Shown here piece after piece: positions 1 through 64,000 of a DNA stretch of 64,000 nt. This DNA comes from a virus (lineage: Duplodnaviria; Caudoviricetes), in IMG/VR virus record IMGVR_UViG_3300020161_002395, positions 1-64,000 of that record. One strand, given 5' to 3'. The notes under the pieces are model-generated. The model was not told the origin of the DNA and made no database searches. It saw only the letters and a list, made by a program, of their open reading frames with translations. Within the stretch, counting starts at the first letter, position 1; the number at the start of each line of letters is the position of its first letter. A program made the position numbers and the translations under genes.

Positions 1-309
1 CTTTGGGAATCCTTTTCTAGCTTTTGCATTCTTTTTAAAACTAGCTTTCAGTGCTGTGTCTAGGTATCTGATAGTTTGTTGTAAGCTGGTAGATGGTGGA
101 GTTTTCAACCATTCGGTAGCTTTTTTCAAACTAGTAAGATCCTTGCTATTTTTATTGAAAAACCTAAATGTTTGATTTATCTGGTATTGTTCAGTTTCTT
201 TTTGCAAGAAATAATTCCAGACATACCGATTAGAACCGATCACTTGTTTCAGTGATTCGATTTGTGAGTTATTGGGATATAACCGGTATTTGTATTTCAG
301 GTTTTGCAT
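1..309 (-). CDS. tnpB: IS200/IS605-family TnpB (RNA-guided nuclease), N-terminal part; runs off the window
   Basis: Manual translation MQNLKYKYRLYPNNSQIESLKQVIGSNRYVWNYFL...PSTSLQQTIRYLDTALKASFKK...GFPK matches the OrfB/TnpB N-terminal pattern (YKYRLYP, RYVWN, SLQQ, GFPK). Confidence 0.85.
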   Translation of the reverse strand, partial: MQNLKYKYRLYPNNSQIESLKQVIGSNRYVWNYFLQKETEQYQINQTFRFFNKNSKDLTSLKKATEWLKTPPSTSLQQTIRYLDTALKASFKKNAKARKGFPK

Positions 310-360
310 TAGGTATTTATTACGAATTGGTTGACAACTGCAATTTTTATTAGTATAATT

Positions 361-399
361 CGCCTTACATCCCCGACCTGAAGTTCGGGGTTTTACGGC
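361..399. mobile_element. IS200/IS605-type subterminal hairpin upstream of tnpB
   Basis: cgccttacatccccgacctgaagttcggggttttacggc; imperfect hairpin ccccga/tcgggg about 50 bp from the tnpB start. Confidence 0.6.
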
Positions 400-469
400 T
401 CACCGGATAAAAACGAGGCTGGTAGGGGTCTCCAAAGTGTTGTGAATTGTTGGACACTTAATTATTTAT

Positions 470-544
470 GGTCTGTTAGTGAAGCGGTAATCACTCCACC
501 CTGTCACGGTGGCATCACGGATTCGAATTCCGTACAGACCGCCA
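470..544 (+). tRNA. tRNA-Asp(GTC)
   Basis: Cloverleaf with acceptor ggtctgt/acagacc, anticodon arm ccacc-ctGTCac-ggtgg, TTCGAAT loop, GCCA end. Confidence 0.92.
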
Positions 545-659
545 AAATGCATAGCATCGCTTTATGCTATGGTAGGTAAGTGCCTCTCGACTCTGATACG
601 ATGCCTCTCAAACTACAACTAGAGTTCTAATTGCAAATGGAACATAAGCACAATTTTAT

Positions 660-743
660 GTCCGGGTAGTGTAACAATTACATAGTAATGAACACGTTAG
701 GCACATAGCCTAAAAATTCGGTGAAAATCCGACCTTGACTCCA
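660..743 (+). pseudogene. Degenerate tRNA-like RNA with CAT at the anticodon position
   Basis: Acceptor gtccggg/ccttgac + TCCA; arm ttagg-caCATag-cctaa; aberrant T loop (TGAAAAT) and enlarged D region. Confidence 0.5.
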
Positions 744-802
744 AATTAAAAAAACTTGACATAGTTTTATAACAATGATATATATCATTAATTAAGGAAA
801 AA

Positions 803-1348
803 ATGAAACATAAATCATTAATTTTAGAAAATAATAAAAAAATAGAAGTTCTTGATAATATATTTCCGATGGATTTCAGAACAAGTGCGTATGATTTTTG
901 TAGAAACTCCCTATTCAGAATAGGGTGGTCCGATACAAATCAACCTGATAAAAAAGCAAATGATTACTTTTTTCATTCTGTATTCTCTCAAAAAGATTTG
1001 GATAATCTTGGTATTATGAAATATATTATGGACAGTCCAGTTGCTGATATGATAGAGGGGTTAACTATACATCAATGCATAGTTAATTGTTCAACACCGA
1101 GCGACGTGAATTTCACACATATTCATCAACAAAACAAAGTATTGTTATATTATGTAAATTTAGATTGGCAAGATGGTTGGCACGGTGAAACACAGTTTTA
1201 CACCGAGGATAATAAAGAAGTTCAATACACATCACCATATACACCTGGGCGATTAATAGTATTTGATGCTAACATCCCACATGCAATTAGACCACAATCA
1301 ATTATTGGTCCACAGCATAGGTTTACATTGGCGATTGTTTATAAATAA
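803..1348 (+). CDS. 2OG-Fe(II) oxygenase (prolyl-hydroxylase-like)
   Basis: LLYYVNLDWQDGWHGETQF and PGRLIVFDANIPHAIRP...RFTLA motifs. Confidence 0.8.
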   Translation: MKHKSLILENNKKIEVLDNIFPMDFRTSAYDFCRNSLFRIGWSDTNQPDKKANDYFFHSVFSQKDLDNLGIMKYIMDSPVADMIEGLTIHQCIVNCSTPSDVNFTHIHQQNKVLLYYVNLDWQDGWHGETQFYTEDNKEVQYTSPYTPGRLIVFDANIPHAIRPQSIIGPQHRFTLAIVYK

Positions 1349-1352
1349 AAAC

Positions 1353-1380
1353 TTGACATAGTTTTAAAACGCTGTATAAT
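1353..1380 (+). promoter_or_regulatory. sigma70-like promoter (example; similar ones near 332, 4634, 7674, 10913, 13684, 20569, 23993, 55851, 62333)
   Basis: TTGACA-N16-TATAAT directly upstream of element copy 1. Confidence 0.8.
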
Positions 1381-1400
1381 AGACAGCATAAACAGTTTTT

Positions 1401-1460
1401 AGGATACATTCAGCAACTTAATACATTTGACTGCTAATCAAAACCGTAAAACGTATCCTG
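1401..1460 (+). ncRNA. CAGCA-box element copy 1; cargo is a Ser(GCT) anticodon stem-loop
   Basis: aggatac-attCAGCAA...gtatcctg enclosing tttga-CTGCTAA-tcaaa. Confidence 0.8.
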
Positions 1461-1491
1461 TTTTAACTTAACTAAATTAAATTAAATTAAT

Positions 1492-1755
1492 ATGGAAGAA
1501 TTTTCAATAACAAAACATGAGTATGAAAAGTTTCAAGCTCACTTTACTTTTACACTTATAAAAATTCCAACATATAGATATGGACAAGCTTTTTTAAATT
1601 ACTTTTATCCTGATGCCGGTGAATACTTAATAAGTATTAGTAATTTAGGTACACCTCCTGGTGTACACGTTCCAAATTTAGACTCCATATTATGGAGTGA
1701 AAAATCATATCATAAAGCAAAAGATATGATTGAAGATCATATAGAAATAAAATAA
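1492..1755 (+). CDS. hypothetical protein
   Basis: 87-aa ORF between RNA elements. Confidence 0.6.
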   Translation: MEEFSITKHEYEKFQAHFTFTLIKIPTYRYGQAFLNYFYPDAGEYLISISNLGTPPGVHVPNLDSILWSEKSYHKAKDMIEDHIEIK

Positions 1756-1792
1756 AGAATATTCGAGGCTAGTCACCAGCGAATAGACCATT

Positions 1793-1908
1793 AGGTTAGT
1801 TTCAGCAAGTATTTTATTCTTCAGAAAAAGAAAGTTCTAGGTTCGAATCCTAGCACTAAAGTTGGTCGTTTTAGTGTAGTTTAATTGGGAAAACAAAATG
1901 CTAACCTG
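1793..1908 (+). ncRNA. CAGCA-box element copy 2; permuted tRNA-like cargo (GAA-containing loop, Phe-like)
   Basis: aggttag/ctaacct helix; T arm ctagGTTCGAATCctag, closed acceptor cactaaa/tttagtg, then D arm tagtttaattgggaaaac. Confidence 0.8.
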
Positions 1909-1921
1909 TAAAATGAACAAT

Positions 1922-1995
1922 TGGGATATGGTGTAGTGGTAACACAACTGGTTTTGATCCAGTCATCCATGGTTCGAATCCGTGTATCCCTGCCA
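1922..1995 (+). tRNA. tRNA-Gln(TTG)
   Basis: Acceptor tgggata/tatccct, anticodon loop ttTTGat, GCCA end. Confidence 0.92.
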
Positions 1996-2021
1996 ATTTT
2001 TAACTTTTATCGGAAAAGATA

Positions 2022-2432
2022 ATGCAAGTAATTGAAAAAGAAGTAAAACCTTACAACTTAATCGCTGAGTATCCTAGATACAATGGTACTGACCTTATTG
2101 AAGCGGTAAAAGTTTCAGTTAGCTCTTATAGAAACTATAAAGCTGATACATTAAGAAATACTCCTCATCACTTGAAATCATTTGTTGAGCAATATTTCAA
2201 TGATGCTGATAAACACTTTGAACGAGTATTGGATGTGGCAATACAAATTCCAAATTCATTCACTGCGGAAGTAACTGATTTCAATTCCATTAAATTGGTA
2301 CATAACGATGTTCATTACTTCTTGAACTTGCGAGTTGATCTTGATTCCAAATCAATCGCTGAGTCAGAATTCGTTTTATCATTGGTGAAACGAACACGTT
2401 TTATGGAATCTGAAAAAGCACGATTATCATAA
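2022..2432 (+). CDS. hypothetical protein
   Basis: 136-aa ORF with GGA RBS. Confidence 0.65.
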   Translation: MQVIEKEVKPYNLIAEYPRYNGTDLIEAVKVSVSSYRNYKADTLRNTPHHLKSFVEQYFNDADKHFERVLDVAIQIPNSFTAEVTDFNSIKLVHNDVHYFLNLRVDLDSKSIAESEFVLSLVKRTRFMESEKARLS

Positions 2433-2443
2433 TCGTTTAATTT

Positions 2444-2535
2444 AGGATGATTACAGCAATGTAACCCCGAAGCCGATTAGTTGGAATCTTAACTGGGTTC
2501 GAATCCCTGGGCTCCGCCAAATCTATATCATCCTG
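2444..2535 (+). ncRNA. CAGCA-box element copy 3; cargo resembles a tRNA 3' half ending in CCA
   Basis: aggatga/tcatcct helix, tACAGCAA; cargo has gggTTCGAATccc followed by gctccGCCA. Confidence 0.75.
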
Positions 2536-2558
2536 TATTTTTTAACTTAGGAGATAAA

Positions 2559-2819
2559 ATGAAACAATTAGTATTAATTGGACTATTAGCTTTATTGGCA
2601 ACTGGCTGTGCTTCAACATCATCAGTTGAACAACTACAACAACGTCTTGACACTGTGGAAGCTAATGAAAAGGTCACCAATGAAGAAATTCAAGTATTAA
2701 AACGTGCTTGTGATCAGATGCAAAAAACTGCAAAAGAGCAACACTTGAAATGCGTAGAACATTGCAAAACACTTGAATCTAAATTAGATCGTGTTTTCAA
2801 AAAATCACAGTTGAAATAA
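2559..2819 (+). CDS. Lpp/OprI-like coiled-coil lipoprotein
   Basis: Signal peptide with lipobox LATG-C, heptad coiled coil, C-terminal LDRVFKKS. Confidence 0.65.
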   Translation: MKQLVLIGLLALLATGCASTSSVEQLQQRLDTVEANEKVTNEEIQVLKRACDQMQKTAKEQHLKCVEHCKTLESKLDRVFKKSQLK

Positions 2820-2827
2820 ACAATTTT

Positions 2828-2941
2828 AGGATCCTTGCAGCATACAATTTTGCATTCCAAGCCGGAAACACAGGTTCGAATCCTGTACTCTTTCATAAAG
2901 AGTTCGTCTAGTGGTCTAGGACACTGAAAAAGCAGATCCTG
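2828..2941 (+). ncRNA. CAGCA-box element copy 4; permuted tRNA-Glu/Gly-like cargo
   Basis: aggatc/gatcct helix; cattccaa-gccgg-aaac, T arm acagGTTCGAATCctgt, acceptor hairpin actcttt/aaagagt, Glu-type D arm tcgtctagtggtctaggac. Confidence 0.82.
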
Positions 2942-2958
2942 CTAAATAAGAGAATATT

Positions 2959-3354
2959 ATGGCAAATAATGAACCAAAACAAGTAATTGTAGTTAGAAAA
3001 GACTTAAATATGCGTAAAGGAAAAATCGCCGCACAATCAGCACATGCATCAATTGGTGCAATTCTTAATTATAGTGGTGAAATTTATGAAGATAGTTTAA
3101 CTCTTAATGTCGAAAATCAAGCAGTAAGAGAATGGCTAAATGGCAGATTTACAAAGATTTGTGTATCGGTCGATAGTGAACAAGAATTACTTGACATTTA
3201 TCAACAAGCATTGGATAATGGTGTAAATGTTAAATTAATAAAAGATTCAGGATTAACTGAATTTGATGGGGTTCCAACTTATACTTGTTTAGCATTAGGT
3301 CCAGATTATCCAGAAAACATTGACCCAATTAGTGGTCATTTAAAATTGTTATAA
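2959..3354 (+). CDS. pth2: Peptidyl-tRNA hydrolase II (Pth2 family)
   Basis: KQVIVVRKDLNMRKGKIAAQSAHAS, KIC, IKDSGLTE...TCLALGP motifs. Confidence 0.92.
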   Translation: MANNEPKQVIVVRKDLNMRKGKIAAQSAHASIGAILNYSGEIYEDSLTLNVENQAVREWLNGRFTKICVSVDSEQELLDIYQQALDNGVNVKLIKDSGLTEFDGVPTYTCLALGPDYPENIDPISGHLKLL

Positions 3355-3359
3355 ACATT

Positions 3360-3434
3360 GCCCTTGTAGTTTAAAGGATAGAATACCTGGCTACGAACCA
3401 GATGATGGGGTTTCGAATACCTCCGAGGGTGCCA
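3360..3434 (+). tRNA. tRNA-Arg(ACG)
   Basis: Acceptor gcccttg/cgagggt, loop ctACGaa, GCCA end. Confidence 0.88.
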
Positions 3435-3443
3435 ATTTAATTA

Positions 3444-3516
3444 TCTGATATAGCTCAGTAGGTAGAGCACCACGCAAAGTGGGAGGTCATCGGTTCGAGT
3501 CCGATTATTAGCTCCA
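3444..3516 (+). pseudogene. tRNA-like RNA with intact D and T arms and CCA but a collapsed anticodon arm
   Basis: tagctcagtaggtagagc D arm, ccac-gcaaa-gtgg (4 bp + 5 nt), atcgGTTCGAGTCcgat, TCCA end. Confidence 0.65.
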
Positions 3517-3529
3517 ATATTTTAAAAAT

Positions 3530-3775
3530 ATGAAAGTTGTTAAACTAAAAAAATCACATCACTTATTTCAATACGGATATACAGTTGCATTAAGATTTAG
3601 TTCACCATATTCTCCTGGTGCACAAGCTTGTAAATCAGTTCTATGTGAATCTTATGGTATCGATTATACTAAATGGCATACATTTCGATCAGGAAAGAAT
3701 AGACCATATTGGATCGGATTGACAGATGAAAAATTAATGACTTTCCTATTGTTGAAAGTAGATCTAACAAAATAG
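3530..3775 (+). CDS. hypothetical protein
   Basis: 81-aa ORF between tRNAs. Confidence 0.6.
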   Translation: MKVVKLKKSHHLFQYGYTVALRFSSPYSPGAQACKSVLCESYGIDYTKWHTFRSGKNRPYWIGLTDEKLMTFLLLKVDLTK

Positions 3776-3781
3776 AATATT

Positions 3782-3857
3782 GCCCTGGTGACGGAATGGC
3801 ATACGTACTGGTCTTAGAAACCAGGTTTTGGGAGTTCAAGTCTCCCCCAGGGTACCA
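3782..3857 (+). tRNA. tRNA-Leu(TAG) with a short variable loop
   Basis: Acceptor gccctgg/ccagggt, ctggt-ctTAGaa-accag, 5-nt variable loop, ACCA end. Confidence 0.88.
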
Positions 3858-3863
3858 AATAAT

Positions 3864-3953
3864 GGAAGTGTGGGTGAGTGGCTATAAACCGCTGGTCTTG
3901 AAAACCAGTAATCCGTAACGGGATCGTGAGATCGAATCTCACCATTTCCGCCA
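3864..3953 (+). tRNA. tRNA-Ser(TGA)
   Basis: Acceptor ggaagtg/catttcc, loop ctTGAaa, long variable arm, GCCA end. Confidence 0.9.
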
Positions 3954-4083
3954 AATATAGGAGCCCTTCGTGGCGGACAAGCTCTTAACCTATTAAAATA
4001 AACAAGAGTGAGTTAGTTGACCAGATAACTTTCAACAGGAAGGCAGAGGTTTCATAGAGATTAAACTGCCCTGGCAATTTTTT

Positions 4084-4157
4084 AGCCCGGTGATGAAATG
4101 GTATCATGACGGTCTCCAAACCCGCTCTTGGGGGCTCAAATACCTCCCGCGCTGCCA
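4084..4157 (+). tRNA. tRNA-Trp(CCA), atypical T arm
   Basis: Loop ctCCAaa, GCCA end, T loop CTCAAAT, some stem mismatches. Confidence 0.72.
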
Positions 4158-4196
4158 AATTTAAGCACTATATTAGTGCAAACGATAAGTAGTTAT

Positions 4197-4637
4197 ATGC
4201 TAAAAGTTTATAACGACACTGATTTTACTACTTATATGGATTATGAAGAAATAACTAGACAACTAGATACAATTAGTGTATTATATGTCCAAGTTCCAAC
4301 CGATGAGAACATCATTGAACAGATTAAACACGATTATGATGTTCCGTACAATGATACCATTGTATTGAACAGTTTAACTGAAAATTATCAAGAATTACGT
4401 GAGAAATTCAATAAAGAGCATTATCATACCGATTATGAAATGCGGTTATTCACTCAGGGTAATGCTAGATTCTTTTTTAATTTTTCTGGTACAATATATG
4501 AACTAAAAGTTGGGACAAATGATTTAATCAGTGTTCCAGCTAATGTTAAACACTGGTTTGATGCCGGTGAACATCCAAATGTAGCTGCAATAAGATTTTT
4601 TACTGAAAGCAATGGATGGGAAGCAATTTATACTTGA
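4197..4637 (+). CDS. mtnD: Acireductone dioxygenase (ARD/cupin)-like
   Basis: KFNKEHYHTDYEMRLF...DLISVPANVKHWFDAG...AIRFF...GWEA; start moved to ATG 4197 because the ORF-track start overlaps tRNA-Trp. Confidence 0.82.
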   Translation: MLKVYNDTDFTTYMDYEEITRQLDTISVLYVQVPTDENIIEQIKHDYDVPYNDTIVLNSLTENYQELREKFNKEHYHTDYEMRLFTQGNARFFFNFSGTIYELKVGTNDLISVPANVKHWFDAGEHPNVAAIRFFTESNGWEAIYT

Positions 4638-4703
4638 CAAACAAAATTATTAGTGTATAATGTATACTAATTAACAAGCTCTTTAACAATTTTAAAAGTT
4701 TTT

Positions 4704-4825
4704 AGGATCCGTACAGCATACAATAATTGCATGTGGAGCCGTTGGTCGTTGGTTCAAATCCAACATCCCCGATAAACTAACGGGGATTAGCTCAGTCTGG
4801 TAGAGCAACGTAAAAAAGGATCCTG
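4704..4825 (+). ncRNA. CAGCA-box element copy 5; circularly permuted tRNA-Pro(TGG)
   Basis: aggatcc/ggatcct helix; 3' half (TGG-agccgtt-ggtc-gttgGTTCAAATCcaac-atccccg) precedes 5' half (cggggat-tagctcagtctggtagagc-aacg). Confidence 0.88.
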
Positions 4826-4884
4826 TTAAATTAATTATTGACAAATAATTAAACTAGTGTATTATACACTAAATAAAGAATTAA

Positions 4885-4959
4885 CGCAGAGTATATCAGT
4901 GGTAGATTGTTGGGCTCATAACCCAAAGGACGAGTGTTCGAATCACTCCTCTGCCTCCA
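4885..4959 (+). tRNA. tRNA-Met(CAT), initiator-type
   Basis: Mismatched first pair, ttggg-ctCATaa-cccaa with three G-C pairs, TCCA end. Confidence 0.85.
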
Positions 4960-4965
4960 AAATTT

Positions 4966-5100
4966 AGAATGCTTACAGCAACTATATTTTATTAATAAGA
5001 AACCGTTATCTTTGATTTGTAGGTTCAAGTCCTACCTTAAAACCAGGTTTTAAGTGGCGAAACTGGTAAACGCGATGGTAAAAAAATAAAATGCATTCTG
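4966..5100 (+). ncRNA. CAGCA-box element copy 6; permuted tRNA-Leu(TAA)-like cargo
   Basis: agaatgc/gcattct helix; aaTAAga, long variable region, gtagGTTCAAGTCctac, acceptor cttaaaa/ttttaag, Leu-type D arm tggcgaaactggtaaacgc. Confidence 0.82.
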
Positions 5101-5113
5101 ATAAAGAATTAAT

Positions 5114-5197
5114 GCGACTGTGGTGGAACGGTTTACACAGTGGGCTTAAAACCCATACTCTTCGGAGTTGCCAGTTCGAATCTGGCCAGTCGTACCA
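5114..5197 (+). tRNA. tRNA-Leu(TAA)
   Basis: Acceptor gcgactg/cagtcgt, loop ctTAAaa, variable arm actcttcggagt, ACCA end. Confidence 0.92.
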
Positions 5198-5207
5198 AAT
5201 AAAATAT

Positions 5208-5297
5208 GAAGATGTGGCCGAGATAGGACTATGGCACTTTCCTGCTAAGAAAGCATACCGCAAGGTATCACTGGTTCGAATCCAGTCATCTTCGCCA
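5208..5297 (+). tRNA. tRNA-Ser(GCT)
   Basis: Acceptor gaagatg/catcttc, ctttc-ctGCTaa-gaaag, long variable arm, GCCA end. Confidence 0.9.
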
Positions 5298-5314
5298 AAT
5301 TTAAGGGTAATTAA

Positions 5315-5593
5315 ATGATTAGTGGTGAACATAAAGGTATTAAGTATACCATTACAGAAGAAGCTTGTGATGATCTGCTTAAATTTCACGGTATTAATGC
5401 CATTGATGAATTTAAACGTGGAATTGAATTGGAATTGGAACAACTTCAATCAACAGTAATAATTGAAAATGATATTGCTACACTTCATATTACTAAAAAA
5501 ATAAATTTAGGATCTTTACAGCAACACTTTTTGGATTATAACAACACAAAATTGTTAGGTGGTTCAAATCCACCAAAAACCAAGATCCTGTAA
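5315..5593 (+). CDS. hypothetical protein; 3' end reads through element copy 7
   Basis: ORF with RBS; last ~28 codons overlap an RNA element. Confidence 0.5.
   Translation: MISGEHKGIKYTITEEACDDLLKFHGINAIDEFKRGIELELEQLQSTVIIENDIATLHITKKINLGSLQQHFLDYNNTKLLGGSNPPKTKIL
5509..5590 (+). ncRNA. CAGCA-box element copy 7; cargo is a hairpin plus a T arm
   Basis: aggatct/agatcct helix; taacaa/ttgtta hairpin then ggtgGTTCAAATCcacc. Confidence 0.78.
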
Positions 5594-5599
5594 AGTTTT

Positions 5600-5656
5600 A
5601 GGATGCATTCAGCAATTTTAAAAAACAAACTTGAAATTTGAAAAAAACGCATCCTG
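5600..5656 (+). ncRNA. CAGCA-box element copy 8; cargo is a Ser(TGA) anticodon stem-loop
   Basis: aggatgc/gcatcct helix enclosing caaa-CTTGAAA-tttg. Confidence 0.8.
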
Positions 5657-5801
5657 TTAGAATAGAAATATAAATAAACACATAGTTTACAATAAAATGC
5701 GGTGCGAGATTTAGACATTGTATATCAATGTTTTGAATGATCGGTATCTTGGTACAACTCACTCTTGATACTAAACTATCTATTAATTAAGTGTTATATG
5801 C

Positions 5802-5887
5802 TCCACCCTACTCTAATGGTAAGAGGACTGACTGTTAATCAGTTGTAATCGGGAAACCGTATGCGTGTTCGAGTAGCGCGGGTGGAG
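5802..5887 (+). tRNA. tRNA-Asn(GTT) with a long variable arm, no encoded CCA
   Basis: Acceptor tccaccc/gggtgga, actga-ctGTTaa-tcagt, 19-nt variable region containing cgg-gaaa-ccg. Confidence 0.8.
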
Positions 5888-6000
5888 CATATAGCATTTA
5901 GTGCTGTATTGACAATTCAAATAACTAATGATATAATTGTATTTTTTCGGGCCACAGCGAATTACGATAATGAGAATTATTGACTGTGGCAATCAATTTT

Positions 6001-6075
6001 GGGGAATAAGTGTTGTAGGTGGCACACAAGATTTGCATTCTTGAAGGAGCGATTCGATTTCGCTATTCTCCACCA
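6001..6075 (+). tRNA. tRNA-Ala(TGC)
   Basis: G3:U70 pair, caaga-ttTGCat-tcttg, ACCA end. Confidence 0.88.
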
Positions 6076-6104
6076 AAATTTTAACACACTGACTAGACGG
6101 TACT

Positions 6105-6284
6105 ATGTTTGAGAATTTAGAAGAACCAACTGAATTTGATTATGAATTGATTAAAATCATATATCGATTGATGACATTAGAAGAAAGAACGGAATTTTCG
6201 AACAAGATTAAAGAATCATTTAGTCAAAATGATTTAATTGCAACAAAAGAATTAGCCAAAACTATATTGGCAACAAAAATGTAA
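6105..6284 (+). CDS. small hypothetical protein (59 aa, not in ORF track)
   Basis: MFENLEEPTEFDYELIK... open frame in line with downstream genes. Confidence 0.5.
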   Translation: MFENLEEPTEFDYELIKIIYRLMTLEERTEFSNKIKESFSQNDLIATKELAKTILATKM

Positions 6285-6295
6285 AGGATTATACG

Positions 6296-6484
6296 ATGGC
6301 AGGATGGCATGGTGGTAAAGGATCTAAATCAAGACCAGTAAACAGACAGAAATTTGCTGATAATTGGGATGCGATCTTTGGAAAGAAACCAGAAGTTAAA
6401 GAAGAAGTAAGTGATACAACAACTGAAGAAGCAGTTGAAATTATCAAAGAATATAAAAAAACACTTGACAACGATAATAAATAA
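6296..6484 (+). CDS. small hypothetical protein
   Basis: AAGGA RBS; MAGWHGGKGSKSRP...WDAIFGKK. Confidence 0.6.
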   Translation: MAGWHGGKGSKSRPVNRQKFADNWDAIFGKKPEVKEEVSDTTTEEAVEIIKEYKKTLDNDNK

Positions 6485-6504
6485 TAGTATAATAAGGACA
6501 TCAA

Positions 6505-6684
6505 ATGGCAACTATTAGTAAAGCAAACAGAAAAGCTAACCCTAATCAAACTAAAAATGGTAAGGTTAGAATTGGTAATTTTAGTTTAGCTAAATTGCAA
6601 GAACTAGTTGAAAAAACTAGTAGACCACGTGATAAACGTAAATATCAAAATCGTATTAACATTCTTATTAAAAGAGGTGCCTAA
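6505..6684 (+). CDS. small basic protein (59 aa, not in ORF track)
   Basis: AAGGA RBS; MATISKANRKANPNQTKNGKVRIG...; K/R-rich. Confidence 0.55.
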   Translation: MATISKANRKANPNQTKNGKVRIGNFSLAKLQELVEKTSRPRDKRKYQNRINILIKRGA

Positions 6685-6824
6685 TGGCCGTAGAAGTAAA
6701 GAAATGCAATTGTAATCACGAATTTCAAGACAAAACATACGGTAAAGGTATGCGAGTTATGAATCTCGATTTTAAGAAAACTAATGCCACTTGTACAGTA
6801 TGTGGTACTAAACACAAAGTTTAA
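6684..6824 (+). CDS. small Cys-rich, putative Zn-binding protein (46 aa)
   Basis: GAGG RBS; MAVEVKKCNCNHEFQDKTYGKGMRVMN...CTVCG. Confidence 0.55.
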   Translation: MAVEVKKCNCNHEFQDKTYGKGMRVMNLDFKKTNATCTVCGTKHKV

Positions 6825-6858
6825 AGAATAAGTCCTTCTAATGGAAGGACTACTAAAT

Positions 6859-6941
6859 GCTGAGTTCCTATAGCGGCGATTAGAGCGGTCTTGTAAGCCG
6901 TTGGTTAATACCCACCGTGGGTTCGAGTCCCACACTCAGCT
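6859..6941 (+). tRNA. tRNA-Thr(TGT) with a long variable arm, no encoded CCA
   Basis: Acceptor gctgagt/actcagc, loop ctTGTaa, ~15-nt variable region, gtggGTTCGAGTCccac. Confidence 0.75.
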
Positions 6942-6997
6942 TACCCAATTAATTTAAGAATAGTTTTCCAAGTTAATTGATGTAATATAAACAATTT

Positions 6998-7052
6998 AGG
7001 ATACATTCAGCAAGTAAAAAACTTTCAATTGGTGAAAACAAAACGTATCCTG
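6998..7052 (+). ncRNA. CAGCA-box element copy 9
   Basis: aggatac/gtatcct helix; cargo hairpin tttca-attgg-tgaaa. Confidence 0.8.
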
Positions 7053-7068
7053 TTAATAGGAAAACATA

Positions 7069-7677
7069 ATGAAAGTAGATGAAATAGTCTCATATCCAAG
7101 TAGAGATGGTAATGTTTGGAAATTTCAACATCATTTTAATGGTGTAAAGTTAGTGCCAGCATTTTCTAATTTAAATTATGCATTGGTTAATAGCCACGGT
7201 ACCGAATACTATGGATTATTTGATGAAAACACTCAATTGGTTAGTATTTTGGAATTAGATGAACGTGATACCCCATATTGGCAAATTTCATACACTGAAA
7301 CAGTTTCAACTTATCGTCGTCAAGGTTGTTTTAGATATTTATTGCTTAAAGCAGTGGAAAAACATACTACAATATTAAGTGATGAACATCAAACGAAAGA
7401 ATCTGAACATGCTTGGAAATCTTTGATACAATATCCAAGTGAACGATTACAATTTAAGATGTATAATACTAAAACTGGTGATATTGAAGATGTAGAACAA
7501 CAAATAGTATGGGATGATACTAGTGTTTATGTTATGTTAGTTACAAATTCACACTTTACTGAAAGTATGAAACACCTTTCTGAAATTAGAGATAGTTATA
7601 CTATCAAAAATAACAGACATTTTGATGGATTATGGTTTGGTCCAGAATCTAGTAATGAAAATTACGAAAATCCTTGA
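7069..7677 (+). CDS. putative GNAT-fold acetyltransferase
   Basis: Motif-A-like ISYTETVSTYRRQGCFRYLL; SDEHQT...AWKSL. Confidence 0.55.
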   Translation: MKVDEIVSYPSRDGNVWKFQHHFNGVKLVPAFSNLNYALVNSHGTEYYGLFDENTQLVSILELDERDTPYWQISYTETVSTYRRQGCFRYLLLKAVEKHTTILSDEHQTKESEHAWKSLIQYPSERLQFKMYNTKTGDIEDVEQQIVWDDTSVYVMLVTNSHFTESMKHLSEIRDSYTIKNNRHFDGLWFGPESSNENYENP

Positions 7678-7711
7678 CATCATAAGATATTTTTAGTATA
7701 ATAAGATTTTT

Positions 7712-7766
7712 AGGATACATTCAGCAAGTAAAAAACTTTCAATTGGTGAAAACAAAACGTATCCTG
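7712..7766 (+). ncRNA. CAGCA-box element copy 10 (identical to copy 9)
   Basis: Exact repeat of 6998-7052; own promoter TTGACA 7674 / TATAAT 7697. Confidence 0.8.
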
Positions 7767-7789
7767 TTAAATTTTATAAAGCACTTTGA

Positions 7790-7875
7790 GCGGGTGTAGC
7801 TCAGTATGGTTAGAGCGCGGTCCTTCCAAGTCCGAGGCGAATAGTTTTACGCAGGTTCAAATCCTGTCACCCGCT
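7790..7875 (+). tRNA. tRNA-Gly(TCC) with an enlarged variable region, no CCA
   Basis: Acceptor gcgggtg/cacccgc, loop ctTCCaa, 16-nt variable region; flanks pair (aaagcactttga/tcaaagtgcttt). Confidence 0.75.
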
Positions 7876-7887
7876 CAAAGTGCTTTG

Positions 7888-8640
7888 TTATTTTGATAAC
7901 AGTTCTTTCACTAGATCTAATTTTGATTTATTTTGGTATTCTTTATGCGAAATACGTAATATTTCAACATTGTAGTGAGACATAATGTAAGCATCACGGT
8001 CGATATCATAATCGATAGTTTTCAAGTGTTGGGTACCATCTAATTCTATAATTAGTGCTAGATCGGGGAAATAAAAATCACCAAAATACGTTTTTACTAT
8101 ATCATAGCGTCTAAAAGGTTGTTCAGTTATGTAATTTATACTTGGATAATTTTCATTAAGCCACTTTTCAAATGAAAGTTCCATATATGACCTTTTATTC
8201 CTACCTCGATTTGATTTTGGATTAAAGGTATTATTTGCAATACTATTTTTAATTCTAATTGAAAGGTATTTACGATTACAAGCATCAGAACATGTATTAC
8301 TATTTTTAGGATGAAATTTATTGCAAATTTTACATTGTTTAATTTTTGTAAATGCTGGTCCGTATTGTTTATAATTTAATTTAGCAATAGATATTTTGGC
8401 AGCCTCTACTTGTTTCACAGTCGGTTTCCATCCATCAGCAATGCGTTTTTTATTGTTATATTTTGCAGAACATGATTGATTACAAAATTTGTTATTTGAA
8501 TAAATTGGTTCTTGACATTCTAAACAATATGATTTTGGATCTTTTACAGAATGATATTTTTTATAATGACTTTTTATGTTTTGAGTAGTTAATGGTTCTT
8601 TACAAGAAATGCAAGAACAGTACAAATGAAATTTAGACAT
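7888..8640 (-). CDS. Free-standing endonuclease, Vsr/DUF559-like with Zn-finger repeats
   Basis: C-terminal DFYFPDLALIIELDGTQH...DRDAY...ILRI; N-terminal CxxC, FCNQSC and TCSDAC repeats. Confidence 0.75.
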   Translation of the reverse strand: MSKFHLYCSCISCKEPLTTQNIKSHYKKYHSVKDPKSYCLECQEPIYSNNKFCNQSCSAKYNNKKRIADGWKPTVKQVEAAKISIAKLNYKQYGPAFTKIKQCKICNKFHPKNSNTCSDACNRKYLSIRIKNSIANNTFNPKSNRGRNKRSYMELSFEKWLNENYPSINYITEQPFRRYDIVKTYFGDFYFPDLALIIELDGTQHLKTIDYDIDRDAYIMSHYNVEILRISHKEYQNKSKLDLVKELLSK

Positions 8641-8795
8641 TTAATTTCTCCAGATATAAATAAAAGTATGGGACAGCCTAGTTCTCCAGACTGGGTTTTG
8701 AAATACTCGTAATATTTCAATTACCATAACTATTTATCAAAAAGTTATTGACACAATTTTAATTTTTTGTTATAATTACATAAATTAAAAGTTTT

Positions 8796-8850
8796 AGGCT
8801 CAATTCAGCATACATCATCTTACCATTATAAAGAAACCAAGATGAGCCTG
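8796..8850 (+). ncRNA. CAGCA-box element copy 11
   Basis: aggctca/tgagcct helix (compensatory changes), attCAGCAT; promoter upstream. Confidence 0.78.
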
Positions 8851-8979
8851 TTTTAATGATTGACAACTACAATACTATAAAGTATAATACAACAAATAAC
8901 TGGTGCTATTACAACTAATAATTACTATATCGATCATAGATCCGAGTTACATAGATAGTACCAGTTATAAACGAATAAT

Positions 8980-9052
8980 TGCGGGGTATATCAGTGGTAG
9001 ATAGCTGGGCTCATAACCCAGAGGTCGTTGGTTCGATTCCAACCCTCCGCTT
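8980..9052 (+). tRNA. tRNA-Met(CAT), second initiator-type copy, no intact CCA
   Basis: ctggg-ctCATaa-cccag, gttgGTTCGATTCcaac. Confidence 0.8.
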
Positions 9053-9093
9053 CCCTTCGGAATACTGAATAAATCAGTATTCCAAAATGTTTT

Positions 9094-9196
9094 AGGGTCA
9101 CTACAGCAATCAATGTTTAAGCCAAGCTGGAGGAACGGTTCGATTCCGTCTAGAAGTATACCGGTTGTATGCCAGCAATAACAAATGATGACCCTG
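9094..9196 (+). ncRNA. CAGCA-box element copy 12; permuted tRNA-Gly(GCC)-like cargo without an acceptor stem
   Basis: agggtca/tgaccct helix; aaGCCaa-gctgg, acgGTTCGATTCcgt, D-like agtataccggttgtat, ccagc pairing with gctgg. Confidence 0.8.
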
Positions 9197-9209
9197 TTTT
9201 AATAATTTT

Positions 9210-9320
9210 AGGATACATTCAGCAAGTTGATACACCCTGGAGGTCGTAGGTTCGAGTCCTACATTCTCTTAAGAGGATTAGCTCAGTTGGGAGAGCGCCT
9301 GGCTAAAAACACGTATCCTG
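9210..9320 (+). ncRNA. CAGCA-box element copy 13; permuted tRNA-Val(TAC)-like cargo
   Basis: aggatac/gtatcct helix; gaTACac, aggtc, gtagGTTCGAGTCctac, acceptor attctct/agaggat, D arm tagctcagttgggagagc. Confidence 0.85.
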
Positions 9321-9340
9321 TTTTAATTCAAAAGGAATAT

Positions 9341-9613
9341 ATGACACAAGTAACAGCAAGACATATTTTAGTAGGAACTTTGGAAGAAGCACAATCATTG
9401 GCAACACAAATCAATGAAGGTGCAGATTTTGGTGCATTGGCACAACAGCATTCAAAATGCCCAAGTGGAAAGAATGGTGGTAATTTAGGTCCATTTGGTC
9501 GTGGACAAATGGTTAAACCATTTGAGGATGTATCATTTGGACTGGATGTTGGTGGATTTAGCGAACCAGTTCAAACACAATTTGGCTATCATTTAATCAA
9601 CAGAACTGCATAA
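9341..9613 (+). CDS. ppiC: Parvulin-type peptidyl-prolyl isomerase
   Basis: ARHILV, FGALAQQHSKCPS, GGNLGPFGRGQMVKPFE, TQFGYHLI; AAGGA RBS before ATG 9341. Confidence 0.93.
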   Translation: MTQVTARHILVGTLEEAQSLATQINEGADFGALAQQHSKCPSGKNGGNLGPFGRGQMVKPFEDVSFGLDVGGFSEPVQTQFGYHLINRTA

Positions 9614-9617
9614 GTTT

Positions 9618-9905
9618 ATGAAGACACAAGTTTTAGATGATCGAGTTGTAGTTAAAAAGAAAGACGTTGCTAAAACCAATTCATTTGGTATAGTTATCCC
9701 AGAAGACAAAACTGTAAAAACTTCAGAAGGTGAAGTAATTGCAGTTGGTGAAGGTAAGCAACTTGATAATGGTGTCATTCGAGAGATGACTGTTAAAGTT
9801 GGTGACACAGTACTATTTCCAAAAGGTGCTGGGGTTGAAGTAAAAATTGAAGATATTGAATGTGTAGTTTTACGTGAAACTGAAATATTCGGTATCTTAG
9901 AGTAA
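9618..9905 (+). CDS. groES: GroES co-chaperonin
   Basis: LDDRVVVK...GIVIP...GEVIAVGEG...VKVGDTVLF...LRETEIFG. Confidence 0.92.
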   Translation: MKTQVLDDRVVVKKKDVAKTNSFGIVIPEDKTVKTSEGEVIAVGEGKQLDNGVIREMTVKVGDTVLFPKGAGVEVKIEDIECVVLRETEIFGILE

Positions 9906-9917
9906 AGATTTAATTAT

Positions 9918-9996
9918 GCTCCAATACCAAAGTGGCTTAATGGGACTGATTGCAAATCAGTAAAAATCGGCGGTTCGAATCCGTCTTGGAGCTCCA
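9918..9996 (+). tRNA. tRNA-Cys(GCA)
   Basis: Acceptor gctccaa/ttggagc, loop ttGCAaa, TCCA end. Confidence 0.9.
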
Positions 9997-10038
9997 GCTG
10001 TAAAATACATTGTCAACTCGGTGTATTAGTAAAAAAAT

Positions 10039-10131
10039 GGAATAGCTACAGCAAAAAGTTCGCGGTTAATACCCGCTCCGGAAAGACTTCTTTTGCTATT
10101 AGAAGAAAAACAAATGGCAATCCCTATTCCG
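10039..10131 (+). ncRNA. CAGCA-box element copy 14
   Basis: ggaatag/ctattcc-g helix, ctACAGCAA; multi-hairpin non-tRNA cargo. Confidence 0.72.
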
Positions 10132-10140
10132 AACTATTTT

Positions 10141-10247
10141 AGGCTAGATACAGCAATCCAAATATTATAATGGATGGACTGGCGAACATACTGCTGGTCG
10201 AACTGGAAGGAAAGAGCCAGTATAAACCTTCAACAAACACTAGCCTG
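10141..10247 (+). ncRNA. CAGCA-box element copy 15
   Basis: aggctag/ctagcct-g helix, atACAGCAA. Confidence 0.75.
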
Positions 10248-10257
10248 TTACCTTTTT

Positions 10258-10462
10258 AGGATGTTTACCGCATAATAAACCTATAACTGCTGCCACTAAT
10301 CTTGTATTGAGTGGCTATTACTGGAATAATTAACCAGAGTAGCTTCTAACGCGAAAGTTAGATATTGCTAATAAGAATTATTAGATAGGGTTATGGATTA
10401 ACTCCCCCAAGTGGGTAGATGATAACCAGAAGAAAATAAAATACATCCTTCCGAACATCCTG
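10258..10462 (+). ncRNA. CAGCA-box element copy 16 (longest; variant box CCGCAT)
   Basis: aggatgtt/aacatcct-g helix; ~180-nt cargo with several hairpins. Confidence 0.65.
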
Positions 10463-10486
10463 TTTTAAACTTTTAATTGGTACTAA

Positions 10487-10678
10487 ATGAAACCCATTAA
10501 GCTAACAATAGATCAAAATTATACCTTAATAAGCAATTCCCATGCACTTGGGTATACAAGTTCATATGCATACATAGATAGTGTTTTTAAAGGCAAAAAG
10601 CACATTACACCAGACGGTGAGTATGAAATAATCTTTCAAAATGATGTTGATGCAACCTGGTTTTTATTAAATTTATGA
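10487..10678 (+). CDS. hypothetical protein with C-terminal DATWFLL motif
   Basis: ORF; C-terminal motif shared with neighbours. Confidence 0.6.
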   Translation: MKPIKLTIDQNYTLISNSHALGYTSSYAYIDSVFKGKKHITPDGEYEIIFQNDVDATWFLLNL

Positions 10679-10905
10679 CATTTAAAGTAGAATTACATCC
10701 TGAGTATGATTATTGTCCACAATGGTGGAAGCAATTATGCTCACATTATAATCATTTGAAATCTGATGTCGCAACTGACAATGCAATTCGTTCATATATT
10801 ACTGCAAATGGTGGAACAATTCAATTAGATGAAGATGGTGATTGTATAGAATATATAGAATTCCCATCAGAAGCACACTTTACTTGGTTTTTATTAAAAA
10901 TATAA
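10675..10905 (+). CDS. hypothetical protein with C-terminal FTWFLLK motif
   Basis: ATGA-overlapped ORF. Confidence 0.6.
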   Translation: MTFKVELHPEYDYCPQWWKQLCSHYNHLKSDVATDNAIRSYITANGGTIQLDEDGDCIEYIEFPSEAHFTWFLLKI

Positions 10906-10950
10906 AAATCATTTGACAAACAAAATAAATCTGCTATAATACACACTTAT

Positions 10951-10986
10951 AGTTTAGTAAACAGCAAACAAAAACACACTAACCTG
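10951..10986 (+). promoter_or_regulatory. Minimal cargo-less CAGCA-box element (copy 17) in the 5' leader of the TROVE/vWA gene
   Basis: agtttagt-aaACAGCAA-acaaaaacac-actaacct-g between the promoter (TTGACA 10913 / TATAAT 10935) and RBS AGGAG at 10991. Confidence 0.7.
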
Positions 10987-11002
10987 ACATAGGAGATACA
11001 CA

Positions 11003-12421
11003 ATGACTACATTCGTAGAAGCAGTAGAAAATCAAGAATCTCATACCGCTAATGGTATGAAAGCACTTAAATCAACCACTAATAAAGCAGTAGACTTTTT
11101 CTACAATGTCGGCGCAAGCCGTGGTAAAGACATTATTCCTGCTTTTACATCAGCATATGTTGAAGATAAAGATCTAGCAATGCGTATTGCATTATGGGCA
11201 CGAGATGCTCGTGGTGGTTCCGGTGAACGTAAATTGTTCCGAGATATTTTAGCTCATTTAGAAACAGTTGACATCGATGCTGCAAAAGCATTGTTATCAA
11301 AGGTCCCAGAATTGGGTCGTTGGGACGATATTTTCGTTTTCAAAACTCAAGAAATGAAAACCGAAGCTTTCACAATGTTGAAAAATGCATTGACTGATGG
11401 TAATGGTTTAGCAGCTAAATGGACACCACGTAAAGGTGATGTAGCAGTTGAATTCCGTAAGTTTTTAGGTTGGAGCCCAAAGCAATACCGCAAAACATTG
11501 GTTTCTTTGACTAACGTTGTTGAAACGCAAATGTGTGCAAATGATTGGGATAACATCAACTTTAACCATGTGCCATCATTGGCAAGTGCTCGATACAAAA
11601 AAGCATTCAACCGCCATACTCCAAAGTTTGCAGAATATGTTGCAAAACTAATCGCCGGTGATAAGTCTGTTAGTGTTGCAGCTGGTGCAGTTTTCCCTTA
11701 TGATGTACTAAAAGGTGTTGGTAGTTACGGTTTTGATAGAACTGAAAAAAATCACATCATCGCCCAATGGGATGCGTTACCAAATTTTGTTGGCGATGCT
11801 AATATCTTACCATTGGTCGATGTTAGTGGTTCTATGAGTTGTAAAGCAGGTGGTCATAACTCTAAAACTGATTTAACCTGTATGGATGTTGCAGTATCAC
11901 TAGGTTTATACTTGGCTGATAAAAACACTGGTAAGTTTAAAGATACCTTTATTACCTTCAGTGAACGTCCAGAGTTGTTAACTCTACGCGGTAACGTGGT
12001 AGAAAAAGCAACTCAAATGGTTAAATCTGCATGGGGTATGAGTACTAACTTACACGCTGCATTTGATTTAATTTTAGATGTAGCAACCAAGTTTGATGTA
12101 CCACAAGCTGAAATACCAGAAATGCTCCTTATACTTTCCGATATGCAGTTCAGTCCATCAACTATCAGAGGAATTGATGAAACAGCAATGGAAATGATAA
12201 CACGTAAATATGAAGCAGCTGGGTATACAATTCCACAAATTGTGTTCTGGAACATCAATGCTGCTGACAACGTACCAGTTAAATCTGACAAGTCAGGTGC
12301 GGCGATGGTTTCTGGATTCAGTCCAGCTATTGTTAAAGCATTATTATCAGCTGATATGAGCGACTTCACCCCTGAAGGCATCATGTTAAAAACTGTAATG
12401 GTTGACCGATACGCTGTTTAA
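11003..12421 (+). CDS. TROVE/Ro60-like protein with C-terminal vWA domain (DUF2828-like)
   Basis: TANGM, RDARGGSGER, GRWDD, LAAKWTPR, VPSLA motifs; MIDAS DVSGS...STN...ILSDMQF, IVFWN, VSGFS. Confidence 0.8.
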   Translation: MTTFVEAVENQESHTANGMKALKSTTNKAVDFFYNVGASRGKDIIPAFTSAYVEDKDLAMRIALWARDARGGSGERKLFRDILAHLETVDIDAAKALLSKVPELGRWDDIFVFKTQEMKTEAFTMLKNALTDGNGLAAKWTPRKGDVAVEFRKFLGWSPKQYRKTLVSLTNVVETQMCANDWDNINFNHVPSLASARYKKAFNRHTPKFAEYVAKLIAGDKSVSVAAGAVFPYDVLKGVGSYGFDRTEKNHIIAQWDALPNFVGDANILPLVDVSGSMSCKAGGHNSKTDLTCMDVAVSLGLYLADKNTGKFKDTFITFSERPELLTLRGNVVEKATQMVKSAWGMSTNLHAAFDLILDVATKFDVPQAEIPEMLLILSDMQFSPSTIRGIDETAMEMITRKYEAAGYTIPQIVFWNINAADNVPVKSDKSGAAMVSGFSPAIVKALLSADMSDFTPEGIMLKTVMVDRYAV

Positions 12422-12427
12422 CCAACT

Positions 12428-12448
12428 GTGGGCTTCGGCCCCCTTTTT
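12428..12448 (+). terminator. Rho-independent terminator
   Basis: gggc-ttcg-gccc hairpin followed by a T run. Confidence 0.65.
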
Positions 12449-12462
12449 AATTATTAAAGAAT

Positions 12463-12657
12463 ATGACTTACATAGAAACAACACTTGACAAAATCAACGA
12501 AATACTATTAGAAAATGGATGTGGTTTATATCAACCAGATTTAGTAGAAATTGGTAATATTATTTCAGATGCTATTATAGCAGCAAACCTAGATTCTTCA
12601 TTAGCTGGTGAAGCTGTTGATTGGATTAACACATACCGAGAAGGTGGTAAAAAATGA
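12463..12657 (+). CDS. hypothetical protein
   Basis: 64-aa ORF coupled to the next gene. Confidence 0.55.
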   Translation: MTYIETTLDKINEILLENGCGLYQPDLVEIGNIISDAIIAANLDSSLAGEAVDWINTYREGGKK

Positions 12658-13094
12658 CCCTATTATCTAAAATCAAATCTGATCTTTTTGCATTACGAAA
12701 AGAAGGCACTGCAAAAACTGCAATCAGTCTTTTAACTACGTTATATAGTGAATCTGCGAATGTAGGTTTGAATGATGGTAAGCGTGAATCAACTGATGCT
12801 GAGGTATCAGCAGTTATCAAAAAATTCGTTAAGAACTTGAATGAATGTATTGAAGCTGGTACTAAAAAAGGTATTGATATTTCATTATATGAAACTGAAA
12901 AAGCAATTCTTGAAGTTTACTTGCCAAAACAACTTACACCAGTTGAAATCGAAGCATTTGTCATTGACCATGTGCGTGATGGTGGTAAACCAGCTGCTAT
13001 GAGAGCATTAAAAGAAAATTACGCAGGACAGTATGACGGTAAAGTTGCTTCCACCATTGTTGATAATTTAATTTTATCTTGGTCTGTTGTATGA
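12654..13094 (+). CDS. GatB/YqeY-domain protein
   Basis: TDAEVSAVIKK...EKAILEVYLPKQLT...MRALKENYAGQYDGK. Confidence 0.85.
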   Translation: MTLLSKIKSDLFALRKEGTAKTAISLLTTLYSESANVGLNDGKRESTDAEVSAVIKKFVKNLNECIEAGTKKGIDISLYETEKAILEVYLPKQLTPVEIEAFVIDHVRDGGKPAAMRALKENYAGQYDGKVASTIVDNLILSWSVV

Positions 13095-13363
13095 AACAAA
13101 AAATCAAAGAGGCTTGGTACTTTGTTCACTGGTTGATTAAAGACATCAAATTGGTGAATGTTATGTCCTTAATTGTGCTGTTTGCATCTTGGTCTATATG
13201 GGCTTTACCGGATCAGTATGCTTTGCCAGTAGCAGTATTTGTTATTATATACGCAATTGGACTGTTCTTATATTTGGTTGTATATAAAACACTACAATAT
13301 CAGTATGGAAAGTATAAAGATGAACAGCGTGAAATTTTTAATAATATCAAAGATAGTAAGTAG
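13091..13363 (+). CDS. membrane protein, two TM helices
   Basis: Two hydrophobic stretches. Confidence 0.6.
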   Translation: MKQKIKEAWYFVHWLIKDIKLVNVMSLIVLFASWSIWALPDQYALPVAVFVIIYAIGLFLYLVVYKTLQYQYGKYKDEQREIFNNIKDSK

Positions 13364-13690
13364 TTATCCAAAATACTGACTAAACTTTTTCAACTCTTCG
13401 AGGGTTAAGTTATTCTTAGCCCTATTCGCTTTAACTGACATTATTTCAATATTATCTTTACAGTAGCCTAACGATGAATCTTTACGGTCAAAGCTGTAAC
13501 TATCATCTTTAGGCTCTCCTCTATGCCATTTTAATGGTATCCCTAATACCGGACATGAAATCGGGAAAGATATTTCATCCAAGTCCGTAGTCGTTAAATT
13601 AAATTCAATCCCACGTTTTTTTGCAGATTGCTTTAATCTTCTAATAATTTCTTTATATTCTGGTCTATACATAAAATTATTTATTGACAA
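13364..13690 (-). CDS. HNH-like endonuclease
   Basis: CPVLG...SFDRKDSSLGYCKDNIEIMSVKANRAKN. Confidence 0.72.
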   Translation of the reverse strand: MSINNFMYRPEYKEIIRRLKQSAKKRGIEFNLTTTDLDEISFPISCPVLGIPLKWHRGEPKDDSYSFDRKDSSLGYCKDNIEIMSVKANRAKNNLTLEELKKFSQYFG

Positions 13691-13743
13691 TCCTGACTTG
13701 ATGGTATATAATTCAATTTTAATATATAGATGGAAGTAATATT

Positions 13744-14001
13744 ATGCAAGGTATCAAAGTAGAATTTACAGATAACACCAAACCTGACTATTGGTCAAAT
13801 TTTCAAAGATACATTGACAATGTGTCAAATGGTGATTATAATACAAGAGTTTCACTGACATATAGTGAATTGCAACGTTATCGCGGTATGCTCAACCCAT
13901 ACTATGCATACCGGTCAGGTGTGGATACATTACACTTCATGACCAGAGAACAACATGACCAATTTATAGCAAAATGGAGTGAATATGAACATATTGGATA
14001 A
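13744..14001 (+). CDS. hypothetical protein
   Basis: ORF after promoter 13684. Confidence 0.6.
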   Translation: MQGIKVEFTDNTKPDYWSNFQRYIDNVSNGDYNTRVSLTYSELQRYRGMLNPYYAYRSGVDTLHFMTREQHDQFIAKWSEYEHIG

Positions 14002-14212
14002 TTTAGATTCATTCTTTGAACGTGAACATGGATATGTTTTCAATAAACAAGAATTGACCGCTTTGATGAATGAACTACGTAATAAAACTATTGACGAATG
14101 CTCAGATATATGTAATAATCTAGCAGATTTAACAACAACATGTCCTACCGGTGATGAATTCAAACACGTTTACATCTTCGCAATGGACCGATTACGAGAA
14201 TTAAAACAATGA
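13979..14212 (+). CDS. hypothetical protein
   Basis: Overlapping ORF in the operon. Confidence 0.55.
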   Translation: MNMNILDNLDSFFEREHGYVFNKQELTALMNELRNKTIDECSDICNNLADLTTTCPTGDEFKHVYIFAMDRLRELKQ

Positions 14213-14256
14213 AAACTTGGGTATCATCAGATCTACATTTTGATCACATTACTTAA
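14209..14256 (+). pseudogene. Orphaned N-terminus of the metallophosphoesterase (MKTWVSSDLHFDHIT*)
   Basis: Contains the SDLHF motif; ATGA overlap with the upstream gene; truncated by the endonuclease insertion. Confidence 0.8.
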
Positions 14257-14285
14257 CTTTGATAAATACATCAAGGTAAAATAAC

Positions 14286-15170
14286 ATGAAAAATAAATCA
14301 TACGTAGGAGAAGTTCAATGTTCACATTGTGAAAAACTCTTTACAAAAAGAATAAAACCAATAACTAAAAAACATTATTGTTCAGTTGAATGTAAACGTT
14401 CAGATAAAACATCAAGTATATCAGAATGGACTGATGAACGCAGAAAACAATATGCTGAAAAAATGAAAGGACAAAATAATCCCAATTTTGGTAATAAATG
14501 GACTGATGAGCAGCGATTGAAGCAATCAATCAAAAAAATACAACAATTTAAAGATGATCCAGACTATGCATATGCGTGTGGAAAAACTAATCGAGGAAAA
14601 AAGTTTTCAGAAGAACGAATTAACGCAATGCATGGACATAGGACAGCTGACAGTTATGGTCATAAATGCACTGAACAAACCAAAAAATTAATTGGAATTA
14701 AATCAAAAGAAAAATGGACAGATGAATACAAAAATAATCATAGAACAACAATGGAAACATTAGGGTATTGGCAACCATTACATACTGTAAACCCATATAA
14801 AGTATATTATAAAAACGCTAACTGGATTACTTCAATGGTAGATTTCTTTAATGTAGATGCTTTATTAAATTTAAAATTGTATGGAATCTTTAATTCCAAA
14901 AATACAAAAGGATGGGTTAGGGACCACATAGTATCAAGAAAAATTGGATATGAATTTAATATCCCATACCAACTATTGCGACACCCAGTAAATTTACAAT
15001 TTATATCACATTCAGAAAACATATCAAAAGGCTTTAAAGATATCAGATTGACAACGGATGAAAAAAGAAGTATAATTCATACTTTATACAATAAGATTAC
15101 CCAGTTTGATGCAAGCTGGGTGGAACACCAACTTTGTTTATCACTCATATCGAGTAAGGAGGTAGTCTGA
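14286..15170 (+). CDS. Homing endonuclease (NUMOD3-like repeats + HNH)
   Basis: KGQNNPNFG and RGKKFSEE repeats; RDHIVS...HPVNLQFISHSENISK; GATAAATA late promoter upstream. Confidence 0.75.
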   Translation: MKNKSYVGEVQCSHCEKLFTKRIKPITKKHYCSVECKRSDKTSSISEWTDERRKQYAEKMKGQNNPNFGNKWTDEQRLKQSIKKIQQFKDDPDYAYACGKTNRGKKFSEERINAMHGHRTADSYGHKCTEQTKKLIGIKSKEKWTDEYKNNHRTTMETLGYWQPLHTVNPYKVYYKNANWITSMVDFFNVDALLNLKLYGIFNSKNTKGWVRDHIVSRKIGYEFNIPYQLLRHPVNLQFISHSENISKGFKDIRLTTDEKRSIIHTLYNKITQFDASWVEHQLCLSLISSKEVV

Positions 15171-15721
15171 TGAAAATATTTATAACGTCAGACCTTTGAC
15201 TACATTTTGATCACAAAAATATACTAAAATTCCAACCAACTACACGTCCATATGGCGATGTTGACCATATGAATGCTGAGATAATTCGTATATGGAATGA
15301 AAATGTATCACCGGAAGACCTAACTTACATTTTAGGTGATGTAGCATTCTGCAAACCATCAAAAGCAGCAATGTTCATGCATTCCTTAAATGGTCGTAAA
15401 ATCCTCATTGAAGGTAATCATGATGAACGATTAGTTGAAAATGCAGAATTCCGTGATTGCTTTGAGGCAATTTATCAATATCACGAAATGAAACATAATG
15501 GCCATCGGATCTGTATGTTTCACTTTCCAATCTCTGAATGGCGTGATTGTCATCATGGTTCTGTTATGCTTCATGGTCACTTACATGGTAATCCAAGCGG
15601 CTTAACTGAATATAGAATTCGAGATGTTGGATTTGATGCAACTGGAAACATCGTGACATTACTTGATGACATCGTAAATGATGCTTTAACTGGTAAAATT
15701 AGATTACATGGGTGGAGATAA
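15170..15721 (+). CDS. Calcineurin-like metallophosphoesterase with an in-frame TGA at 15197-15199
   Basis: MKIFITSDL*LHFDH...LGDVAF...GNHD...HFP...LHGHLH; AAGGAGG RBS before ATG 15170. Confidence 0.8.
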
Positions 15722-16614
15722 TGACTTTTTTGGTAAATCAAGATATAAAACACTTTGTAGAAAATAATCCAACCTTAGTTTCTCGCAAAGATACTTCATA
15801 TCCAGGTGTTTATGTTCTAAAATACAAGAAAAAAGTATTTTATGACAATTTATGGAACGAATACTTGGAAGAATGCCGTGGAACATTGGTTGATGGTGAC
15901 TACAACGTCATTTCACGTCCATTTACTAAAATCTATAACTATGGGATTGAAAAACGTGCGCCATTATTAGATGATTCTGTTATAGTATCGGCATTTCGTA
16001 AAGTAAACGGCTTTATGGTTGCTATAACTTGGTACAATGATGATATCTTAGTATCAACTACTGGGTCAATTGATTCTGACTATGTAAAAATGGCATTAGA
16101 ATTGATTGATATTAACGCATATCGTGAAGTTTGTAAAAACTGGAAAGGTTTTACCTTTATGTTTGAGTGTGTTCATCCGAATGATCCGCATATCATCCCA
16201 GAAGAAGTTGGTATGCACCTGTTAGGATATCGTGAAAACTTCTGGAACAGTAAAGTAATGGCGGAACCTGATGAATTATACTGTTTAACGAAACAATTTG
16301 GATGCCATGAGGTTGGACACCATCATTTAACTGTTGGAACATTATTGAAAATAGTGAAATGTGTTAAACATGAAGGGTTTGTGTTCTATACCAATGATGG
16401 TGTAAGTGCTAAAATAAAATCACCATACTATTTGGTGAAGAAATTCGTAGCACGTAATCCAAATACCACTAAGTTGTTGGCATCTAATGTGAAAGAAAAA
16501 GTTGATGAAGAATATTATCCACTAATTGATCATATCCAATCAAATATTGATGAATTTACTGCGTTAGATGAACAGAATAGACTACAATGGGTTAGAAATT
16601 TCTTAGAAAATTAA
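15721..16614 (+). CDS. RNA ligase, T4 Rnl1-like
   Basis: ECRG, PFTKIYNYG, motif I KVNG, FECVHP, EGFV, KIKSPYY. Confidence 0.85.
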   Translation: MTFLVNQDIKHFVENNPTLVSRKDTSYPGVYVLKYKKKVFYDNLWNEYLEECRGTLVDGDYNVISRPFTKIYNYGIEKRAPLLDDSVIVSAFRKVNGFMVAITWYNDDILVSTTGSIDSDYVKMALELIDINAYREVCKNWKGFTFMFECVHPNDPHIIPEEVGMHLLGYRENFWNSKVMAEPDELYCLTKQFGCHEVGHHHLTVGTLLKIVKCVKHEGFVFYTNDGVSAKIKSPYYLVKKFVARNPNTTKLLASNVKEKVDEEYYPLIDHIQSNIDEFTALDEQNRLQWVRNFLEN

Positions 16615-16615
16615 C

Positions 16616-16641
16616 AATAGGACCTTCGGGTCCTATTTTTT
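16616..16641 (+). terminator. Rho-independent terminator
   Basis: aataggacc-ttcg-ggtcctatt followed by a T run. Confidence 0.85.
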
Positions 16642-16716
16642 GTCTGTATATATCTCCTAAATTATATAAATACACAATAAAGATCTAAAATGATCACGGA
16701 ATAACGGAGATAGCAA

Positions 16717-17934
16717 ATGTCGCTACGAATTAGAAGAGGAACAGAATCACAACGCCAAGCAACTACATTTGATCTTGGTGAAATTGTCTATACAACTGAT
16801 GGTAAAAAATTATTTGTAGGTGATGGTGTAACAGTTGGTGGTGTAAATGTATTAAAAACATCGGTTGGAGCTGGGCTATCATGGAATGATTCATCCCAAC
16901 AGCTTGAAATTAGTGGAACTAATTTATCAACCTCTAATATTATTGAGGGAACTAACCTATATTTTACAACTGATCGAGCACAGGATGCTGCAGCATCCTT
17001 ATTTACCCATAATGTTGGTCATAATAATATATCATTTACATATGATGATACACTTAATAAAATACTTGCAAGTGTGTCTGTTGATGGTACTGGAATCACA
17101 TCGGTATCAGATGATTCAAGTCCATCACTTGGTGGTGATTTATCATTAAACACACATAACATCGCTGGTGATGGTAATATAAGCATAAATGGGAACATCA
17201 CTGCAAATACATTAAATGGTAAATTGGGTTCAAATTTAGATCTAAATACAAGAAATATATCAGGAACTGGAAATATAATTATTAATGGCGTTATTAATTC
17301 AACTACTATTAATACTAAATTAGGTGCCAATCTACCACTGAATTCAAATGATATAATCGGAACTGGTAATATAAACATAACTGGTAGCATAAATGCCACA
17401 AATATTGGCAACAGTTTTTTTAATATTAATGATTCTACAATAACTTCAAACGGATTACAGATAAAATCACAATCAAGTGACATGTTAACAATAGCTGGGC
17501 TAACTAGAGGAACTAGTGTAGTTGACTCACCTAACATATCAATACTATCATCGAATGGATCTATTGAAAATCCAATGGAATTGACCGCAAACGATACTGT
17601 AGGTTCTTTATTCTTTAACGCATATAAAGAAAGTGAAGACTCCATATATGTTACCACATCCGGACTTATTGCTCAATTAGATTCTGATACTGATTTGGGT
17701 ACCACGTATCCATCAACTACTATAATTTTAATGACAGGTAATAATACTGACAACTTTAATGAATTTACATTTAACAGTAAAGGAGTATTTAATGCACCTG
17801 TGATTAAAGCAACGTCTTATTCAACCGGGTCATATCCAGTAAACCCAGAAAAAGGATGGATAATATTTGATAATATATCTAATCATTTCTATGGATATAA
17901 TGGAACATCATGGGTAGCATTTACAGGCCCGTAA
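16717..17934 (+). CDS. virion fibre/receptor-binding-type protein
   Basis: N-terminal LRIRRGT...GEIVYTTDGKKLFVGDG; G/N-rich beta repeats; TATAAATA late promoter upstream. Confidence 0.7.
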   Translation: MSLRIRRGTESQRQATTFDLGEIVYTTDGKKLFVGDGVTVGGVNVLKTSVGAGLSWNDSSQQLEISGTNLSTSNIIEGTNLYFTTDRAQDAAASLFTHNVGHNNISFTYDDTLNKILASVSVDGTGITSVSDDSSPSLGGDLSLNTHNIAGDGNISINGNITANTLNGKLGSNLDLNTRNISGTGNIIINGVINSTTINTKLGANLPLNSNDIIGTGNINITGSINATNIGNSFFNINDSTITSNGLQIKSQSSDMLTIAGLTRGTSVVDSPNISILSSNGSIENPMELTANDTVGSLFFNAYKESEDSIYVTTSGLIAQLDSDTDLGTTYPSTTIILMTGNNTDNFNEFTFNSKGVFNAPVIKATSYSTGSYPVNPEKGWIIFDNISNHFYGYNGTSWVAFTGP

Positions 17935-17943
17935 TCTAAAAAT

Positions 17944-17970
17944 AATCCCCATACAATTGTATGGGGATTT
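17944..17970. terminator. inverted repeat / terminator
   Basis: aatccccataca-at-tgtatggggatt. Confidence 0.7.
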
Positions 17971-18018
17971 CTATTAAAAACTAGACAACCAACTAATAAT
18001 GGTATATAATTGAACATA

Positions 18019-18074
18019 TAGACGTGATGGAAATAGGATAGTGGTGCCTTTGGAGGTTCAAATCCTCTCGTCTA
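18019..18074 (+). ncRNA. mini tRNA-like RNA (acceptor-like stem + T arm)
   Basis: tagacg/cgtcta stem and gagGTTCAAATCctc; promoter TAGACA...TATAAT just upstream. Confidence 0.45.
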
Positions 18075-18104
18075 GATCATTTTTACACACACTTCAGAGA
18101 ATAA

Positions 18105-18437
18105 ATGAAACCATTATTACTTTTTTTATTACTACTATCTTCAACTGCAAATGCAGAGTTCATCGATGACCCATATGCCAAGTTTTCCACAAAGAATAAT
18201 TTTACGAATTCTTCTAAAATTACTTGGAAACCAGTTGATAACGTGCAAGAAGAATGCAATAAAATACAAAAAAGAATAAATGGGAAGCCATATGCATATA
18301 AAGTTATGGCATGTTCTGAATGGAAGGAAAACTTGATTTTTTCAGATGAATGTGTTATAATTACAAGTAAAAACACTACCATGTGGACAATTGGACATGA
18401 AGTTCGTCATTGTTTTCAAGGAGCATATCATAAATGA
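18105..18437 (+). CDS. secreted protein with HExxH motif
   Basis: Signal peptide; GHEVRHC. Confidence 0.6.
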   Translation: MKPLLLFLLLLSSTANAEFIDDPYAKFSTKNNFTNSSKITWKPVDNVQEECNKIQKRINGKPYAYKVMACSEWKENLIFSDECVIITSKNTTMWTIGHEVRHCFQGAYHK

Positions 18438-18450
18438 TAAGTACAACACT

Positions 18451-18984
18451 ATGACTGATAAATTAAATAGCAGCCCAGACCGTGGATCATTTCGTAAAGA
18501 AAGTAGAATAAAAAAACTACTAGAAGAAGGAAAAGATGTATCAACTGATGCTTATTTCGATTCCTTACTTAGATGGGACCAACAAAAAATGGAAAAAGAA
18601 CAAGACCCTGAATGGCAGAAACATAACTTAGAATATGACTTGCGTTCAACTGATTGGCTTATCGAAAAAGTAAAATCGTCTGATACATACGCTCAGAATT
18701 TATATGCTGCATTATGCAATAATGAGTTTATACAGCTGGAAAATACTTGGGATATCCTGAAAGAAGAATATTGGTCTTGTAGTTGGCGGTATGCTGGTGG
18801 TATAATTGCAGATATTAAAGAAGAAGGTGATTACATTGATTGGTATTGTGCCGGTCTTAAGGGCGATGGACCTGGTAATCCAAGATACCATGGTGAAGGA
18901 TATGTCACCAGCGAAATTAAACAAGATTTAAAACAATTAGGATGGGTAGTAATACCTAATAAAGATAATGATGACTACTTATAA
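18451..18984 (+). CDS. hypothetical protein
   Basis: YAQNLYAALCNN...WSCSWRYAGGIIA...EGDYIDWYC. Confidence 0.7.
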   Translation: MTDKLNSSPDRGSFRKESRIKKLLEEGKDVSTDAYFDSLLRWDQQKMEKEQDPEWQKHNLEYDLRSTDWLIEKVKSSDTYAQNLYAALCNNEFIQLENTWDILKEEYWSCSWRYAGGIIADIKEEGDYIDWYCAGLKGDGPGNPRYHGEGYVTSEIKQDLKQLGWVVIPNKDNDDYL

Positions 18985-19138
18985 CGTAGACGAAATATTT
19001 GAAGACATACCAGGTGATAATGAAAACATTATAATGAATATCCCGCAAGAAATTATCAAAGAAATGGGGTGGGAGCCTGGTGATCACCTAACAATTAAAG
19101 TGGAGAACGAGGGACTAATAATCCGAAAAAATGAGTAA
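18971..19138 (+). CDS. AbrB/MazE/SpoVT-type DNA-binding protein (not in ORF track)
   Basis: MNIPQEIIKEMGWEPGDHLTIKVENEGLIIRK. Confidence 0.7.
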   Translation: MTTYNVDEIFEDIPGDNENIIMNIPQEIIKEMGWEPGDHLTIKVENEGLIIRKNE

Positions 19139-19349
19139 AGAAGACATGATAGAAATGACTGGTAAAGTCAATGACGTATTACCAGGTAATATGTTCAAAG
19201 TGCAAATTGAAAATACAGAACATATAATGCTTTGTTATTTGGGTGGTAAGCTTAAACAACATAAAATTCGAGTCATTCAAGGTGATAAGGTAAAAGTCGA
19301 AGCAAGTCCTTATGATTTATCACGTGGTAGGGTTACCTACCGATTATGA
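19131..19349 (+). CDS. infA: Translation initiation factor IF-1
   Basis: MSKEDMIEMTGKV..LP..F.V...GK....IRVIQGDKVKVE.SPYDLSRGRVTYR. Confidence 0.95.
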   Translation: MSKEDMIEMTGKVNDVLPGNMFKVQIENTEHIMLCYLGGKLKQHKIRVIQGDKVKVEASPYDLSRGRVTYRL

Positions 19350-19431
19350 CTACATTGTTTACATCCATATTTAGAATGTAAGTGAACACGTGGGATCTGT
19401 TTAAATTCTCCATGAATTGTATTAGATATGT

Positions 19432-19479
19432 TTAGAGTAGTTGGGAATTGGCGTTCCGCGAACTACACTTTTATTTATC
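19432..19479 (-). promoter_or_regulatory. Endonuclease-leader motif, orphan copy
   Basis: Minus strand GATAAATA-N-GTAGTTCGCGGAA...TTCCCAACTACTCTAA, same as the copies before three endonuclease genes. Confidence 0.7.
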
Positions 19480-19542
19480 TTTTCTTGTTGACAATCAATA
19501 TTCAAAATGATAAAATAAAATATAAAATTTATAGGTTATAAT

Positions 19543-20382
19543 ATGAAAATAACAGTTGTTAGTGATTTACATACAGAATTTAGTCCAATTTCATTGAATA
19601 ATTCTCAGAACGCAGACGTGTTAATATTGTCTGGTGATATTTTAATGTCTGAAATATTACATGATTACCAGATAGATTCTACTGATACTGTTCATAATAA
19701 CAGCCGCCATTTAAAAGCACTTCAATTTAGACAATTTTTACAAGAATGTTCAGATCAATTTAGAAATATAGTGATGATCGCAGGAAACCATGAATTTTAT
19801 CAGGGAAAATTTCATGCAGGGTTAGATTACCTTAAAGAAGAATGTTCAAGATATCCAAATATCCATTTTTTAGAAAATTCCTCTATTAAAATCGATGATG
19901 TTTTGTTTATTGGTGCAACATTGTGGACCGATGCAAATAAAGGTGATCCGTTGACAAAATATCAACTACCATATATGATGAATGATTATAAATTAATTAA
20001 AAATGATCATAAGGGGTTTAGAAGATTACAAATTGAAGATACTATCGAAAGACATCATAAATCAATGGATTATATTGAAATGATGGTTGAGAATGCACCC
20101 TCTGATACGAAAATAGTTATAGCCACGCATCATTCTCCTAGTTATTTGAGTATCGTAGACAAATATAAAGATGATTATGAAATGAATGGTGGATACCATA
20201 GTGATTTATCTAAATTCATTATAGATAATCCAAATATTTCACTGTGGTGTCACGGACATACACATGAAGTATTGGATTATAAACTCGGTGAAACTAGAAT
20301 TGTATGTAATCCACGTGGTTATGAAGGTGAATCATATAGTGAAAATACAGGCTGGAATCCGAACCTTTTATTGGAGATATAA
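19543..20382 (+). CDS. Metallophosphoesterase
   Basis: SDLH, SGDI, GNHE, THH, HGHTH motifs. Confidence 0.88.
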   Translation: MKITVVSDLHTEFSPISLNNSQNADVLILSGDILMSEILHDYQIDSTDTVHNNSRHLKALQFRQFLQECSDQFRNIVMIAGNHEFYQGKFHAGLDYLKEECSRYPNIHFLENSSIKIDDVLFIGATLWTDANKGDPLTKYQLPYMMNDYKLIKNDHKGFRRLQIEDTIERHHKSMDYIEMMVENAPSDTKIVIATHHSPSYLSIVDKYKDDYEMNGGYHSDLSKFIIDNPNISLWCHGHTHEVLDYKLGETRIVCNPRGYEGESYSENTGWNPNLLLEI

Positions 20383-20383
20383 C

Positions 20384-20566
20384 ATGACACAAGAAGCCCC
20401 ACAGAAAATAAGTGATATGTTAAGAATGACTGTTGATAACGCAACAGATTTTTATCATCAAATCGCCAACCATATCGATAATTTAGAAAGTAAAATTACA
20501 ATTCTTGAAGATAAAATAGCAGAATACCAAGAATTAAAAGAAAAAGAAGATGATGATCACAAATAA
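20384..20566 (+). CDS. small coiled-coil protein
   Basis: GGAG RBS before ATG 20384. Confidence 0.55.
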   Translation: MTQEAPQKISDMLRMTVDNATDFYHQIANHIDNLESKITILEDKIAEYQELKEKEDDDHK

Positions 20567-20626
20567 CAGTTGACATTATTAGATTTATGCATTATAATAC
20601 ACAATTTTAACACACGAGGAAATAAA

Positions 20627-21247
20627 ATGCCGTCATTAATCCCTATGGTTGTAGAACAAGAAGCACGTGGTGAACGTTCTTATGACATTTACAGTCGATT
20701 ACTTAAAGATCGTATCATTATGCTTGATACTGATGTAAATGAACATTCGGCCAGTATCTTGGTAGCACAGTTATTATTCTTGGAAAGCCAGGGAAATGAT
20801 GATATCCAGTTTTACATCAATAGTCCAGGTGGCAGTGTGACGGCTGGACTAGCTATCTACGATACGTTAGAATTCATTAAACCAGACGTATCTACTATTG
20901 TAGTTGGACAAGCATGTTCGATGGGAAGCTTTTTAGCACAAGCTGGTACACCTGGAAAGCGATTTGTACTGCCACAGTCGCGTACAATGATTCATCGTGT
21001 TAGTTCTGGTACACCAGGAACTAGGGGTTCTGTGCATGTTCAAGACTTACAATTTGAAGATGCGACTAGACACTTCAATGAATCAAAGTATCTTAATCAA
21101 CGATTGACTGAATTATATGTTCACCATAATTCAAAAGGTAAAACTTACGAAGAATTATTCGAAACTATGAAATTTGATACATTTTTATCTGCTGAAGAAG
21201 CAGTTGAATATGGATTGGCAGACGAAATTATTAAAAAGAGGGTGTAA
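20627..21247 (+). CDS. clpP: ATP-dependent Clp protease proteolytic subunit
   Basis: [51 protein letters not shown]. Confidence 0.95.
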
Positions 21248-21407
21248 ATATGTTTGTAGGATTAATTTGGCTTATTTTCTGTTTTGTTGTTGCATATGGT
21301 GCTTCAAACAGAAACAGAAGTTTTTTCTGGTGGTTTTTAATCAGTCTATTTGTATCACCACCACTTGCAGCAGTATTTTTAATTGTATTAGGTGAAGTAA
21401 AGGATTA

Positions 21408-22730
21408 ATGATGAGAGAACCATGGAAGGTTATTACACTATTAGAATCTGATAACAGCCGGTTAGTGAAAGAATCTATCATTGCAGAAGAAGTTAAATCT
21501 GCAAATGATATTTTCTTTCATGGGTGTAAGTTGGCGTTAGACCCAATGACTACATTTGGTATTAAACAAATCGAGGAGAAGACCGATGAAAACGGACCTG
21601 GACTTGCTTGGGACGATTTTTTTAGCACTGTTTCTACTTTTATTGATCGTTCATGTACTGGCAAATTGGCTAGAGACACCGTAAAAGAACTAATGAATCA
21701 ATCCACCGTGGAACAGTGGAATAATTGGTATCGTAGGATATTGATTAAAGATCTTAGATGCGGTGTCAGTGAAAAAACTATTAATAAAGCAGTAAAAAAA
21801 CATGATAAGTATACTATTCCTATTTTCAGTTGCCAACTTGCTCACGATAGTGCAAACCATGAAGCTAAGGTGATAGGAAAAAAACTTATTGAAGTTAAAC
21901 TAGATGGTGTTAGAATTCTCACGATTGTTTATCCTAACGGTAGAGTTGACCAATTTAGTCGTAATGGAAAACCATTATATAATTTTGATCAAGTCAGGCA
22001 ACAGTTTTCATTTATAGCTCATACACTCAACACCCCAATGGTGTTTGATGGTGAAATCATGAGTTCATCATTTCAAGACTTGATGACACAGGTAAATCGT
22101 AAAGAAAATGTCTCAACCAATGATGCAGTTCTTTACTTATTTGATATGATCCCATTAGAAGACTTTGAAAAGGGAAAATATAATGTTCCACAACAACAAC
22201 GTTCTTCTGAGTTAAAAAACTGGTTTGCAGATAAGCTTTTCCTACAATTACTCAATGTAAAAGTAGTAAAACAAGAATTGGTTGACTTGGATACAGTTGA
22301 CGGGTATAAAAGATACTTGACAATCAACCAATCAGCAATTGATGGTGGATATGAAGGCATAATGATAAAGGATCCTTATGCACCATATGAAAATAAACGT
22401 TCGACTTTTTGGTTGAAACTTAAACCATTTATTGAAGTGACATTAGAGATTGTTAAGGTCGAAGAAGGAACAGGAAAGTATGAAGGTACAACCGGTGCGC
22501 TGGTATGTAAAGGCATCGACGATTCGAGAGAAATCTTGGTTAACGTTGGTAGTGGCTTTAGTGATCAGCTTCGATTTGATATATGGGAATCTAGTAGCAG
22601 AATACTTGGTGAACTGGTTGAAATCCGTGCTGATGCTATAACTCAATCTCAAAATAGCGATGGTATTTATAGTTTAAGATTCCCTAGATTTAAAGGTTTT
22701 AGAGGTTTCACACCAGGTGAAAAACTTTAA
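21408..22730 (+). CDS. ATP-dependent DNA ligase
   Basis: KLDGVR, FDGE, EGIMIK, WLKLKP, SLRFPRF. Confidence 0.93.
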   Translation: MMREPWKVITLLESDNSRLVKESIIAEEVKSANDIFFHGCKLALDPMTTFGIKQIEEKTDENGPGLAWDDFFSTVSTFIDRSCTGKLARDTVKELMNQSTVEQWNNWYRRILIKDLRCGVSEKTINKAVKKHDKYTIPIFSCQLAHDSANHEAKVIGKKLIEVKLDGVRILTIVYPNGRVDQFSRNGKPLYNFDQVRQQFSFIAHTLNTPMVFDGEIMSSSFQDLMTQVNRKENVSTNDAVLYLFDMIPLEDFEKGKYNVPQQQRSSELKNWFADKLFLQLLNVKVVKQELVDLDTVDGYKRYLTINQSAIDGGYEGIMIKDPYAPYENKRSTFWLKLKPFIEVTLEIVKVEEGTGKYEGTTGALVCKGIDDSREILVNVGSGFSDQLRFDIWESSSRILGELVEIRADAITQSQNSDGIYSLRFPRFKGFRGFTPGEKL

Positions 22731-23410
22731 AGTTTCCTTCTAGCTGCCTTACAAGTTTTACTATCATAATGTTGGTGAATATTTTGTTCACCAACTCTAA
22801 TTTCTTTACATAGAATACAACAAGCGGAAGCCATTGTATTTTTAATTTTTTGAATTGATTCAACGTTAGTCATCGGATTATTATGCAACATTCTTTTTTT
22901 AGTAGCAAGTCTCTGTGAGTCTGGCATAAGTTGACCCCGAGGTCCCATCCTGGCTTTTGATTCTGATGTGTGGGTTTTGTTATAAAAAGGATTTTCATCT
23001 CCTACACGCGATGAACCGTGCATTGGATTTTTTGATCCTGCTACCCGCAACCTTCGGTTTAAACGTTCTTCAACACTGAATGTTGCCCCTGAACCACCAT
23101 CTAACCCATTTTCAGGTTTAAGATTGGCCCAAAAATCTGAAAATTCTACATCAAATAAATCAGATAATGCAATCGCAGTATTGACTAACTCATTTATATC
23201 AGTATATAATTTATACCAAATGGTATCGACATGCTTTTTACCATATTTTGCTATGTGATTACACCATTTTTTACCAGAACCTTTATATTTAATAGGATCT
23301 TTTCTTGATGTTTTGCATAGATATTTCATACCGGTAATGCTATGCTGTTTAATCATTAAAAATGTTGGTTTAAATTTTTGTCGAGCTGTTTCTGAAATAT
23401 AAATATTCAT
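22727..23410 (-). CDS. Seg-like (GIY-YIG-related) homing endonuclease with NUMOD3 repeats
   Basis: LMIKQHSITGMKYLCKT...YKGSG...WANLKPENGLDGG; NPMHG, NPFYNKTH. Confidence 0.75.
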   Translation of the reverse strand: MNIYISETARQKFKPTFLMIKQHSITGMKYLCKTSRKDPIKYKGSGKKWCNHIAKYGKKHVDTIWYKLYTDINELVNTAIALSDLFDVEFSDFWANLKPENGLDGGSGATFSVEERLNRRLRVAGSKNPMHGSSRVGDENPFYNKTHTSESKARMGPRGQLMPDSQRLATKKRMLHNNPMTNVESIQKIKNTMASACCILCKEIRVGEQNIHQHYDSKTCKAARRKL

Positions 23411-23430
23411 GCTGATGTCCTCCAATGACA

Positions 23431-23476
23431 TTAGAGTAGTTGGGACGGCAATCCGCGAACTACACCCTTATTTATC
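23431..23476 (-). promoter_or_regulatory. Endonuclease-leader motif
   Basis: GATAAATA + GTAGTTCGCGGA-ttgccg-TCCCAACTACTCTAA. Confidence 0.75.
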
Positions 23477-23545
23477 CTTACCTATATTATATCATAAATT
23501 GAATTGAATGTAAAATATAAATATTGTAGTTATTAAGGAACTACA

Positions 23546-23749
23546 ATGCGAGATTTACTCGATTTACTAGAAGCAAAATCAAAATGCCAGACACCTGGTG
23601 CCAATTATAAATTTGAAACACACGGTAAGAAAGTAATTTCTACTGTAACATTGCCATTTAATTTAGAACTAACCGAAACCCAAGTTAAGAAACTTGAAGA
23701 TGAATTACATGATGCATTGGAAGGTGTATTCAAACAATTTTTTAAATAA
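23546..23749 (+). CDS. hypothetical protein
   Basis: AAGGA RBS, TAAATA upstream. Confidence 0.6.
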   Translation: MRDLLDLLEAKSKCQTPGANYKFETHGKKVISTVTLPFNLELTETQVKKLEDELHDALEGVFKQFFK

Positions 23750-23807
23750 TATTGACAACACCCTTTTAGTAATGTATACTATCATCTAATTTAACTCAGA
23801 GAACATT

Positions 23808-23996
23808 ATGGAAACAATATTGGTATTTGTATTTGTATTAGTTGTATTAGTTGTATTTGGACTAATTCTTGTAATATCAGGCTGGGTATTTTTTTGGATG
23901 GAAAGTATATTCAACAACACATTCAAAGCTTGGCTGGCATCTATTTTATTAATGGAAAGCATACTTGGTTTAGTTTATGTTTATCTAAACTATTGA
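23808..23996 (+). CDS. small membrane protein
   Basis: Hydrophobic; own sigma70 promoter. Confidence 0.55.
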   Translation: METILVFVFVLVVLVVFGLILVISGWVFFWMESIFNNTFKAWLASILLMESILGLVYVYLNY

Positions 23997-24046
23997 CATT
24001 TCTATAAAAACTGCTATAATACATTTTTAGAATAATTAGGTACACT

Positions 24047-24241
24047 ATGCCATTTAAAAACGATTTAGAAGTATACCAAGCATTGATTGCAGGTGAAACT
24101 GTTGTAAGAACTGACGAATACAACTATATTCAATTTAAAATCATCAATGCTGATCTTAATAAATCATATGATTCAGGAAAAACATGGTGTTCATCGCACC
24201 TTGATGTTAAATCCTGTGTATTAGCGATCAAACCTGCTTGA
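24047..24241 (+). CDS. hypothetical protein
   Basis: Own sigma70 promoter. Confidence 0.55.
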   Translation: MPFKNDLEVYQALIAGETVVRTDEYNYIQFKIINADLNKSYDSGKTWCSSHLDVKSCVLAIKPA

Positions 24242-24293
24242 CATTTAACAAATAACCTGTTATAATACAATTTTAACACACTGAGATAAACTT

Positions 24294-24575
24294 ATGGCTA
24301 TTGAAATCGAACAATCAATTGTTGACTCACTTAAAAATTTAATTGAACGAGAAGCATATAGCCGTTCTACACCAAACAGGGTTTTTGAAGAGCGATATGA
24401 CTATTTAACTAGCACAATTAAGTATGAAGCTGCACAGGCTCAACTATTTTATGATGAGATTAAAGATGGTGGTTTAACAGCCAATACCATTGAAGCGGAA
24501 GGCTTTTTACGAGCTATGCGTGTGATAGAAGCAATAGTTGAAGATGCAAACGAAATCAACGATGACGAGGATTAA
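24294..24575 (+). CDS. hypothetical protein
   Basis: Own sigma70 promoter. Confidence 0.6.
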   Translation: MAIEIEQSIVDSLKNLIEREAYSRSTPNRVFEERYDYLTSTIKYEAAQAQLFYDEIKDGGLTANTIEAEGFLRAMRVIEAIVEDANEINDDED

Positions 24576-24887
24576 TTATGGAACTAATTAGAAATGTTTT
24601 GGTATCACTATTTTTTATGGTTGCAATAACTGCCTTAGTAATTGTTCTTGCATATGCAAAAATTGGTCCGGTTGAAAATGCACCAACTGCTGAAACAACA
24701 GAAGTAGAAATTACCAAAGTTGCAGCACAATGAATCATTCAGAACCATTAGAAAGATGCCCTAAATGCAATGGGGCATTGCTTCATTTTAGATCAATGAA
24801 TAAGAAATGTTGTTCTGATTGTAGAACTGAATTTGACTGGCATCTAAAAGAAAACCAGAAACCATTAATTCAACATCAACGATAGAT

Positions 24888-25109
24888 ATGGCCCGACTAT
24901 TTCAACTTCCAGGTACTAATGCTAATATAATTATCAATTTGGATCAAATTGTTTATGTTAAATCGCCTAGAATTATAAATCTAGATGATCAAGATAAGCA
25001 ATATACTATTGTTATGTCAACCGGGGAAGAATTTTTAGTGTATGACACAAATTATTGGCAAACCAATATGTATCCATACGATAAGTTTATGAAACGGTGG
25101 GCTGGTTAA
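24888..25109 (+). CDS. hypothetical protein
   Basis: ORF in operon. Confidence 0.55.
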   Translation: MARLFQLPGTNANIIINLDQIVYVKSPRIINLDDQDKQYTIVMSTGEEFLVYDTNYWQTNMYPYDKFMKRWAG

Positions 25110-25110
25110 T

Positions 25111-25374
25111 ATGGCTAATGTTTATTACGAAATCTCTGATATATTTGTTGACAGTTATGGTGGGAAATACTTTTCTAGATATAACTGTTTAACCACACCA
25201 GACAATAATATCGTAATCGATTTTAATTATAAATTAGTTATGGACTCGATTAGAATTTGGAGGCAAGATGGGAGTGAGGTGAGGTTTTTAAAAAATCATT
25301 ATATTGACCCAAAACTAGCAATTGTTGATCCAGTTGAATTTACATTAATAGTATTGAAGAGTACGCCAATATGA
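25111..25374 (+). CDS. hypothetical protein
   Basis: ORF in operon. Confidence 0.6.
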   Translation: MANVYYEISDIFVDSYGGKYFSRYNCLTTPDNNIVIDFNYKLVMDSIRIWRQDGSEVRFLKNHYIDPKLAIVDPVEFTLIVLKSTPI

Positions 25375-25760
25375 CAGAAGAAACACTAGAAGATGTAATA
25401 AATGATGGCGTTATATTCGTTAGAAGCTTAACCAAACATTATGGTGCTGACAAGGCAATGGAGGTTTGGGAAGCTATGAATGTAGCACTTGGTGAAGAAG
25501 TAAAAGGTCGGGTATTCTTCAAAATGATTGAAGGAAGTTCAGACAGTCAAGTGAAATTTAGATTAGGTAATATTAAAAATTGGGGGAATCTGGTCACTGC
25601 GGTCAAAATAGTTCACCAATATACCGGTTTTAGACTTAAAGAATCAAAAGATTTGGTTTATGACTCTGAACATGTAATGAGTACCATTACGATTAGTGAT
25701 TATCGCCAACGTATAGAATTTATGAGAGAGTTAGCGAACATCGGAGCTAAAATAGTGTAA
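25371..25760 (+). CDS. hypothetical protein with a ribosomal L7/L12-CTD-like motif
   Basis: VTAVKIVHQYTGFRLKESKDLV resembles the L7/L12 C-terminal IKxVRxxTGLGLKEAKDLV. Confidence 0.55.
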   Translation: MTEETLEDVINDGVIFVRSLTKHYGADKAMEVWEAMNVALGEEVKGRVFFKMIEGSSDSQVKFRLGNIKNWGNLVTAVKIVHQYTGFRLKESKDLVYDSEHVMSTITISDYRQRIEFMRELANIGAKIV

Positions 25761-25774
25761 TTAAAAGGACAAGG

Positions 25775-26113
25775 ATGTCAAACATACAAATAACACAGCA
25801 AACAATTACCGCTAAACCAAGAAAATTAAAAGCCAGTTGGACTAAACAGGTACAAGAGGAAATAGATCTTGTAAAACAGGTACAAGAGGAAATAGACCGT
25901 CAAATTTTATGGGGTGTTCGTAAAACAACGGGGTGGCAAGAAGTAACACTTCCATATCCAATATATGGAATAACTAAAAACATAATTAATAAATGGTGTT
26001 CAGAAAATTTAAAAGGTTCTGTTGACGGATATCGAGAGACGTGGATTTTTGAATTACCAGAAGATGCCACCTGGTTTACACTACGGTGGTTTGAACAAGA
26101 ACAAGAAAAATAA
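25775..26113 (+). CDS. hypothetical protein; N-terminus resembles a major capsid protein segment
   Basis: TITAKPRKLKASWT...EEIDRQIL; internal 30-bp-period repeat; C-terminal DATWFTLRW. Confidence 0.6.
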   Translation: MSNIQITQQTITAKPRKLKASWTKQVQEEIDLVKQVQEEIDRQILWGVRKTTGWQEVTLPYPIYGITKNIINKWCSENLKGSVDGYRETWIFELPEDATWFTLRWFEQEQEK

Positions 26114-26143
26114 AAAACTAATACTTAATTAAAAGGAATTAAT

Positions 26144-26455
26144 ATGAAATCAGTATATGTAATATATTATATAGACACCCACAATGATCTTATCGAGTGT
26201 GAAGTATTTTCTAAATTAGAATATGCTCAAAAATTTGAAGAAGATTTAGTACAATTATATGGGGATGAGGATGGAGTAATTGGTTTTTTTCAAAAACCAA
26301 TTGATATTATTAGTTGTACCAATAGAAATTCTAATGTAAATTCAGATACAGGTTATATTGCTGAAAGCAAATATGGTACCCATATTTTGACCGGGGAATA
26401 TATAAACATTGATCACGATTCCGACTTCTGGAATGATGACCAACCTGAACTTTAA
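26144..26455 (+). CDS. hypothetical protein
   Basis: AAGGA RBS. Confidence 0.55.
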   Translation: MKSVYVIYYIDTHNDLIECEVFSKLEYAQKFEEDLVQLYGDEDGVIGFFQKPIDIISCTNRNSNVNSDTGYIAESKYGTHILTGEYINIDHDSDFWNDDQPEL

Positions 26456-26476
26456 AAGAAAATTAACAATGACATC

Positions 26477-27397
26477 TTATTTTTTGTATTTTCTGGTAAT
26501 TCTAGAGGGGTTATCTTTGCATGATTTTATATGTCTAGTAATTCCTGGACCGTATCCAAACTGCTGTTGACAGAACTGACATGTTTCTTTAGGAATAGTT
26601 TTACCTTTTAATGAAGAATCAATTTTTGATGGATTTTTATCACACATGGATTCATGGGATTTAATAACGTTTGACCCAAGTTCTTTGGAGCAAAAAATAC
26701 AAATATCTAATTTGTAATCTGCTTTTACTGGTTTAGTCTTCTTATTTGGATTGTTTTTGCAATAATATGTTTCATGAAATAAAACACCACTTCCCTTACT
26801 AAACACCATATTGCAATATTTACATTGAACCTTTGTAAAAGTTTTTCCAGTTAACTCATGAACTTTTTTATTTGGATTTTTATTACAACTGAGTTCATGT
26901 AGTTTTATTGCACTATTTATAGCGAATTTATCACCACAAAATTTACACGGTATTGTTTCATATATTTTTCCAAATGGTCCCCAATTATTTACTCCACTGG
27001 TTTTATTTAATAGTATTCCTGTATGTATATCAATTCTACCATAATGTTTTATTAAAATAATCTCGTACTCAGTAGCGGTATCTTTTGAAATATTATCAGT
27101 GAAAATTATAATTAAATTTGAATTAGGTGTGTTTACGTTATTATGTTTTTCAGTAGGTCTACAAGCACGGCCTTCACCGATATAATATAAACTACCCGCT
27201 GGACCAAATTCATCATCAAATTCACGTAAGTATCCGTATACACAACACCCGTTAATTTGCTGTAAACTATTGATAGGAACAGGATTAAAATAATCTTTTA
27301 CATCCTTTGGTAATTTTTTAATGTCTTCAACAAAAAAATTTGGCGATTGGTTGACATTATTATTAAACTGTGCTAAAATATAATTACTAAATAACAT
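26477..27397 (-). CDS. GIY-YIG-like homing endonuclease with CxxC...HxxxC repeats
   Basis: VYGYLR...YYIGEG...E..LIKHYGRID...GILLNKTSG; four CxxC...H..C.NP repeats. Confidence 0.75.
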   Translation of the reverse strand: MLFSNYILAQFNNNVNQSPNFFVEDIKKLPKDVKDYFNPVPINSLQQINGCCVYGYLREFDDEFGPAGSLYYIGEGRACRPTEKHNNVNTPNSNLIIIFTDNISKDTATEYEIILIKHYGRIDIHTGILLNKTSGVNNWGPFGKIYETIPCKFCGDKFAINSAIKLHELSCNKNPNKKVHELTGKTFTKVQCKYCNMVFSKGSGVLFHETYYCKNNPNKKTKPVKADYKLDICIFCSKELGSNVIKSHESMCDKNPSKIDSSLKGKTIPKETCQFCQQQFGYGPGITRHIKSCKDNPSRITRKYKK

Positions 27398-27418
27398 TGT
27401 TGATGCTCCTTCAAAGCG

Positions 27419-27465
27419 TTAAAGTGGTTGGGAATTGGTAGTTCCGTGAACCACACTTATTTATC
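27419..27465 (-). promoter_or_regulatory. Endonuclease-leader motif, covariant copy
   Basis: GTGGTT/AACCAC replaces GTAGTT/AACTAC. Confidence 0.75.
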
Positions 27466-27490
27466 AAAATTAATCTATAAAGGGAATCAA

Positions 27491-27874
27491 ATGACACAAA
27501 CAATAATCGAAGATCAACGTAAATTCATGTTAGCATGTGAACAAGATGTAGACACCTTCAATGAATCACAATATAATCTATACTTGAATCTTATCAGAGA
27601 AGAATTCAACGAACTACAAGTTGCAATTGATGATAATAACTTGGTAGAAGTTACTGATGCAATTTTAGATATGATTGTAGTAGGTGTCGGAGCATTGTTA
27701 TCAGCTGGGGTCGATGCTGAAGGTGCATGGAATGAAGTTATTCGTTCTAATATGAGTAAAATCGACCCAGAAACAGGTAAAGTTAAAAAACGGGAAGACG
27801 GCAAAGTGTTGAAACCAGCATCGTTCTCTCCACCAAATCTTGCACCATTTGTATCACATATCGTGGGGGAATAA
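27491..27874 (+). CDS. MazG-like nucleoside-triphosphate pyrophosphohydrolase
   Basis: LIREEFNEL...EVTDAILD...EVIRSNMSK...REDGKVLKP. Confidence 0.85.
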   Translation: MTQTIIEDQRKFMLACEQDVDTFNESQYNLYLNLIREEFNELQVAIDDNNLVEVTDAILDMIVVGVGALLSAGVDAEGAWNEVIRSNMSKIDPETGKVKKREDGKVLKPASFSPPNLAPFVSHIVGE

Positions 27875-28246
27875 ATGAAAAAAATATTTATAACTATTGC
27901 ATTATGTACTTTTATTACAGGATGCTCAACTATGTTCACTGGAACTACATCAAATGTTAATATTACTAGTACACCATCCGGTGCGGATTGTGAACTAGCT
28001 GGACATGGAGTTCATACTCCCGGAAATGTTGTTATTCCTAAGAGTAGTGCGAATTTAAATGTAAATTGCGAAAAACCTGGTTATATTCCGTCATCGGTTC
28101 CAGTGAATTCTACCTTCAATTCAACAACCTTAATTAATATTTTAACTGGATATTTTTTAATTATTGGAACTATTGTTGATTTTGCATCTGGCGCGGCCTG
28201 GGAATATCCAAGCCATGTTAATGTTAATTTACCAAGCCAACAATAA
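27875..28246 (+). CDS. lipoprotein, PEGA-like
   Basis: Lipobox ITG-C; ITSTPSGA; VDFASGAAWEY. Confidence 0.7.
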   Translation: MKKIFITIALCTFITGCSTMFTGTTSNVNITSTPSGADCELAGHGVHTPGNVVIPKSSANLNVNCEKPGYIPSSVPVNSTFNSTTLINILTGYFLIIGTIVDFASGAAWEYPSHVNVNLPSQQ

Positions 28247-28269
28247 TTAGTTAAAATAAAGAGGAATAT

Positions 28270-29112
28270 ATGGCACAACACTCAACATATTGGTCAAATT
28301 CAAAGATAGCAAAATGGTTGTCTGGTAGTGAAAAACCGGAATTTGCTACTGCACGTCAATGGCGTGAATGGAAAAAAGAAGCAAAAGCGAAACATCCTGT
28401 GAGATACTGGTTGGCGGAAGAAGGGTTAGGTAAACTTCAAGATATAGTTTATTGGCCTTATAACACATTTCATTCTTTCCGTTATTACATCAATAATCGT
28501 TGGGTGGTTAAAAGCCATGCTTTAACCGCACATCCAAAAGATATTAAACCAGGAAACTGGCAAGATGTTGGGTACCGTTTCTTGCCATGCTTGTTCAATG
28601 AATTAGTTGACTTTGTTGAAGTAGAAACTGCGTGGATGCATGTAGTTTGGGATAATGATGCCCGAAAAAAATATTGTGTTCCTTGGTGGAGAACTTCTTT
28701 TTTCAGATGGAGAACATGGCGCTGTCCAGAAGCTGGATTGGATTATTTAGATTGGGCTTCAAAGTTAACTAATGAAGAATGGTGTGATAAAACCGATCCA
28801 GAATATGGACAACCAACCAATCAAGCATTAGCTGCTATGGAAATTAAAGAATTATATACATGGTGGAAAGAAGTATATCCAAATAGACCAGATCCATATG
28901 ATGTAAGTGGATGGTCTGAAATTTGTAATAGAAAACGTCAAGGAAGTGATGATATTATGTCGCTATTTGATTACGATGATGAAACACCGGAAGAACGAGC
29001 TGTACGATCTGCTACTCATGTACGATTGAGTGAAATTGAAGCTCAATATGAACAAGAAGAAGAAGATATGCTTGTTAGATTGGTTAAAGTTAGAAAAAGT
29101 TTATGGACGTAA
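28270..29112 (+). CDS. hypothetical Trp-rich protein
   Basis: 280-aa ORF, GAGG RBS. Confidence 0.7.
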   Translation: MAQHSTYWSNSKIAKWLSGSEKPEFATARQWREWKKEAKAKHPVRYWLAEEGLGKLQDIVYWPYNTFHSFRYYINNRWVVKSHALTAHPKDIKPGNWQDVGYRFLPCLFNELVDFVEVETAWMHVVWDNDARKKYCVPWWRTSFFRWRTWRCPEAGLDYLDWASKLTNEEWCDKTDPEYGQPTNQALAAMEIKELYTWWKEVYPNRPDPYDVSGWSEICNRKRQGSDDIMSLFDYDDETPEERAVRSATHVRLSEIEAQYEQEEEDMLVRLVKVRKSLWT

Positions 29113-29291
29113 AACAATCTAAAAATTTTTGTACTTGTGGTAGTGAGCGTAAATACTGTCAACGACATGACGCTTACTACTGCGAACTATGTAATAAATG
29201 GTTAGAACCAACATGTGATGACCCAGATTGTTGGTTCTGTCCAGATAGACCTGAGAAACCTAGTCAAATAATATATAATCAAACAACATAA
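29103..29291 (+). CDS. small Cys-rich protein
   Basis: Several CxxC motifs. Confidence 0.55.
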   Translation: MDVKQSKNFCTCGSERKYCQRHDAYYCELCNKWLEPTCDDPDCWFCPDRPEKPSQIIYNQTT

Positions 29292-29303
29292 CATGGAATT
29301 ATA

Positions 29304-30494
29304 ATGGCAAAAGTAGCTAAAAAAACAAAGAAAACTAAAATTACTAGTGTCACTATACGTGAAAATCGTAATAAAGATTGGAGCCCACGTTGGGATGATA
29401 CCGACTCATTATCTTCTACTGAGTTCTTAAAGCATTATCATAGTGCAATGCATTATTATAACATCCAATTTAGTGGTAAAGATCTAAAACCGGCAGTATT
29501 GACATGGATGAATGAGAATGGCTATGAAAAAGATGTCATCACCGAGTTTAAGAAATCAAAAGACTGGCGTGTAAGTACAACGATGGGTGCAATAGCAAGT
29601 TGTTTATCCCGTGGTATGCCAGAACAACGTGATGATTTCAATAGTGGGACCAATACCAAAGAATGGTTAGTAAAAGCTATTAATAAAGTAATTGAAGATA
29701 GCAAAAACGATGTTGAAGTTGATGAAGAAACAGAAACTAAACCAACCGCACCGGTTGTTAGCATCCAAGAACGGGTTCGTGAAGCAACATTCAAGATGAC
29801 CGAAGAAATCGAAGATGCAATTGAAGTTTGGATGGAAACACCAGAAAAATTCGATCCAAAACAATTTAAAATACTTAATCTACTCAAAGGTAAAGAAGTA
29901 AAAGCCGCTCATGCACGGGTTATTAAAGAGTATTACTCAGTTGGATTGAAAGAATTGTCAGATGTCATTGAAGGTAAAGATGACGACCTTAAAGAGGGTT
30001 ACAAACATCGAACTAAAAAGCAAATAAATAATTTATTAGCATTTTACAAGGAAATTGACTCAGCTTGTACTATGTTAATGGAAGAAGCCAAGGTTTTACG
30101 TAAACCACGGGCTAAAAAAGCTGTTCCAAAAGACAAAATAGTGGAAAAACTCAAGTTTTTGAAGACTTTTGAACCATTAAAACTAGTATCAGTCAACCCA
30201 ACCGATATTTTGGGTTCAAAAGAACTATGGATATACAACACTAAGACCAGAAAGCTTGGTAAATACATTGCTGATGATATGACTGGTCCTCTTGGAATTA
30301 AAGGAACTACTATTATTGGTTATGATGAACATAAAAGTATTCAAAAAACCATTAGAAAACCAGATGAAAAACTCAAGGAATTCAAATCAGCTGGGAAAAT
30401 AGCTCTCAGGAAATTTTTAGATGATATCAATTCTACCGATACCAAAATGAATGGTAGAATTAATGAAGATATAATTCTATTAAAGGTTTTGTAA
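29304..30494 (+). CDS. hypothetical phage protein
   Basis: 396-aa ORF; C-terminal LWIYNTKTRKLG...KTIRKP...NGRINEDIILL. Confidence 0.75.
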   Translation: MAKVAKKTKKTKITSVTIRENRNKDWSPRWDDTDSLSSTEFLKHYHSAMHYYNIQFSGKDLKPAVLTWMNENGYEKDVITEFKKSKDWRVSTTMGAIASCLSRGMPEQRDDFNSGTNTKEWLVKAINKVIEDSKNDVEVDEETETKPTAPVVSIQERVREATFKMTEEIEDAIEVWMETPEKFDPKQFKILNLLKGKEVKAAHARVIKEYYSVGLKELSDVIEGKDDDLKEGYKHRTKKQINNLLAFYKEIDSACTMLMEEAKVLRKPRAKKAVPKDKIVEKLKFLKTFEPLKLVSVNPTDILGSKELWIYNTKTRKLGKYIADDMTGPLGIKGTTIIGYDEHKSIQKTIRKPDEKLKEFKSAGKIALRKFLDDINSTDTKMNGRINEDIILLKVL

Positions 30495-30524
30495 AATAAT
30501 CGTATCATATAATGTAAATACTAT

Positions 30525-30869
30525 ATGATACGATTTTCTATTTTAATTGAACAGCATAATAATGATATGCATAAAATTAACGAACAACGTCGTTGGTGGT
30601 TATTTGCAAGTTCTATGGTGTTTTCCGGTGTTATTTTTTTAATTTTTGGCTGGGATTGGATATCTGAATTTAATCATAAATCATTATGGTGGGTGATTAT
30701 TTCACTAATGCTGATAATTTGTATGAATTGGTGGTATTGGACTATGAAAGTAATATCTCATTTATTAGTTCACCAGTGTTCTGAATATGACATGATAGCT
30801 GAATTATTGAATGAAATAAAAGAACTAAAAGAACATATCAAACAACTTTCTATTGACAACAAGCAATAA
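30525..30869 (+). CDS. membrane protein
   Basis: Two TM segments. Confidence 0.6.
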   Translation: MIRFSILIEQHNNDMHKINEQRRWWLFASSMVFSGVIFLIFGWDWISEFNHKSLWWVIISLMLIICMNWWYWTMKVISHLLVHQCSEYDMIAELLNEIKELKEHIKQLSIDNKQ

Positions 30870-30911
30870 TCACGATATTATACATTTTTTTCAACTTAAA
30901 CAACCCAACCA

Positions 30912-30947
30912 ATGAATAAAATAGGCTTTGCATGTAAATTATTTTAG
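30912..30947 (+). pseudogene. uvsE N-terminal stub (MNKIGFACK)
   Basis: IGFACK resembles the start of UV-damage endonuclease UvsE; follows a promoter; cut by the endonuclease gene. Confidence 0.55.
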
Positions 30948-31478
30948 TTCAGGGAACACTTCAAAAAAGCAATGTTTTCTGCTGTATAATAAATAACATA
31001 CATTTCTGCTAATACCATATTCTAAACTGATACTAGAATATGATTGACCATTATTCATTTTGGTAATAACTTCTTTATATAAATAATAATTTTTTAAATT
31101 TTTTGTTCGAATTATTGTCATTCGTTTTTCGGATGAACAAGGGTTTGGTTTATTAAACATTGGATTATTAACACCAGTCCGGGATTCTGATGACACGGTT
31201 GCGCCACCATTACCGCCGAATGTGGTATTAACTAAAATTCCTCCGTCAATTATTCTACCATAGTGGGCAATAAGATGAATTTCCAATTCCCAAGCTTCAT
31301 TTTCGGTTAAATTCTCTTGTATAATTTGAATTCGTTGTGGATTTCTTGGGCGCAAATCACATCCGTTTTTTCTACGATGTGTTGCCCACGCTCGACGCTT
31401 TGAACCTTTGCCGATATAATATGGTGTTTGATTTTTGCGAATGTATTGGTAAACGTAATAAATATTGTTACTGGACAT
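30939..31478 (-). CDS. GIY-YIG homing endonuclease
   Basis: YYVYQY...PYYIGKG...RAW...E..LIAHYGR...ILVN..GGNGG. Confidence 0.8.
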   Translation of the reverse strand: MSSNNIYYVYQYIRKNQTPYYIGKGSKRRAWATHRRKNGCDLRPRNPQRIQIIQENLTENEAWELEIHLIAHYGRIIDGGILVNTTFGGNGGATVSSESRTGVNNPMFNKPNPCSSEKRMTIIRTKNLKNYYLYKEVITKMNNGQSYSSISLEYGISRNVCYLLYSRKHCFFEVFPELK

Positions 31479-31509
31479 AACAGTTCCTCCGAATTGTGAT
31501 AAGATATGT

Positions 31510-31555
31510 TTAGAGTAGTTGGGACGGCAATCCGCGAACTACATCTTTATTTATC
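31510..31555 (-). promoter_or_regulatory. Endonuclease-leader motif
   Basis: Core identical to the 23431 copy. Confidence 0.75.
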
Positions 31556-31630
31556 ATCTGACAAAAACCTATTGACTTTTGCACAGTATTTTTATATAAT
31601 AAAGTATCTAAACTATTCTTTACACACTAA

Positions 31631-32191
31631 ATGAACATTTTTTATCTATCAGAAAACCAACACTTATGCGCTCAGTATCATAATGACAAACACTGTGTCA
31701 AAATGATACTTGAATATTCACAATTGTTATCTACTGCACACCGGGTTCTTGACGGTACGATGACTACTGGTATTAACAACAATGGTAGAAAACAAACAAG
31801 TTATGTACTTGCTGATAGTCGTGACAATATTCTTTATCGTGCTACCCATCTCAACCATCCTTCATCAATCTGGGTAAGACAATCAACTGAAAATTATATG
31901 TGGTTAGCAGAATTGTTGGTTCAATTATGTAATGAATATACATATAGATATGGAAAAGTTCATAAATGTGAACAATCTGGATTGGTCAATATTCTTGCAA
32001 CCACTATCCCTAATAACATACCACATCACAGTTTTACCCAACCTACCCCGGCAATGCCAACTGACTGCATATTACATAATGACTCAATGTTATCATACAG
32101 AAATTATTACATAATCAAAAAGAAACATATCGCAAGTTGGTGTGGAAAAATTAATAGCCGTCAAGTGCCAGACTGGTATAACTATGAATGA
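31631..32191 (+). CDS. Pyrimidine-dimer DNA glycosylase (DenV-family)-like
   Basis: MNIFYL...DKHCVKMILEYSQLLSTAH...THLNHPSSIW...EYTYRYGKVH...AMP...YRNYY. Confidence 0.8.
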   Translation: MNIFYLSENQHLCAQYHNDKHCVKMILEYSQLLSTAHRVLDGTMTTGINNNGRKQTSYVLADSRDNILYRATHLNHPSSIWVRQSTENYMWLAELLVQLCNEYTYRYGKVHKCEQSGLVNILATTIPNNIPHHSFTQPTPAMPTDCILHNDSMLSYRNYYIIKKKHIASWCGKINSRQVPDWYNYE

Positions 32192-32593
32192 GGGAAATAG
32201 TATGGATTGGATGAATGTATTGGGCTTGCTGACATGTGCCCTATCGTATTGGATATATACTATCATTATATCAAAACAGGAGAATATATCACACCCGATG
32301 ACCCAAGGATCGAGGCAGTTGTTAATAGTTGGCGATCTGTCCTTCCTGTTATTCATTATTCTATTAGTCGTGAAGATATTCTTTCCGGCCACCGGGCTGA
32401 TGATAAACCAGACCTTGAATTATTATTGGAGTCTGGTCTAAATAAACAAAAATTACGCGCCCATTCGGACTTTTATTGGAATGACGCTGTTAACGATTGG
32501 GCATTAAGCCATTCAGTATGGGCAGATATAATGTGCGAGTCAAAAGGAAAAAATTTAGCTAGTTTCATGTTGTATGAGTACGCAAAAAAATGA
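32181..32593 (+). pseudogene. uvsE: C-terminal remnant of UV-damage endonuclease UvsE
   Basis: PIVLDIYYH, PVIHYS, KLRAHSD, DIMCESKGKNLA; frameshifted at the 5' side and no proper start. Confidence 0.7.
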
Positions 32594-32829
32594 TTATAGA
32601 TATTGATAAAATGTTTTTTTATAAGAACGCTAAATGGAAACTTGAATTTGCGTGGATTCCTAAACGATGTGCAATTTCTAAAAAATTAATTTGGTTAGAA
32701 ACTGGATATAAAGGAGTTTTTATATGGAATCAACTAGTAGATATGGGAATGAATAAACTAGAGTTGAAGGAATCACGATGGCTTACTAAACGAGAATTTA
32801 TTTTCGGTAAAATAAAAGGCACGATATAA
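32590..32829 (+). CDS. hypothetical protein
   Basis: FAWIPKRC...IWLETGYKG. Confidence 0.6.
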   Translation: MIIDIDKMFFYKNAKWKLEFAWIPKRCAISKKLIWLETGYKGVFIWNQLVDMGMNKLELKESRWLTKREFIFGKIKGTI

Positions 32830-32854
32830 AAAAGGGGCTGTTATAGCCCCTTTT
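32828..32854. terminator. bidirectional terminator
   Basis: aaaaaggggct...agcccctttt between convergent genes. Confidence 0.8.
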
Positions 32855-32856
32855 AG

Positions 32857-33228
32857 TTATTTTGATTTAGGTTTTGGTTTTCTTCCACGTTTTTTAGTGG
32901 AAACTTTTGGTTGTGGTTTAATAGGTTCTACAATTTCTTGTTTAATTACTGAAGATGCTGGAGTTGGTTTTTTAGTAGCTTTTTTAAGAACTTCTATAAG
33001 GTCTTCTACATCAACTCTTCCATCTTTATTGATATCAGCAGCTTCTTTTACTTTTTTAGTTACACGTTGCTTAACTTCTTTAACATCATCTAAATTGATA
33101 ACGTTGTCGTTATTAATATCTACAACTTTCTTAACTCGTCTAACAACTTTCTTTGCTTGTTCTTCAACGACAGCAACATCTGCTTCAACTTTTCCTAATC
33201 CAAATAATTTTTTAATAAATTCAAACAT
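32857..33228 (-). CDS. basic protein with two EF-hand/dockerin-like loops
   Basis: DINNDNVINLDD and DINKDGRVDVED; AAGGAG RBS before ATG 33228. Confidence 0.65.
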   Translation of the reverse strand: MFEFIKKLFGLGKVEADVAVVEEQAKKVVRRVKKVVDINNDNVINLDDVKEVKQRVTKKVKEAADINKDGRVDVEDLIEVLKKATKKPTPASSVIKQEIVEPIKPQPKVSTKKRGRKPKPKSK

Positions 33229-33248
33229 AAATTCTCCTTGTTCTTTAT

Positions 33249-33536
33249 TTATAATTGGTCTAATGTCTTGAGTGAAGAAACTGGCATATCCCAAATATGT
33301 TTATTTTCAACACCTTTCTGTTGAGCAAATCTTTTTACATCACAATTATTACATACGTGATAATGATTGTTATTTAATCTATTAGGATCCATACTTCCTC
33401 GTTCCCGTTGAAATAATTCACTACAACAATCACATCTAAACGTAATTATTGACTTCTTTCTGGAATATGTATGAGTATTTCCTAATTTACTAATACGTTG
33501 ATACTCAGTTAAAATATAATCTGTTTTGATAATCAT
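33249..33536 (-). CDS. hypothetical protein with CxxC motifs
   Basis: FRCDCC...HVCNNC; TAAATA upstream. Confidence 0.6.
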   Translation of the reverse strand: MIIKTDYILTEYQRISKLGNTHTYSRKKSIITFRCDCCSELFQRERGSMDPNRLNNNHYHVCNNCDVKRFAQQKGVENKHIWDMPVSSLKTLDQL

Positions 33537-33552
33537 CTAGTATTTACATTAA

Positions 33553-44277
<10,725 letters not shown>

Positions 44278-44333
44278 GATCTCCATTTCATCATTATCAA
44301 TTATAACGATAAATATGTAAAAGAGAGCAAAAA

Positions 44334-44882
44334 ATGACAATATTACAATCAATCAATTTAGGTAATTATGCAAATGATGGTACGGGGGATGATCTCCGTA
44401 CCGCTTTTCAAAAGGTAAATGCTAATTTCGATATTCTTAGATATGAAGTTACTGGTGCTACTAACATGGGTAACGGAATTGGTTTATATGCTAGAAAAAA
44501 CGATGTTAATCTTGAATTTAAATCATTAACTAGTAATGATAATAGTATAACAATAACTCAATCAACAAATACTGTAGATTTACATGCAGTTACTAGTTTA
44601 GAAACTGATACTTCACCTATGTTAGGTGGTGATCTTGGATTAAATGGGCATATTATTAAAGCAATTAATGGGGGCGGTATTGAATCTAATATATGGGGGA
44701 TTGATATCCAATTGCTGAATTCAATTGTAGAATTATTAATAGCTTCTGGACCATCAAATATTGATTTAGGTACATTTGAAACACCATTCGGTTATACCAC
44801 TTTATTGCCTAGAGGCACTGACATTGATATGGGTTCGTTTTTAATCCCAAAAATAACTAATATGGATTTTGGTTCATTTTAA
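44334..44882 (+). CDS. virion protein with gp9/gp10-like N-terminus
   Basis: INLGNYANDGTGDDLRTAFQKVNANF. Confidence 0.75.
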   Translation: MTILQSINLGNYANDGTGDDLRTAFQKVNANFDILRYEVTGATNMGNGIGLYARKNDVNLEFKSLTSNDNSITITQSTNTVDLHAVTSLETDTSPMLGGDLGLNGHIIKAINGGGIESNIWGIDIQLLNSIVELLIASGPSNIDLGTFETPFGYTTLLPRGTDIDMGSFLIPKITNMDFGSF

Positions 44883-44911
44883 AGATAAATAATAAAAATA
44901 CTGGAGATAAT

Positions 44912-45148
44912 ATGATTGAAAATCAGGAACCATCTACTAACCTAGAAACAGAAACACCATTAATTTACACATCTAAAGGAAACATTCCGGTGGATTCATT
45001 ACGATATGAGACTAATTGGACTGTTTCGAGTGAGTATATTATGTTTACTGAATCATGGTATCTAGAAGATGAATTAGTTAAGTCAAATTCTCATGCGTAT
45101 GGAGCAAATCCACTCGGTCAGCTTTCATCTGACAATGGCACATTTTAA
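44912..45148 (+). CDS. hypothetical protein
   Basis: GGAG RBS. Confidence 0.6.
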   Translation: MIENQEPSTNLETETPLIYTSKGNIPVDSLRYETNWTVSSEYIMFTESWYLEDELVKSNSHAYGANPLGQLSSDNGTF

Positions 45149-45163
45149 ATTTAAGGAAAACTC

Positions 45164-45622
45164 ATGTCAAATTCACCTGGCTTATGCCAATCATTTAAAA
45201 AAGATTTATTAAACGGCGTTCATGCCTTTTCAGTAGCATCTGGCGGGAAGGTTTCAGCTGATGCTTTTTACGGTGCATTGTATTCTGCAACAGCTAATTT
45301 ATCACCAACTTCTACAACTGCATATACAACACAAGGCGAGGTCAGTGCATCTGGTTCTTATGTTGCGGGTGGAGTAGAACTAACAAATTCAACGGCTCCA
45401 AATGCATCATCAGGTACTGCTTATTGGACTCCATCGGCTAATATTATAATTACATCATTTACTGCATCTAATTTTGATTCTTTATTGATCTATAATAACA
45501 CAGTCACTGGAAAAAATGCAGTAGGTATATTTTCTTTCAATCCACAATCTATAACAGCTGGTACCTTTACATTAACTATGCCAACTAATAGTAATACCAC
45601 AGGGTTAATCCGTATAGCGTGA
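45164..45622 (+). CDS. putative tail/fibre-associated protein
   Basis: SFKKDLLNGVH...TTAYTTQGEVS..YVAGG...LIYN. Confidence 0.6.
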   Translation: MSNSPGLCQSFKKDLLNGVHAFSVASGGKVSADAFYGALYSATANLSPTSTTAYTTQGEVSASGSYVAGGVELTNSTAPNASSGTAYWTPSANIIITSFTASNFDSLLIYNNTVTGKNAVGIFSFNPQSITAGTFTLTMPTNSNTTGLIRIA

Positions 45623-45629
45623 GGTATAT

Positions 45630-45821
45630 ATGATTACTGAACTAGATAATGGATATATAAGTGATAGTTTTGAAATTGAAAAAAATGGTTATAAATTTTC
45701 AGACGCATTAGTTATGTTAAAATCTGAACATGATTCACTAACTGAAGAAGAAATTTCTACATTAAAACAAGCAAGATTCGATAATTGGTATGCAATTATA
45801 ACAGCAATACCTGAAGAATAA
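45630..45821 (+). CDS. hypothetical protein
   Basis: GAGG RBS. Confidence 0.55.
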   Translation: MITELDNGYISDSFEIEKNGYKFSDALVMLKSEHDSLTEEEISTLKQARFDNWYAIITAIPEE

Positions 45822-45840
45822 GTTTAAATTGGAGTAATGA

Positions 45841-48800
45841 ATGGCAACAAGATATTGGGTTAGAGGTACCGGTACATGGGATACAACTTCTACAACTAAC
45901 TGGTCGGCTACAAGTGGTGGCGCAGGTGGTGCTTCTATCCCAACATCTGTAGATGATGTTGTTTTTGATGGCAATTCCAATTCTACAGGTAGTAACTTTG
46001 CATTGAATAGTGCTACATTTAATGCTGGTACTAATACCTCTCAGATACTAACCTCTGCTATTTCCCCTGATGGTATTACAACTGTCAACTGTATTGCTGA
46101 AACTGCTGTTGCTGGCGAGCATTATGCATTGGATAGAAGTATTGCTGTTACTGCTGGCACTGTTTATACTTGGTCATTTTATGCTAAAGCATATACGGGT
46201 ACAGCAAGGAAAGCATATGTTCGTATAGCAACTGCCGCAACAGCATCTTTTAGTGTTGATTTAACAACAGGAATTGGTTCTGGTTCTGGTACTAATTACA
46301 TATCATCTGGTTCACAATTATTAGCCAATGGGTGGGTTAGATGTTGGGTAACATTCGTTGCTGCTTCTACTGGTAATATCGTAGCAAGAGCGCAATTTGT
46401 TAGGGCAAGTGATAATTTATCAATATATACTGGCGAAACAACTGCAGGGATGTATTTGTGGGGCGCACAGTTTGAAAAAGGATTTACTGCCACTGGATAT
46501 GTACCAACATCAGGAATTGCGGTTAATACTGAAAATAACTTATTAACTTATAGTCAACAATTTGATAACGCAGCATGGAATAAAACAAGTGTTAGTATCA
46601 GTTATAATTTGACGTTATATTCTCAACAATTCTCAAATTCATACTGGGATAAAGCGGGTGGATTGGTTTCTGTTATTGATAATTTTACCACCGCACCAGA
46701 TGGAACAAGTACTGCTACAAAGTGGACTGAAACCGCCGGAACTGGGTCTCATCACATTCATGATACTGCTGGTTCATACACACCAGTAGTCGGACAATCA
46801 TACACAATGTCTTGTTATTTAAAACAGACAGAAACGGCACCTGACCGTTATGTACAAATGGTGTTCTGGTCTGGTGGATTTGGCTTAACATCATATGCCA
46901 ACTTTGACATGTTATTAGGAACGGTAACATTTCAAGGAGCAGGGTTATCACGAACACCTACTATTACTTCGGTTGGAAGTGGTTGGTATCGATTAACAAT
47001 TACTGCCCCTGCAACTGCAGCTGTTGCAAGTGGATGGCAGGTAGCTTTTATATCAAGTGGAACATCAGTTCGTGCTGAATCATATACTGTAGCAATTGGA
47101 AATGAAGAATCTTATTATATATGGGGAGCGCAAGTTAATGTAGGAATAACTGCAGAAACATATACTGCAACTACGACTACATCCCTGCCAATAAAAGTCA
47201 CAAGTCCGTCTGGATTAGCAACTTCCGAAAAATTAATTGAGAATACTTCGACAGGGTGGCATTATATAAGCCCTACAGGTAGTATAAGTTTAACTGCCGG
47301 TCAAACAGTCACATACAGTGTTTATGCAAAAGCAGGTGAACGTACATTTTTACAATTAATTCAAACAGGTGTTGGGCCAGGTACTATAAATTTAGTAGCA
47401 GGTTTTGATTTAGTTAATGGTGTTGTTGGAACACCAAGCGCTGGTACTTCTTCGTCAATGCAAGCAATGGGAAATGGTTGGTATAGATGTATCTTTACAA
47501 CTCCTATTTCAACTTCAAGCACTTCAACAGCTCAAATAAGAATTTCTCAAAACAGCTTAAAAACTCCATCATCTTACACCGGTGATGGTTATTCAGGTAT
47601 CTATATCTGGGGTGCACAACTTGAACAAGGTTATATAGCATCTGGATATGTGCCAACTACAACCGCTGCTATTACACATGCATTAAGTAGTACATCACCA
47701 TTTACAGTATCTATTCTTGGAACATCTGGTGCACCAGTGACTTGTGGAGATTTTTCTGCTAGTAATTTAGACGGTACAATGATTGTAATTACTACATCGA
47801 CATCATATCTTGGAGTTTATGGTAGTTTTACTTTACCGTCTACTAATTTTGCTTGGACTGGTACCCCTAGTGGAACTTTAGCATTCAAATCAACGAGTAT
47901 TGGCAAAACTATTACAACTAATGGAGTTTCTATAACTTCTACATCAGTAACATATGATGGCGTGGGAGGCGAATGGACATTAGGTTCAGCATTCACTTCT
48001 ACTGGTAATACAATGTCGTTGATTAATGGGTCATTAATCACCAACAATTATAATGTTACTTGTGCTAATTTTAACTCGAATAATAGTAATGTAAGAGGTC
48101 TAAACTTAGGATCTTCTATATTCGCTATTCTCACAAACACTACAGGAACTTGGGGATTAGGCACTGCGACAAATATGACATTTAATGCTGGCACATCTAC
48201 TATTGTGATGTCAGGGTCTAATCAGACATTTAATGGTGGTGGGTTTACGTACAATAATGTATCTTGGACTAATACATCTGCAAGTCAAGCAATGGTTATT
48301 AATGGAGTTAACACTTATAATAATCTAACTTTTGCATCGGCATCCGCAACCAGTAGAACTTCAATTCAATTCGGTAATAACCAAATTATCAATGGCACGT
48401 TGACATTTGGATCATTAAATACGCCAATTAGACGTATGCGGGTTAGAAGCACCGTTACAAATACTGCTATTAATTTAACAGTTGCAACAGTTGCAACTTT
48501 ATCTGATGTAGATTTTCAGGATGTTAATATACTTGGGACATCTGCACCATGGTCAGGAACTAGATTAGGTGATGGTGGTCATACTTCTGGTGTAAATTTT
48601 ACTACTGCAAAAACAGTTTATTGGAATTTGGCAGCAGGTGGATCATGGCAATCAACCGCATGGGCAACAACTCCATCCGGAACACCTGATGCAAATAATT
48701 TTCCATTGATGCAAGATACCGCAATTATTGCAAATACTGGATTGGATTCTGGTGCTACCATATCTTCTGGTACAAGCTGGCAAATGGGCACCGTTGATAT

Positions 48801-50706
48801 GTCATCAAGATCTTTACCAATGACATTTAGTATTGGTGGGACTGGTATTACAATCTATGGTGATCTTAGATTAAGTTCTGCGGTAACAACCGCTGCTACC
48901 ACAGGGATTATATATTTCGGTAAATATGCTGAAACTAATAATATATCATTGGGTGGTTCTTCTATTGCTTCTGAAGTTCAATTTGTTGGCGGGAATGCGA
49001 CTTATAACATCTTAGATAATTTTATCACTACTTCTACAGTAGGAACAACTCTCACAGCTGGTTCACTTAATTTAACAAATAATACTTTAACTACTGTTGC
49101 TTTTAATAGTTCAAATAGTAATACCAGAGCAATTAATTTTGGTACTGGTAAAATTGTTTGTCCATTTGTTGCATCCAGTACAGCAACAACTGTTGTTTGG
49201 GATACAAGTACATCAACTAATCTTACCTATACCGGAACACCATTACTTGAATTAACAGGTAATTCTACACAAGGTACAAGACAAATCAAATTAGCCCCAT
49301 CCCCCGCTTTATCACTTAATTTAAATGTAACTACCGGTTCTGATTTAATAGGAATAGCAACAACAGGTGGATATCTTGGCTATTGTAATTTCACAGGATT
49401 TTCTGGGGCTGTAACTTTTCAAAACAGTATAGGTATTAATGGTGATTTTACTTTATCACCAACAATGACAACTATTGGTTCTGTAACTGCATCAGTAACA
49501 TTTAATGCAACATCTGGCTCTTACAATATAACAACATTTGGAAAAACAATAGATTCTTCTGTTTATTTTGGCACTACCGTTGGAACTTCAACATTTAATT
49601 TAATTGATTCTTTAACTGTTGGTACTACTAGAACAACATCACTTGGGTCTGGTACATTAAATTTAAATAATAACACAATAACAACTGGAATATTTACATC
49701 ATCTAATAGTAATACCAGAGCAATATTATTTGGAACCGGTTCTATTATTGTAACCGGAAATGCTACTACGGTATGGACCACTACAACTGGGACAAATTTA
49801 TCAATGTCCGGTTCCAGAACTGTTAATTTTTCTTACGAAGGTTTAACCGGTTTCAGAACTATTTCTGGCCCAAATTCCACGACCGCCACAGAATATAATG
49901 TGGTAGATTGGAACATTATTTCTGGTAGTGATGTATTAATTTTAGGTGGAACTAGATGTAGAAATTTAGATTTTACTGGGTTTTCTGGGTCATTGAATAC
50001 TACCAGTATACAAATATTTGGTTCGTTGACATTATCAGCAACTATGACTCCACCATCTAGTTCTTCTGTTCTTCAGATTGGTGGTACAGTAATGCAATCT
50101 AATATAACAACGAATGGAGTAACCCTTGATTGTCCAGTTTTATTTAATGGTACTACTACTGTTAAATTATTAGATGCATTAACCATTGGGTCAACAAGAA
50201 CATTGACAGTTACATCTGGAACAATAGATACTAATAATAAATCATTAACAACTGGGTCATTAATTACGACTGGTACTACAAATAGAAATATTATAATTGG
50301 TACTAATACATTAACATTGACTGGTGCAGGCACTGTATTTGATCCTGGAACCGGCTCAAATTTGACAATATCTGGTGATTATATAATCTCAACAACATCA
50401 TCAGCTGCTAAAACATTTTCTGGGGGTGGATTAACATATCCAACGTTAAACCAAGGTGGTACTGGTGCATTGACAATTACTGGTGATAATACATTTAGTA
50501 ATATTACAAACACTGTTCAACCTACTACAGTTACATTTACATCTAATTCCACTAATAGTTTTAATGATTTTAAGTTATCAGGAACTAATGGGAATTTAGT
50601 AACTATTAATAGTTCAATAGCTGGCACCGCAGCTACCTTGAGATATTTAGGTAGCAATATTGTTATCTGTTCGTACTTAAACATAAAGGATTCTAACGCA
50701 ATATGA
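45841..50706 (+). CDS. Large virion adhesin/fibre with three carbohydrate-binding-like modules and beta-helix repeats
   Basis: Three modules with GW(Y/V)R and Y.WGAQ motifs; T/G-rich repeats SSNSNTRAI.FGTG. Confidence 0.75.
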   Translation: MATRYWVRGTGTWDTTSTTNWSATSGGAGGASIPTSVDDVVFDGNSNSTGSNFALNSATFNAGTNTSQILTSAISPDGITTVNCIAETAVAGEHYALDRSIAVTAGTVYTWSFYAKAYTGTARKAYVRIATAATASFSVDLTTGIGSGSGTNYISSGSQLLANGWVRCWVTFVAASTGNIVARAQFVRASDNLSIYTGETTAGMYLWGAQFEKGFTATGYVPTSGIAVNTENNLLTYSQQFDNAAWNKTSVSISYNLTLYSQQFSNSYWDKAGGLVSVIDNFTTAPDGTSTATKWTETAGTGSHHIHDTAGSYTPVVGQSYTMSCYLKQTETAPDRYVQMVFWSGGFGLTSYANFDMLLGTVTFQGAGLSRTPTITSVGSGWYRLTITAPATAAVASGWQVAFISSGTSVRAESYTVAIGNEESYYIWGAQVNVGITAETYTATTTTSLPIKVTSPSGLATSEKLIENTSTGWHYISPTGSISLTAGQTVTYSVYAKAGERTFLQLIQTGVGPGTINLVAGFDLVNGVVGTPSAGTSSSMQAMGNGWYRCIFTTPISTSSTSTAQIRISQNSLKTPSSYTGDGYSGIYIWGAQLEQGYIASGYVPTTTAAITHALSSTSPFTVSILGTSGAPVTCGDFSASNLDGTMIVITTSTSYLGVYGSFTLPSTNFAWTGTPSGTLAFKSTSIGKTITTNGVSITSTSVTYDGVGGEWTLGSAFTSTGNTMSLINGSLITNNYNVTCANFNSNNSNVRGLNLGSSIFAILTNTTGTWGLGTATNMTFNAGTSTIVMSGSNQTFNGGGFTYNNVSWTNTSASQAMVINGVNTYNNLTFASASATSRTSIQFGNNQIINGTLTFGSLNTPIRRMRVRSTVTNTAINLTVATVATLSDVDFQDVNILGTSAPWSGTRLGDGGHTSGVNFTTAKTVYWNLAAGGSWQSTAWATTPSGTPDANNFPLMQDTAIIANTGLDSGATISSGTSWQMGTVDMSSRSLPMTFSIGGTGITIYGDLRLSSAVTTAATTGIIYFGKYAETNNISLGGSSIASEVQFVGGNATYNILDNFITTSTVGTTLTAGSLNLTNNTLTTVAFNSSNSNTRAINFGTGKIVCPFVASSTATTVVWDTSTSTNLTYTGTPLLELTGNSTQGTRQIKLAPSPALSLNLNVTTGSDLIGIATTGGYLGYCNFTGFSGAVTFQNSIGINGDFTLSPTMTTIGSVTASVTFNATSGSYNITTFGKTIDSSVYFGTTVGTSTFNLIDSLTVGTTRTTSLGSGTLNLNNNTITTGIFTSSNSNTRAILFGTGSIIVTGNATTVWTTTTGTNLSMSGSRTVNFSYEGLTGFRTISGPNSTTATEYNVVDWNIISGSDVLILGGTRCRNLDFTGFSGSLNTTSIQIFGSLTLSATMTPPSSSSVLQIGGTVMQSNITTNGVTLDCPVLFNGTTTVKLLDALTIGSTRTLTVTSGTIDTNNKSLTTGSLITTGTTNRNIIIGTNTLTLTGAGTVFDPGTGSNLTISGDYIISTTSSAAKTFSGGGLTYPTLNQGGTGALTITGDNTFSNITNTVQPTTVTFTSNSTNSFNDFKLSGTNGNLVTINSSIAGTAATLRYLGSNIVICSYLNIKDSNAI

Positions 50707-53700
50707 CAACATGGTTTGCTAGTACTACATCTATAAATTCTGGTAACAACACCGGGTGGAGTTTCACTGATGCTGCAACTGACTCGTTAATTGGTAAAGT
50801 GTTGACTACCGTTCAACAACCATTATCAGCTAATATATCTATAGAATTATCTGGTGCTTATACGACAGCTACTTTGAATTCGATTGAATTGAATGAAGTG
50901 GTTGAAGATATTGCATTATCTAGTCAAATATTAACTAGTACTATTGGAACAATAACATTTGAAATATCGTCAATTTTAACTGGGATATCTTCCACATTAT
51001 CCGCTAGTAGCCAATTAGAAACCATAGTAGGAATGCCATTAACTGGTAAAGAAATAATCACTAGGAATGGAGTGATGTCACCTAGTATGACTGTTAACAG
51101 ATCACTTGATAGTCAACAATCTATTACTAATTATGGGCTATTTGACACTAGAATAACCGTTGGTACATCTGGACATCAATTTAACACAGAATCCGGTATT
51201 ATCATTGCATCTGATGTTATAAAATTTTGGAGTGTAGAATCAAATTACTCATTGGGTACATTTTATGAGCGAGAGTTGATAAGTCTTCAATTGCCTGTCG
51301 TGAAATTCGAAGGGATTACGTATACTCTTATTGCTGGTGAATTACCACCAGGTATTCGACTAAAAGATTCAATGTTAGTTGGAACACCATATGAAGTTCC
51401 AAGACTTACTACATTTAAATTTTGTATTAGAGCAAGTATATTTTCTGTAATTTCTGATAGAACATTTACAATTACAATAGACGGGGCAGATGCTCCAACA
51501 TTTACAACGGCAAGTGGATTTTTAGATATTGGGCTATATCATCAACTTTTTGTATTAGATAGTACATATGTTGATTATCAAATTGAAGCATATGATAATG
51601 ATACTGCAACTGGTCAGAAATTAAGTTATTTTATAGCAGATAATGAAGGAGTATTACCACCTGGCCTAACTTTAACAACTGATGGTAGATTGGTTGGTTT
51701 TGTTGAACCTACTTTATCTATAAAACCAGAAGATGGCACTGGCTGGTATGATAATGGTGTTTACGATATAATTGCATATGATTTTGGGTATAGGCCAACA
51801 AATGGATATGATAGTTATATCTTCGATATACCAAATTATGATTATAGTTTACCTTCTAGTACTCCAAAAAAATTAAATAGAAATTATGAATTTACAGTCA
51901 CTATTACAGATGGTGATTCAATAGCAAAACGTACTTTTAAGATTTTTGTAGTAGGAGACGATTATTTTAGGGCAGATAATAACACATTATTAGACAATAC
52001 TGGCTTATTTACTGCTGATGTGACTTATTTAAGATCTCCTATTTGGGTTACAAAAAGCGATTTAGGAACATTTCGTGCTAATAATTATATAGTCATATTT
52101 TTAGATACTTATAATAGAATTAATGGTACGCCAGTGAGCTATACATTTGTAGATGCACATGCATCATGGATACCACTACATGTATATACTGTAAATGATT
52201 TAATTCTAATCAATGGTAAACAATTTATTTGTATAAAAAATCATATATCAGGAGAAACAATCGATATTACTAGTTGGGCTTCATATGGATTACCACCTGG
52301 TATGAAGTTTGATTACAGTACAGCTGATATATATGGACGAGTTCCTTATCAACCTGCCATAACAGAAACATATAGATTTACTATCACCGCAACAACATTT
52401 GATGATTCAGGTGAGGAAGATGCATCAGCTACTAGAACATTTACACTTAAACTAATTGGTGAAATAGACAGTGTTTTAACATGGATAACACCAACAAATC
52501 TAGGGTCTATAAATGCCAACTGTATATCAACACTAAAAGTAGAAGCATCAAGCAATGTCACTAATGCAATTGTATTGTATACAATAGAAGATGGATCGTT
52601 ACCTAACGGATTATCATTAACATTAGATGGTGAGATTGTTGGTACGGTGACACAATTTACAAATGATATTAATTTAAAAGGTCTTACAAATTTTGACCAT
52701 ACTAAACTTGATACAGTATTTGATGGTGGTGCTACAACGTTTGATAGATCATTGATTAACAATGTTAATTTAAAAGGTCTTACAATTTTTGATTATATTA
52801 AAAATGATACATTATTTGATGGTGGAACTACAACATATGATAGAATATCAACAGTCACTATTAAAGCTCGTGATATATATGCGTTTTCCGAAATTAGTAG
52901 AACCTTTACTATATTTGTTGATACACCATATCAGATTAATTATAGTAATATAAAAGTTAAACCATTATTAAAAATGTCACAGCGTGATTCATGGAAATTA
53001 TTTATAAATGATACTAGTATTTTTACACCTAATAGTATATATAGATTAAATGACACAAACTTTGGTGTTCAAACTGATCTTTCTATGATGATATATGCAG
53101 GAATTGAATCAAAAGATACTGAAACATATATAAGTGCAATGGGTCTTAACCATAAAAGAAAAAGATTTCAATTTGGTACTATTAAAAAAGCAACTGCAAT
53201 CGATACTGTTACCAAAAATAAAGTTTATGAAGTTGTATATATTGAAATGATAGACCCATTGGAACCAAATAATAAAAGATTACCTAATAAAATATCTGGT
53301 GGGCAAGAAACACCAGATATTACAACTGACAATAGTTTATCATTTTGGGACATGACATTGGATCAACTCAATAGTACTGATCCTGACTCGACTAGACCTA
53401 ATTATATTATCAGTGCCGATAGTACTGGGTATCAATCTTCTAACTCTAATCCAACTATATATTACCCTAATAGTGTTAGTAATTGGAGAGATAGATTAAA
53501 AAACTGGAGTGATATAGATCCATTTGATCCGTCTAAGACTATTTCATTTGCATCAGAACGCAATTATCTACCATTATGGATGAGAAGCATACAACCTGGA
53601 ACAAAAACGGAGTTAGGGTTTACATTAGCAGTGCCATTATGTTATTGCAAAATAGGAATGGGTGATGATATTATGTTAAACATAAAACATAGTAATTTTG

Positions 53701-53807
53701 ATTTCAAACTTTTAGATTATACAGTTGACAGATATATAATTGATTCAGTTGATGGTAGTAAAAACGATAAATATTTAATATTTAGAAACGATAGGATAAC
53801 AATATGA
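50703..53807 (+). CDS. Virion protein with Ig-like (putative Ig/cadherin) repeats
   Basis: Repeated GxLPPGL(T/S)L...G modules; YLPLWMRSIQ. Confidence 0.75.
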   Translation: MTTWFASTTSINSGNNTGWSFTDAATDSLIGKVLTTVQQPLSANISIELSGAYTTATLNSIELNEVVEDIALSSQILTSTIGTITFEISSILTGISSTLSASSQLETIVGMPLTGKEIITRNGVMSPSMTVNRSLDSQQSITNYGLFDTRITVGTSGHQFNTESGIIIASDVIKFWSVESNYSLGTFYERELISLQLPVVKFEGITYTLIAGELPPGIRLKDSMLVGTPYEVPRLTTFKFCIRASIFSVISDRTFTITIDGADAPTFTTASGFLDIGLYHQLFVLDSTYVDYQIEAYDNDTATGQKLSYFIADNEGVLPPGLTLTTDGRLVGFVEPTLSIKPEDGTGWYDNGVYDIIAYDFGYRPTNGYDSYIFDIPNYDYSLPSSTPKKLNRNYEFTVTITDGDSIAKRTFKIFVVGDDYFRADNNTLLDNTGLFTADVTYLRSPIWVTKSDLGTFRANNYIVIFLDTYNRINGTPVSYTFVDAHASWIPLHVYTVNDLILINGKQFICIKNHISGETIDITSWASYGLPPGMKFDYSTADIYGRVPYQPAITETYRFTITATTFDDSGEEDASATRTFTLKLIGEIDSVLTWITPTNLGSINANCISTLKVEASSNVTNAIVLYTIEDGSLPNGLSLTLDGEIVGTVTQFTNDINLKGLTNFDHTKLDTVFDGGATTFDRSLINNVNLKGLTIFDYIKNDTLFDGGTTTYDRISTVTIKARDIYAFSEISRTFTIFVDTPYQINYSNIKVKPLLKMSQRDSWKLFINDTSIFTPNSIYRLNDTNFGVQTDLSMMIYAGIESKDTETYISAMGLNHKRKRFQFGTIKKATAIDTVTKNKVYEVVYIEMIDPLEPNNKRLPNKISGGQETPDITTDNSLSFWDMTLDQLNSTDPDSTRPNYIISADSTGYQSSNSNPTIYYPNSVSNWRDRLKNWSDIDPFDPSKTISFASERNYLPLWMRSIQPGTKTELGFTLAVPLCYCKIGMGDDIMLNIKHSNFDFKLLDYTVDRYIIDSVDGSKNDKYLIFRNDRITI
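52666..52846 (+). repeat. in-frame tandem duplication, 96-bp period
   Basis: NLKGLT.FD....DT.FDGG.TT.DR occurs twice. Confidence 0.75.
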
Positions 53808-54379
53808 GTAGTAATATAAACTTTTCATCAATTGATGAAGCTTTCCCAGTAGCAGGACAAGATAATAATACACAAGGATTTCGTGATAACTTCAATGCTA
53901 TTAAAATAGCATTAGAAAGTGCTAAATCTGAAATTTCAGATTTACAAACTTATTCAGTATTAAAAGCAAATTTAAGTGACAATTCAGTAGTCATTAACGA
54001 TTTGTTAGGCAGTACTGTTAGTAATGCAGTATATAATAAATTTTACGGTGCAGTTCATACTGAGACTGTAGCATCATTAACTGATATTGATTTAAATAAT
54101 GGGCCATTTCAAAAATTTACATTGACAGGAAATGCAACATTGCGGTTTAACAACTGGGCTGCATTGAATGAATATGGAATTGTTAGAATTCATCTTAAAA
54201 GTGATGGTAATGGTACTAGAACACCTACCCTGACCACTGTAAATGCAGGGACTATGGCGTTTGAATCATCATTCCCAAACCCGTTTACTCTTAATACAAA
54301 TGGTAAACATAAAGTAATTGAAGCATGGAGTTATGATCACGGTACTAATGTTTATATCAGATACTTGGGTGAGTATTAA
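53804..54379 (+). CDS. putative virion protein
   Basis: IDEAFPVAGQDNNTQGFRDNF N-terminus. Confidence 0.65.
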   Translation: MSSNINFSSIDEAFPVAGQDNNTQGFRDNFNAIKIALESAKSEISDLQTYSVLKANLSDNSVVINDLLGSTVSNAVYNKFYGAVHTETVASLTDIDLNNGPFQKFTLTGNATLRFNNWAALNEYGIVRIHLKSDGNGTRTPTLTTVNAGTMAFESSFPNPFTLNTNGKHKVIEAWSYDHGTNVYIRYLGEY

Positions 54380-54609
54380 TGCATCCATTGATTAATAATC
54401 TTTCAGAAATGAAAGATGCTGAAATTGAAGCTAAAATCGCTGACTTAAGTAAAAAGTACTTTATGACTCAAAATTTTGGGGTACAACAACAAATTTCAGT
54501 AGTATTAGAAACGTATAAAGAAGAAATTTCCAACCGTCGCCGTGATGAATGGCAACGCATGGTGGAAAATAGAGACAAAGGACTTGACAAACTTATCAAT
54601 ATCAATTAA
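54379..54609 (+). CDS. hypothetical protein
   Basis: Translationally coupled ORF. Confidence 0.6.
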   Translation: MHPLINNLSEMKDAEIEAKIADLSKKYFMTQNFGVQQQISVVLETYKEEISNRRRDEWQRMVENRDKGLDKLININ

Positions 54610-54618
54610 AATGCATAT

Positions 54619-55128
54619 ATGCGATTAGATAAGTTTAACAACCCAATTTTTAATGAAACCGATGTTTTCAATATCCTTTACCAAGGAAATACATCGGTTT
54701 TACCTCATTTAACAGTCGATATTAATAGAGAGTTAGTAAATCTAGAAAATATTGCCGACCTTCAGTTTAAAAATTTACCAGAATATGAACAGCTCACGTC
54801 AATAGCAGAGTTTGACAATCAATGCCAACACCAGTGGTTTATACCCGATGAATATACAAAGATTGATATACAAGAATATTGTCTATCTAAATGCAACTCG
54901 TCGGACGAAAAAACCCGAGTACTTGATGAACTTGCAGAATTTAATAGATTAGGCATGATGAAATTACTTCAATGGTGTAAATATTTCGTTGATACCTGCA
55001 CTGAAAATAATATAGTATGGGGTGTGGGACGTGGTTCTAGTGTGGCTAGTTATGTTTTATATTTAATTGGTATACATAGGATTAATTCTATTAAATATAA
55101 GTTAGATTGGAAAGAATTCTTAAGATAA
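54619..55128 (+). CDS. stand-alone DNA polymerase III alpha (DnaE)-like fragment
   Basis: RVLDEL...WGVGRGSSVASYVLYLIGIHRINSIKYKL resembles DnaE GPGRGSAAGSLVAY.LGIT.IDP. Confidence 0.75.
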   Translation: MRLDKFNNPIFNETDVFNILYQGNTSVLPHLTVDINRELVNLENIADLQFKNLPEYEQLTSIAEFDNQCQHQWFIPDEYTKIDIQEYCLSKCNSSDEKTRVLDELAEFNRLGMMKLLQWCKYFVDTCTENNIVWGVGRGSSVASYVLYLIGIHRINSIKYKLDWKEFLR

Positions 55129-55138
55129 GGAGATAACA

Positions 55139-55450
55139 ATGAAAGAACAACAACGAGTAGTTTATCGTTCAATGCAAGGAAGAGAAGTTGATATGAATAA
55201 ACTAATGAATCAAAATGAATTAACTGTTGCAGTAGGTAATGTAAAAGTTAATGCCAGAGGTGATGAATTAGGTCCAGGTGGTAGAATTATTTCTAAAATT
55301 GAAGAGGTAGTAATGCCAAGTCAACACATTCAAGATGAAATAATTAATAAACAGCAACAAGTTGTACAACAATCGTTGCCAAAAGAACAACCAGCAAAAG
55401 CATCAAAAATTAAAGATGTATCGAATATGGACCCAGAAGGAAACGAATGA
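55139..55450 (+). CDS. hypothetical protein
   Basis: AVGNVKVNARGDELGPGG. Confidence 0.65.
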   Translation: MKEQQRVVYRSMQGREVDMNKLMNQNELTVAVGNVKVNARGDELGPGGRIISKIEEVVMPSQHIQDEIINKQQQVVQQSLPKEQPAKASKIKDVSNMDPEGNE

Positions 55451-55836
55451 GTAATATAAAATGTACAAATGTAGTTCCATTACATGATCATATTATTGTC
55501 TCTGATATGAATTTTGCAGAACAAGTAACACAAGCTGGTTTAATTATTGGCAGTGATAATGGTAAATCAGAAGGCATTAAACCACGGTGGGCTAAAGTAT
55601 TTGCCGTTGGTAGGGATCAAACTAAAATTAAAATAGGTGATTGGATCTTAATTGAACATGGTAGATGGACTCGTGGCGCAAAAGTAGAACTTGATTCTGG
55701 CATCATTGCTGATATTCGTCGTGTAGAAAATAAATCTATAATGATGATTTCTGACGAACAACCAACAGATGTATACCTTGGTCATTCAAACAAATCAACA
55801 ACCCAGACATTTGACTTTAGCAAGCCAATGTTTTAA
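55447..55836 (+). CDS. GroES-like co-chaperonin
   Basis: PLHDHIIV...TQAGLII...AKVFAVG...IKIGDWILIEHGRW. Confidence 0.75.
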   Translation: MSNIKCTNVVPLHDHIIVSDMNFAEQVTQAGLIIGSDNGKSEGIKPRWAKVFAVGRDQTKIKIGDWILIEHGRWTRGAKVELDSGIIADIRRVENKSIMMISDEQPTDVYLGHSNKSTTQTFDFSKPMF

Positions 55837-55909
55837 TCAATTACAGGGTCTTGACAGACCCTGTATTTTCTTGTATAATATATTTTTTAAATAAACAAAA
55901 GGATTGGAA

Positions 55910-56830
55910 ATGGCTACAAAGGAATTGTGGGTGGAAAAATATCGCCCTAACACTTTAGATGGATACGTTTTTAGAGATAATCATCAAAAAGCTCAGATAG
56001 AATCATGGATTAAAGATAATTCAATCCCGCACTTATTATTAAGTGGTAATGCTGGTATTGGTAAAACTACATTGGCAAAAATATTGTTTAATTTATTAAA
56101 CATTAATCAATATGATATACTAGAAATCAACGCATCGCGTAATAACTCAGTAGATGATGTGCGTGAGAAAGTTATGAATCACATCCAATTATTACCATTT
56201 GGTGAGTTCAAGGTTGTTTTATTGGATGAGGCTGATTACTTATCCCCAAATGCACAAGCAGCATTACGTGGTATAATGGAGGATTATCAAGATCTTGTTA
56301 GATTTGTGTTGACATGCAACTATCCTAATAAAATTATTCCTGCAATTCATAGTAGATGTCAAGGATTCCATATTGAAAAAGTTGACCAAACTGAATTCAC
56401 TGCCCGAGTTGCAACTATTCTTATTTCTGAAAATGTATCATTTGAATTAGATACATTAGATACTTTTATTAAAGCATCTTATCCAGATTTAAGAAAGTGT
56501 ATCAATATGGTTCAGATGAATAGTTTAGATGGAATGTTAATCACACCACATTCCAATGATAATGGTTCTGCTGATTATAAAATTGAAATGGTGCAGTTAT
56601 TCAAGACTGGTAAGATCACTGATGCACGGAAATTATTATGTAAGCAAGCAAGACCAGAAGAAATGGAAGAAATTTACAGATGGTTATACGATAATATTGA
56701 AATATTTGGGACAGAAGAAAACCAGGAGAAAGCTATTTTAATAATCAAACAGGGGTTAGTTGACCATACACTGGTGGTTGACCCTGAAATTAATTTATCA
56801 GCAACATTAATAAGGTTATCACATATATGA
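55910..56830 (+). CDS. Clamp loader AAA+ subunit (RFC small / T4 gp44-like)
   Basis: LWVEKYRP, GNAGIGKT, EINAS, LDEAD, SRC. Confidence 0.92.
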   Translation: MATKELWVEKYRPNTLDGYVFRDNHQKAQIESWIKDNSIPHLLLSGNAGIGKTTLAKILFNLLNINQYDILEINASRNNSVDDVREKVMNHIQLLPFGEFKVVLLDEADYLSPNAQAALRGIMEDYQDLVRFVLTCNYPNKIIPAIHSRCQGFHIEKVDQTEFTARVATILISENVSFELDTLDTFIKASYPDLRKCINMVQMNSLDGMLITPHSNDNGSADYKIEMVQLFKTGKITDARKLLCKQARPEEMEEIYRWLYDNIEIFGTEENQEKAILIIKQGLVDHTLVVDPEINLSATLIRLSHI

Positions 56831-57030
56831 CAGAAACCGCTACTATAACTCTGGTGAAAACAATAAGTTGGCGAGTAATTGCTACAATTGCCTCCTTCTT
56901 TGTATCGTATTTTTTAATCGATGATGTTGTAATTGCTGGGAGTATTGCTGGTATCCAAGTAATACTACACACTATCTTATATTATATCCATGAACGATTG
57001 TGGATAAAATTAAAATGGGGTAAGATATAA
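56827..57030 (+). CDS. DUF2061-like membrane protein
   Basis: KTISWRVIAT...YYIHERLW...WG. Confidence 0.75.
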   Translation: MTETATITLVKTISWRVIATIASFFVSYFLIDDVVIAGSIAGIQVILHTILYYIHERLWIKLKWGKI

Positions 57031-57055
57031 AAAAAGGGGGCAGTTAGCCCCCTTT
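57029..57055. terminator. bidirectional terminator
   Basis: aaagggggc-agtta-gcccccttt between convergent genes. Confidence 0.8.
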
Positions 57056-57058
57056 CTG

Positions 57059-58834
57059 TTATTCACCGTAAATTGATAAAATTTCCACGATCACTGGATG
57101 GCGTTCTATATCCTCAACACCAAACTCCATAAGATCAATTAATGTAGCATTACTATTTTTTAATCTACGAATGAAATCATCTAAACCATTTTCACCTAAC
57201 CGATCTGCTTGATTAAGATCTCCAGTTACTACTAATTTTGAATTATCTCCAATTCTAGTGAGTAACATTTTCATTTGATTAACAGTTGTTCCTTGAATTT
57301 CATCAGCAACGATATAAGCATTCTTGAATGTATTATGTGTAACTATAAAATTATTAGTTAAATAAAGGCTGTCATCAGCAGCAACAGAAATACATTGACA
57401 TTCTTCCATACCAACATCTATTACATCAGTGATAAATCTCAACGCAGGTGATGGATTAAATAGATCGCGTTTTCTGGACAACTTGAAAGGATTTATAATT
57501 GAGGGTAAAACAATATCTACAACATTTACATCATAATTATGCCCGAATCCACTCTTATGCATACCATTTTTTAATGTGTGTTTTACTCTAATGTATGCAA
57601 TACCACCCAAAGATTCAACAAGCCATTTTACATCTCCTGCCAATTTTTCTGAAACCGAATAGAATTGAACTCGTGTTTTACCTGATCTGTGATAAAAAAT
57701 AGAGCCATCAGTATCCATCAAGCCTTGAAGAATTTCCAATCTAACATTTTCATCGTTCTGCATATAAACGTTTGGAATATGCTTATCAACTGCTGTTAAC
57801 CCCCATAATCCTAAATCAATTAATATACGTTTCATTGTATTTTTATTCTGTCCATCATTTTTTGATAACGTATAATCATAGCCCGTTTTACTGGATAAAT
57901 TTTTAACAATTTTCATTGAATGTGATAAACGTTGTTCAATTAATTGAATCATTTCTGGGTCGGCAGTAGAAAACCCGATAGATCCGCATGATATTGACCC
58001 ATCTCCCAATAAACACCCTAAAATATATGGATTTAATGGTATATTTTTAGATTCAATCATCGCAGGTGATGACACTAGTGGAATTTCATGGTTTTTGTGA
58101 CCGTGTTTATTTTTCAATGTTTGTTGTATTTCAGATGTTGTTTTTGTTGAATAACCCATATTTTTAGTTCGCTGAGATTGCGTTCTAGTATTCCATAAAT
58201 GATTCTTAGAGCATCTAACAACTGACCCATCTGAAAAATGCACATCAGCAACTGGTATCATGCCTTGTGGAAAGACTGCGGTTATAGGAGTTGGTTGGCC
58301 ATTAGAACCCAATACTAGATTACCTACTTTTAAATCCCCCATTTTTTGAGTACCAGTTGGAGTTGGTATCAAGGCGGTTATCGGTTCGGCTCTGCCACGC
58401 ATGTACGCTAGTGGGCTTATTTCGATAACACCTTCCTCTAAGTATTTTGTAATGTCTCTTTTTTGATAGTATTCTGAAAAGACATCAAAAATAGGTCTAG
58501 TCCAAGGTGCCATTTTTTCCTCTAATGTACCTGGTAAAAATCCTAAATCTTCGTCCACAGAAACGGCGGGTCTTGTCACAACGATTTTTTCAATTTTGCC
58601 TTCTTGAAATAATTTAATTCCATTTTGGACTGCCAACATAGTTTTACCTGTACCAGCTGGACCAATAGCAAATACTATGCTGTTAGTTTCATCTTGTAAT
58701 TTTCTTAGGTATTCTTTTTGGCTTTTATTTCTTGGGGATAGCGTAACTTGCTTACGCTTGGCTGGCATATATGGTTGAAAATCTATTATGTTAACTTCTG
58801 ATGTAAAACGTTTTTTCATTTGTTTTCTACTCAT
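57059..58834 (-). CDS. phoH: PhoH-family ATPase containing an intein
   Basis: GPAGTGKT, LGFLPG, PLAYMRGR|intein|TFKNAYIVADE, GDLNQ, RHP. Confidence 0.92.
   Translation of the reverse strand: MSRKQMKKRFTSEVNIIDFQPYMPAKRKQVTLSPRNKSQKEYLRKLQDETNSIVFAIGPAGTGKTMLAVQNGIKLFQEGKIEKIVVTRPAVSVDEDLGFLPGTLEEKMAPWTRPIFDVFSEYYQKRDITKYLEEGVIEISPLAYMRGRAEPITALIPTPTGTQKMGDLKVGNLVLGSNGQPTPITAVFPQGMIPVADVHFSDGSVVRCSKNHLWNTRTQSQRTKNMGYSTKTTSEIQQTLKNKHGHKNHEIPLVSSPAMIESKNIPLNPYILGCLLGDGSISCGSIGFSTADPEMIQLIEQRLSHSMKIVKNLSSKTGYDYTLSKNDGQNKNTMKRILIDLGLWGLTAVDKHIPNVYMQNDENVRLEILQGLMDTDGSIFYHRSGKTRVQFYSVSEKLAGDVKWLVESLGGIAYIRVKHTLKNGMHKSGFGHNYDVNVVDIVLPSIINPFKLSRKRDLFNPSPALRFITDVIDVGMEECQCISVAADDSLYLTNNFIVTHNTFKNAYIVADEIQGTTVNQMKMLLTRIGDNSKLVVTGDLNQADRLGENGLDDFIRRLKNSNATLIDLMEFGVEDIERHPVIVEILSIYGE
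57332..58390 (-). mobile_element. Intein (~353 aa) with LAGLIDADG endonuclease; Ala1, class-3 signature
   Basis: Starts AEPITAL, block B HLW, LGCLLGDG and LQGLMDTDG, block F CQCISV, ends VTHN before +1 Thr. Confidence 0.88.
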
Positions 58835-58990
58835 TCAGTAATCTCCTACTTGTATTGAGAAGCAGGACTTGTAGTGACCGCCATGATAACTACATAGGTC
58901 CTACATTAGTATTTACCTTTTTAAATAGAATTAAACACCTAAGTATAGTTTTATCAAGGCTAAATAAAGATAGAATAATAGGATTTAAAT

Positions 58991-59560
58991 ATGCATCATG
59001 ATGTATTAGATATTATAAAGAACGTTCACTCTTTATATGAAAACAACTCAAGTTTGGCAGCACTTAAAGATTTTGAACGTGTATTAGACGAAATGGACAT
59101 GTATGTCTATGATAATTGGATTGATGGTGAATTGGCATATGGACCAAAAATTGATAGGCATTGGATTACTGCTGGATTCATGTGGCCACACAAAAATATG
59201 CCAGATCCATCTGGCGGGAAACGATTAGTTGATCTTGGGTGTAAAGTAAAGTATCAAAAATCTCATTTAATCGAGCCTAGAGAAATAAAAACCCCAGAAG
59301 ACATCAGGCCAGGCACTAAAAAAGGAAAACTTGATAGAAAGCCAATCTGGATTGTTGAAATTCAGATGCCTAAAAAAGTAGCATTTGATATGTACAAGGG
59401 TTATATGGATAAGATGAAAAATGAAAATAATTATGGTTCATCTAAACAACAAGAAACCGCAGCTCCAGCAGTTGCCTCGCCGGTTGCACCTGCTCCGGTT
59501 GCACCTGGTGCAGCACCAGGTGCCGCAGCAATGCCAGCAGCACCACAACCTGGAATATAA
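58991..59560 (+). CDS. hypothetical phage protein
   Basis: DFERVLDEMDMYVYDNW...MPDP.GG.RL; Pro/Ala tail. Confidence 0.7.
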   Translation: MHHDVLDIIKNVHSLYENNSSLAALKDFERVLDEMDMYVYDNWIDGELAYGPKIDRHWITAGFMWPHKNMPDPSGGKRLVDLGCKVKYQKSHLIEPREIKTPEDIRPGTKKGKLDRKPIWIVEIQMPKKVAFDMYKGYMDKMKNENNYGSSKQQETAAPAVASPVAPAPVAPGAAPGAAAMPAAPQPGI

Positions 59561-59561
59561 A

Positions 59562-60296
59562 ATGACACAAATTACAGAAAGCTTACGTAGAAATGATCTT
59601 CAAAACTTAGTAAAAAAAGTTTTTGATATTGATTCATATAAAAGTAAAATTGGTGATGATTACGATGTTGTTGTATTAAGTTTTACAGTTGAAAGTGAAG
59701 ATCCAGCAACTGATCTAGAAAATTTTGTTGAAATGGGGTATGACTTTGTATTAGATGCAGATGTCAGTCCAGGTGAAACTGATGATGGGACATATAAAGT
59801 ATTTGTTGAACTAGAACGCAGCAGACATGTGGCAGAACAAATTATTGAACTATTAGATGGCATTGAATTGTTGACAGGAATACCAGATATGAGATTTCGA
59901 TATTTCAAAAATTTTGAAAGTCATGATGCCACGATTGAAAACTTAACAAAAATAATTCCAATCAATAAAGAATCATACGAGATTTCTACCAAGAAAAATA
60001 GTGTAGATAATTATGATAACTTTTTTTCAAATAGTACATCGGATGAAATAGAGGTAGTAAATGAATCAATCACTTTCAAGAAAATATGGAGTGATCCGAT
60101 TTCATTCAATATTATTAAAAGTGGCTCTAAACAATCTGTATATGACTATATCACCGGTCCAATTTTACTAGAAAGTAAAGATATTGCCGAAGTTATGTTC
60201 TTTACCAAATATATCGGTAATTATAATATTAATAAAATAGGGAATACATTTATATTTGAAAACAGCGGATGGGCTGTAGCATTGGAGAAGAAATAA
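59562..60296 (+). CDS. hypothetical phage protein
   Basis: DSYKSKIG...GYDFVLDADVSPGE...VFVELER. Confidence 0.7.
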   Translation: MTQITESLRRNDLQNLVKKVFDIDSYKSKIGDDYDVVVLSFTVESEDPATDLENFVEMGYDFVLDADVSPGETDDGTYKVFVELERSRHVAEQIIELLDGIELLTGIPDMRFRYFKNFESHDATIENLTKIIPINKESYEISTKKNSVDNYDNFFSNSTSDEIEVVNESITFKKIWSDPISFNIIKSGSKQSVYDYITGPILLESKDIAEVMFFTKYIGNYNINKIGNTFIFENSGWAVALEKK

Positions 60297-60922
60297 TGTC
60301 TTTTAAATTTGATTTTAAAAAAGAACACTTAGCGAAAATACTTCCTGGAAATCCATATATCGATTATTGGTATGATGCATTATCCATGATCTTACCTGAT
60401 TACGACATCGATACTATTCCTAGAGTAGCTGCGTTCTTAGCACAGACTGCTCATGAAAGTGGTAATTATAAATTCCTTAAAGAAAACCTAAATTATCGCG
60501 CAACTTCACTAAGAAAAGTATTTCCAAAATACTTTCCAACGGATTCATTAGCAGCAAAATATGCACATAACCAAGCTGCAATCGCCAATCGGGTGTATGG
60601 TGGTAGAATGGGGAATGGTCCAGAATCTAGTGGCGACGGATTTCGTTATTGTGGTCGTGGATTAATTCAATTAACCGGTAAATCTAATTATATGAAATTT
60701 GCAGAATCAATTGAAACTCCAGTAGAAGAAATTCCAGAATATTTATCTACATTTGAGGGAGCTATCCAATCAGCATGTTGGTACTGGGAGGAAAATAACT
60801 TGAATCGTTGGGCTGACCAAGGTGATATACTAACATTGACTAAACGTATCAATGGGGGTACAATTGGTCTTGATGACCGTAAAAAACATTATGCTCATGC
60901 TTTGAAAGTCTTAGGGGCTTGA
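60296..60922 (+). CDS. Glycoside hydrolase family 19 endolysin
   Basis: AAFLAQTAHES, ENLNY, YCGRGLIQLTGKSNY, TKRINGG.IGLDDR. Confidence 0.9.
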   Translation: MSFKFDFKKEHLAKILPGNPYIDYWYDALSMILPDYDIDTIPRVAAFLAQTAHESGNYKFLKENLNYRATSLRKVFPKYFPTDSLAAKYAHNQAAIANRVYGGRMGNGPESSGDGFRYCGRGLIQLTGKSNYMKFAESIETPVEEIPEYLSTFEGAIQSACWYWEENNLNRWADQGDILTLTKRINGGTIGLDDRKKHYAHALKVLGA

Positions 60923-60923
60923 C

Positions 60924-61370
60924 ATGATCATCCTACATCTGTTACCAGATAGTTTTCTTGCAATGACGGTTCACTTAATTCTATTGTTAGGAATTTCTGG
61001 TACAGTACTAGGATTTTTTTTACAATACATACCTGGGATAATTCAATATAGAATTCCTCTTAAAGTTTTATCTACTTTATTACTAATTTCCGGTATTTAT
61101 TTTGAAGGCAGTTATTCAACCGAAATGGGTTGGAGAGCTAGAGTTAAAGAAGTCGAGGCCAAGGTCGCGATTGCTGAAGCCAAATCTCAAGAAGTAAATG
61201 TTATTATTCAAGAGAAAGTAGTTGAAAAAATTAAAGTAGTAAAAGAAAAAGTAATAGTTAACCAAGTAAAAATTCAGAAAGAAAAAGAGATTATAAATGC
61301 TGAATGTAAAATTCCTAATATTGCAATTGATATTTATAACACTGCTGTAAAAGGAGGTTCCAATGAATAA
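60924..61370 (+). CDS. putative inner-membrane spanin (Rz-like)
   Basis: N-terminal TMs + coiled coil + Cys, next to the endolysin. Confidence 0.6.
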   Translation: MIILHLLPDSFLAMTVHLILLLGISGTVLGFFLQYIPGIIQYRIPLKVLSTLLLISGIYFEGSYSTEMGWRARVKEVEAKVAIAEAKSQEVNVIIQEKVVEKIKVVKEKVIVNQVKIQKEKEIINAECKIPNIAIDIYNTAVKGGSNE

Positions 61371-61623
61371 GTATTTGATTATATTATTAGGTCTTTCTGG
61401 ATGCACTACCGCAGTTCCTGTTACTGTTAAATTTCCAGAAGTACCAAGTGTGTTATTAGAACCAGCACCAGTATTAAACCCATTAGCGTCAGACCAGAGA
61501 GAACTTAGTGATTTGCTAGAGAATGTTAATGAAAATTATGGAACTTATTATGAGATTCGTGAAAAGTTAAATGCATGGCAGTTCTGGTATAAAACACAAA
61601 AAAATATTTATGACAAAATTTAA
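61363..61623 (+). CDS. putative outer-membrane spanin lipoprotein (Rz1-like)
   Basis: Lipobox LSG-C, Pro-rich. Confidence 0.65.
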   Translation: MNKYLIILLGLSGCTTAVPVTVKFPEVPSVLLEPAPVLNPLASDQRELSDLLENVNENYGTYYEIREKLNAWQFWYKTQKNIYDKI

Positions 61624-61632
61624 GGAGTAATA

Positions 61633-62124
61633 ATGTCAAAGGAAAATTATAATGATATGACAGCAGCGGAAAAAGCTGGCGAAGACTTTATGTCAAAAAA
61701 TTGGAGACCAATGATGGCAATGACTTACATGTTAACATGTTTGTTTGATTTCATTGCTGGACCAATTCTTTATAATATGTTACAATATTATAATCCAGGA
61801 CAACATTTGGATATGTGGCAACCATTAACACTACAAGGTGGTGGTTTATATCATATCGCGATGGGTGTTGTATTAGGTATTACCGCACATGGTAGAACAC
61901 AGGAAAAAATTAACGGGGTTGAAGCACCGGCATTGCCAAGTTTAAGCAACTTCATGCCACAACAAACTGCACCAGCACCTGCACCATTTGCTCAACCAAC
62001 ACAACCTGCGTTTGGCGCACCAGCACCAGGATTCCCTCCACAACCGGTTCAAGGATTTGCTCCACCCGTTGGAGAAAGTAAATTCGGTAAATTAGTTCCA
62101 CAACCAGAAGACCCAATTTTATAA
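61633..62124 (+). CDS. putative holin (3TM-type)
   Basis: WRPMMAMTY...WQPLTL.GGGLYH.AMG.VLG...GRTQEK. Confidence 0.6.
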   Translation: MSKENYNDMTAAEKAGEDFMSKNWRPMMAMTYMLTCLFDFIAGPILYNMLQYYNPGQHLDMWQPLTLQGGGLYHIAMGVVLGITAHGRTQEKINGVEAPALPSLSNFMPQQTAPAPAPFAQPTQPAFGAPAPGFPPQPVQGFAPPVGESKFGKLVPQPEDPIL

Positions 62125-62133
62125 GGAGAAAAT

Positions 62134-62322
62134 ATGAAATTATTAGCATTAATGATTGCCCTTTCATTCGCAACTCCAACATTTGCTGAACACGCTTGTG
62201 CCCCAGTAGTTGAGAAAAAAGTTGAAGAAAAGAAAGTTGAAGAGAAAAAAGCTGCTGAAAAACCAGCTAAGAAAAAACACAAAAAATATGAAGGAACTAA
62301 AATTCCAGATGCAAAAAAATAA
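62134..62322 (+). CDS. small secreted Lys-rich protein
   Basis: Signal peptide, EEKK repeats. Confidence 0.55.
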   Translation: MKLLALMIALSFATPTFAEHACAPVVEKKVEEKKVEEKKAAEKPAKKKHKKYEGTKIPDAKK

Positions 62323-62393
62323 GTAATAATACTTGACAAGTTATGTTTAAAATAGTATAATAAGTATTATTTTTTACATAACTTGTTTTTATT

Positions 62394-63230
62394 ATGACTG
62401 ATTATTATACAACATTGGGCGTTGATAAAAACGCCACACAAGAAGAAATCAAAAAAGCTTATAAAACGCTAGCCAACAAACATCATCCAGATAAAGGTGG
62501 GGATGAAGCAAAATTCAAAGAAATTTCAGTTGCATATGATACCGTAGGTGATGCACAAAAGCGAGCAAAATATGATCAACATCAATCATATGGCGGCAAC
62601 ACTCGACACGACTTTCACAATTATAGCGAATTCGAAGATTTATTTAATTCAACATTTGGACATCCATTCGGTGATATATTTGGCCGTCGAACAATGTACC
62701 GAAATCGCGATTTAAATTTAAATTGCAGAGTTTCATTTGTTGATTCATTTACAGGAAAACAACTAGAGGCCAAATATACATTACCAAGTGGTAAATCACA
62801 ATCTGTTATTATTGATGTACCAGCTGGTGTTGAGCATGGTGATACCATTAATTATAGAGGGTTGGGGGATGATTCATTAACTCATGTACAAAGAGGTGAT
62901 TTACATGTAACCATATTGGTTGATAAAGACGATAAATTTGACAGAGTTGGTAATGATCTGTATACTACGGTTGAAATTAACCCAATTGAAGCAATGATTG
63001 GATGCAGAAAAGAAATTAAAACTATTACGGGTGAATCAATGTTTTTAGATATTAGACCAGGTGTAGAATCTGGGGTTGAATATGCTAAACAAAACAGTGG
63101 GTTCAAGAATATTCGTTCTGGTCAACGCGGTAGATTTGTTTCTGTAATTAGAATTAAAACCCCAATTATATCCAACCAAGCTACACTTAATAAGTTAAAA
63201 GAAATTTTAAAAGACATCAACAATTCTTAA
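62394..63230 (+). CDS. dnaJ: DnaJ/CbpA-type co-chaperone (no Zn finger)
   Basis: DYYTTLGV...[19 protein letters not shown]; C-terminal DnaJ domain. Confidence 0.88.
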
Positions 63231-63251
63231 CAACAATATAGGAAAAATATA

Positions 63252-64000
63252 ATGGTAATACCAAGCTCAGAATTTGAAGAAGCACTCGCAACGGCAGCTG
63301 ATGTAGCAAAAAAACTTCATCATGAATACATTACAATCGAACATGTATTGTACGCAATGCTCACTAATACAGAATTTAGTGATACCATTAATTCATTTGG
63401 TTCTAATGCATCGAAACTCAAAAGCGCAGTTTTAGATCATTTAAATAACAAATGTCAAGATATTACGGTATCAGAACCTGTTACACAACCAAAGAAAACA
63501 GTTGCATTTGAACGCCTGTTAAATAAGGCGTTCACTCAAGTTATTTTCAAATATCGTCAGCAAGTTGGTATTGCCGATGCATTCCTGATGATGATGAATG
63601 AAAAACGTAGTTGGGCATTTTATTATATCTCACAAGCTGGTATCGAAAAAGATAAATTCTCTGACTTTTTAAATATGAATATTGATACTGAAGAAGAGGG
63701 GACTACAACTGAAGACCCTGATCCACGTTCAACCAAGGCATTGCAATCATATACAACCAATTTGAATGATCAAGTGACTAAAGGTAAAATCGACCCAGTT
63801 ATTGGCCGAGTTGATGAATTGGAAAATATTGCATTGGCGTTAGGTCGTCGTAGTAAAAATAATGTCATTCTAGTAGGTGATCCAGGTGTTGGTAAGACCG
63901 CAATTGCTGAAGGGTTGGCATATAACATCATTAAGGGTGGCGTACCAGATTTCTTGAAAGATTACACTGTTTATAATCTTGATATTTCTGCTATGTTGGC
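63252..64000 (+). CDS. clpA: ClpA/ClpB AAA+ chaperone, N-terminal part (not in ORF track)
   Basis: HEYITIEHVLYAML; KIDPVIGR..E...RRSKNNVILVGDPGVGKTAIAEGLA. Confidence 0.88.
   Translation, partial: MVIPSSEFEEALATAADVAKKLHHEYITIEHVLYAMLTNTEFSDTINSFGSNASKLKSAVLDHLNNKCQDITVSEPVTQPKKTVAFERLLNKAFTQVIFKYRQQVGIADAFLMMMNEKRSWAFYYISQAGIEKDKFSDFLNMNIDTEEEGTTTEDPDPRSTKALQSYTTNLNDQVTKGKIDPVIGRVDELENIALALGRRSKNNVILVGDPGVGKTAIAEGLAYNIIKGGVPDFLKDYTVYNLDISAML

What the first reader, a model, noticed from the sequence alone, without database searches (positions are those of the whole stretch)
1401..12421. Candidate new system: 17 modular 'CAGCA-box' RNAs with swappable tRNA-mimic cargo beside a Ro60/TROVE-like protein
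Seen in sequence: 17 copies (starts 1401, 1793, 2444, 2828, 4704, 4966, 5509, 5600, 6998, 7712, 8796, 9094, 9210, 10039, 10141, 10258, 10951) of one scaffold. It is usually preceded by a T run, then has a 6-8 bp helix, 2-3 nt, CAGCA(A/T), variable cargo, an A-rich linker, the helix 3' strand and G. The helix covaries: aggatac/gtatcct, aggttag/ctaacct, aggatga/tcatcct, agaatgc/gcattct, aggctca/tgagcct, agggtca/tgaccct, ggaatag/ctattcc, aggctag/ctagcct. This indicates selection on structure. All copies are on + and several follow sigma70 promoters. The array ends at a TROVE-like/vWA gene. Established: bacterial Ro60 (Rsr) binds Y RNAs through a terminal helix, and YrlA-type Y RNAs carry a tRNA-like domain with a closed acceptor stem. 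Inference: the phage encodes a Ro-like protein plus a library of Y-like RNAs that each display a different tRNA mimic. Possible roles are decoys for host anticodon nucleases or tRNA-sensing defences, or adaptors for RNA-processing enzymes.
Basis: partly seen in the sequence, partly recalled or inferred. Interest (0 to 1): 0.95.

Follow-up and report, generated by a model that had tools for sequence, protein, structure and literature searches.

The report
Phage Ro60-like protein with partner RNAs
A large freshwater phage carries at least 16 small RNA genes among its tRNA genes; they share one conserved "handle" but carry different inner parts, often pieces of tRNA, and they are most likely the partner RNAs of the neighbouring ring-shaped Ro60-like protein, a pairing that recurs in very different phages and that I found in neither Rfam nor the papers searched.

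Summary
Sixteen solid copies and one weak copy of one RNA scaffold lie on the + strand between 1401 and 10986. The scaffold is a 7-bp covarying stem that closes the RNA, then 3 nt, unpaired CAGCA(A/U), a variable inner part, an A-rich stretch, the 3' stem strand and G. The gene at 11003-12421 (Pfam DUF2828 + DUF7788) has a confident predicted fold whose 12 best PDB matches (E up to 1e-5) are all Ro60/TROVE.

A covariance model of the scaffold hit 12 of 13 DUF2828 phage genomes, beside the gene in 11, and none of 8 control phages (1.23 Mb). Five copies carry a T-arm, closed acceptor stem and D-arm in YrlA order, and two hit Rfam YrlA below threshold. Three carry partial tRNA parts, two an anticodon-like loop, and seven no tRNA feature. 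"Each displays a tRNA mimic" is therefore overstated.

The handle lacks the CGAA motif of known Y RNAs. It matches the architecture of Dictyostelium Class I RNAs, again below threshold. Binding and function are inferred, not shown.

This scan has found the same system before on other DNA (311 notes, at least 214 genomes). This window holds the largest array among the loci I counted here.

The parts
1401..1460 (+). Handle RNA 1, short (60 nt). Stem AGGAUAC/GUAUCCU. The inner hairpin has a 7-nt loop CUGCUAA (anticodon-loop-like).
   Evidence: (R1 56.1 bits). It follows the perfect promoter at 1353-1380. The orthologue in L009 at 62-123 has the same loop.
1793..1908 (+). Handle RNA 2 (116 nt) with a YrlA-type body: T-arm, acceptor stem closed by a loop, D-arm.
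   Evidence: (27.5 bits). tRNA-Gln starts 13 nt downstream.
2444..2535 (+). Handle RNA 3 (92 nt) with an imperfect T-arm followed by an unpaired GCUCCGCCA tail.
   Evidence: 24.1 bits. The tail and T-loop are conserved in L008 432-523.
2828..2941 (+). Handle RNA 4 (114 nt) with a YrlA-type body. The stem has one mismatch at its innermost pair.
   Evidence: The orthologue in L008 at 835-948 has a perfect stem.
4704..4825 (+). Handle RNA 5 (122 nt) with a YrlA-type body.
   Evidence: Rfam YrlA RF02553 scores 48.9 bits against a gathering score of 69, full model length. R1 scores 21.8 bits. A perfect promoter lies at 4634-4661.
4966..5100 (+). Handle RNA 6 (135 nt) with a YrlA-type body and a long variable region.
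   Evidence: (29.6 bits). It fits between tRNA-Met (6-nt gap) and tRNA-Leu (13-nt gap).
5509..5590 (+). Handle RNA 7 (82 nt) with a T-arm only.
   Evidence: (27.9 bits). Orthologues are aligned.
5600..5656 (+). Handle RNA 8, short (57 nt). The inner hairpin has a 7-nt loop CUUGAAA.
   Evidence: (51.1 bits). Rfam Dicty_Class_I_RNA scores 29.1 bits. Orthologues keep the hairpin but carry other loop triplets.
6998..7052 (+). Handle RNA 9, short (55 nt), with no tRNA feature.
   Evidence: 50.6 bits. Rfam Class I scores 28.4 bits.
7712..7766 (+). Handle RNA 10, an exact duplicate of RNA 9. It starts 10 nt after the -10 box of a perfect promoter.
   Evidence: 62-nt identical repeat at 6995-7056 and 7709-7770.
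8796..8850 (+). Handle RNA 11, short (55 nt), box CAGCAU.
   Evidence: 43.7 bits. A perfect promoter lies at 8748-8776.
9094..9196 (+). Handle RNA 12 (103 nt) with a T-arm plus one further hairpin and no D-arm.
   Evidence: R1 did not report it with default filters.
9210..9320 (+). Handle RNA 13 (111 nt) with a YrlA-type body.
   Evidence: Rfam YrlA scores 37.9 bits; the model's terminal helix aligns with the handle stem. R1 scores 24.9 bits.
10039..10131 (+). Handle RNA 14 (93 nt) with a divergent stem GGAAUAG/CUAUUCC and other structured inner parts.
   Evidence: 16.4 bits, E 0.54. The orthologue in L008 at 8998-9089 has the same stem.
10141..10247 (+). Handle RNA 15 (107 nt) whose inner part is three hairpins with no tRNA feature.
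   Evidence: 29.5 bits. The orthologue is L008 9099-9205.
10258..10462 (+). Handle RNA 16 (205 nt), box CCGCA, with a large multi-hairpin inner RNA.
   Evidence: Against the L009 orthologue (9406-9605, box CAGCA), 7 of 46 predicted pairs change on both sides and stay paired. No Rfam match.
10951..10986 (+). Minimal handle copy (36 nt; one stem mismatch, 4-nt spacer). It lies between the promoter and the ribosome-binding site of the Ro60-like gene.
   Evidence: A leader copy sits at the same place in L008 and L009 (R1 E 0.0099 in L009). In BUCT-ZZ01 and CPX a copy ends about 20 nt before the start codon, and in Va3 a weak copy (E 0.96) overlaps it.
11003..12421 (+). Ro60-like protein gene (472 aa). 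Pfam DUF2828 + DUF7788. C-terminal vWA domain with MIDAS residues D273, S275, S277, T348 and D380.
   Evidence: Pfam. (invariant residues). (pLDDT 90.6, pTM 0.90). (the 12 matches with E up to 1e-5 are all Ro60/TROVE, TM by query 0.38-0.61).
10913..10940 (+). Perfect sigma-70-type promoter of the Ro60-like gene. Four more perfect promoters precede copies at 1353-1380, 4634-4661, 7674-7702 and 8748-8776.
   Evidence: 12 of 12 consensus matches.
12654..13094 (+). Context: YqeY-like protein gene.
   Evidence: PF09424, E 2.9e-11. The same order is seen in L008 and L009.
15712..16614 (+). Context: T4 Rnl1-type RNA ligase gene.
   Evidence: PF09511, E 6.7e-11. Also present in L008.
2959..3354 (+). 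Context: peptidyl-tRNA hydrolase (PTH2) gene inside the island.
   Evidence: PF01981, E 3.6e-34.

Best explanation
The elements are genes for small non-coding RNAs that form a ribonucleoprotein with the phage's own Ro60-like (DUF2828/DUF7788) protein, as Y RNAs do with Ro60.

Each RNA is closed by a 7-bp stem that joins its two ends. The protein-binding handle is probably this stem together with the unpaired UUA-CAGCAA on the 5' side, the A-rich stretch on the 3' side and the terminal G(U). The inner part varies and would be the working end. It can be an anticodon-less tRNA body as in YrlA, a lone T-arm, an anticodon-like hairpin or another folded RNA. It would present tRNA-like surfaces to tRNA-handling enzymes or nucleases.

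The RNAs are transcribed from strong phage promoters, alone or together with tRNAs, and are probably released by the tRNA-processing machinery. The island also encodes tRNAs, a peptidyl-tRNA hydrolase, a YqeY protein and an Rnl1 RNA ligase. I therefore think the particle most likely acts in tRNA/RNA surveillance or in protecting the translation apparatus during infection.

Shown here: the RNA structure, the protein's predicted fold and the co-occurrence. Inferred: binding, and still more the function.
For: RNA is real and structured:
- 14 of 15 sites chosen by the 5' motif alone have a perfect complement plus G (P about 4e-32).
- In an alignment of 13 copies from four phages, all 91 stem cells pair, 6 of 7 pairs change on both sides, and sliding the partner drops pairing to 28-35%.
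- Orthologues in L008 and L009 show compensatory stem changes.

Protein is Ro60-like:
- The model has pLDDT 90.6 and pTM 0.90.
- Every PDB match with E up to 1e-5 (12) is a Ro60/TROVE structure, E 3e-8 to 1e-5.
- The DxSxS motif aligns with that of Ro60.

RNA travels with the gene:
- Model R1 hit 12 of 13 DUF2828 phage genomes at E up to 0.01.
- In 11 of them the hits lie on the gene's strand within about 10 kb, and in 8 every hit lies within 3.1 kb.
- Eight phages without DUF2828 (1.23 Mb) gave no hit (positive control).
- Counting only lineages not used to build R1: 8 of 9 against 0 of 8.

Y-RNA likeness:
- Five copies have T-arm, closed acceptor and D-arm in YrlA order.
- Rfam YrlA aligns over its full length at 48.9 and 37.9 bits, with its terminal helix on the handle stem.
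- A mix of long tRNA-like and short copies parallels Salmonella YrlA and YrlB (PMC4201824).

Context: YqeY and Rnl1 lie downstream and PTH2 inside the island. RtcB lies near the gene in Listeria phage P100plus.
Against: - No binding data exist.
- The sequence motif that Ro60/Rsr is thought to recognise (GNCGAA) is absent.
- The Rfam YrlA and Class I hits are below their gathering scores.
- The protein does not reach Pfam TROVE at E up to 0.1. It matches Ro60 by sequence profile only weakly (E 0.05). The fold match has TM 0.38-0.61 with rmsd about 7 A or more.
- In Serratia phage BF the RNA hits lie in the tRNA island about 200 kb from the gene.
- Enterococcus phage TJE2 gave no hit.
- The look-alike Class I RNAs of Dictyostelium are reported to bind an RRM protein, Rnp1A (PMC7919456), so a handle of this kind can have another partner.
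- The stem alignment was built from copies chosen for pairing, so its 100% pairing is partly by construction.
Confidence: 0.7

Rival explanations
1. The elements are cis-acting processing or stability modules of the polycistronic tRNA transcripts, for example entry or stop sites for host RNases. They would act independently of the DUF2828 protein.
For: They sit among tRNAs at the same tight spacing as neighbouring tRNAs, 6-13 nt. In Serratia phage BF they lie in the tRNA island, far from the gene.
Against: They occur beside the gene in phages with almost no tRNAs, Staphylococcus phage 6ec and mycobacteriophages Wilder and Calm. They are absent from tRNA-rich phages without DUF2828, T4, T5 and SPO1. 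Several have their own perfect promoter. An invariant unpaired CAGCA box plus varied, conserved inner folds is more than a cleavage site needs.
Confidence: 0.08
2. The tRNA-like copies are circularly permuted tRNA precursors. The phage RNA ligase would join them and RNase P and 3' processing would reopen them, giving working tRNAs.
For: The order T-arm, acceptor, D-arm is that of a tRNA opened in its anticodon arm. An Rnl1 ligase gene lies 3.3 kb downstream.
Against: No anticodon loop is present in the five full bodies; the handle takes its place. Twelve of 17 copies lack a full tRNA body. The handle is conserved in phage loci where the annotation shown lists no RNA ligase. The bodies are not close copies of the phage's own tRNAs.
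Confidence: 0.04
3. The copies are mainly regulatory operators or decoys that set the level of the Ro60-like protein. The protein would bind the leader copy to repress its own translation, and the other copies would titrate it.
For: A minimal handle lies between the promoter and the ribosome-binding site at 10951-10986. A copy lies directly before the start codon in L008, L009, BUCT-ZZ01, CPX and P100plus, and weakly in Va3.
Against: In LMP34, Wilder, Calm, 6ec and the Klebsiella phage all copies lie downstream of the gene. Sixteen copies with elaborate, conserved inner parts are not needed for titration. This reading still requires the protein to bind the handle, so it extends the main explanation more than it competes with it.
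Confidence: 0.1

Closest known systems
Bacterial and mycobacteriophage Ro60 (Rsr) with the Y RNAs YrlA and YrlB (Rfam RF02553; Chen et al. 2014, PMC4201824)
   Same: - A ring-plus-vWA protein gene lies on the same strand as several small RNA genes.
- A terminal stem closes each RNA.
- One class of RNA carries T-arm, closed acceptor stem and D-arm with no anticodon loop; another class is short.
- RNA-ligase genes lie nearby.
   Different: - The protein is DUF2828/DUF7788, not Pfam TROVE.
- The GNCGAA(N)G motif in the 5' stem strand is replaced by an unpaired CAGCAA box 3 nt after a stem of free sequence.
- Rfam YrlA scores are 48.9 and 37.9 bits against a gathering score of 69.
- There are 16-17 copies here. 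From memory of Chen et al. 2014, known cases have up to about four.
Dictyostelium Class I RNAs (Rfam RF01414; Kjellin et al. 2021, PMC7919456)
   Same: - A short stem joins the 5' and 3' ends, with covarying sequence.
- A conserved motif with the core UUACAGCAA lies directly after the 5' stem strand and is unpaired.
- The 3' part is A-rich.
- The ends are conserved: AAG...CUGU there, (U)AGG...CCUGU here.
- The short copies are about 55-60 nt.
- There are many paralogues per genome.
   Different: - Scores are 24-29 bits against a gathering score of 41.5.
- The stem is 7 bp here, not 6.
- These are phage genes with sigma-70 promoters, not DUSE promoters.
- Many copies carry long tRNA-like inner parts.
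[quoted passage not shown]
Thermus phage phiLo Ro60 with Yrl1 and Yrl2 (Hu et al. 2025, PMC12135203; PDB 9KOP, 9L5Y)
   Same: A phage-encoded Ro60-fold protein with phage-encoded partner RNAs next to its gene. It is the best structural match of the model here (E 3e-8, TM 0.58).
   Different: phiLo Ro60 is a TROVE-domain protein, and its two RNAs carry the CGAA motif. The protein here shares no detectable sequence similarity by phmmer, and the RNAs carry CAGCAA.
Circularly permuted tRNA genes (as in the red alga Cyanidioschyzon; from my own knowledge)
   Same: The 3' half of a tRNA body is encoded before the 5' half, and the acceptor stem is closed by a loop.
   Different: There is no anticodon loop and I saw no splicing-type junction motif. 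Most copies have no tRNA body at all.

Membership tests
YrlA-type Y RNA (Rfam RF02553) | Score at or above the Rfam gathering threshold (69 bits) | tested here: not met
   Best hits are 48.9 bits (4720-4844) and 37.9 bits (9210-9322). The other copies give no hit.
YrlA-type Y RNA (Rfam RF02553) | tRNA-like domain: T-arm, acceptor stem closed by a loop, D-arm, and no anticodon loop | tested here: met
   Met by 5 of 17 copies (1793, 2828, 4704, 4966, 9210). Three more have partial tRNA parts.
YrlA-type Y RNA (Rfam RF02553) | GNCGAA(N)G / CGAA motif near the 5' end, the presumed Ro60 contact (PMC4201824, PMC12135203) | tested here: not met
   The 5' stem strand varies freely. The invariant motif is CAGCA, 3 nt after the stem.
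YrlA-type Y RNA (Rfam RF02553) | Encoded near a Ro60 orthologue on the same strand (within 4 kb in Chen et al. 2014) | tested here: met
   All copies are on the gene's strand. Seven lie within 2 kb and the farthest 9.6 kb upstream. In other phages the copies mostly lie within 3.1 kb.
YrlA-type Y RNA (Rfam RF02553) | Bound by the Ro60 protein in vivo | not testable with these tools
   Needs pull-down or a gel-shift assay.
Dictyostelium Class I RNA (Rfam RF01414) | Score at or above the Rfam gathering threshold (41.5 bits) | tested here: not met
   Scores are 29.1, 28.4, 28.4 and 24.4 bits at 5601, 6999, 7713 and 1402.
Dictyostelium Class I RNA (Rfam RF01414) | Short stem joining the two ends, conserved in structure but not in sequence | tested here: met
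   7-bp stem with compensatory changes. The stem is 6 bp in Dictyostelium (PMC7919456).
Dictyostelium Class I RNA (Rfam RF01414) | Conserved, largely unpaired 11-nt motif next to the 5' stem strand | tested here: met
   The Rfam consensus CUUACAGCAA aligns with N-U-W-CAGCAA here. The complement of the box is not enriched in the inner parts (11 of 62 against 8.4 expected), so the box is not generally paired.
Dictyostelium Class I RNA (Rfam RF01414) | Length 42-65 nt; conserved ends AAG...CUGU | tested here: inconclusive
   Six copies are 36-60 nt and eleven are 82-205 nt. The ends read (U)AGG...CCUG(U), with U after the G in 13 of 16 copies. The true RNA ends are unknown.
Dictyostelium Class I RNA (Rfam RF01414) | DUSE promoter about 60 nt upstream; restricted to dictyostelids | tested here: not met
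   These are phage genes with sigma-70-type promoters.
Ro60 / TROVE protein | Match to Pfam TROVE, or clear sequence similarity to Ro60 | tested here: not met
   Only DUF2828 and DUF7788 were reported at E up to 0.1. phmmer against PDB gave no hit. The profile search gave Ro60 first, but at E 0.05.
Ro60 / TROVE protein | Fold: helical-repeat ring followed by a vWA domain | tested here: met
   The AlphaFold2 model has pLDDT 90.6. The 12 Foldseek matches with E up to 1e-5 are all Ro60/TROVE chains, aligned over the full length. This is a prediction, not a solved structure.
Ro60 / TROVE protein | MIDAS metal site in the vWA domain | tested here: met
   D273, S275, S277, T348 and D380 are invariant in 59 family members. 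The DxSxS stretch aligns with that of Xenopus Ro60.
Ro60 / TROVE protein | Binds Y RNA on the ring surface and misfolded RNA ends in the hole | not testable with these tools
   Needs biochemistry or a structure of the complex.

The most novel reading that the evidence does not exclude
The Ro60-like ring uses one common handle to load a library of at least 16 different RNA adaptors. These include anticodon-less tRNA bodies and anticodon-loop mimics whose 'anticodon' differs between related phages. The phage would use this library to intercept host tRNA-cleaving immunity nucleases, or to deliver damaged tRNAs to its Rnl1 ligase. In addition, the same handle defines the unexplained Class I RNAs of Dictyostelium, so both would belong to one ancient ribonucleoprotein family that spans viruses and eukaryotes.
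Probability: 0.12. Interest if true: 0.92.

Novelty: new variant of a known kind. Interest (0 to 1): 0.78.

Why it matters
DUF2828 is a very large family with no assigned function: 6124 clusters at 50% identity and 710 phage records. Giving it a Ro60 fold and a specific, easily recognised RNA partner makes it testable at the bench.

Well-studied phages such as the Felix O1 relatives and Listeria phage P100 would then carry an unannotated ribonucleoprotein inside their tRNA regions. At least one such RNA is already mis-annotated as a tRNA.

This window shows how far the system can expand, to 16-17 RNAs with different inner parts on one handle. That expansion is the best natural material for asking what the variable part does.

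The likeness to Dictyostelium Class I RNAs, which were reported as unique to social amoebae and have no known mechanism, offers a lead for that problem as well.

Tried and rejected
- phmmer of the protein against PDB: no hit.
- Rfam at gathering thresholds: only tRNAs. No Rfam family covers the Felix O1-type copies.
- Intrinsic terminators: rejected. The T run after the stem is specific to this phage group, and the terminator scan picks up only T-arms.
- CAGCA box paired with a downstream UGCU. This looked likely in 1401, 10258, Wilder and CPX, but there is no enrichment (11 of 62 against 8.4 expected, 204 of 1000 shuffles as high).
- tRNA-like bodies as recent copies of the phage's own tRNAs: rejected. 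Only the universal T- and D-loop bases match.
- Anticodon-loop mimicry as a general rule. Fifteen of 62 copies have a Y-U-NNN-R-N loop on a stem of at least 4 bp, against 4.1 in shuffles. Simple shuffles destroy all hairpins, so this shows hairpins, not mimicry.
- Whole-record searches of the two closest relatives (L008, L009): not possible.
- The supplement tables of Chen et al. 2014 and the 2020 Annual Review are not held.
- Whether a dictyostelid encodes a DUF2828 protein: I had no way to test this.

Full report
**Observation.**
- Fifteen copies have a perfect 7-nt stem. Exactly 3 nt separate the 5' strand from CAGCA (CCGCA at 10258), and the 3' strand lies 47-204 nt downstream and is followed by G.
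- The copy at 2828 has one mismatch at the innermost pair and ends at 2941.
- The copy at 10951 is weak: one mismatch, a 4-nt spacer, 36 nt.
- I also selected sites by the 5' motif alone. That gave 15 sites, all inside the region, and 14 of them have the perfect complement plus G. The genome background is 0.47%, so P is about 4e-32.
- Nothing with this signature occurs in the remaining 150 kb of the record.
- The record is an IMG/VR contig rated 45% complete, and the window starts at its end. The array could therefore continue upstream, and 17 is a lower bound.

**Anatomy of the handle.** I compared 16 copies here with 17 copies from seven other phage lineages. The shared parts are:
- a stem whose first positions read A-G-R and whose last read Y-C-U;
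- three mostly U/A nucleotides;
- invariant CAGCA, usually followed by A;
- four A-rich nucleotides just before the 3' strand;
- G and usually U after the stem.

G2, its partner C, the final G and CAGCA were selection criteria. The other conserved positions were not. The stem sequence is free. In a 13-copy alignment from four phages every cell pairs, 6 of 7 pairs change on both sides, and sliding the partner by one to three columns drops pairing to 28-35%. That alignment was chosen for pairing, so the 5'-motif test above is the cleaner one. The complement of the box is not enriched in the inner parts, so the box is probably single-stranded.

**Inner parts**.
- Five copies (1793, 2828, 4704, 4966, 9210) carry a T-arm, an acceptor stem closed by a loop and a D-arm. 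A short stem stands where the anticodon stem would be and runs into the handle.
- Three copies (2444, 5509, 9094) have a T-arm with little else.
- Two short copies (1401, 5600) have a hairpin with a 7-nt loop of anticodon-loop form (CUGCUAA, CUUGAAA). Orthologues of 5600 keep the hairpin but read UUCAUAA and CUGAUAA.
- Copies 6998 and 7712 (identical), 8796 and 10951 are plain.
- Copies 10039, 10141 and 10258 carry other folds. The 205-nt inner RNA of 10258 keeps 7 pairs through double changes against its L009 orthologue.
- The tRNA-like bodies are not copies of the phage's own tRNAs.

**Expression signals.** Nine perfect TTGACA-N16/17-TATAAT promoters lie on the + strand in 12.6 kb. Five stand directly before copies, two of them 10-11 nt before the stem. 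Other copies sit 6-13 nt from tRNAs, the same spacing as between adjacent tRNAs. This suggests joint transcription and release by tRNA processing. That is inference.

**The protein.**
- The gene at 11003-12421 matches Pfam DUF2828 and DUF7788 only.
- Its family is huge: 6124 clusters at 50% identity, and 710 phage records, some annotated "RNA-binding protein" or "Ro-like RNA binding protein".
- An AlphaFold2 model built on 59 sequences has pLDDT 90.6 and pTM 0.90.
- The 12 Foldseek PDB matches with E up to 1e-5 are all Ro60/TROVE structures, led by Thermus phage phiLo Ro60 (9KOP, E 3e-8) and Xenopus Ro (1YVR, TM 0.61). Ordinary vWA domains follow, starting at E 3e-3.
- Sequence evidence is weak: Ro60 comes first in the profile search, but at E 0.05.
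- The MIDAS residues are invariant in the family.

**Co-occurrence.** I built a covariance model (R1) from 13 short copies. It recovered longer copies it had not seen. Results of whole-genome searches:

| Phage | Hits at E up to 0.01 | Position relative to the DUF2828 gene |
|---|---|---|
| LMP34, Wilder, P100plus, CPX, 6ec | 12 in all | same strand, within 1.2 kb |
| BUCT-ZZ01 | 4 | within 9.3 kb upstream |
| Va3 | 1 | 6 kb upstream |
| Klebsiella phi1_175008, Calm | 3 and 2 | within 0.6 kb downstream |
| Bacillus vB_BcoS-136 | 3 | 0.4-3.1 kb upstream |
| Serratia BF | 3 | in its tRNA island, 200 kb from the gene |
| Enterococcus TJE2 | 0 | - |
| Eight phages without DUF2828 (T4, T5, SPO1, phiKZ, lambda, P1, N4, 201phi2-1; 1.23 Mb) | 0 | - |

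- The family search was validated on five positive phages.
- Counting only lineages not used to build R1, the result is 8 of 9 against 0 of 8.
- Phages 6ec, Wilder and Calm have almost no tRNAs, so the link is to the gene and not to tRNA clusters.
- Two close metagenomic relatives carry 14 and 15 copies in the same island, with compensatory stem changes between orthologues.

**Comparison with known families.**
- Chen et al. (PMC4201824) described YrlA and YrlB next to Ro60 in 254 bacteria and 22 phages, with a GNCGAA(N)G motif.
- Hu et al. (PMC12135203) showed that phiLo Ro60 binds two CGAA-bearing RNAs and host PNPase.
- The system here has the same layout, but a different protein family by sequence and a different handle. 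Rfam YrlA aligns over its full length at only 48.9 and 37.9 bits.
- The handle instead matches the Rfam consensus of Dictyostelium Class I RNAs: a stem joining the ends, CUUACAGCAA, an A-rich 3' part and a ...CUG end. The scores are sub-threshold, 24-29 bits.
- It also matches the features listed by Kjellin et al. (PMC7919456), who report those RNAs as unique to dictyostelids.
- I first dismissed these hits as noise.
- I found no paper that links DUF2828 to Ro60 or to these RNAs.

**Mechanism.** The best-supported reading is a Ro60/Y-RNA-type particle. The protein binds the common handle, and the variable inner part supplies specificity, often by looking like part of a tRNA. PTH2, YqeY and Rnl1 lie in or next to the island, and RtcB lies near the gene in P100plus. 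This points to tRNA/RNA surveillance or repair during infection. That step is inference from neighbourhood and from what is known of Rsr-YrlA-RtcB operons.

A minimal handle lies in the gene's own leader here and in several other lineages, which suggests feedback control. The rival readings (processing signals, permuted tRNA precursors, pure operators) fit fewer facts and are listed with their tests.

**Novelty.** Ro60 with Y RNAs is a known kind of system, including in phages. The DUF2828 branch with its CAGCAA handle is not in Rfam 15 and not in the papers I could search, so I rate it a new variant of a known kind.

This scan has met it many times before on other DNA (311 notes in at least 214 genomes). 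One later check there gave the observation 90/100 and its bold reading 6/100. Two things are particular to this window. It also has the widest range of inner parts.

Noticed in passing
window 6995-7056 and 7709-7770: A 62-nt perfect direct repeat, each copy holding a whole handle RNA, brackets ORF 7069-7677 (202 aa, no Pfam hit) and a perfect promoter. The relatives L008 and L009 have a single copy at this place, so this looks like a recent duplication or gene insertion.
   Followed up: partly
window 7790-7876, 5802-5888, 6859-6941: tRNA-Gly(UCC), tRNA-Asn(GUU) and tRNA-Thr(UGU) carry 13-, 16- and 11-nt insertions in the variable region. These isoacceptors normally have short variable loops (alignments).
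   Followed up: no
window 3444-3513 and 4084-4154: Two Rfam tRNA matches (43.6 and 33 bits) that ARAGORN did not call.
   Followed up: no
window 10258-10462; L009 9406-9605: The 205-nt inner RNA of this handle copy is a conserved multi-hairpin fold with 7 compensatory pairs between two phages and no Rfam match. Its identity is unknown.
   Followed up: partly
window 3954-4083, 5657-5801, 5889-6000, 8851-8980: These intergenic stretches in the island are assigned to no tRNA, ORF or handle RNA. Two of them hold perfect promoters (5909-5937, 8860-8888). They may encode further small RNAs.
   Followed up: no
window 7888-8640 (- strand) and 14286-15170: Likely homing-endonuclease genes inside the island (DUF559 with a treble-clef domain; NUMOD3).
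   Followed up: no
L003 5533-5655 (Mycobacterium phage Wilder): The annotated tRNA-Asn (5534-5604) is the 5' part of a handle RNA with a permuted tRNA body. Its stem partner lies at 5648-5654. Two more handle RNAs flank it.
   Followed up: partly
L024 (Serratia phage BF, record 301233-307296): Three handle-RNA hits lie in gaps of the tRNA island, about 200 kb from the phage's DUF2828 gene. RNA genes and protein gene can therefore be unlinked in a jumbo phage.
   Followed up: partly
L009 19363-20124: A close relative of this phage carries an AmoC/PmoC-family gene, which hints at a methane- or ammonia-oxidising host for this phage group.
   Followed up: no

What the first reader, a model, noticed from the sequence alone, without database searches (positions are those of the whole stretch)
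1401..5656. Scaffolds that present only an anticodon stem-loop (Ser GCT and Ser TGA)
Copy 1 cargo is tttga-CTGCTAA-tcaaa and copy 8 cargo is caaa-CTTGAAA-tttg. Both are canonical 7-nt loops (C32 U33, anticodon, A37 A38) identical to the loops of the phage's own tRNA-Ser(GCT) at 5208 and tRNA-Ser(TGA) at 3864, but on unrelated stems. Copies 9 and 10 may present a Gln(TTG)-like loop (weaker). An anticodon loop without a tRNA body cannot translate, so the simplest reading is a substrate decoy for anticodon nucleases or anticodon-modifying enzymes (inference).
Basis: partly seen in the sequence, partly recalled or inferred. Interest (0 to 1): 0.8.

Follow-up and report, generated by a model that had tools for sequence, protein, structure and literature searches.

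The report
Anticodon-loop mimics on Ro-like RNA handles
An uncultured large phage carries 17 small RNA genes that share one "handle" beside a gene for a Ro60-shaped RNA-binding protein, and the two smallest in this stretch display exact copies of serine-tRNA anticodon loops; the same pattern recurs in related phages and may bait enzymes that cut or read tRNA anticodons.

Summary
Copies at 1401-1459 and 5600-5655 are 56-59-nt RNAs. Each is closed by a 7-bp stem followed by UNCAGCAA, and each insert is a short hairpin. The hairpins' 7-nt loops (CUGCUAA, CUUGAAA) are identical to the anticodon loops of the phage's own tRNA-Ser(GCU) and tRNA-Ser(UGA), on unrelated AU-rich stems.

Of 60 non-redundant "mini" inserts from related viral contigs, 27 carry a hairpin whose loop is identical to a real phage tRNA anticodon loop. 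Shuffled inserts give 1.4 +/- 1.1. Stems are mostly exactly 5 bp. A34 is nearly absent. Orthologous copies keep C32-U33 and A37-A38 but swap the triplet.

The scaffold is the shared handle of a Y-RNA-like family: 17 copies, all on the + strand at 1401-10985. It lies next to a DUF2828/DUF7788 gene (11003-12421) whose model folds like Ro60. Longer copies carry permuted tRNA-like bodies and give sub-threshold YrlA hits.

The handle differs from the published Ro-binding motif, and I found neither an Rfam family nor a paper describing it. The decoy function against anticodon nucleases stays an inference. This scan has already noted the same system on other DNA, in at least 77 genomes.

The parts
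1401..1461 (+). e01: mini handle RNA. 7-bp closing stem, UUCAGCAA, then a 5-bp hairpin with loop CUGCUAA (1431-1437), the same loop as tRNA-Ser(GCU).
   Evidence: Orthologue alignment A2: 99.3% of cells paired, 4 pairs with compensatory changes. A perfect sigma-70 consensus promoter lies at 1353-1380.
5600..5657 (+). e08: mini handle RNA. 7-bp closing stem, UUCAGCAA, then a 4-bp hairpin with loop CUUGAAA (5630-5636), the same loop as tRNA-Ser(UGA).
   Evidence: Syntenic orthologues in L003, L004 and L005 carry CAA or GAA in the same CU...AA frame.
3864..3953 (+). Phage tRNA-Ser(UGA), whose anticodon loop e08 copies.
   Evidence: ARAGORN, Rfam tRNA 53.7 bits.
5208..5297 (+). Phage tRNA-Ser(GCU), whose anticodon loop e01 copies.
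   Evidence: ARAGORN, Rfam tRNA 49.7 bits.
1793..1909 (+). e02: handle RNA with a permuted tRNA-like insert (T arm, closed acceptor, D arm).
   Evidence: T-arm motif found.
2444..2536 (+). e03: handle RNA with a T arm plus a 3' acceptor-CCA-like insert.
2828..2942 (+). e04: handle RNA with a permuted tRNA-like insert.
4704..4826 (+). e05: handle RNA with a permuted tRNA-like insert. This is the best YrlA-like hit.
   Evidence: Rfam YrlA RF02553, 48.9 bits (gathering score 69), E 1.2e-8..
4966..5101 (+). e06: variant handle (AGAAUGC stem) with a tRNA-like insert.
5509..5591 (+). e07: handle RNA whose insert carries only a T arm.
6998..7053 (+). e09: mini handle RNA with a hairpin loop AUUGG. 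This is a separate conserved class, not an anticodon loop.
7712..7767 (+). e10: identical copy of e09, starting a few bases after a perfect consensus promoter (7674-7702).
8796..8851 (+). e11: mini handle RNA with no clean hairpin here. Its L003 orthologue has a UUGCAAA loop closed by a mismatched pair.
9094..9197 (+). e12: handle RNA with a T-arm-containing insert.
9210..9321 (+). e13: handle RNA with a permuted tRNA-like insert.
   Evidence: Rfam YrlA 37.9 bits, E 1.8e-5..
10039..10130 (+). e14: variant handle (GGAAUAG stem).
10141..10248 (+). e15: handle RNA with a structured insert of unknown kind.
10258..10463 (+). e16: variant handle (CCGCA in place of CAGCA) with an insert of about 190 nt of unknown kind.
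10951..10985 (+). e17: handle with almost no insert, lying between a perfect promoter (10913-10940) and the start codon of the Ro60-like gene.
11003..12421 (+). Ro60-like protein (Pfam DUF2828 + DUF7788, phrog_850), the presumed protein partner of the handles.
   Evidence: Pfam. PHROGs. AF2 model pLDDT 93.4. The top 13 Foldseek PDB hits are all Ro60, E 3e-9 to 4e-5. The MIDAS residues D273, S275 and S277 are invariant.
15712..16614 (+). Rnl1-type RNA ligase (neighbourhood context).
   Evidence: Pfam RNA_lig_T4_1 6.7e-11. phrog_562 2e-53.
19543..20382 (+). Metallophosphoesterase (neighbourhood context).
   Evidence: Pfam Metallophos 4.6e-13. phrog_1649.

Best explanation
e01 and e08 are the smallest members of a family of handle-tagged small RNAs built like Y RNAs. 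The 5' and 3' ends pair into a 7-bp stem. A conserved internal loop follows (UNCAGCAA on the 5' side, an A-rich AAAACG-like run on the 3' side), and a variable insert sits inside. The handle is most likely the binding site of the phage's Ro60-like DUF2828 protein, encoded at the end of the array (inferred from adjacency across phage families and from the Ro60/Y RNA precedent). In long members the insert is a permuted tRNA body. In e01 and e08 it is a selected mimic of a tRNA anticodon stem-loop, which the statistics and the orthologue comparison show. The particle would then display a naked anticodon arm as bait for proteins that read anticodon loops. The most likely targets are host anticodon nucleases, which it would soak up or divert so that phage and host tRNAs are spared (inference). 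Swapping the triplet would retarget the bait.
For: - Handle family. There are 13 exact motif hits against 0.55 expected. They are the only ones in the 164.7-kb record, and all have complementary arms. Stems covary.
- Protein partner. The AF2 model (pLDDT 93.4) matches Ro60 structures over its full length and has an invariant MIDAS motif. Handle RNAs sit beside this gene in Citrobacter phage Ci1, Cronobacter phage S13, Synechococcus phage BUCT-ZZ01, Vibrio phage nt-1, Listeria phage cka16 and E. coli phage Alf5.
- Long copies hit Rfam YrlA below threshold.
- Anticodon mimicry, main count. Of 60 non-redundant mini inserts, 27 have a hairpin loop identical to a real phage tRNA anticodon loop, against 1.4 +/- 1.1 in shuffles. 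Over all unique inserts the count is 65 of 131 against 3.2. The stricter test gives 19 of 61 against 0.98.
- Anticodon mimicry, controls. Real hairpins elsewhere in the same contigs reach only 2.1%. Unfiltered 7-nt loops show U33 in 31 of 34, A37 in 30 of 34, C32 in 22 of 34 and A34 in 1 of 34. Stems are exactly 5 bp in 24 of 34.
- Syntenic orthologues of e08 carry UGA, CAA or GAA in the same frame.
- The Lys UUU triplet makes up 26% of distinct mimics but 2.5% of phage tRNA genes. tRNA-Lys(UUU) is the target of PrrC (PMC1484252) and, with Thr(UGU) and Asn(GUU), of PARIS AriB (PMC12409363).
- Perfect consensus promoters lie directly upstream of five copies: e01, e05, e10, e11 and e17. An Rnl1-type ligase and a phosphoesterase lie within 9 kb.
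Against: - No binding, expression or cleavage data exist for this phage.
- The mimic stems are AU-rich (22% GC against 60% in real anticodon stems) and would lack tRNA modifications, so some nucleases may ignore them.
- About half of the mini inserts show no anticodon-like loop. These include the AUUGG class and others.
- e08 has only a 4-bp stem.
- Some e01 orthologues have A at position 33, which would break the U-turn and hints at relaxed constraint.
- The triplets match tRNA genes of the same contig only modestly more often than permuted pairings (45 of 72 against 37.2 +/- 3.5).
- I know of no common phage-defence nuclease aimed specifically at tRNA-Ser.
Confidence: 0.45

Rival explanations
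1. Tether rather than decoy. As Y RNA tethers Ro60 to PNPase, the insert would recruit a tRNA-handling enzyme to the Ro-like ring. Candidates are the phage Rnl1-type ligase, end-healing enzymes or modification enzymes. Broken or misfolded tRNAs held by the ring would then be repaired or degraded. Anticodon-arm inserts would recruit enzymes that act on the anticodon loop.
For: The fold is Ro60-like. An Rnl1-type ligase, a phosphoesterase and a YqeY-like gene lie just downstream. The tether and gate model for Y RNAs is published (PMC4201824), as is PNPase recruitment by a phage Ro60 (PMC12135203). Inserts cover whole tRNA bodies and single arms, not only anticodon arms.
Against: A tether to one repair enzyme does not need many different triplets or fast triplet turnover between orthologues. 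No interaction was tested.
Confidence: 0.2
2. The insert matters little. The handles would mainly titrate or regulate the Ro-like protein (including autoregulation through the copy in its own leader) or mark processing sites in the tRNA transcripts. The hairpins would be stabilising stems whose loops drifted from, or were copied out of, neighbouring tRNA genes.
For: A copy with almost no insert sits in the leader of the protein gene. e11 has no clean hairpin. Half of the mini inserts lack anticodon-like loops. Some orthologues carry A33.
Against: Drift does not explain a roughly 20-fold excess of exact anticodon loops. It also does not explain the 5-bp stem preference, the avoidance of A34, or conserved flanks around changing triplets at syntenic sites. 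The stems are not copies of tRNA stems.
Confidence: 0.12
3. The loops are generic U-turn (YUNR-type) loops that start RNA-RNA pairing with another RNA, such as an mRNA or another handle RNA. In that case they would not be mimics of anticodon arms aimed at proteins.
For: C/U32-U33 followed by exposed bases is the classic U-turn geometry that antisense RNAs also use (my own knowledge, not tested here).
Against: Only three variable bases are presented, and I looked for no complementary target. Identity over all 7 loop positions with real tRNA loops, the 5-bp stems and the A34 avoidance all point to tRNA mimicry.
Confidence: 0.06
4. Chance resemblance in AT-rich sequence.
For: A-rich and U-rich loops are common in this genome.
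Against: The background rate for a loop among the window's own tRNA loops is 0.24% per hairpin. The family-wide excess lies beyond all 200 shuffles.
Confidence: 0.02

Closest known systems
Bacterial and mycobacteriophage Ro60 (Rsr) with YrlA-type Y RNAs (Rfam RF02553; Chen et al. 2014, PMC4201824)
   Same: Small RNAs are encoded on the same strand next to a Ro60-fold gene. The 5' and 3' ends pair into a stem with a conserved internal loop. The long members carry a tRNA-like domain opened at the anticodon-arm position (T arm, closed acceptor, D arm). An RNA ligase is nearby.
   Different: The protein is the DUF2828/DUF7788 family, with no Pfam TROVE hit. The conserved motif is UNCAGCAA, not GNCGAAN0-1G. 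There are 17 copies instead of one to a few. The Rfam score is below threshold. Mini members with only an anticodon-arm mimic are not described for YrlA.
Thermus phage phiLo Ro60 with Yrl1 and Yrl2 (PMC12135203; PDB 9KOP, 9L5Y)
   Same: A phage-encoded Ro60-fold protein has partner RNA genes just upstream. The structures are among the top fold matches to the protein here.
   Different: The phiLo RNAs carry the CGAA motif and no tRNA parts. The sequence identity of the proteins is about 16%.
Listeria phage CKA15 abundant non-coding transcripts upstream of the Rsr-like CKA15_055 (PMC12282133)
   Same: CKA15_055 was called Rsr-like by HHpred in that paper. A511/P100-type Listeria phages carry a homologue of the protein here (about 34% identity), so it very likely belongs to this family. 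The authors saw very abundant non-coding RNAs within 2 kb upstream and suggested they may be Y RNAs. The sister phage cka16 has three handle RNAs directly upstream of the gene.
   Different: The paper describes no handle motif, no tRNA-part inserts and no anticodon mimicry. I could not verify that the abundant transcripts are the handle RNAs.
Phage answers to anticodon nucleases: T5 tRNA variants against PARIS AriB (PMC12409363), and T4 Pnkp/Rnl1 repair of PrrC-cut tRNA-Lys (PMC1484252 for PrrC)
   Same: The battleground is the same, the anticodon loops of specific tRNAs. The mimicked triplets include Lys UUU, Thr UGU and Asn GUU. An Rnl1-type ligase is encoded nearby.
   Different: Known answers are functional replacement tRNAs or repair enzymes. 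Protein-bound anticodon-arm baits are not among them.

Membership tests
YrlA / Y RNA-like (Rfam RF02553) | Score at or above the Rfam gathering threshold (69 bits). | tested here: not met
   e05 scores 48.9 bits and e13 37.9 bits. e01 and e08 give no YrlA hit at E up to 1.
YrlA / Y RNA-like (Rfam RF02553) | GNCGAAN0-1G Ro-binding motif near the 5' end (PMC4201824). | tested here: not met
   The conserved 5' motif is UNCAGCAA in all copies.
YrlA / Y RNA-like (Rfam RF02553) | tRNA-like domain with T arm, D arm and closed acceptor stem. | tested here: not met
   This is met only by long copies such as e02, e04, e05, e06 and e13. e01 and e08 hold a single 17-nt or 15-nt hairpin.
YrlA / Y RNA-like (Rfam RF02553) | Encoded near a Ro60 orthologue and on the same strand. 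| tested here: met
   All 17 copies are on the + strand within 9.6 kb upstream of the Ro60-like gene. The nearest is 18 nt from its start codon. e01 and e08 themselves lie 9.5 and 5.3 kb away, beyond the 4 kb used by Chen et al.
YrlA / Y RNA-like (Rfam RF02553) | Physical association with the Ro60 protein. | not testable with these tools
   This needs RIP or EMSA.
Ro60 / TROVE + vWA proteins (for ORF 11003-12421) | Helical-repeat ring followed by a vWA domain. | tested here: met
   The AF2 model has pLDDT 93.4. The top 13 Foldseek hits are Ro60 chains, TM 0.39-0.62 (12 of the 13 at 0.45 or above), E down to 3e-9.
Ro60 / TROVE + vWA proteins (for ORF 11003-12421) | MIDAS motif (DxSxS) in the vWA domain. 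| tested here: met
   D273, S275 and S277 are invariant in 73 sequences.
Ro60 / TROVE + vWA proteins (for ORF 11003-12421) | Match to the Pfam TROVE domain. | tested here: not met
   Pfam gives only DUF2828 and DUF7788. A profile search against PDB sequences reaches TROVE and Ro60 chains only weakly, E 0.012-0.17.
tRNA (for e01 and e08) | Cloverleaf with acceptor stem, D arm and T arm. | tested here: not met
   ARAGORN and Rfam make no tRNA call at 1401-1461 or 5600-5657. The elements are 56-59 nt long.
tRNA (for e01 and e08) | Anticodon arm with a 5-bp stem and a 7-nt loop with U33 and purine 37. | tested here: met
   e01 has 5 bp plus CUGCUAA. e08 has 4 bp plus CUUGAAA. Family-wide, 24 of 34 stems are 5 bp.
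RNA decoy of anticodon nucleases (functional class) | Bound or cleaved by an anticodon nuclease, and protects tRNA. | not testable with these tools
   This needs biochemical and genetic tests.

The most novel reading that the evidence does not exclude
Phages with a Ro60-like DUF2828 protein keep a library of protein-bound RNA baits on one common handle. The baits are whole tRNA bodies, single arms and bare anticodon arms. They retarget the anticodon baits by swapping the triplet, in an arms race with host anticodon nucleases. This would be a programmable RNA-decoy counter-defence and would give the tRNA-like modules of Y RNAs a function.
Probability: 0.3. Interest if true: 0.9.

Novelty: new variant of a known kind. 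Interest (0 to 1): 0.78.

Why it matters
Ro60/Y RNA particles occur from bacteria to humans, yet the purpose of the tRNA-like part of bacterial Y RNAs is unknown. Here a very large phage protein family (710 phage records, 6124 clusters at 50% identity) is paired with RNAs that display tRNA parts, including bare anticodon arms with changing triplets. If these are baits for tRNA-directed immunity, they would be a new kind of counter-defence. They would also give a direct experimental route into Y RNA function and explain the 'pseudo-tRNA' or 'tRNA-OTHER' calls in phage genomes. The handle could serve as a natural scaffold for displaying RNA hairpins.

Tried and rejected
- Megablast of 1-12500 against GenBank phages gave no match.
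- phmmer of the protein against PDB sequences gave no hit, and NCBIfam gave none.
- My first fixed-spacing motif was too loose: 14 hits against 8.5 expected. I replaced it.
- My first stem scan without the AGG/CCU requirement gave many false hits in coding sequence. I tightened it, so variant handles are under-counted.
- Split-tRNA idea (a mini anticodon arm pairing in trans with a tRNA-like body): rejected. Every handle is self-complementary and no trans pairing is needed.
- Reading the AUUGG loops of e09 and e10 as Gln anticodon loops: rejected, because the loop is 5 nt and differs from the tRNA-Gln loop. A D-loop resemblance is only a lead: ATTGG occurs in the D region of 152 of 1505 phage tRNAs.
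- The test that loop variation concentrates at positions 34-36 (13 of 15 variable columns) is partly circular, because the set was chosen for Y32-U33 and R37. I rely on the syntenic orthologues instead.
- E. coli Felixounavirus Alf5 has four handle RNAs but no clear anticodon mimic.
- I could not open Burroughs and Aravind 2016.
- No covariance model was built.

Full report
**What is in the sequence.**
- The first 11 kb of the window is a phage tRNA region. ARAGORN tRNAs, and Rfam adds two more tRNA hits.
- A repeated scaffold is interleaved with the tRNAs and small ORFs. It starts with U-rich sequence, then a 7-bp stem beginning AGG. One base later comes UNCAGCA(A), then a variable insert and an A-rich run. 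It ends with the complementary stem strand finishing in CCU, followed by GU.
- A motif for the 5' part has 13 exact matches in the window, all on the + strand, against 0.55 expected. These 13 are the only matches in the whole 164.7-kb virus record.
- Every one of the 13 has its complementary 3' arm 54-204 nt downstream.
- Four variant copies bring the array to 17, spanning 1401-10985.

**The two copies in the finding.**
- e01 (1401-1459) and e08 (5600-5655) are the shortest kind.
- e01 holds a 5-bp hairpin with loop CUGCUAA at 1431-1437. e08 holds a 4-bp hairpin with loop CUUGAAA at 5630-5636.
- These loops are identical to the anticodon loops of the phage's own tRNA-Ser(GCU) at 5208-5297 and tRNA-Ser(UGA) at 3864-3953. 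The stems are unrelated.
- Both copies lie between + strand ORFs.
- Only 0.24% of comparable AT-rich hairpins elsewhere in the fetched contigs carry one of the window's 14 tRNA loops. Two hits among four distinct mini inserts is therefore not chance.
- Copies 9 and 10 (6998, 7712) have a 5-nt AUUGG loop that does not match the tRNA-Gln loop.

**What the scaffold is.**
- The ORF at 11003-12421 follows the array on the same strand. Pfam gives DUF2828 plus DUF7788, and PHROGs gives phrog_850 'RNA-binding protein'.
- An AlphaFold model built on 73 homologues has pLDDT 93.4. Its 13 best matches among solved structures are all Ro60: Xenopus, human, Deinococcus and Thermus phage phiLo, with E down to 3e-9 over the full length.
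- The vWA MIDAS residues are invariant.
- Two long copies give sub-threshold hits to the Rfam Y RNA-like family YrlA, 48.9 and 37.9 bits against a threshold of 69.
- By reading and folding, the long inserts are tRNA bodies opened at the anticodon arm: T arm, loop-closed acceptor stem and D arm. This is the YrlA architecture (PMC4201824).
- In Citrobacter phage Ci1 the same module sits at the anticodon-arm position of two non-permuted tRNA-like RNAs and closes one permuted RNA. All three lie right after the DUF2828 gene.
- Handle RNAs also flank the gene in Cronobacter S13, cyanophage BUCT-ZZ01, Vibrio nt-1, Listeria cka16 and E. coli Alf5.
- The scaffold is therefore best read as the protein-binding handle of a Y-RNA-like family. 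Binding itself is inferred, not shown.

- I fetched 80 viral contigs encoding relatives of the protein (66-90% identity) and more than 100 stretches with the handle motif.
- A scan found 326 unique elements. Their lengths cluster at about 50-65 nt for the mini class (132 elements of 75 nt or less) and peak again at about 110-120 nt, with a tail of longer elements.
- RNAfold on the mini inserts gives 7 nt as the commonest loop length. Without any filter on loop sequence, U33 occurs in 31 of 34 loops, A37 in 30, A38 in 27, C32 in 22 and A34 in 1.
- As reference I used the anticodon loops of 1505 distinct phage tRNA genes from the same contigs, 143 distinct loops.
- With a stem of at least 4 bp, 19 of 61 non-redundant mini inserts have a hairpin loop identical to a real anticodon loop. 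Dinucleotide shuffles give 0.98 +/- 1.07, with a maximum of 5 in 200.
- Allowing one mismatched closing pair gives 27 of 60 against 1.4 +/- 1.1, and 65 of 131 unique inserts against 3.2.
- Real hairpins outside tRNAs and handles in the same contigs reach 2.1%.
- Stems are exactly 5 bp in 24 of 34 distinct mimics. Their GC content is 22%, against 60% for real anticodon stems, so they are not copied tRNA arms.

**Triplet turnover.**
- The array is collinear with that of the closest relatives.
- The e01 orthologue keeps GCU.
- At the e08 position the handle stem is the same and the element lies directly after the e07 orthologue. There L003 has CAA and L004/L005 have GAA, each within CU...AA, where the window has UGA.
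- Broader e01 relatives carry GCU, UUU or UCU. Their predicted structure is 99.3% paired, with four compensatory pairs.
- Ci1 and S13 differ in the same way at one mini element, CAA against UAA.
- Among 34 distinct mimics, Lys UUU is the commonest at 26%, against 2.5% of the tRNA genes. Ser, Phe, Asn, Thr and Arg triplets follow.
- The mimicked triplet is also a tRNA gene in the same contig somewhat more often than in permuted pairings: 45 of 72 against 37.2 +/- 3.5.

**How it most likely works.**
- Shown: a handle family with covarying stems, a Ro60-fold gene beside it, and anticodon-arm mimicry in about half of the mini members.
- Inferred: the protein binds the handle and the particle displays the insert.
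- I commit to bait for anticodon-loop-reading proteins as the function, and the most likely targets are host anticodon nucleases.
   - The favoured triplets include the known targets of PrrC and PARIS AriB (PMC1484252, PMC12409363).
   - The triplet turns over quickly between close relatives.
   - Strong consensus promoters sit directly in front of five copies.
   - An Rnl1-type ligase and a phosphoesterase lie close by.
- Against this reading:
   - There are no expression or binding data.
   - The stems are AU-rich and unmodified.
   - Half of the mini inserts have other loops.
   - Some orthologues carry A33.
- The main rival is a tether that brings repair or modification enzymes to the ring.

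**Comparison with what is known.**
- Phage Ro60 with Y RNAs is published (PMC4201824, PMC12135203). Those cases use canonical TROVE proteins and a GNCGAA or CGAA motif.
- For the DUF2828 family, the one relevant paper I found notes abundant non-coding transcripts upstream of the Rsr-like gene of Listeria phage CKA15 and guesses they may be Y RNAs (PMC12282133). It describes neither the handle nor tRNA-part inserts.
- Rfam 15 has no family for the mini elements.
- Earlier notes of this scan describe the same handle system in at least 77 other genomes. I treated those as leads only.
- I rate the finding a new variant of a known kind of particle. Anticodon-arm display is the new feature.

Noticed in passing
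window 3444-3513: Rfam calls a tRNA here (43.6 bits) that ARAGORN misses. By eye its anticodon arm has a 4-5-bp stem and only a 5-nt loop, so it may be an aberrant or mimic tRNA.
   Followed up: no
window 4084-4154: A second Rfam-only tRNA (33 bits) with loop CUCCAAA, which reads as Trp CCA. ARAGORN does not call it.
   Followed up: no
window 5802-5888, 6859-6941, 7790-7876: The tRNA-Asn, tRNA-Thr and tRNA-Gly calls are 83-87 nt long, with extra sequence between the anticodon arm and the T arm. This is unusual for these isotypes.
   Followed up: no
window 331-10940, + strand: Nine perfect 12-of-12 sigma-70 consensus promoters lie in 12.5 kb. Five of them (1353-1380, 4634-4661, 7674-7702, 8748-8776, 10913-10940) lie directly upstream of handle RNAs e01, e05, e10, e11 and e17.
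   Followed up: partly
window 10951-10985: A handle with almost no insert lies between a consensus promoter and the start codon of the Ro60-like gene.
   Followed up: partly
window 6998-7053 and 7712-7767; related loci: A separate conserved mini class has AUUGG(A/C/U) loops on varied stems (12 of 131 unique inserts). It loosely resembles a tRNA D arm.
   Followed up: partly
window 10141-10248 and 10258-10463: Two handle RNAs carry structured inserts of about 90 and 190 nt with no tRNA features and no Rfam match. Both are conserved in L003-L005.
   Followed up: no
L001 16893-17125 (Citrobacter phage Ci1): Two non-permuted tRNA-like RNAs end in CCA and have the handle module in place of the anticodon arm. 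One is annotated tRNA-Pseudo/OTHER. Cronobacter S13 annotates its counterparts as a 121-nt tRNA-Ser and a tRNA-OTHER.
   Followed up: partly
L200 6430-7000 (Listeria phage cka16): A stretch of about 560 nt without ORFs lies behind a consensus promoter, 1 kb upstream of the DUF2828 gene. It has no handle motif. It probably corresponds to the most highly transcribed non-coding region reported for CKA15 (PMC12282133).
   Followed up: no

What the first reader, a model, noticed from the sequence alone, without database searches (positions are those of the whole stretch)
10913..11005. Cargo-less copy in the TROVE/vWA gene's own leader: likely autoregulatory operator
The smallest element (helix agtttagt/actaacct with one mismatch, plus ACAGCAA) starts about 10 nt after the -10 box and ends 4 nt before the AGGAG RBS of 11003-12421. 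RNA-binding proteins often repress their own translation through a mimic of their target. This is the best in-sequence link between the scaffold and this protein.
Basis: inference. Interest (0 to 1): 0.75.

Follow-up and report, generated by a model that had tools for sequence, protein, structure and literature searches.

The report
Minimal Y-RNA handle in Ro60-like leader
The messenger RNA of a phage's Ro60-like RNA-binding protein starts with a stripped-down copy of the "handle" carried by the phage's own Y-RNA-like small RNAs; several unrelated phage lineages share this layout, which suggests, but does not prove, that the protein controls its own synthesis.

Summary
Between a perfect sigma-70 promoter (10913-10940) and the ribosome-binding site of the Ro60-like DUF2828 gene (11003-12421) lies a 37-nt minimal copy (10950-10986) of the handle shared by 15 other scaffold RNAs in the window. 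It has a closing helix (8 of 9 pairs), AAA, CAGCAA, a 10-nt A-rich linker and CUG.

It is not chance. A strict descriptor expects about 0.9 hits per 64-kb strand. A covariance model built only from relatives' leaders ranks it 6th in the window.

All 77 usable related contigs keep a handle copy directly in front of the gene, and its helix covaries. Leader copies form their own subclass:
- small cargo only
- weaker helix
- almost never the UU tail of free copies
- 11-16 nt from the handle to the ATG

The same promoter / minimal handle / SD design recurs in Stenotrophomonas, Sinorhizobium, Aeromonas and jumbo enterobacterial phages. KVP40-like phages appear to use the start codon itself as the 3' strand.

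Many other homologs have no leader copy. Binding, regulation and its direction are untested.

Best reading: a cis site for its own protein, giving autogenous control (0.45). The scan made the same suggestion before on other DNA (e1-5710865).

The parts
10913..10918 (+). -35 hexamer TTGACA
   Evidence: Consensus scan, 12/12 match with a 16-nt spacer. Conserved in the closest relatives L001, L004 and L007.
10932..10940 (+). Extended -10 (TG-n-TATAAT). The inferred transcription start lies near 10947-10948, 2-3 nt before the handle.
   Evidence: The start site is inferred from promoter geometry and was not measured.
10950..10958 (+). Handle helix, 5' strand (UAG + 6 nt)
   Evidence: Pairs with 10978-10986, 8 of 9 positions, with the mismatch at 10953/10983. 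The homologous columns covary in 52 related leaders: 92.5% of cells paired, 5 of 8 pairs with changes on both sides, 0 of 500 shuffles as high.
10959..10967 (+). Unpaired spacer AAA plus the invariant CAGCAA box
   Evidence: CAGCA is invariant in all 52 aligned leaders. It is shared by the 15 other scaffold copies of the window.
10968..10977 (+). A-rich 10-nt linker that takes the place of the cargo
   Evidence: The closest relatives differ here only by indels (13-14 nt), while the helix and the box stay fixed.
10978..10986 (+). Handle helix, 3' strand, ending in CCUG
   Evidence: It is followed by A, not by the UU that follows 75% of free copies.
10991..10995 (+). Shine-Dalgarno AGGAG, 4 nt after the handle and 7 nt before the ATG
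   Evidence: Its predicted unpaired probability is 0.56 when the RNA folds freely and 0.87 when the handle helix is enforced.
11003..12421 (+). Gene for the 472-aa Ro60-like protein (DUF2828 + DUF7788, vWA domain with a DxSxS MIDAS motif)
   Evidence: Pfam; PHROG 850 'RNA-binding protein'; invariant D273/S275/S277; AlphaFold2 model with mean pLDDT 79.3; best Foldseek hits are Thermus phage phiLo Ro60 (9KOP, 9L5Y), Xenopus Ro60 (1YVR, 1YVP, 2I91) and Deinococcus Rsr (2NVO), full length, TM about 0.6.
1401..10247 (+). Context: the free scaffold copies interleaved with tRNA genes. These are the presumed trans ligands that the leader copy imitates.
   Evidence: 14 copies meet the strict descriptor and one more (10039) carries a GG/CC variant. 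Sub-threshold Rfam YrlA hits lie at 4720-4844 and 9210-9322, and Dicty_Class_I_RNA hits at 1402, 5601, 6999 and 7713.

Best explanation
The element is a cis-acting, cargo-less copy of the handle (closing helix + CAGCAA + CUG) that marks the phage's Y-RNA-like partner RNAs. It forms the extreme 5' end of the mRNA for the Ro60-like DUF2828 protein and abuts the Shine-Dalgarno sequence.

Proposed mechanism (inferred, not shown): the protein first loads onto its higher-affinity free RNAs. Surplus protein then binds the weaker leader handle, 4 nt from the SD, and sterically hinders 30S binding. This would be autogenous translational repression by target mimicry.

Shown here:
- the element is real
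- it belongs to the handle family
- it is conserved with covariation in front of this gene
- it forms a distinct subclass
- the same design recurs in other lineages

Inferred:
- that the protein binds the handle at all
- that it binds the leader copy
- the sign of the effect
For: 1. Family membership. The helix, spacer, CAGCAA box, A-rich linker and CUG all match the window's other copies. A model built from relatives only scores the element at 20 bits.

2. Conservation. 77 of 77 related IMG/VR loci (66-90% protein identity) carry a handle copy directly before the gene. Helix 1 is 92.5% paired, 5 of 8 pairs change on both sides, 0 of 500 shuffles reach the observed values, and slid controls pair at 47% or less. 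Pair 3 is G-C in some relatives (e.g. L008) and U-A in others (L045, L050). The window's U x C is what an intermediate between them would look like.

3. Leader copies are a separate subclass among 148 distinct copies.
- Cargo is 10-40 nt only; free copies range from 27 to 169 nt.
- The base after C(U/A)G is A in 30 of 41. UU follows in 1 of 41, against 80 of 107 free copies.
- The distance from the terminal G to the ATG is 11-15 nt in 40 of 41. Free copies that precede an ORF sit 16-32+ nt away.
- Helix energy has a median of -5.7 kcal/mol against -9.0 for free copies. In the window it is -3.3 against -8.4 to -12.4.
A weaker site than the true ligand is what autogenous operators usually show (general knowledge from ribosomal-protein operators).

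4. Recurrence of the promoter or upstream gene / minimal handle / G / SD design, each with a different helix sequence.
- Stenotrophomonas DLP_6 and Serratia BF
- contigs L129 and L155
- Yersinia fHe-Yen9-04, Salmonella PHA46, Aeromonas 4_4572 and Sinorhizobium phiN3
These fall in at least 2-3 separate protein clades. In L129, PHA46 and phiN3, as in the window, the handle starts 9-10 nt after a -10 box.

5. KVP40-like phages. Five of them keep GACAT-N4-CAGCAA in an otherwise diverged leader, and the complementary ATGTC is the start codon plus 2 nt. No free scaffold family was found in the KVP40 genome.

6. The protein has the Ro60 fold. Handle RNAs lie beside its homologs on the same strand in very different phages.
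Against: - No binding or expression data exist.
- Many homologs have no leader handle: FelixO1-like Alf5, Samty, Staphylococcus CoN_Ph8, Aeromonas Ahp1, Milchi, RSP15, ME3 and a 25-row clade of marine contigs. Autoregulation through such a site cannot be a general property of the family.
- In this window the 16-nt gap to the ATG is no tighter than after copy 9 (16 nt) or copy 4 (17 nt). Compact packing could explain the spacing here.
- The 77 related loci share ancestry, so the counts and the Mann-Whitney p-value are not independent observations.
- The hairpin is not more stable than shuffled sequence.
- RNA folding alone does not hide the SD. Enforcing the helix raises SD accessibility from 0.56 to 0.87, so an activating or stabilising effect is as compatible with the RNA data as repression.
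- The KVP40 helix is only 5 bp, and its 3' strand is constrained by coding. No covariation is available there.
Confidence: 0.45

Rival explanations
1. It is an ordinary partner-RNA gene that happens to be last in the array. It is co-transcribed with the protein gene, as YrlA/YrlB are with rsr in M. smegmatis or Yrl1/Yrl2 with phiLo Ro60. It is cut out of the precursor and acts in trans as a small, cargo-less or hairpin-bearing Y-like RNA. Adjacency to the SD would reflect phage genome compaction and co-expression, not regulation.
For: - In most relatives the leader copy is preceded by another scaffold's ...CCUGUU end rather than by a promoter. It is therefore the last unit of a tandem array.
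- Relatives' leader copies are most similar to the window's free short-cargo copies, which score 40-45 bits against R1.
- Other scaffold copies in the window are followed by ORFs 16-23 nt away.
- Y-like RNAs encoded upstream of Ro60 genes and processed from one precursor are documented (PMC4201824, PMC12135203).
- In other phages the RNAs lie downstream of the gene, so position is flexible.
Against: - Leader copies systematically lack the UU tail, have weaker helices and never carry tRNA-like cargo.
- The window's version has no cargo at all and the weakest helix of the 15 copies measured.
- Minimal versions directly behind promoters recur in unrelated lineages.
- In KVP40-like phages the motif cannot be excised as a separate closed RNA, because its only visible partner strand is the start codon.
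Confidence: 0.27
2. It is a 5'-terminal stabiliser or positive element. A hairpin 2-4 nt from the 5' end, alone or capped by the protein, protects the mRNA from 5'-end-dependent decay or opens the SD. Binding would then raise expression rather than lower it.
For: - The handle begins about 2-4 nt after the inferred start site in the window, L129, PHA46 and phiN3.
- Enforcing the helix raises predicted SD accessibility in the window's clade from 0.56-0.63 to 0.87-0.96, because CCUG can otherwise pair with UAGG of the SD.
- 5' stem-loops stabilise E. coli mRNAs such as ompA (general knowledge).
Against: - The hairpin is very weak by itself (-1.3 kcal/mol).
- A simple stabiliser would not need an invariant CAGCAA box.
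- In most relatives the element does not follow a promoter.
- Across all 52 leaders the accessibility change is small (0.75 to 0.85).
Confidence: 0.15
3. It is a decaying remnant of a scaffold copy that lost its cargo. It has no function and is kept only by recent common descent.
For: - The helix has a mismatch and is the weakest in the window.
- In L002/L003 two basal pairs are lost.
- The T-run and the UU tail are missing.
Against: - The helix covaries across 52 distinct leaders.
- CAGCA is invariant, while the linker accumulates indels between close relatives.
- Similar minimal copies occur in distant lineages with unrelated helix sequences.
Confidence: 0.05
4. The handle is a recognition site for something other than the Ro60-like protein, for example a host RNase or a processing or modification enzyme. 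It would mark where the precursor is cut next to the SD.
For: - Conserved ends (UAG...CUGUU) in arrays that must be processed.
- Dictyostelium Class I RNAs, which have the same architecture, are reported to bind an RRM protein, Rnp1A (PMC7919456).
Against: - The handle RNAs travel with the DUF2828 gene on the same strand in phages of Gram-positive, Gram-negative, cyanobacterial, actinobacterial and Campylobacter hosts. A host-specific enzyme is an unlikely common factor.
- KVP40-like phages keep the motif only in this gene's leader.
Confidence: 0.08

Closest known systems
Ro60/Rsr with Y RNAs (bacterial and mycobacteriophage YrlA/YrlB, Rfam RF02553; Thermus phage phiLo Ro60 with Yrl1/Yrl2)
   Same: - The protein is a ring-shaped HEAT-repeat + vWA protein (fold match).
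- The small RNAs have a terminal stem plus a short single-stranded recognition box, and some carry a tRNA-like domain.
- They are encoded next to the protein gene on the same strand (PMC4201824, PMC12135203).
   Different: - The recognition box is CAGCAA, not GNCGAA/CGAA.
- The protein matches Pfam DUF2828/DUF7788, not TROVE.
- The leader copy has no Rfam match.
- No cis-acting Y-like element in a Ro60 mRNA leader and no Ro60 autoregulation appear in the papers I searched ('autoregul' occurs 0 times in PMC12135203).
Dictyostelium Class I RNAs (Rfam RF01414)
   Same: - The architecture of the handle matches: A-G + 6-bp stem joining the ends, U-U-A-CAGCAA box next to the 5' strand, A-rich stretch before the 3' strand, end C-U-G-U (Rfam alignment; PMC7919456).
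- Four free copies in the window score 24-29 bits against RF01414.
   Different: - These scores are below the gathering score of 41.5.
- The leader copy itself gives no hit and is shorter (37 nt against 42-65 nt).
- Class I RNAs are free cytoplasmic RNAs of an amoeba, reported to bind Rnp1A and not known to sit in an mRNA leader.
- Homology as opposed to convergence was not tested.
Autogenous translational operators that mimic the protein's main RNA ligand (E. coli thrS leader, ribosomal-protein operons, T4 gp43 and RegA, MS2 coat protein operator; from general knowledge)
   Same: - The site lies in the protein's own 5' UTR, next to or overlapping the SD or start codon.
- It resembles the ligand.
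- It is weaker than the ligand.
   Different: - Binding and repression are unproven here.
- The protein family (Ro60-like) has no known example.
- RNA folding alone does not sequester the SD.
5'-terminal stabilising stem-loops (e.g. the ompA 5' UTR; general knowledge)
   Same: A hairpin lies within a few nt of the transcript's 5' end in the window and in L129, PHA46 and phiN3.
   Different: The hairpin is very weak. It carries an invariant single-stranded box shared with trans RNAs.

Membership tests
CAGCAA-handle scaffold RNAs of this phage group | Closing helix of 6-9 bp that starts (U)AG and ends CU(G) | tested here: met
   10950-10958 pairs with 10978-10986, 8 of 9 positions, with one U x C mismatch. 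The 14 free copies measured are perfect or nearly so, at -8.4 to -12.4 kcal/mol against -3.3 here.
CAGCAA-handle scaffold RNAs of this phage group | 1-4 nt spacer followed by an unpaired CAGCA(A/U) next to the 5' strand | tested here: met
   AAA + CAGCAA at 10959-10967. Position -2 is A here, whereas it is T in the window's free copies.
CAGCAA-handle scaffold RNAs of this phage group | Recognised by a covariance model of the family built without this sequence | tested here: met
   R1 scores it at 20.0 bits, E = 0.14 for 128 kb, rank 6 behind five other copies. The score is low because the model's cargo columns are deleted.
CAGCAA-handle scaffold RNAs of this phage group | Free-RNA ends: U-run before the helix and UU after CUG | tested here: not met
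   The helix is preceded by cacttat and followed by ACAU. UU follows 80 of 107 free copies but only 1 of 41 leader copies.
CAGCAA-handle scaffold RNAs of this phage group | Variable cargo (hairpin or tRNA-like module) between the box and the 3' strand | tested here: not met
   Only the 10-nt A-rich linker is present.
Y RNA / YrlA (RF02553) | Match to the Rfam model, GNCGAA-type Ro-binding box, and tRNA-like domain | tested here: not met
   The leader has no Rfam match at E <= 10 and no CGAA box. Two free copies match YrlA below threshold (48.9 and 37.9 bits against a gathering score of 69).
Y RNA / YrlA (RF02553) | Encoded next to a Ro60-type gene on the same strand | tested here: met
   It lies directly upstream of 11003-12421, whose model has the Ro60 fold.
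Dictyostelium Class I RNA (RF01414) | Match to the Rfam model; 42-65 nt; 6-bp terminal stem plus an 11-nt box | tested here: not met
   The leader gives no hit. The element is 37 nt. It shares only the ACAGCAA part of the box, and the stem has a mismatch.
Autogenous translational operator (target mimicry) | Lies in the protein's own leader, next to the SD or start codon | tested here: met
   4 nt from the SD and 16 nt from the ATG. The distance to the ATG is 11-15 nt in 40 of 41 distinct related leader copies.
Autogenous translational operator (target mimicry) | Resembles the protein's primary RNA ligand | tested here: inconclusive
   It resembles the handle of the neighbouring RNAs. That those RNAs are the protein's ligands is inferred only from co-occurrence and from the fold.
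Autogenous translational operator (target mimicry) | The protein binds the site and changes its own translation | not testable with these tools
   This needs EMSA, toeprinting or reporter assays.
Ro60/TROVE proteins (for the gene product) | HEAT-repeat ring plus C-terminal vWA domain with a MIDAS motif | tested here: met
   Full-length Foldseek hits to 9KOP, 9L5Y, 1YVR, 1YVP, 2I91 and 2NVO, probability 1.0, TM 0.46-0.61. DxSxS is invariant in 33 homologs.
Ro60/TROVE proteins (for the gene product) | Sequence-level match to the TROVE family or to solved Ro60 chains | tested here: not met
   Pfam reports only DUF2828 and DUF7788. phmmer against PDB sequences finds nothing at E <= 1. NCBIfam finds nothing.

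The most novel reading that the evidence does not exclude
A Ro60-like protein family uses a minimal, roughly 37-nt copy of its partner RNAs' handle at the 5' end of its own mRNA as a dosage sensor. This design would have been kept or re-invented in several phage lineages, in KVP40-like phages with the start codon as part of the helix. It would be the first autoregulatory circuit known for any Ro60-type protein. It would also hand experimenters the smallest natural binding site for a handle that looks like the orphan Class I RNAs of social amoebae.
Probability: 0.4. Interest if true: 0.72.

Novelty: new variant of a known kind. Interest (0 to 1): 0.6.

Why it matters
Ro60 and Y RNAs are studied in autoimmunity, RNA quality control and, recently, phage counter-defence. 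A Felixounavirus homolog, Bas63 gp130, is reported to counter the Ppl defence system (bioRxiv 10.1101/2024.10.10.617714).

How a cell or phage matches the amount of Ro60-type protein to its RNA partners is not known. A natural 37-nt cis copy of the handle would help in three ways:
- It offers a concrete, testable regulatory mechanism.
- It defines the minimal recognition element (helix + CAGCAA + CUG) for the DUF2828 branch, for which no ligand has been shown.
- It gives a simple reporter assay for binding in vivo. That assay could also test whether the similar Class I RNAs of Dictyostelium use the same recognition code.

If the element turns out to be only the last RNA gene of an array, the finding is ordinary.

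Tried and rejected
- Rfam on the leader alone gave only noise hits.
- Thermodynamic support for the hairpin is absent. MFE is -1.3 kcal/mol with z = 0.06, and the helix is missing from the MFE fold of the 89-nt leader.
- SD sequestration by RNA structure is not supported. The SD is mostly open with or without the helix. I also considered a pseudoknot between the CUUU that follows the box and the AAAG of the SD in relatives. I dropped it because the pairing is not kept in divergent leaders (read).
I did not try again.
- R1 and my strict descriptor found no free handle family in the KVP40 genome. The descriptor gave 15 forward and 11 reverse hits, which is chance level. This is weak negative evidence only.
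- A permissive helix scan (7 or more pairs anywhere within 170 nt of CAGCA) was useless: 42 forward against 25 reverse hits. I replaced it with the strict descriptor.
- My automatic classification of leaders mis-parsed several loci (L002, L008, L089, L104, L155). I corrected L089, L104 and L155 by eye before building the tree. L002 and L008 stayed labelled 'upstream', so the counts are approximate.
- Sequence searches of PDB and NCBIfam with the protein returned nothing. The ESM Atlas showed only viral DUF2828 clusters, so I could not test whether Dictyostelium encodes a DUF2828 protein.
- The leaders of Cronobacter S13 and Citrobacter Ci1 have a hairpin ending in ..CCUG before the SD but no CAGCA box. 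I left them as ambiguous.
Full report
WHAT IS THERE

The window is the first 64 kb of a 164.7-kb IMG/VR virus record. Bases 470-10000 form a tRNA island with 14 ARAGORN tRNAs. Interleaved with them is a repeat family: a T-run, UAGG plus 4-5 nt, a 2-3 nt spacer, CAGCA(A/U), variable cargo, an A-rich linker, the complementary strand, and CCUG followed by UU. The pattern AGG-N7-CAGCAW occurs 13 times on the forward strand and never on the reverse strand of the whole record, always within 1401-10156.

The gene at 11003-12421 encodes a 472-aa protein.
- It matches Pfam DUF2828 and DUF7788 and PHROG 850 'RNA-binding protein'.
- It has no sequence match in PDB or NCBIfam.
- An AlphaFold2 model built on 33 homologs (mean pLDDT 79.3) matches over its full length the Ro60 of Thermus phage phiLo (9KOP, 9L5Y), Xenopus and human Ro60, and Deinococcus Rsr.
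- A DxSxS MIDAS motif is invariant.

So 'TROVE/vWA' is right as a fold, not as a Pfam assignment.

THE OBSERVATION

A 12/12 promoter with a TG extension ends at 10940. The helix strands are 10950-10958 and 10978-10986, with 8 of 9 positions paired and a U x C mismatch at 10953/10983. AAA and CAGCAA occupy 10959-10967. A 10-nt A-rich linker stands where other copies carry cargo. AGGAG begins 4 nt after the terminal G, and the ATG follows 16 nt after that G.

A strict descriptor finds 16 forward and 2 reverse hits in the window, against 0.92 expected per strand. A covariance model built from 48 leader copies of related contigs, excluding the window's own clade, scores 10948-10988 at 20.0 bits. 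This is the sixth best hit in 128 kb, behind the window's five other short-cargo copies. Chance is excluded.

The hairpin is nevertheless feeble: -1.3 kcal/mol, no better than shuffles. It is much the weakest helix of the family here, at -3.3 kcal/mol against -8.4 to -12.4 for the 14 free copies measured.

A scan of IMG/VR returned 80 loci whose protein is 66-90% identical. All 77 with enough upstream sequence carry a CAGCA handle directly before the start codon.

In an alignment of 52 distinct leaders, CAGCA is invariant. The helix is 92.5% paired, and 5 of 8 pairs change on both sides. No shuffle of 500 reaches the observed values, and slid controls pair at 47% or less. Pair 3 is G-C in some relatives (e.g. 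L008) and U-A in others (L045, L050). The window's U x C is what an intermediate between those two states would look like. Between the closest relatives only the linker changes, by indels.

LEADER COPIES ARE NOT JUST ONE MORE COPY

I compared 41 distinct leader copies with 107 distinct free copies in these loci.
- Leader copies carry only 10-40 nt between the box and the 3' strand. Free copies carry 27-169 nt, including the tRNA-like ones.
- Leader copies are followed by A (30 of 41) and almost never by UU (1 of 41). Free copies are followed by UU in 80 of 107.
- Leader copies lie 11-15 nt from the ATG in 40 of 41 cases.
- Free copies that happen to precede an ORF lie 16-32 nt or more from it.
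- Leader helices are weaker, with a median of -5.7 against -9.0 kcal/mol. The third base is mostly A or U rather than the G of free copies.

These counts share ancestry and are not independent. The differences do hold across at least six different helix sequences.

OTHER LINEAGES

The protein family is found in 710 phage records. I sampled 26 named phages and 80 more contigs related to the KVP40 protein. The relatives-only model R1 finds handle RNAs beside the gene, always on its strand, in a mycobacteriophage, Listeria A511, Campylobacter CP81, a Felixounavirus, a cyanophage and a Staphylococcus phage.

A minimal or small handle whose terminal G is followed within a few nt by the SD recurs in:
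- Stenotrophomonas DLP_6
- Serratia BF, Yersinia fHe-Yen9-04 and Salmonella PHA46 (box variant CAACA)
- Aeromonas 4_4572
- Sinorhizobium phiN3
- contigs L129 and L155

Each has its own helix sequence. In L129, PHA46 and phiN3, as in the window, the handle starts 9-10 nt after a -10 box, at the very 5' end of the transcript.

Five KVP40-like phages keep GACAT, four bases and CAGCAA in an otherwise diverged leader. The only complement, ATGTC, is the start codon plus two bases. I found no free handle family in the KVP40 genome.

On a protein tree these cases fall in at least two or three separate clades.

Against this, many phages have no handle in the leader. Alf5, Samty, Staphylococcus CoN_Ph8, Ahp1, Milchi, RSP15, ME3 and a 25-row clade of marine contigs lack one. 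Their RNAs lie downstream or were not found. In A511, CP81, BUCT-ZZ01, BUCT194, EniLVp02 and PJN02 the nearest upstream copy is of the free type, 20-35 nt away.

HOW IT MOST LIKELY WORKS

What is shown: the element is a conserved, structurally constrained and distinct member of the handle family, placed at the 5' end of this mRNA next to the SD.

What is inferred: the Ro60-like protein binds the handle. This rests on co-occurrence, on the fold, and on the analogy with Ro60 and Y RNAs, including phiLo Ro60 with its upstream Yrl1/Yrl2 (PMC12135203; PMC4201824). A further inference is that binding to the weak leader copy feeds back on translation.

A weaker site than the real ligand, touching the SD, is the classical layout of autogenous repression by mimicry (thrS, ribosomal proteins, T4 gp43; general knowledge). 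I therefore rate this as the most likely mechanism, at 0.45.

The sign is open. RNA folding does not hide the SD, and enforcing the helix even frees it in the window's clade (0.56 to 0.87). A 5'-terminal protein-capped hairpin could also stabilise the message.

The main rival is that this is simply the last co-transcribed partner RNA, cut off the mRNA. In this window other scaffold-to-ORF junctions are spaced just as tightly (16-17 nt).

COMPARISON WITH WHAT IS KNOWN

The system works like Ro60 with Y RNAs. It fails membership of YrlA, since the box differs and the scores are sub-threshold or absent.

The handle has the same architecture as Dictyostelium Class I RNAs. The Rfam consensus aligns stem, box, A-rich stretch and CUG. 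The paper describes a 6-bp stem, an 11-nt box and ends AAG...CUGU, and reports no such RNA outside dictyostelids (PMC7919456). The hits are below threshold and the leader copy gives none.

I found no paper on DUF2828 in phages, none on Ro60 autoregulation and none on the box.

EARLIER NOTES OF THIS SCAN

Earlier notes describe the same RNA-protein pairing on many other genomes. One of them, e1-5710865, makes the same leader suggestion on other DNA. My analysis was done on this window and on loci I fetched myself.

VERDICT

- Observation: confirmed.
- Interpretation: partly supported.
- Novelty: new variant of a known kind (autogenous control by target mimicry, here for a Ro60-like protein).
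- Interest: 0.6.

Noticed in passing
window 1402-1460, 5601-5656, 6999-7052, 7713-7766: Free short-cargo scaffold copies hit Rfam Dicty_Class_I_RNA (RF01414) at 24-29 bits, below the gathering score of 41.5. The alignment matches stem, UU(A)CAGCAA box, A-rich stretch and CUG. The published view is that Class I RNAs exist only in dictyostelids (PMC7919456).
   Followed up: partly
window 4720-4844 and 9210-9322: Long-cargo copies hit Rfam YrlA (RF02553) below threshold, at 48.9 and 37.9 bits against a gathering score of 69. They are tRNA-like Y RNAs with a CAGCAA handle instead of the CGAA box.
   Followed up: partly
L091 2440-2510 (KVP40), L097, L098, L102, L104: KVP40-like phages have -10 box, about 13 nt, GACAT, 4 nt, CAGCAA, about 20 nt that include the SD, then ATGTC, which is the start codon. 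The block is invariant in five phages while the flanks diverge. No free handle RNAs were found in the KVP40 genome.
   Followed up: partly
L100 1430-1500 (Serratia BF), L199 (Yersinia fHe-Yen9-04), L207 (Salmonella PHA46): The leader handles of these jumbo phages carry CAACA instead of CAGCA. An RNA ligase gene lies just upstream of the Ro60-like gene in all three records.
   Followed up: no
L090 4396-4516 and 4526-4638 (Cronobacter phage S13): Features annotated as a 121-nt tRNA-Ser and a 113-nt 'tRNA-OTHER' contain CAGCA handles. They are more likely Y-like scaffold RNAs than decoding tRNAs.
   Followed up: no
L094 2361-2498 (Campylobacter phage CP81 ORF140): This annotated 45-aa CDS lies entirely over two handle RNAs (2323-2386 and 2395-2473). 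It is probably not a real gene.
   Followed up: no
L092 4255-5087 (Escherichia phage Alf5): Four handle RNAs (AGACC.. tta CAGCAA .. GGUCUGG) sit unannotated between the tRNA genes downstream of the Ro60-like gene. A homolog in the related phage Bas63 (gp130) is reported to counter the Ppl defence system, and its authors guessed that some 'tRNAs' there are Y RNAs (bioRxiv 10.1101/2024.10.10.617714).
   Followed up: partly
window 5802-5888, 6859-6941, 7790-7876, 9918-9996: ARAGORN calls tRNA-Asn, Thr, Gly and Cys at unusual lengths (79-87 nt). In the two Rfam alignments shown (Asn and Thr) the extra bases sit in the variable region.
   Followed up: no
window 10983-10993: The CCUG of the handle's 3' strand can alternatively pair with the UAGG of the SD, as it does in the MFE fold of the 89-nt leader. 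Handle formation and partial SD masking are therefore mutually exclusive in the window's clade. The effect is small.
   Followed up: partly
window 11006-11017: A 4-bp hairpin (CUAC auuc GUAG) lies directly after the start codon in the predicted fold. I did not check its conservation.
   Followed up: no
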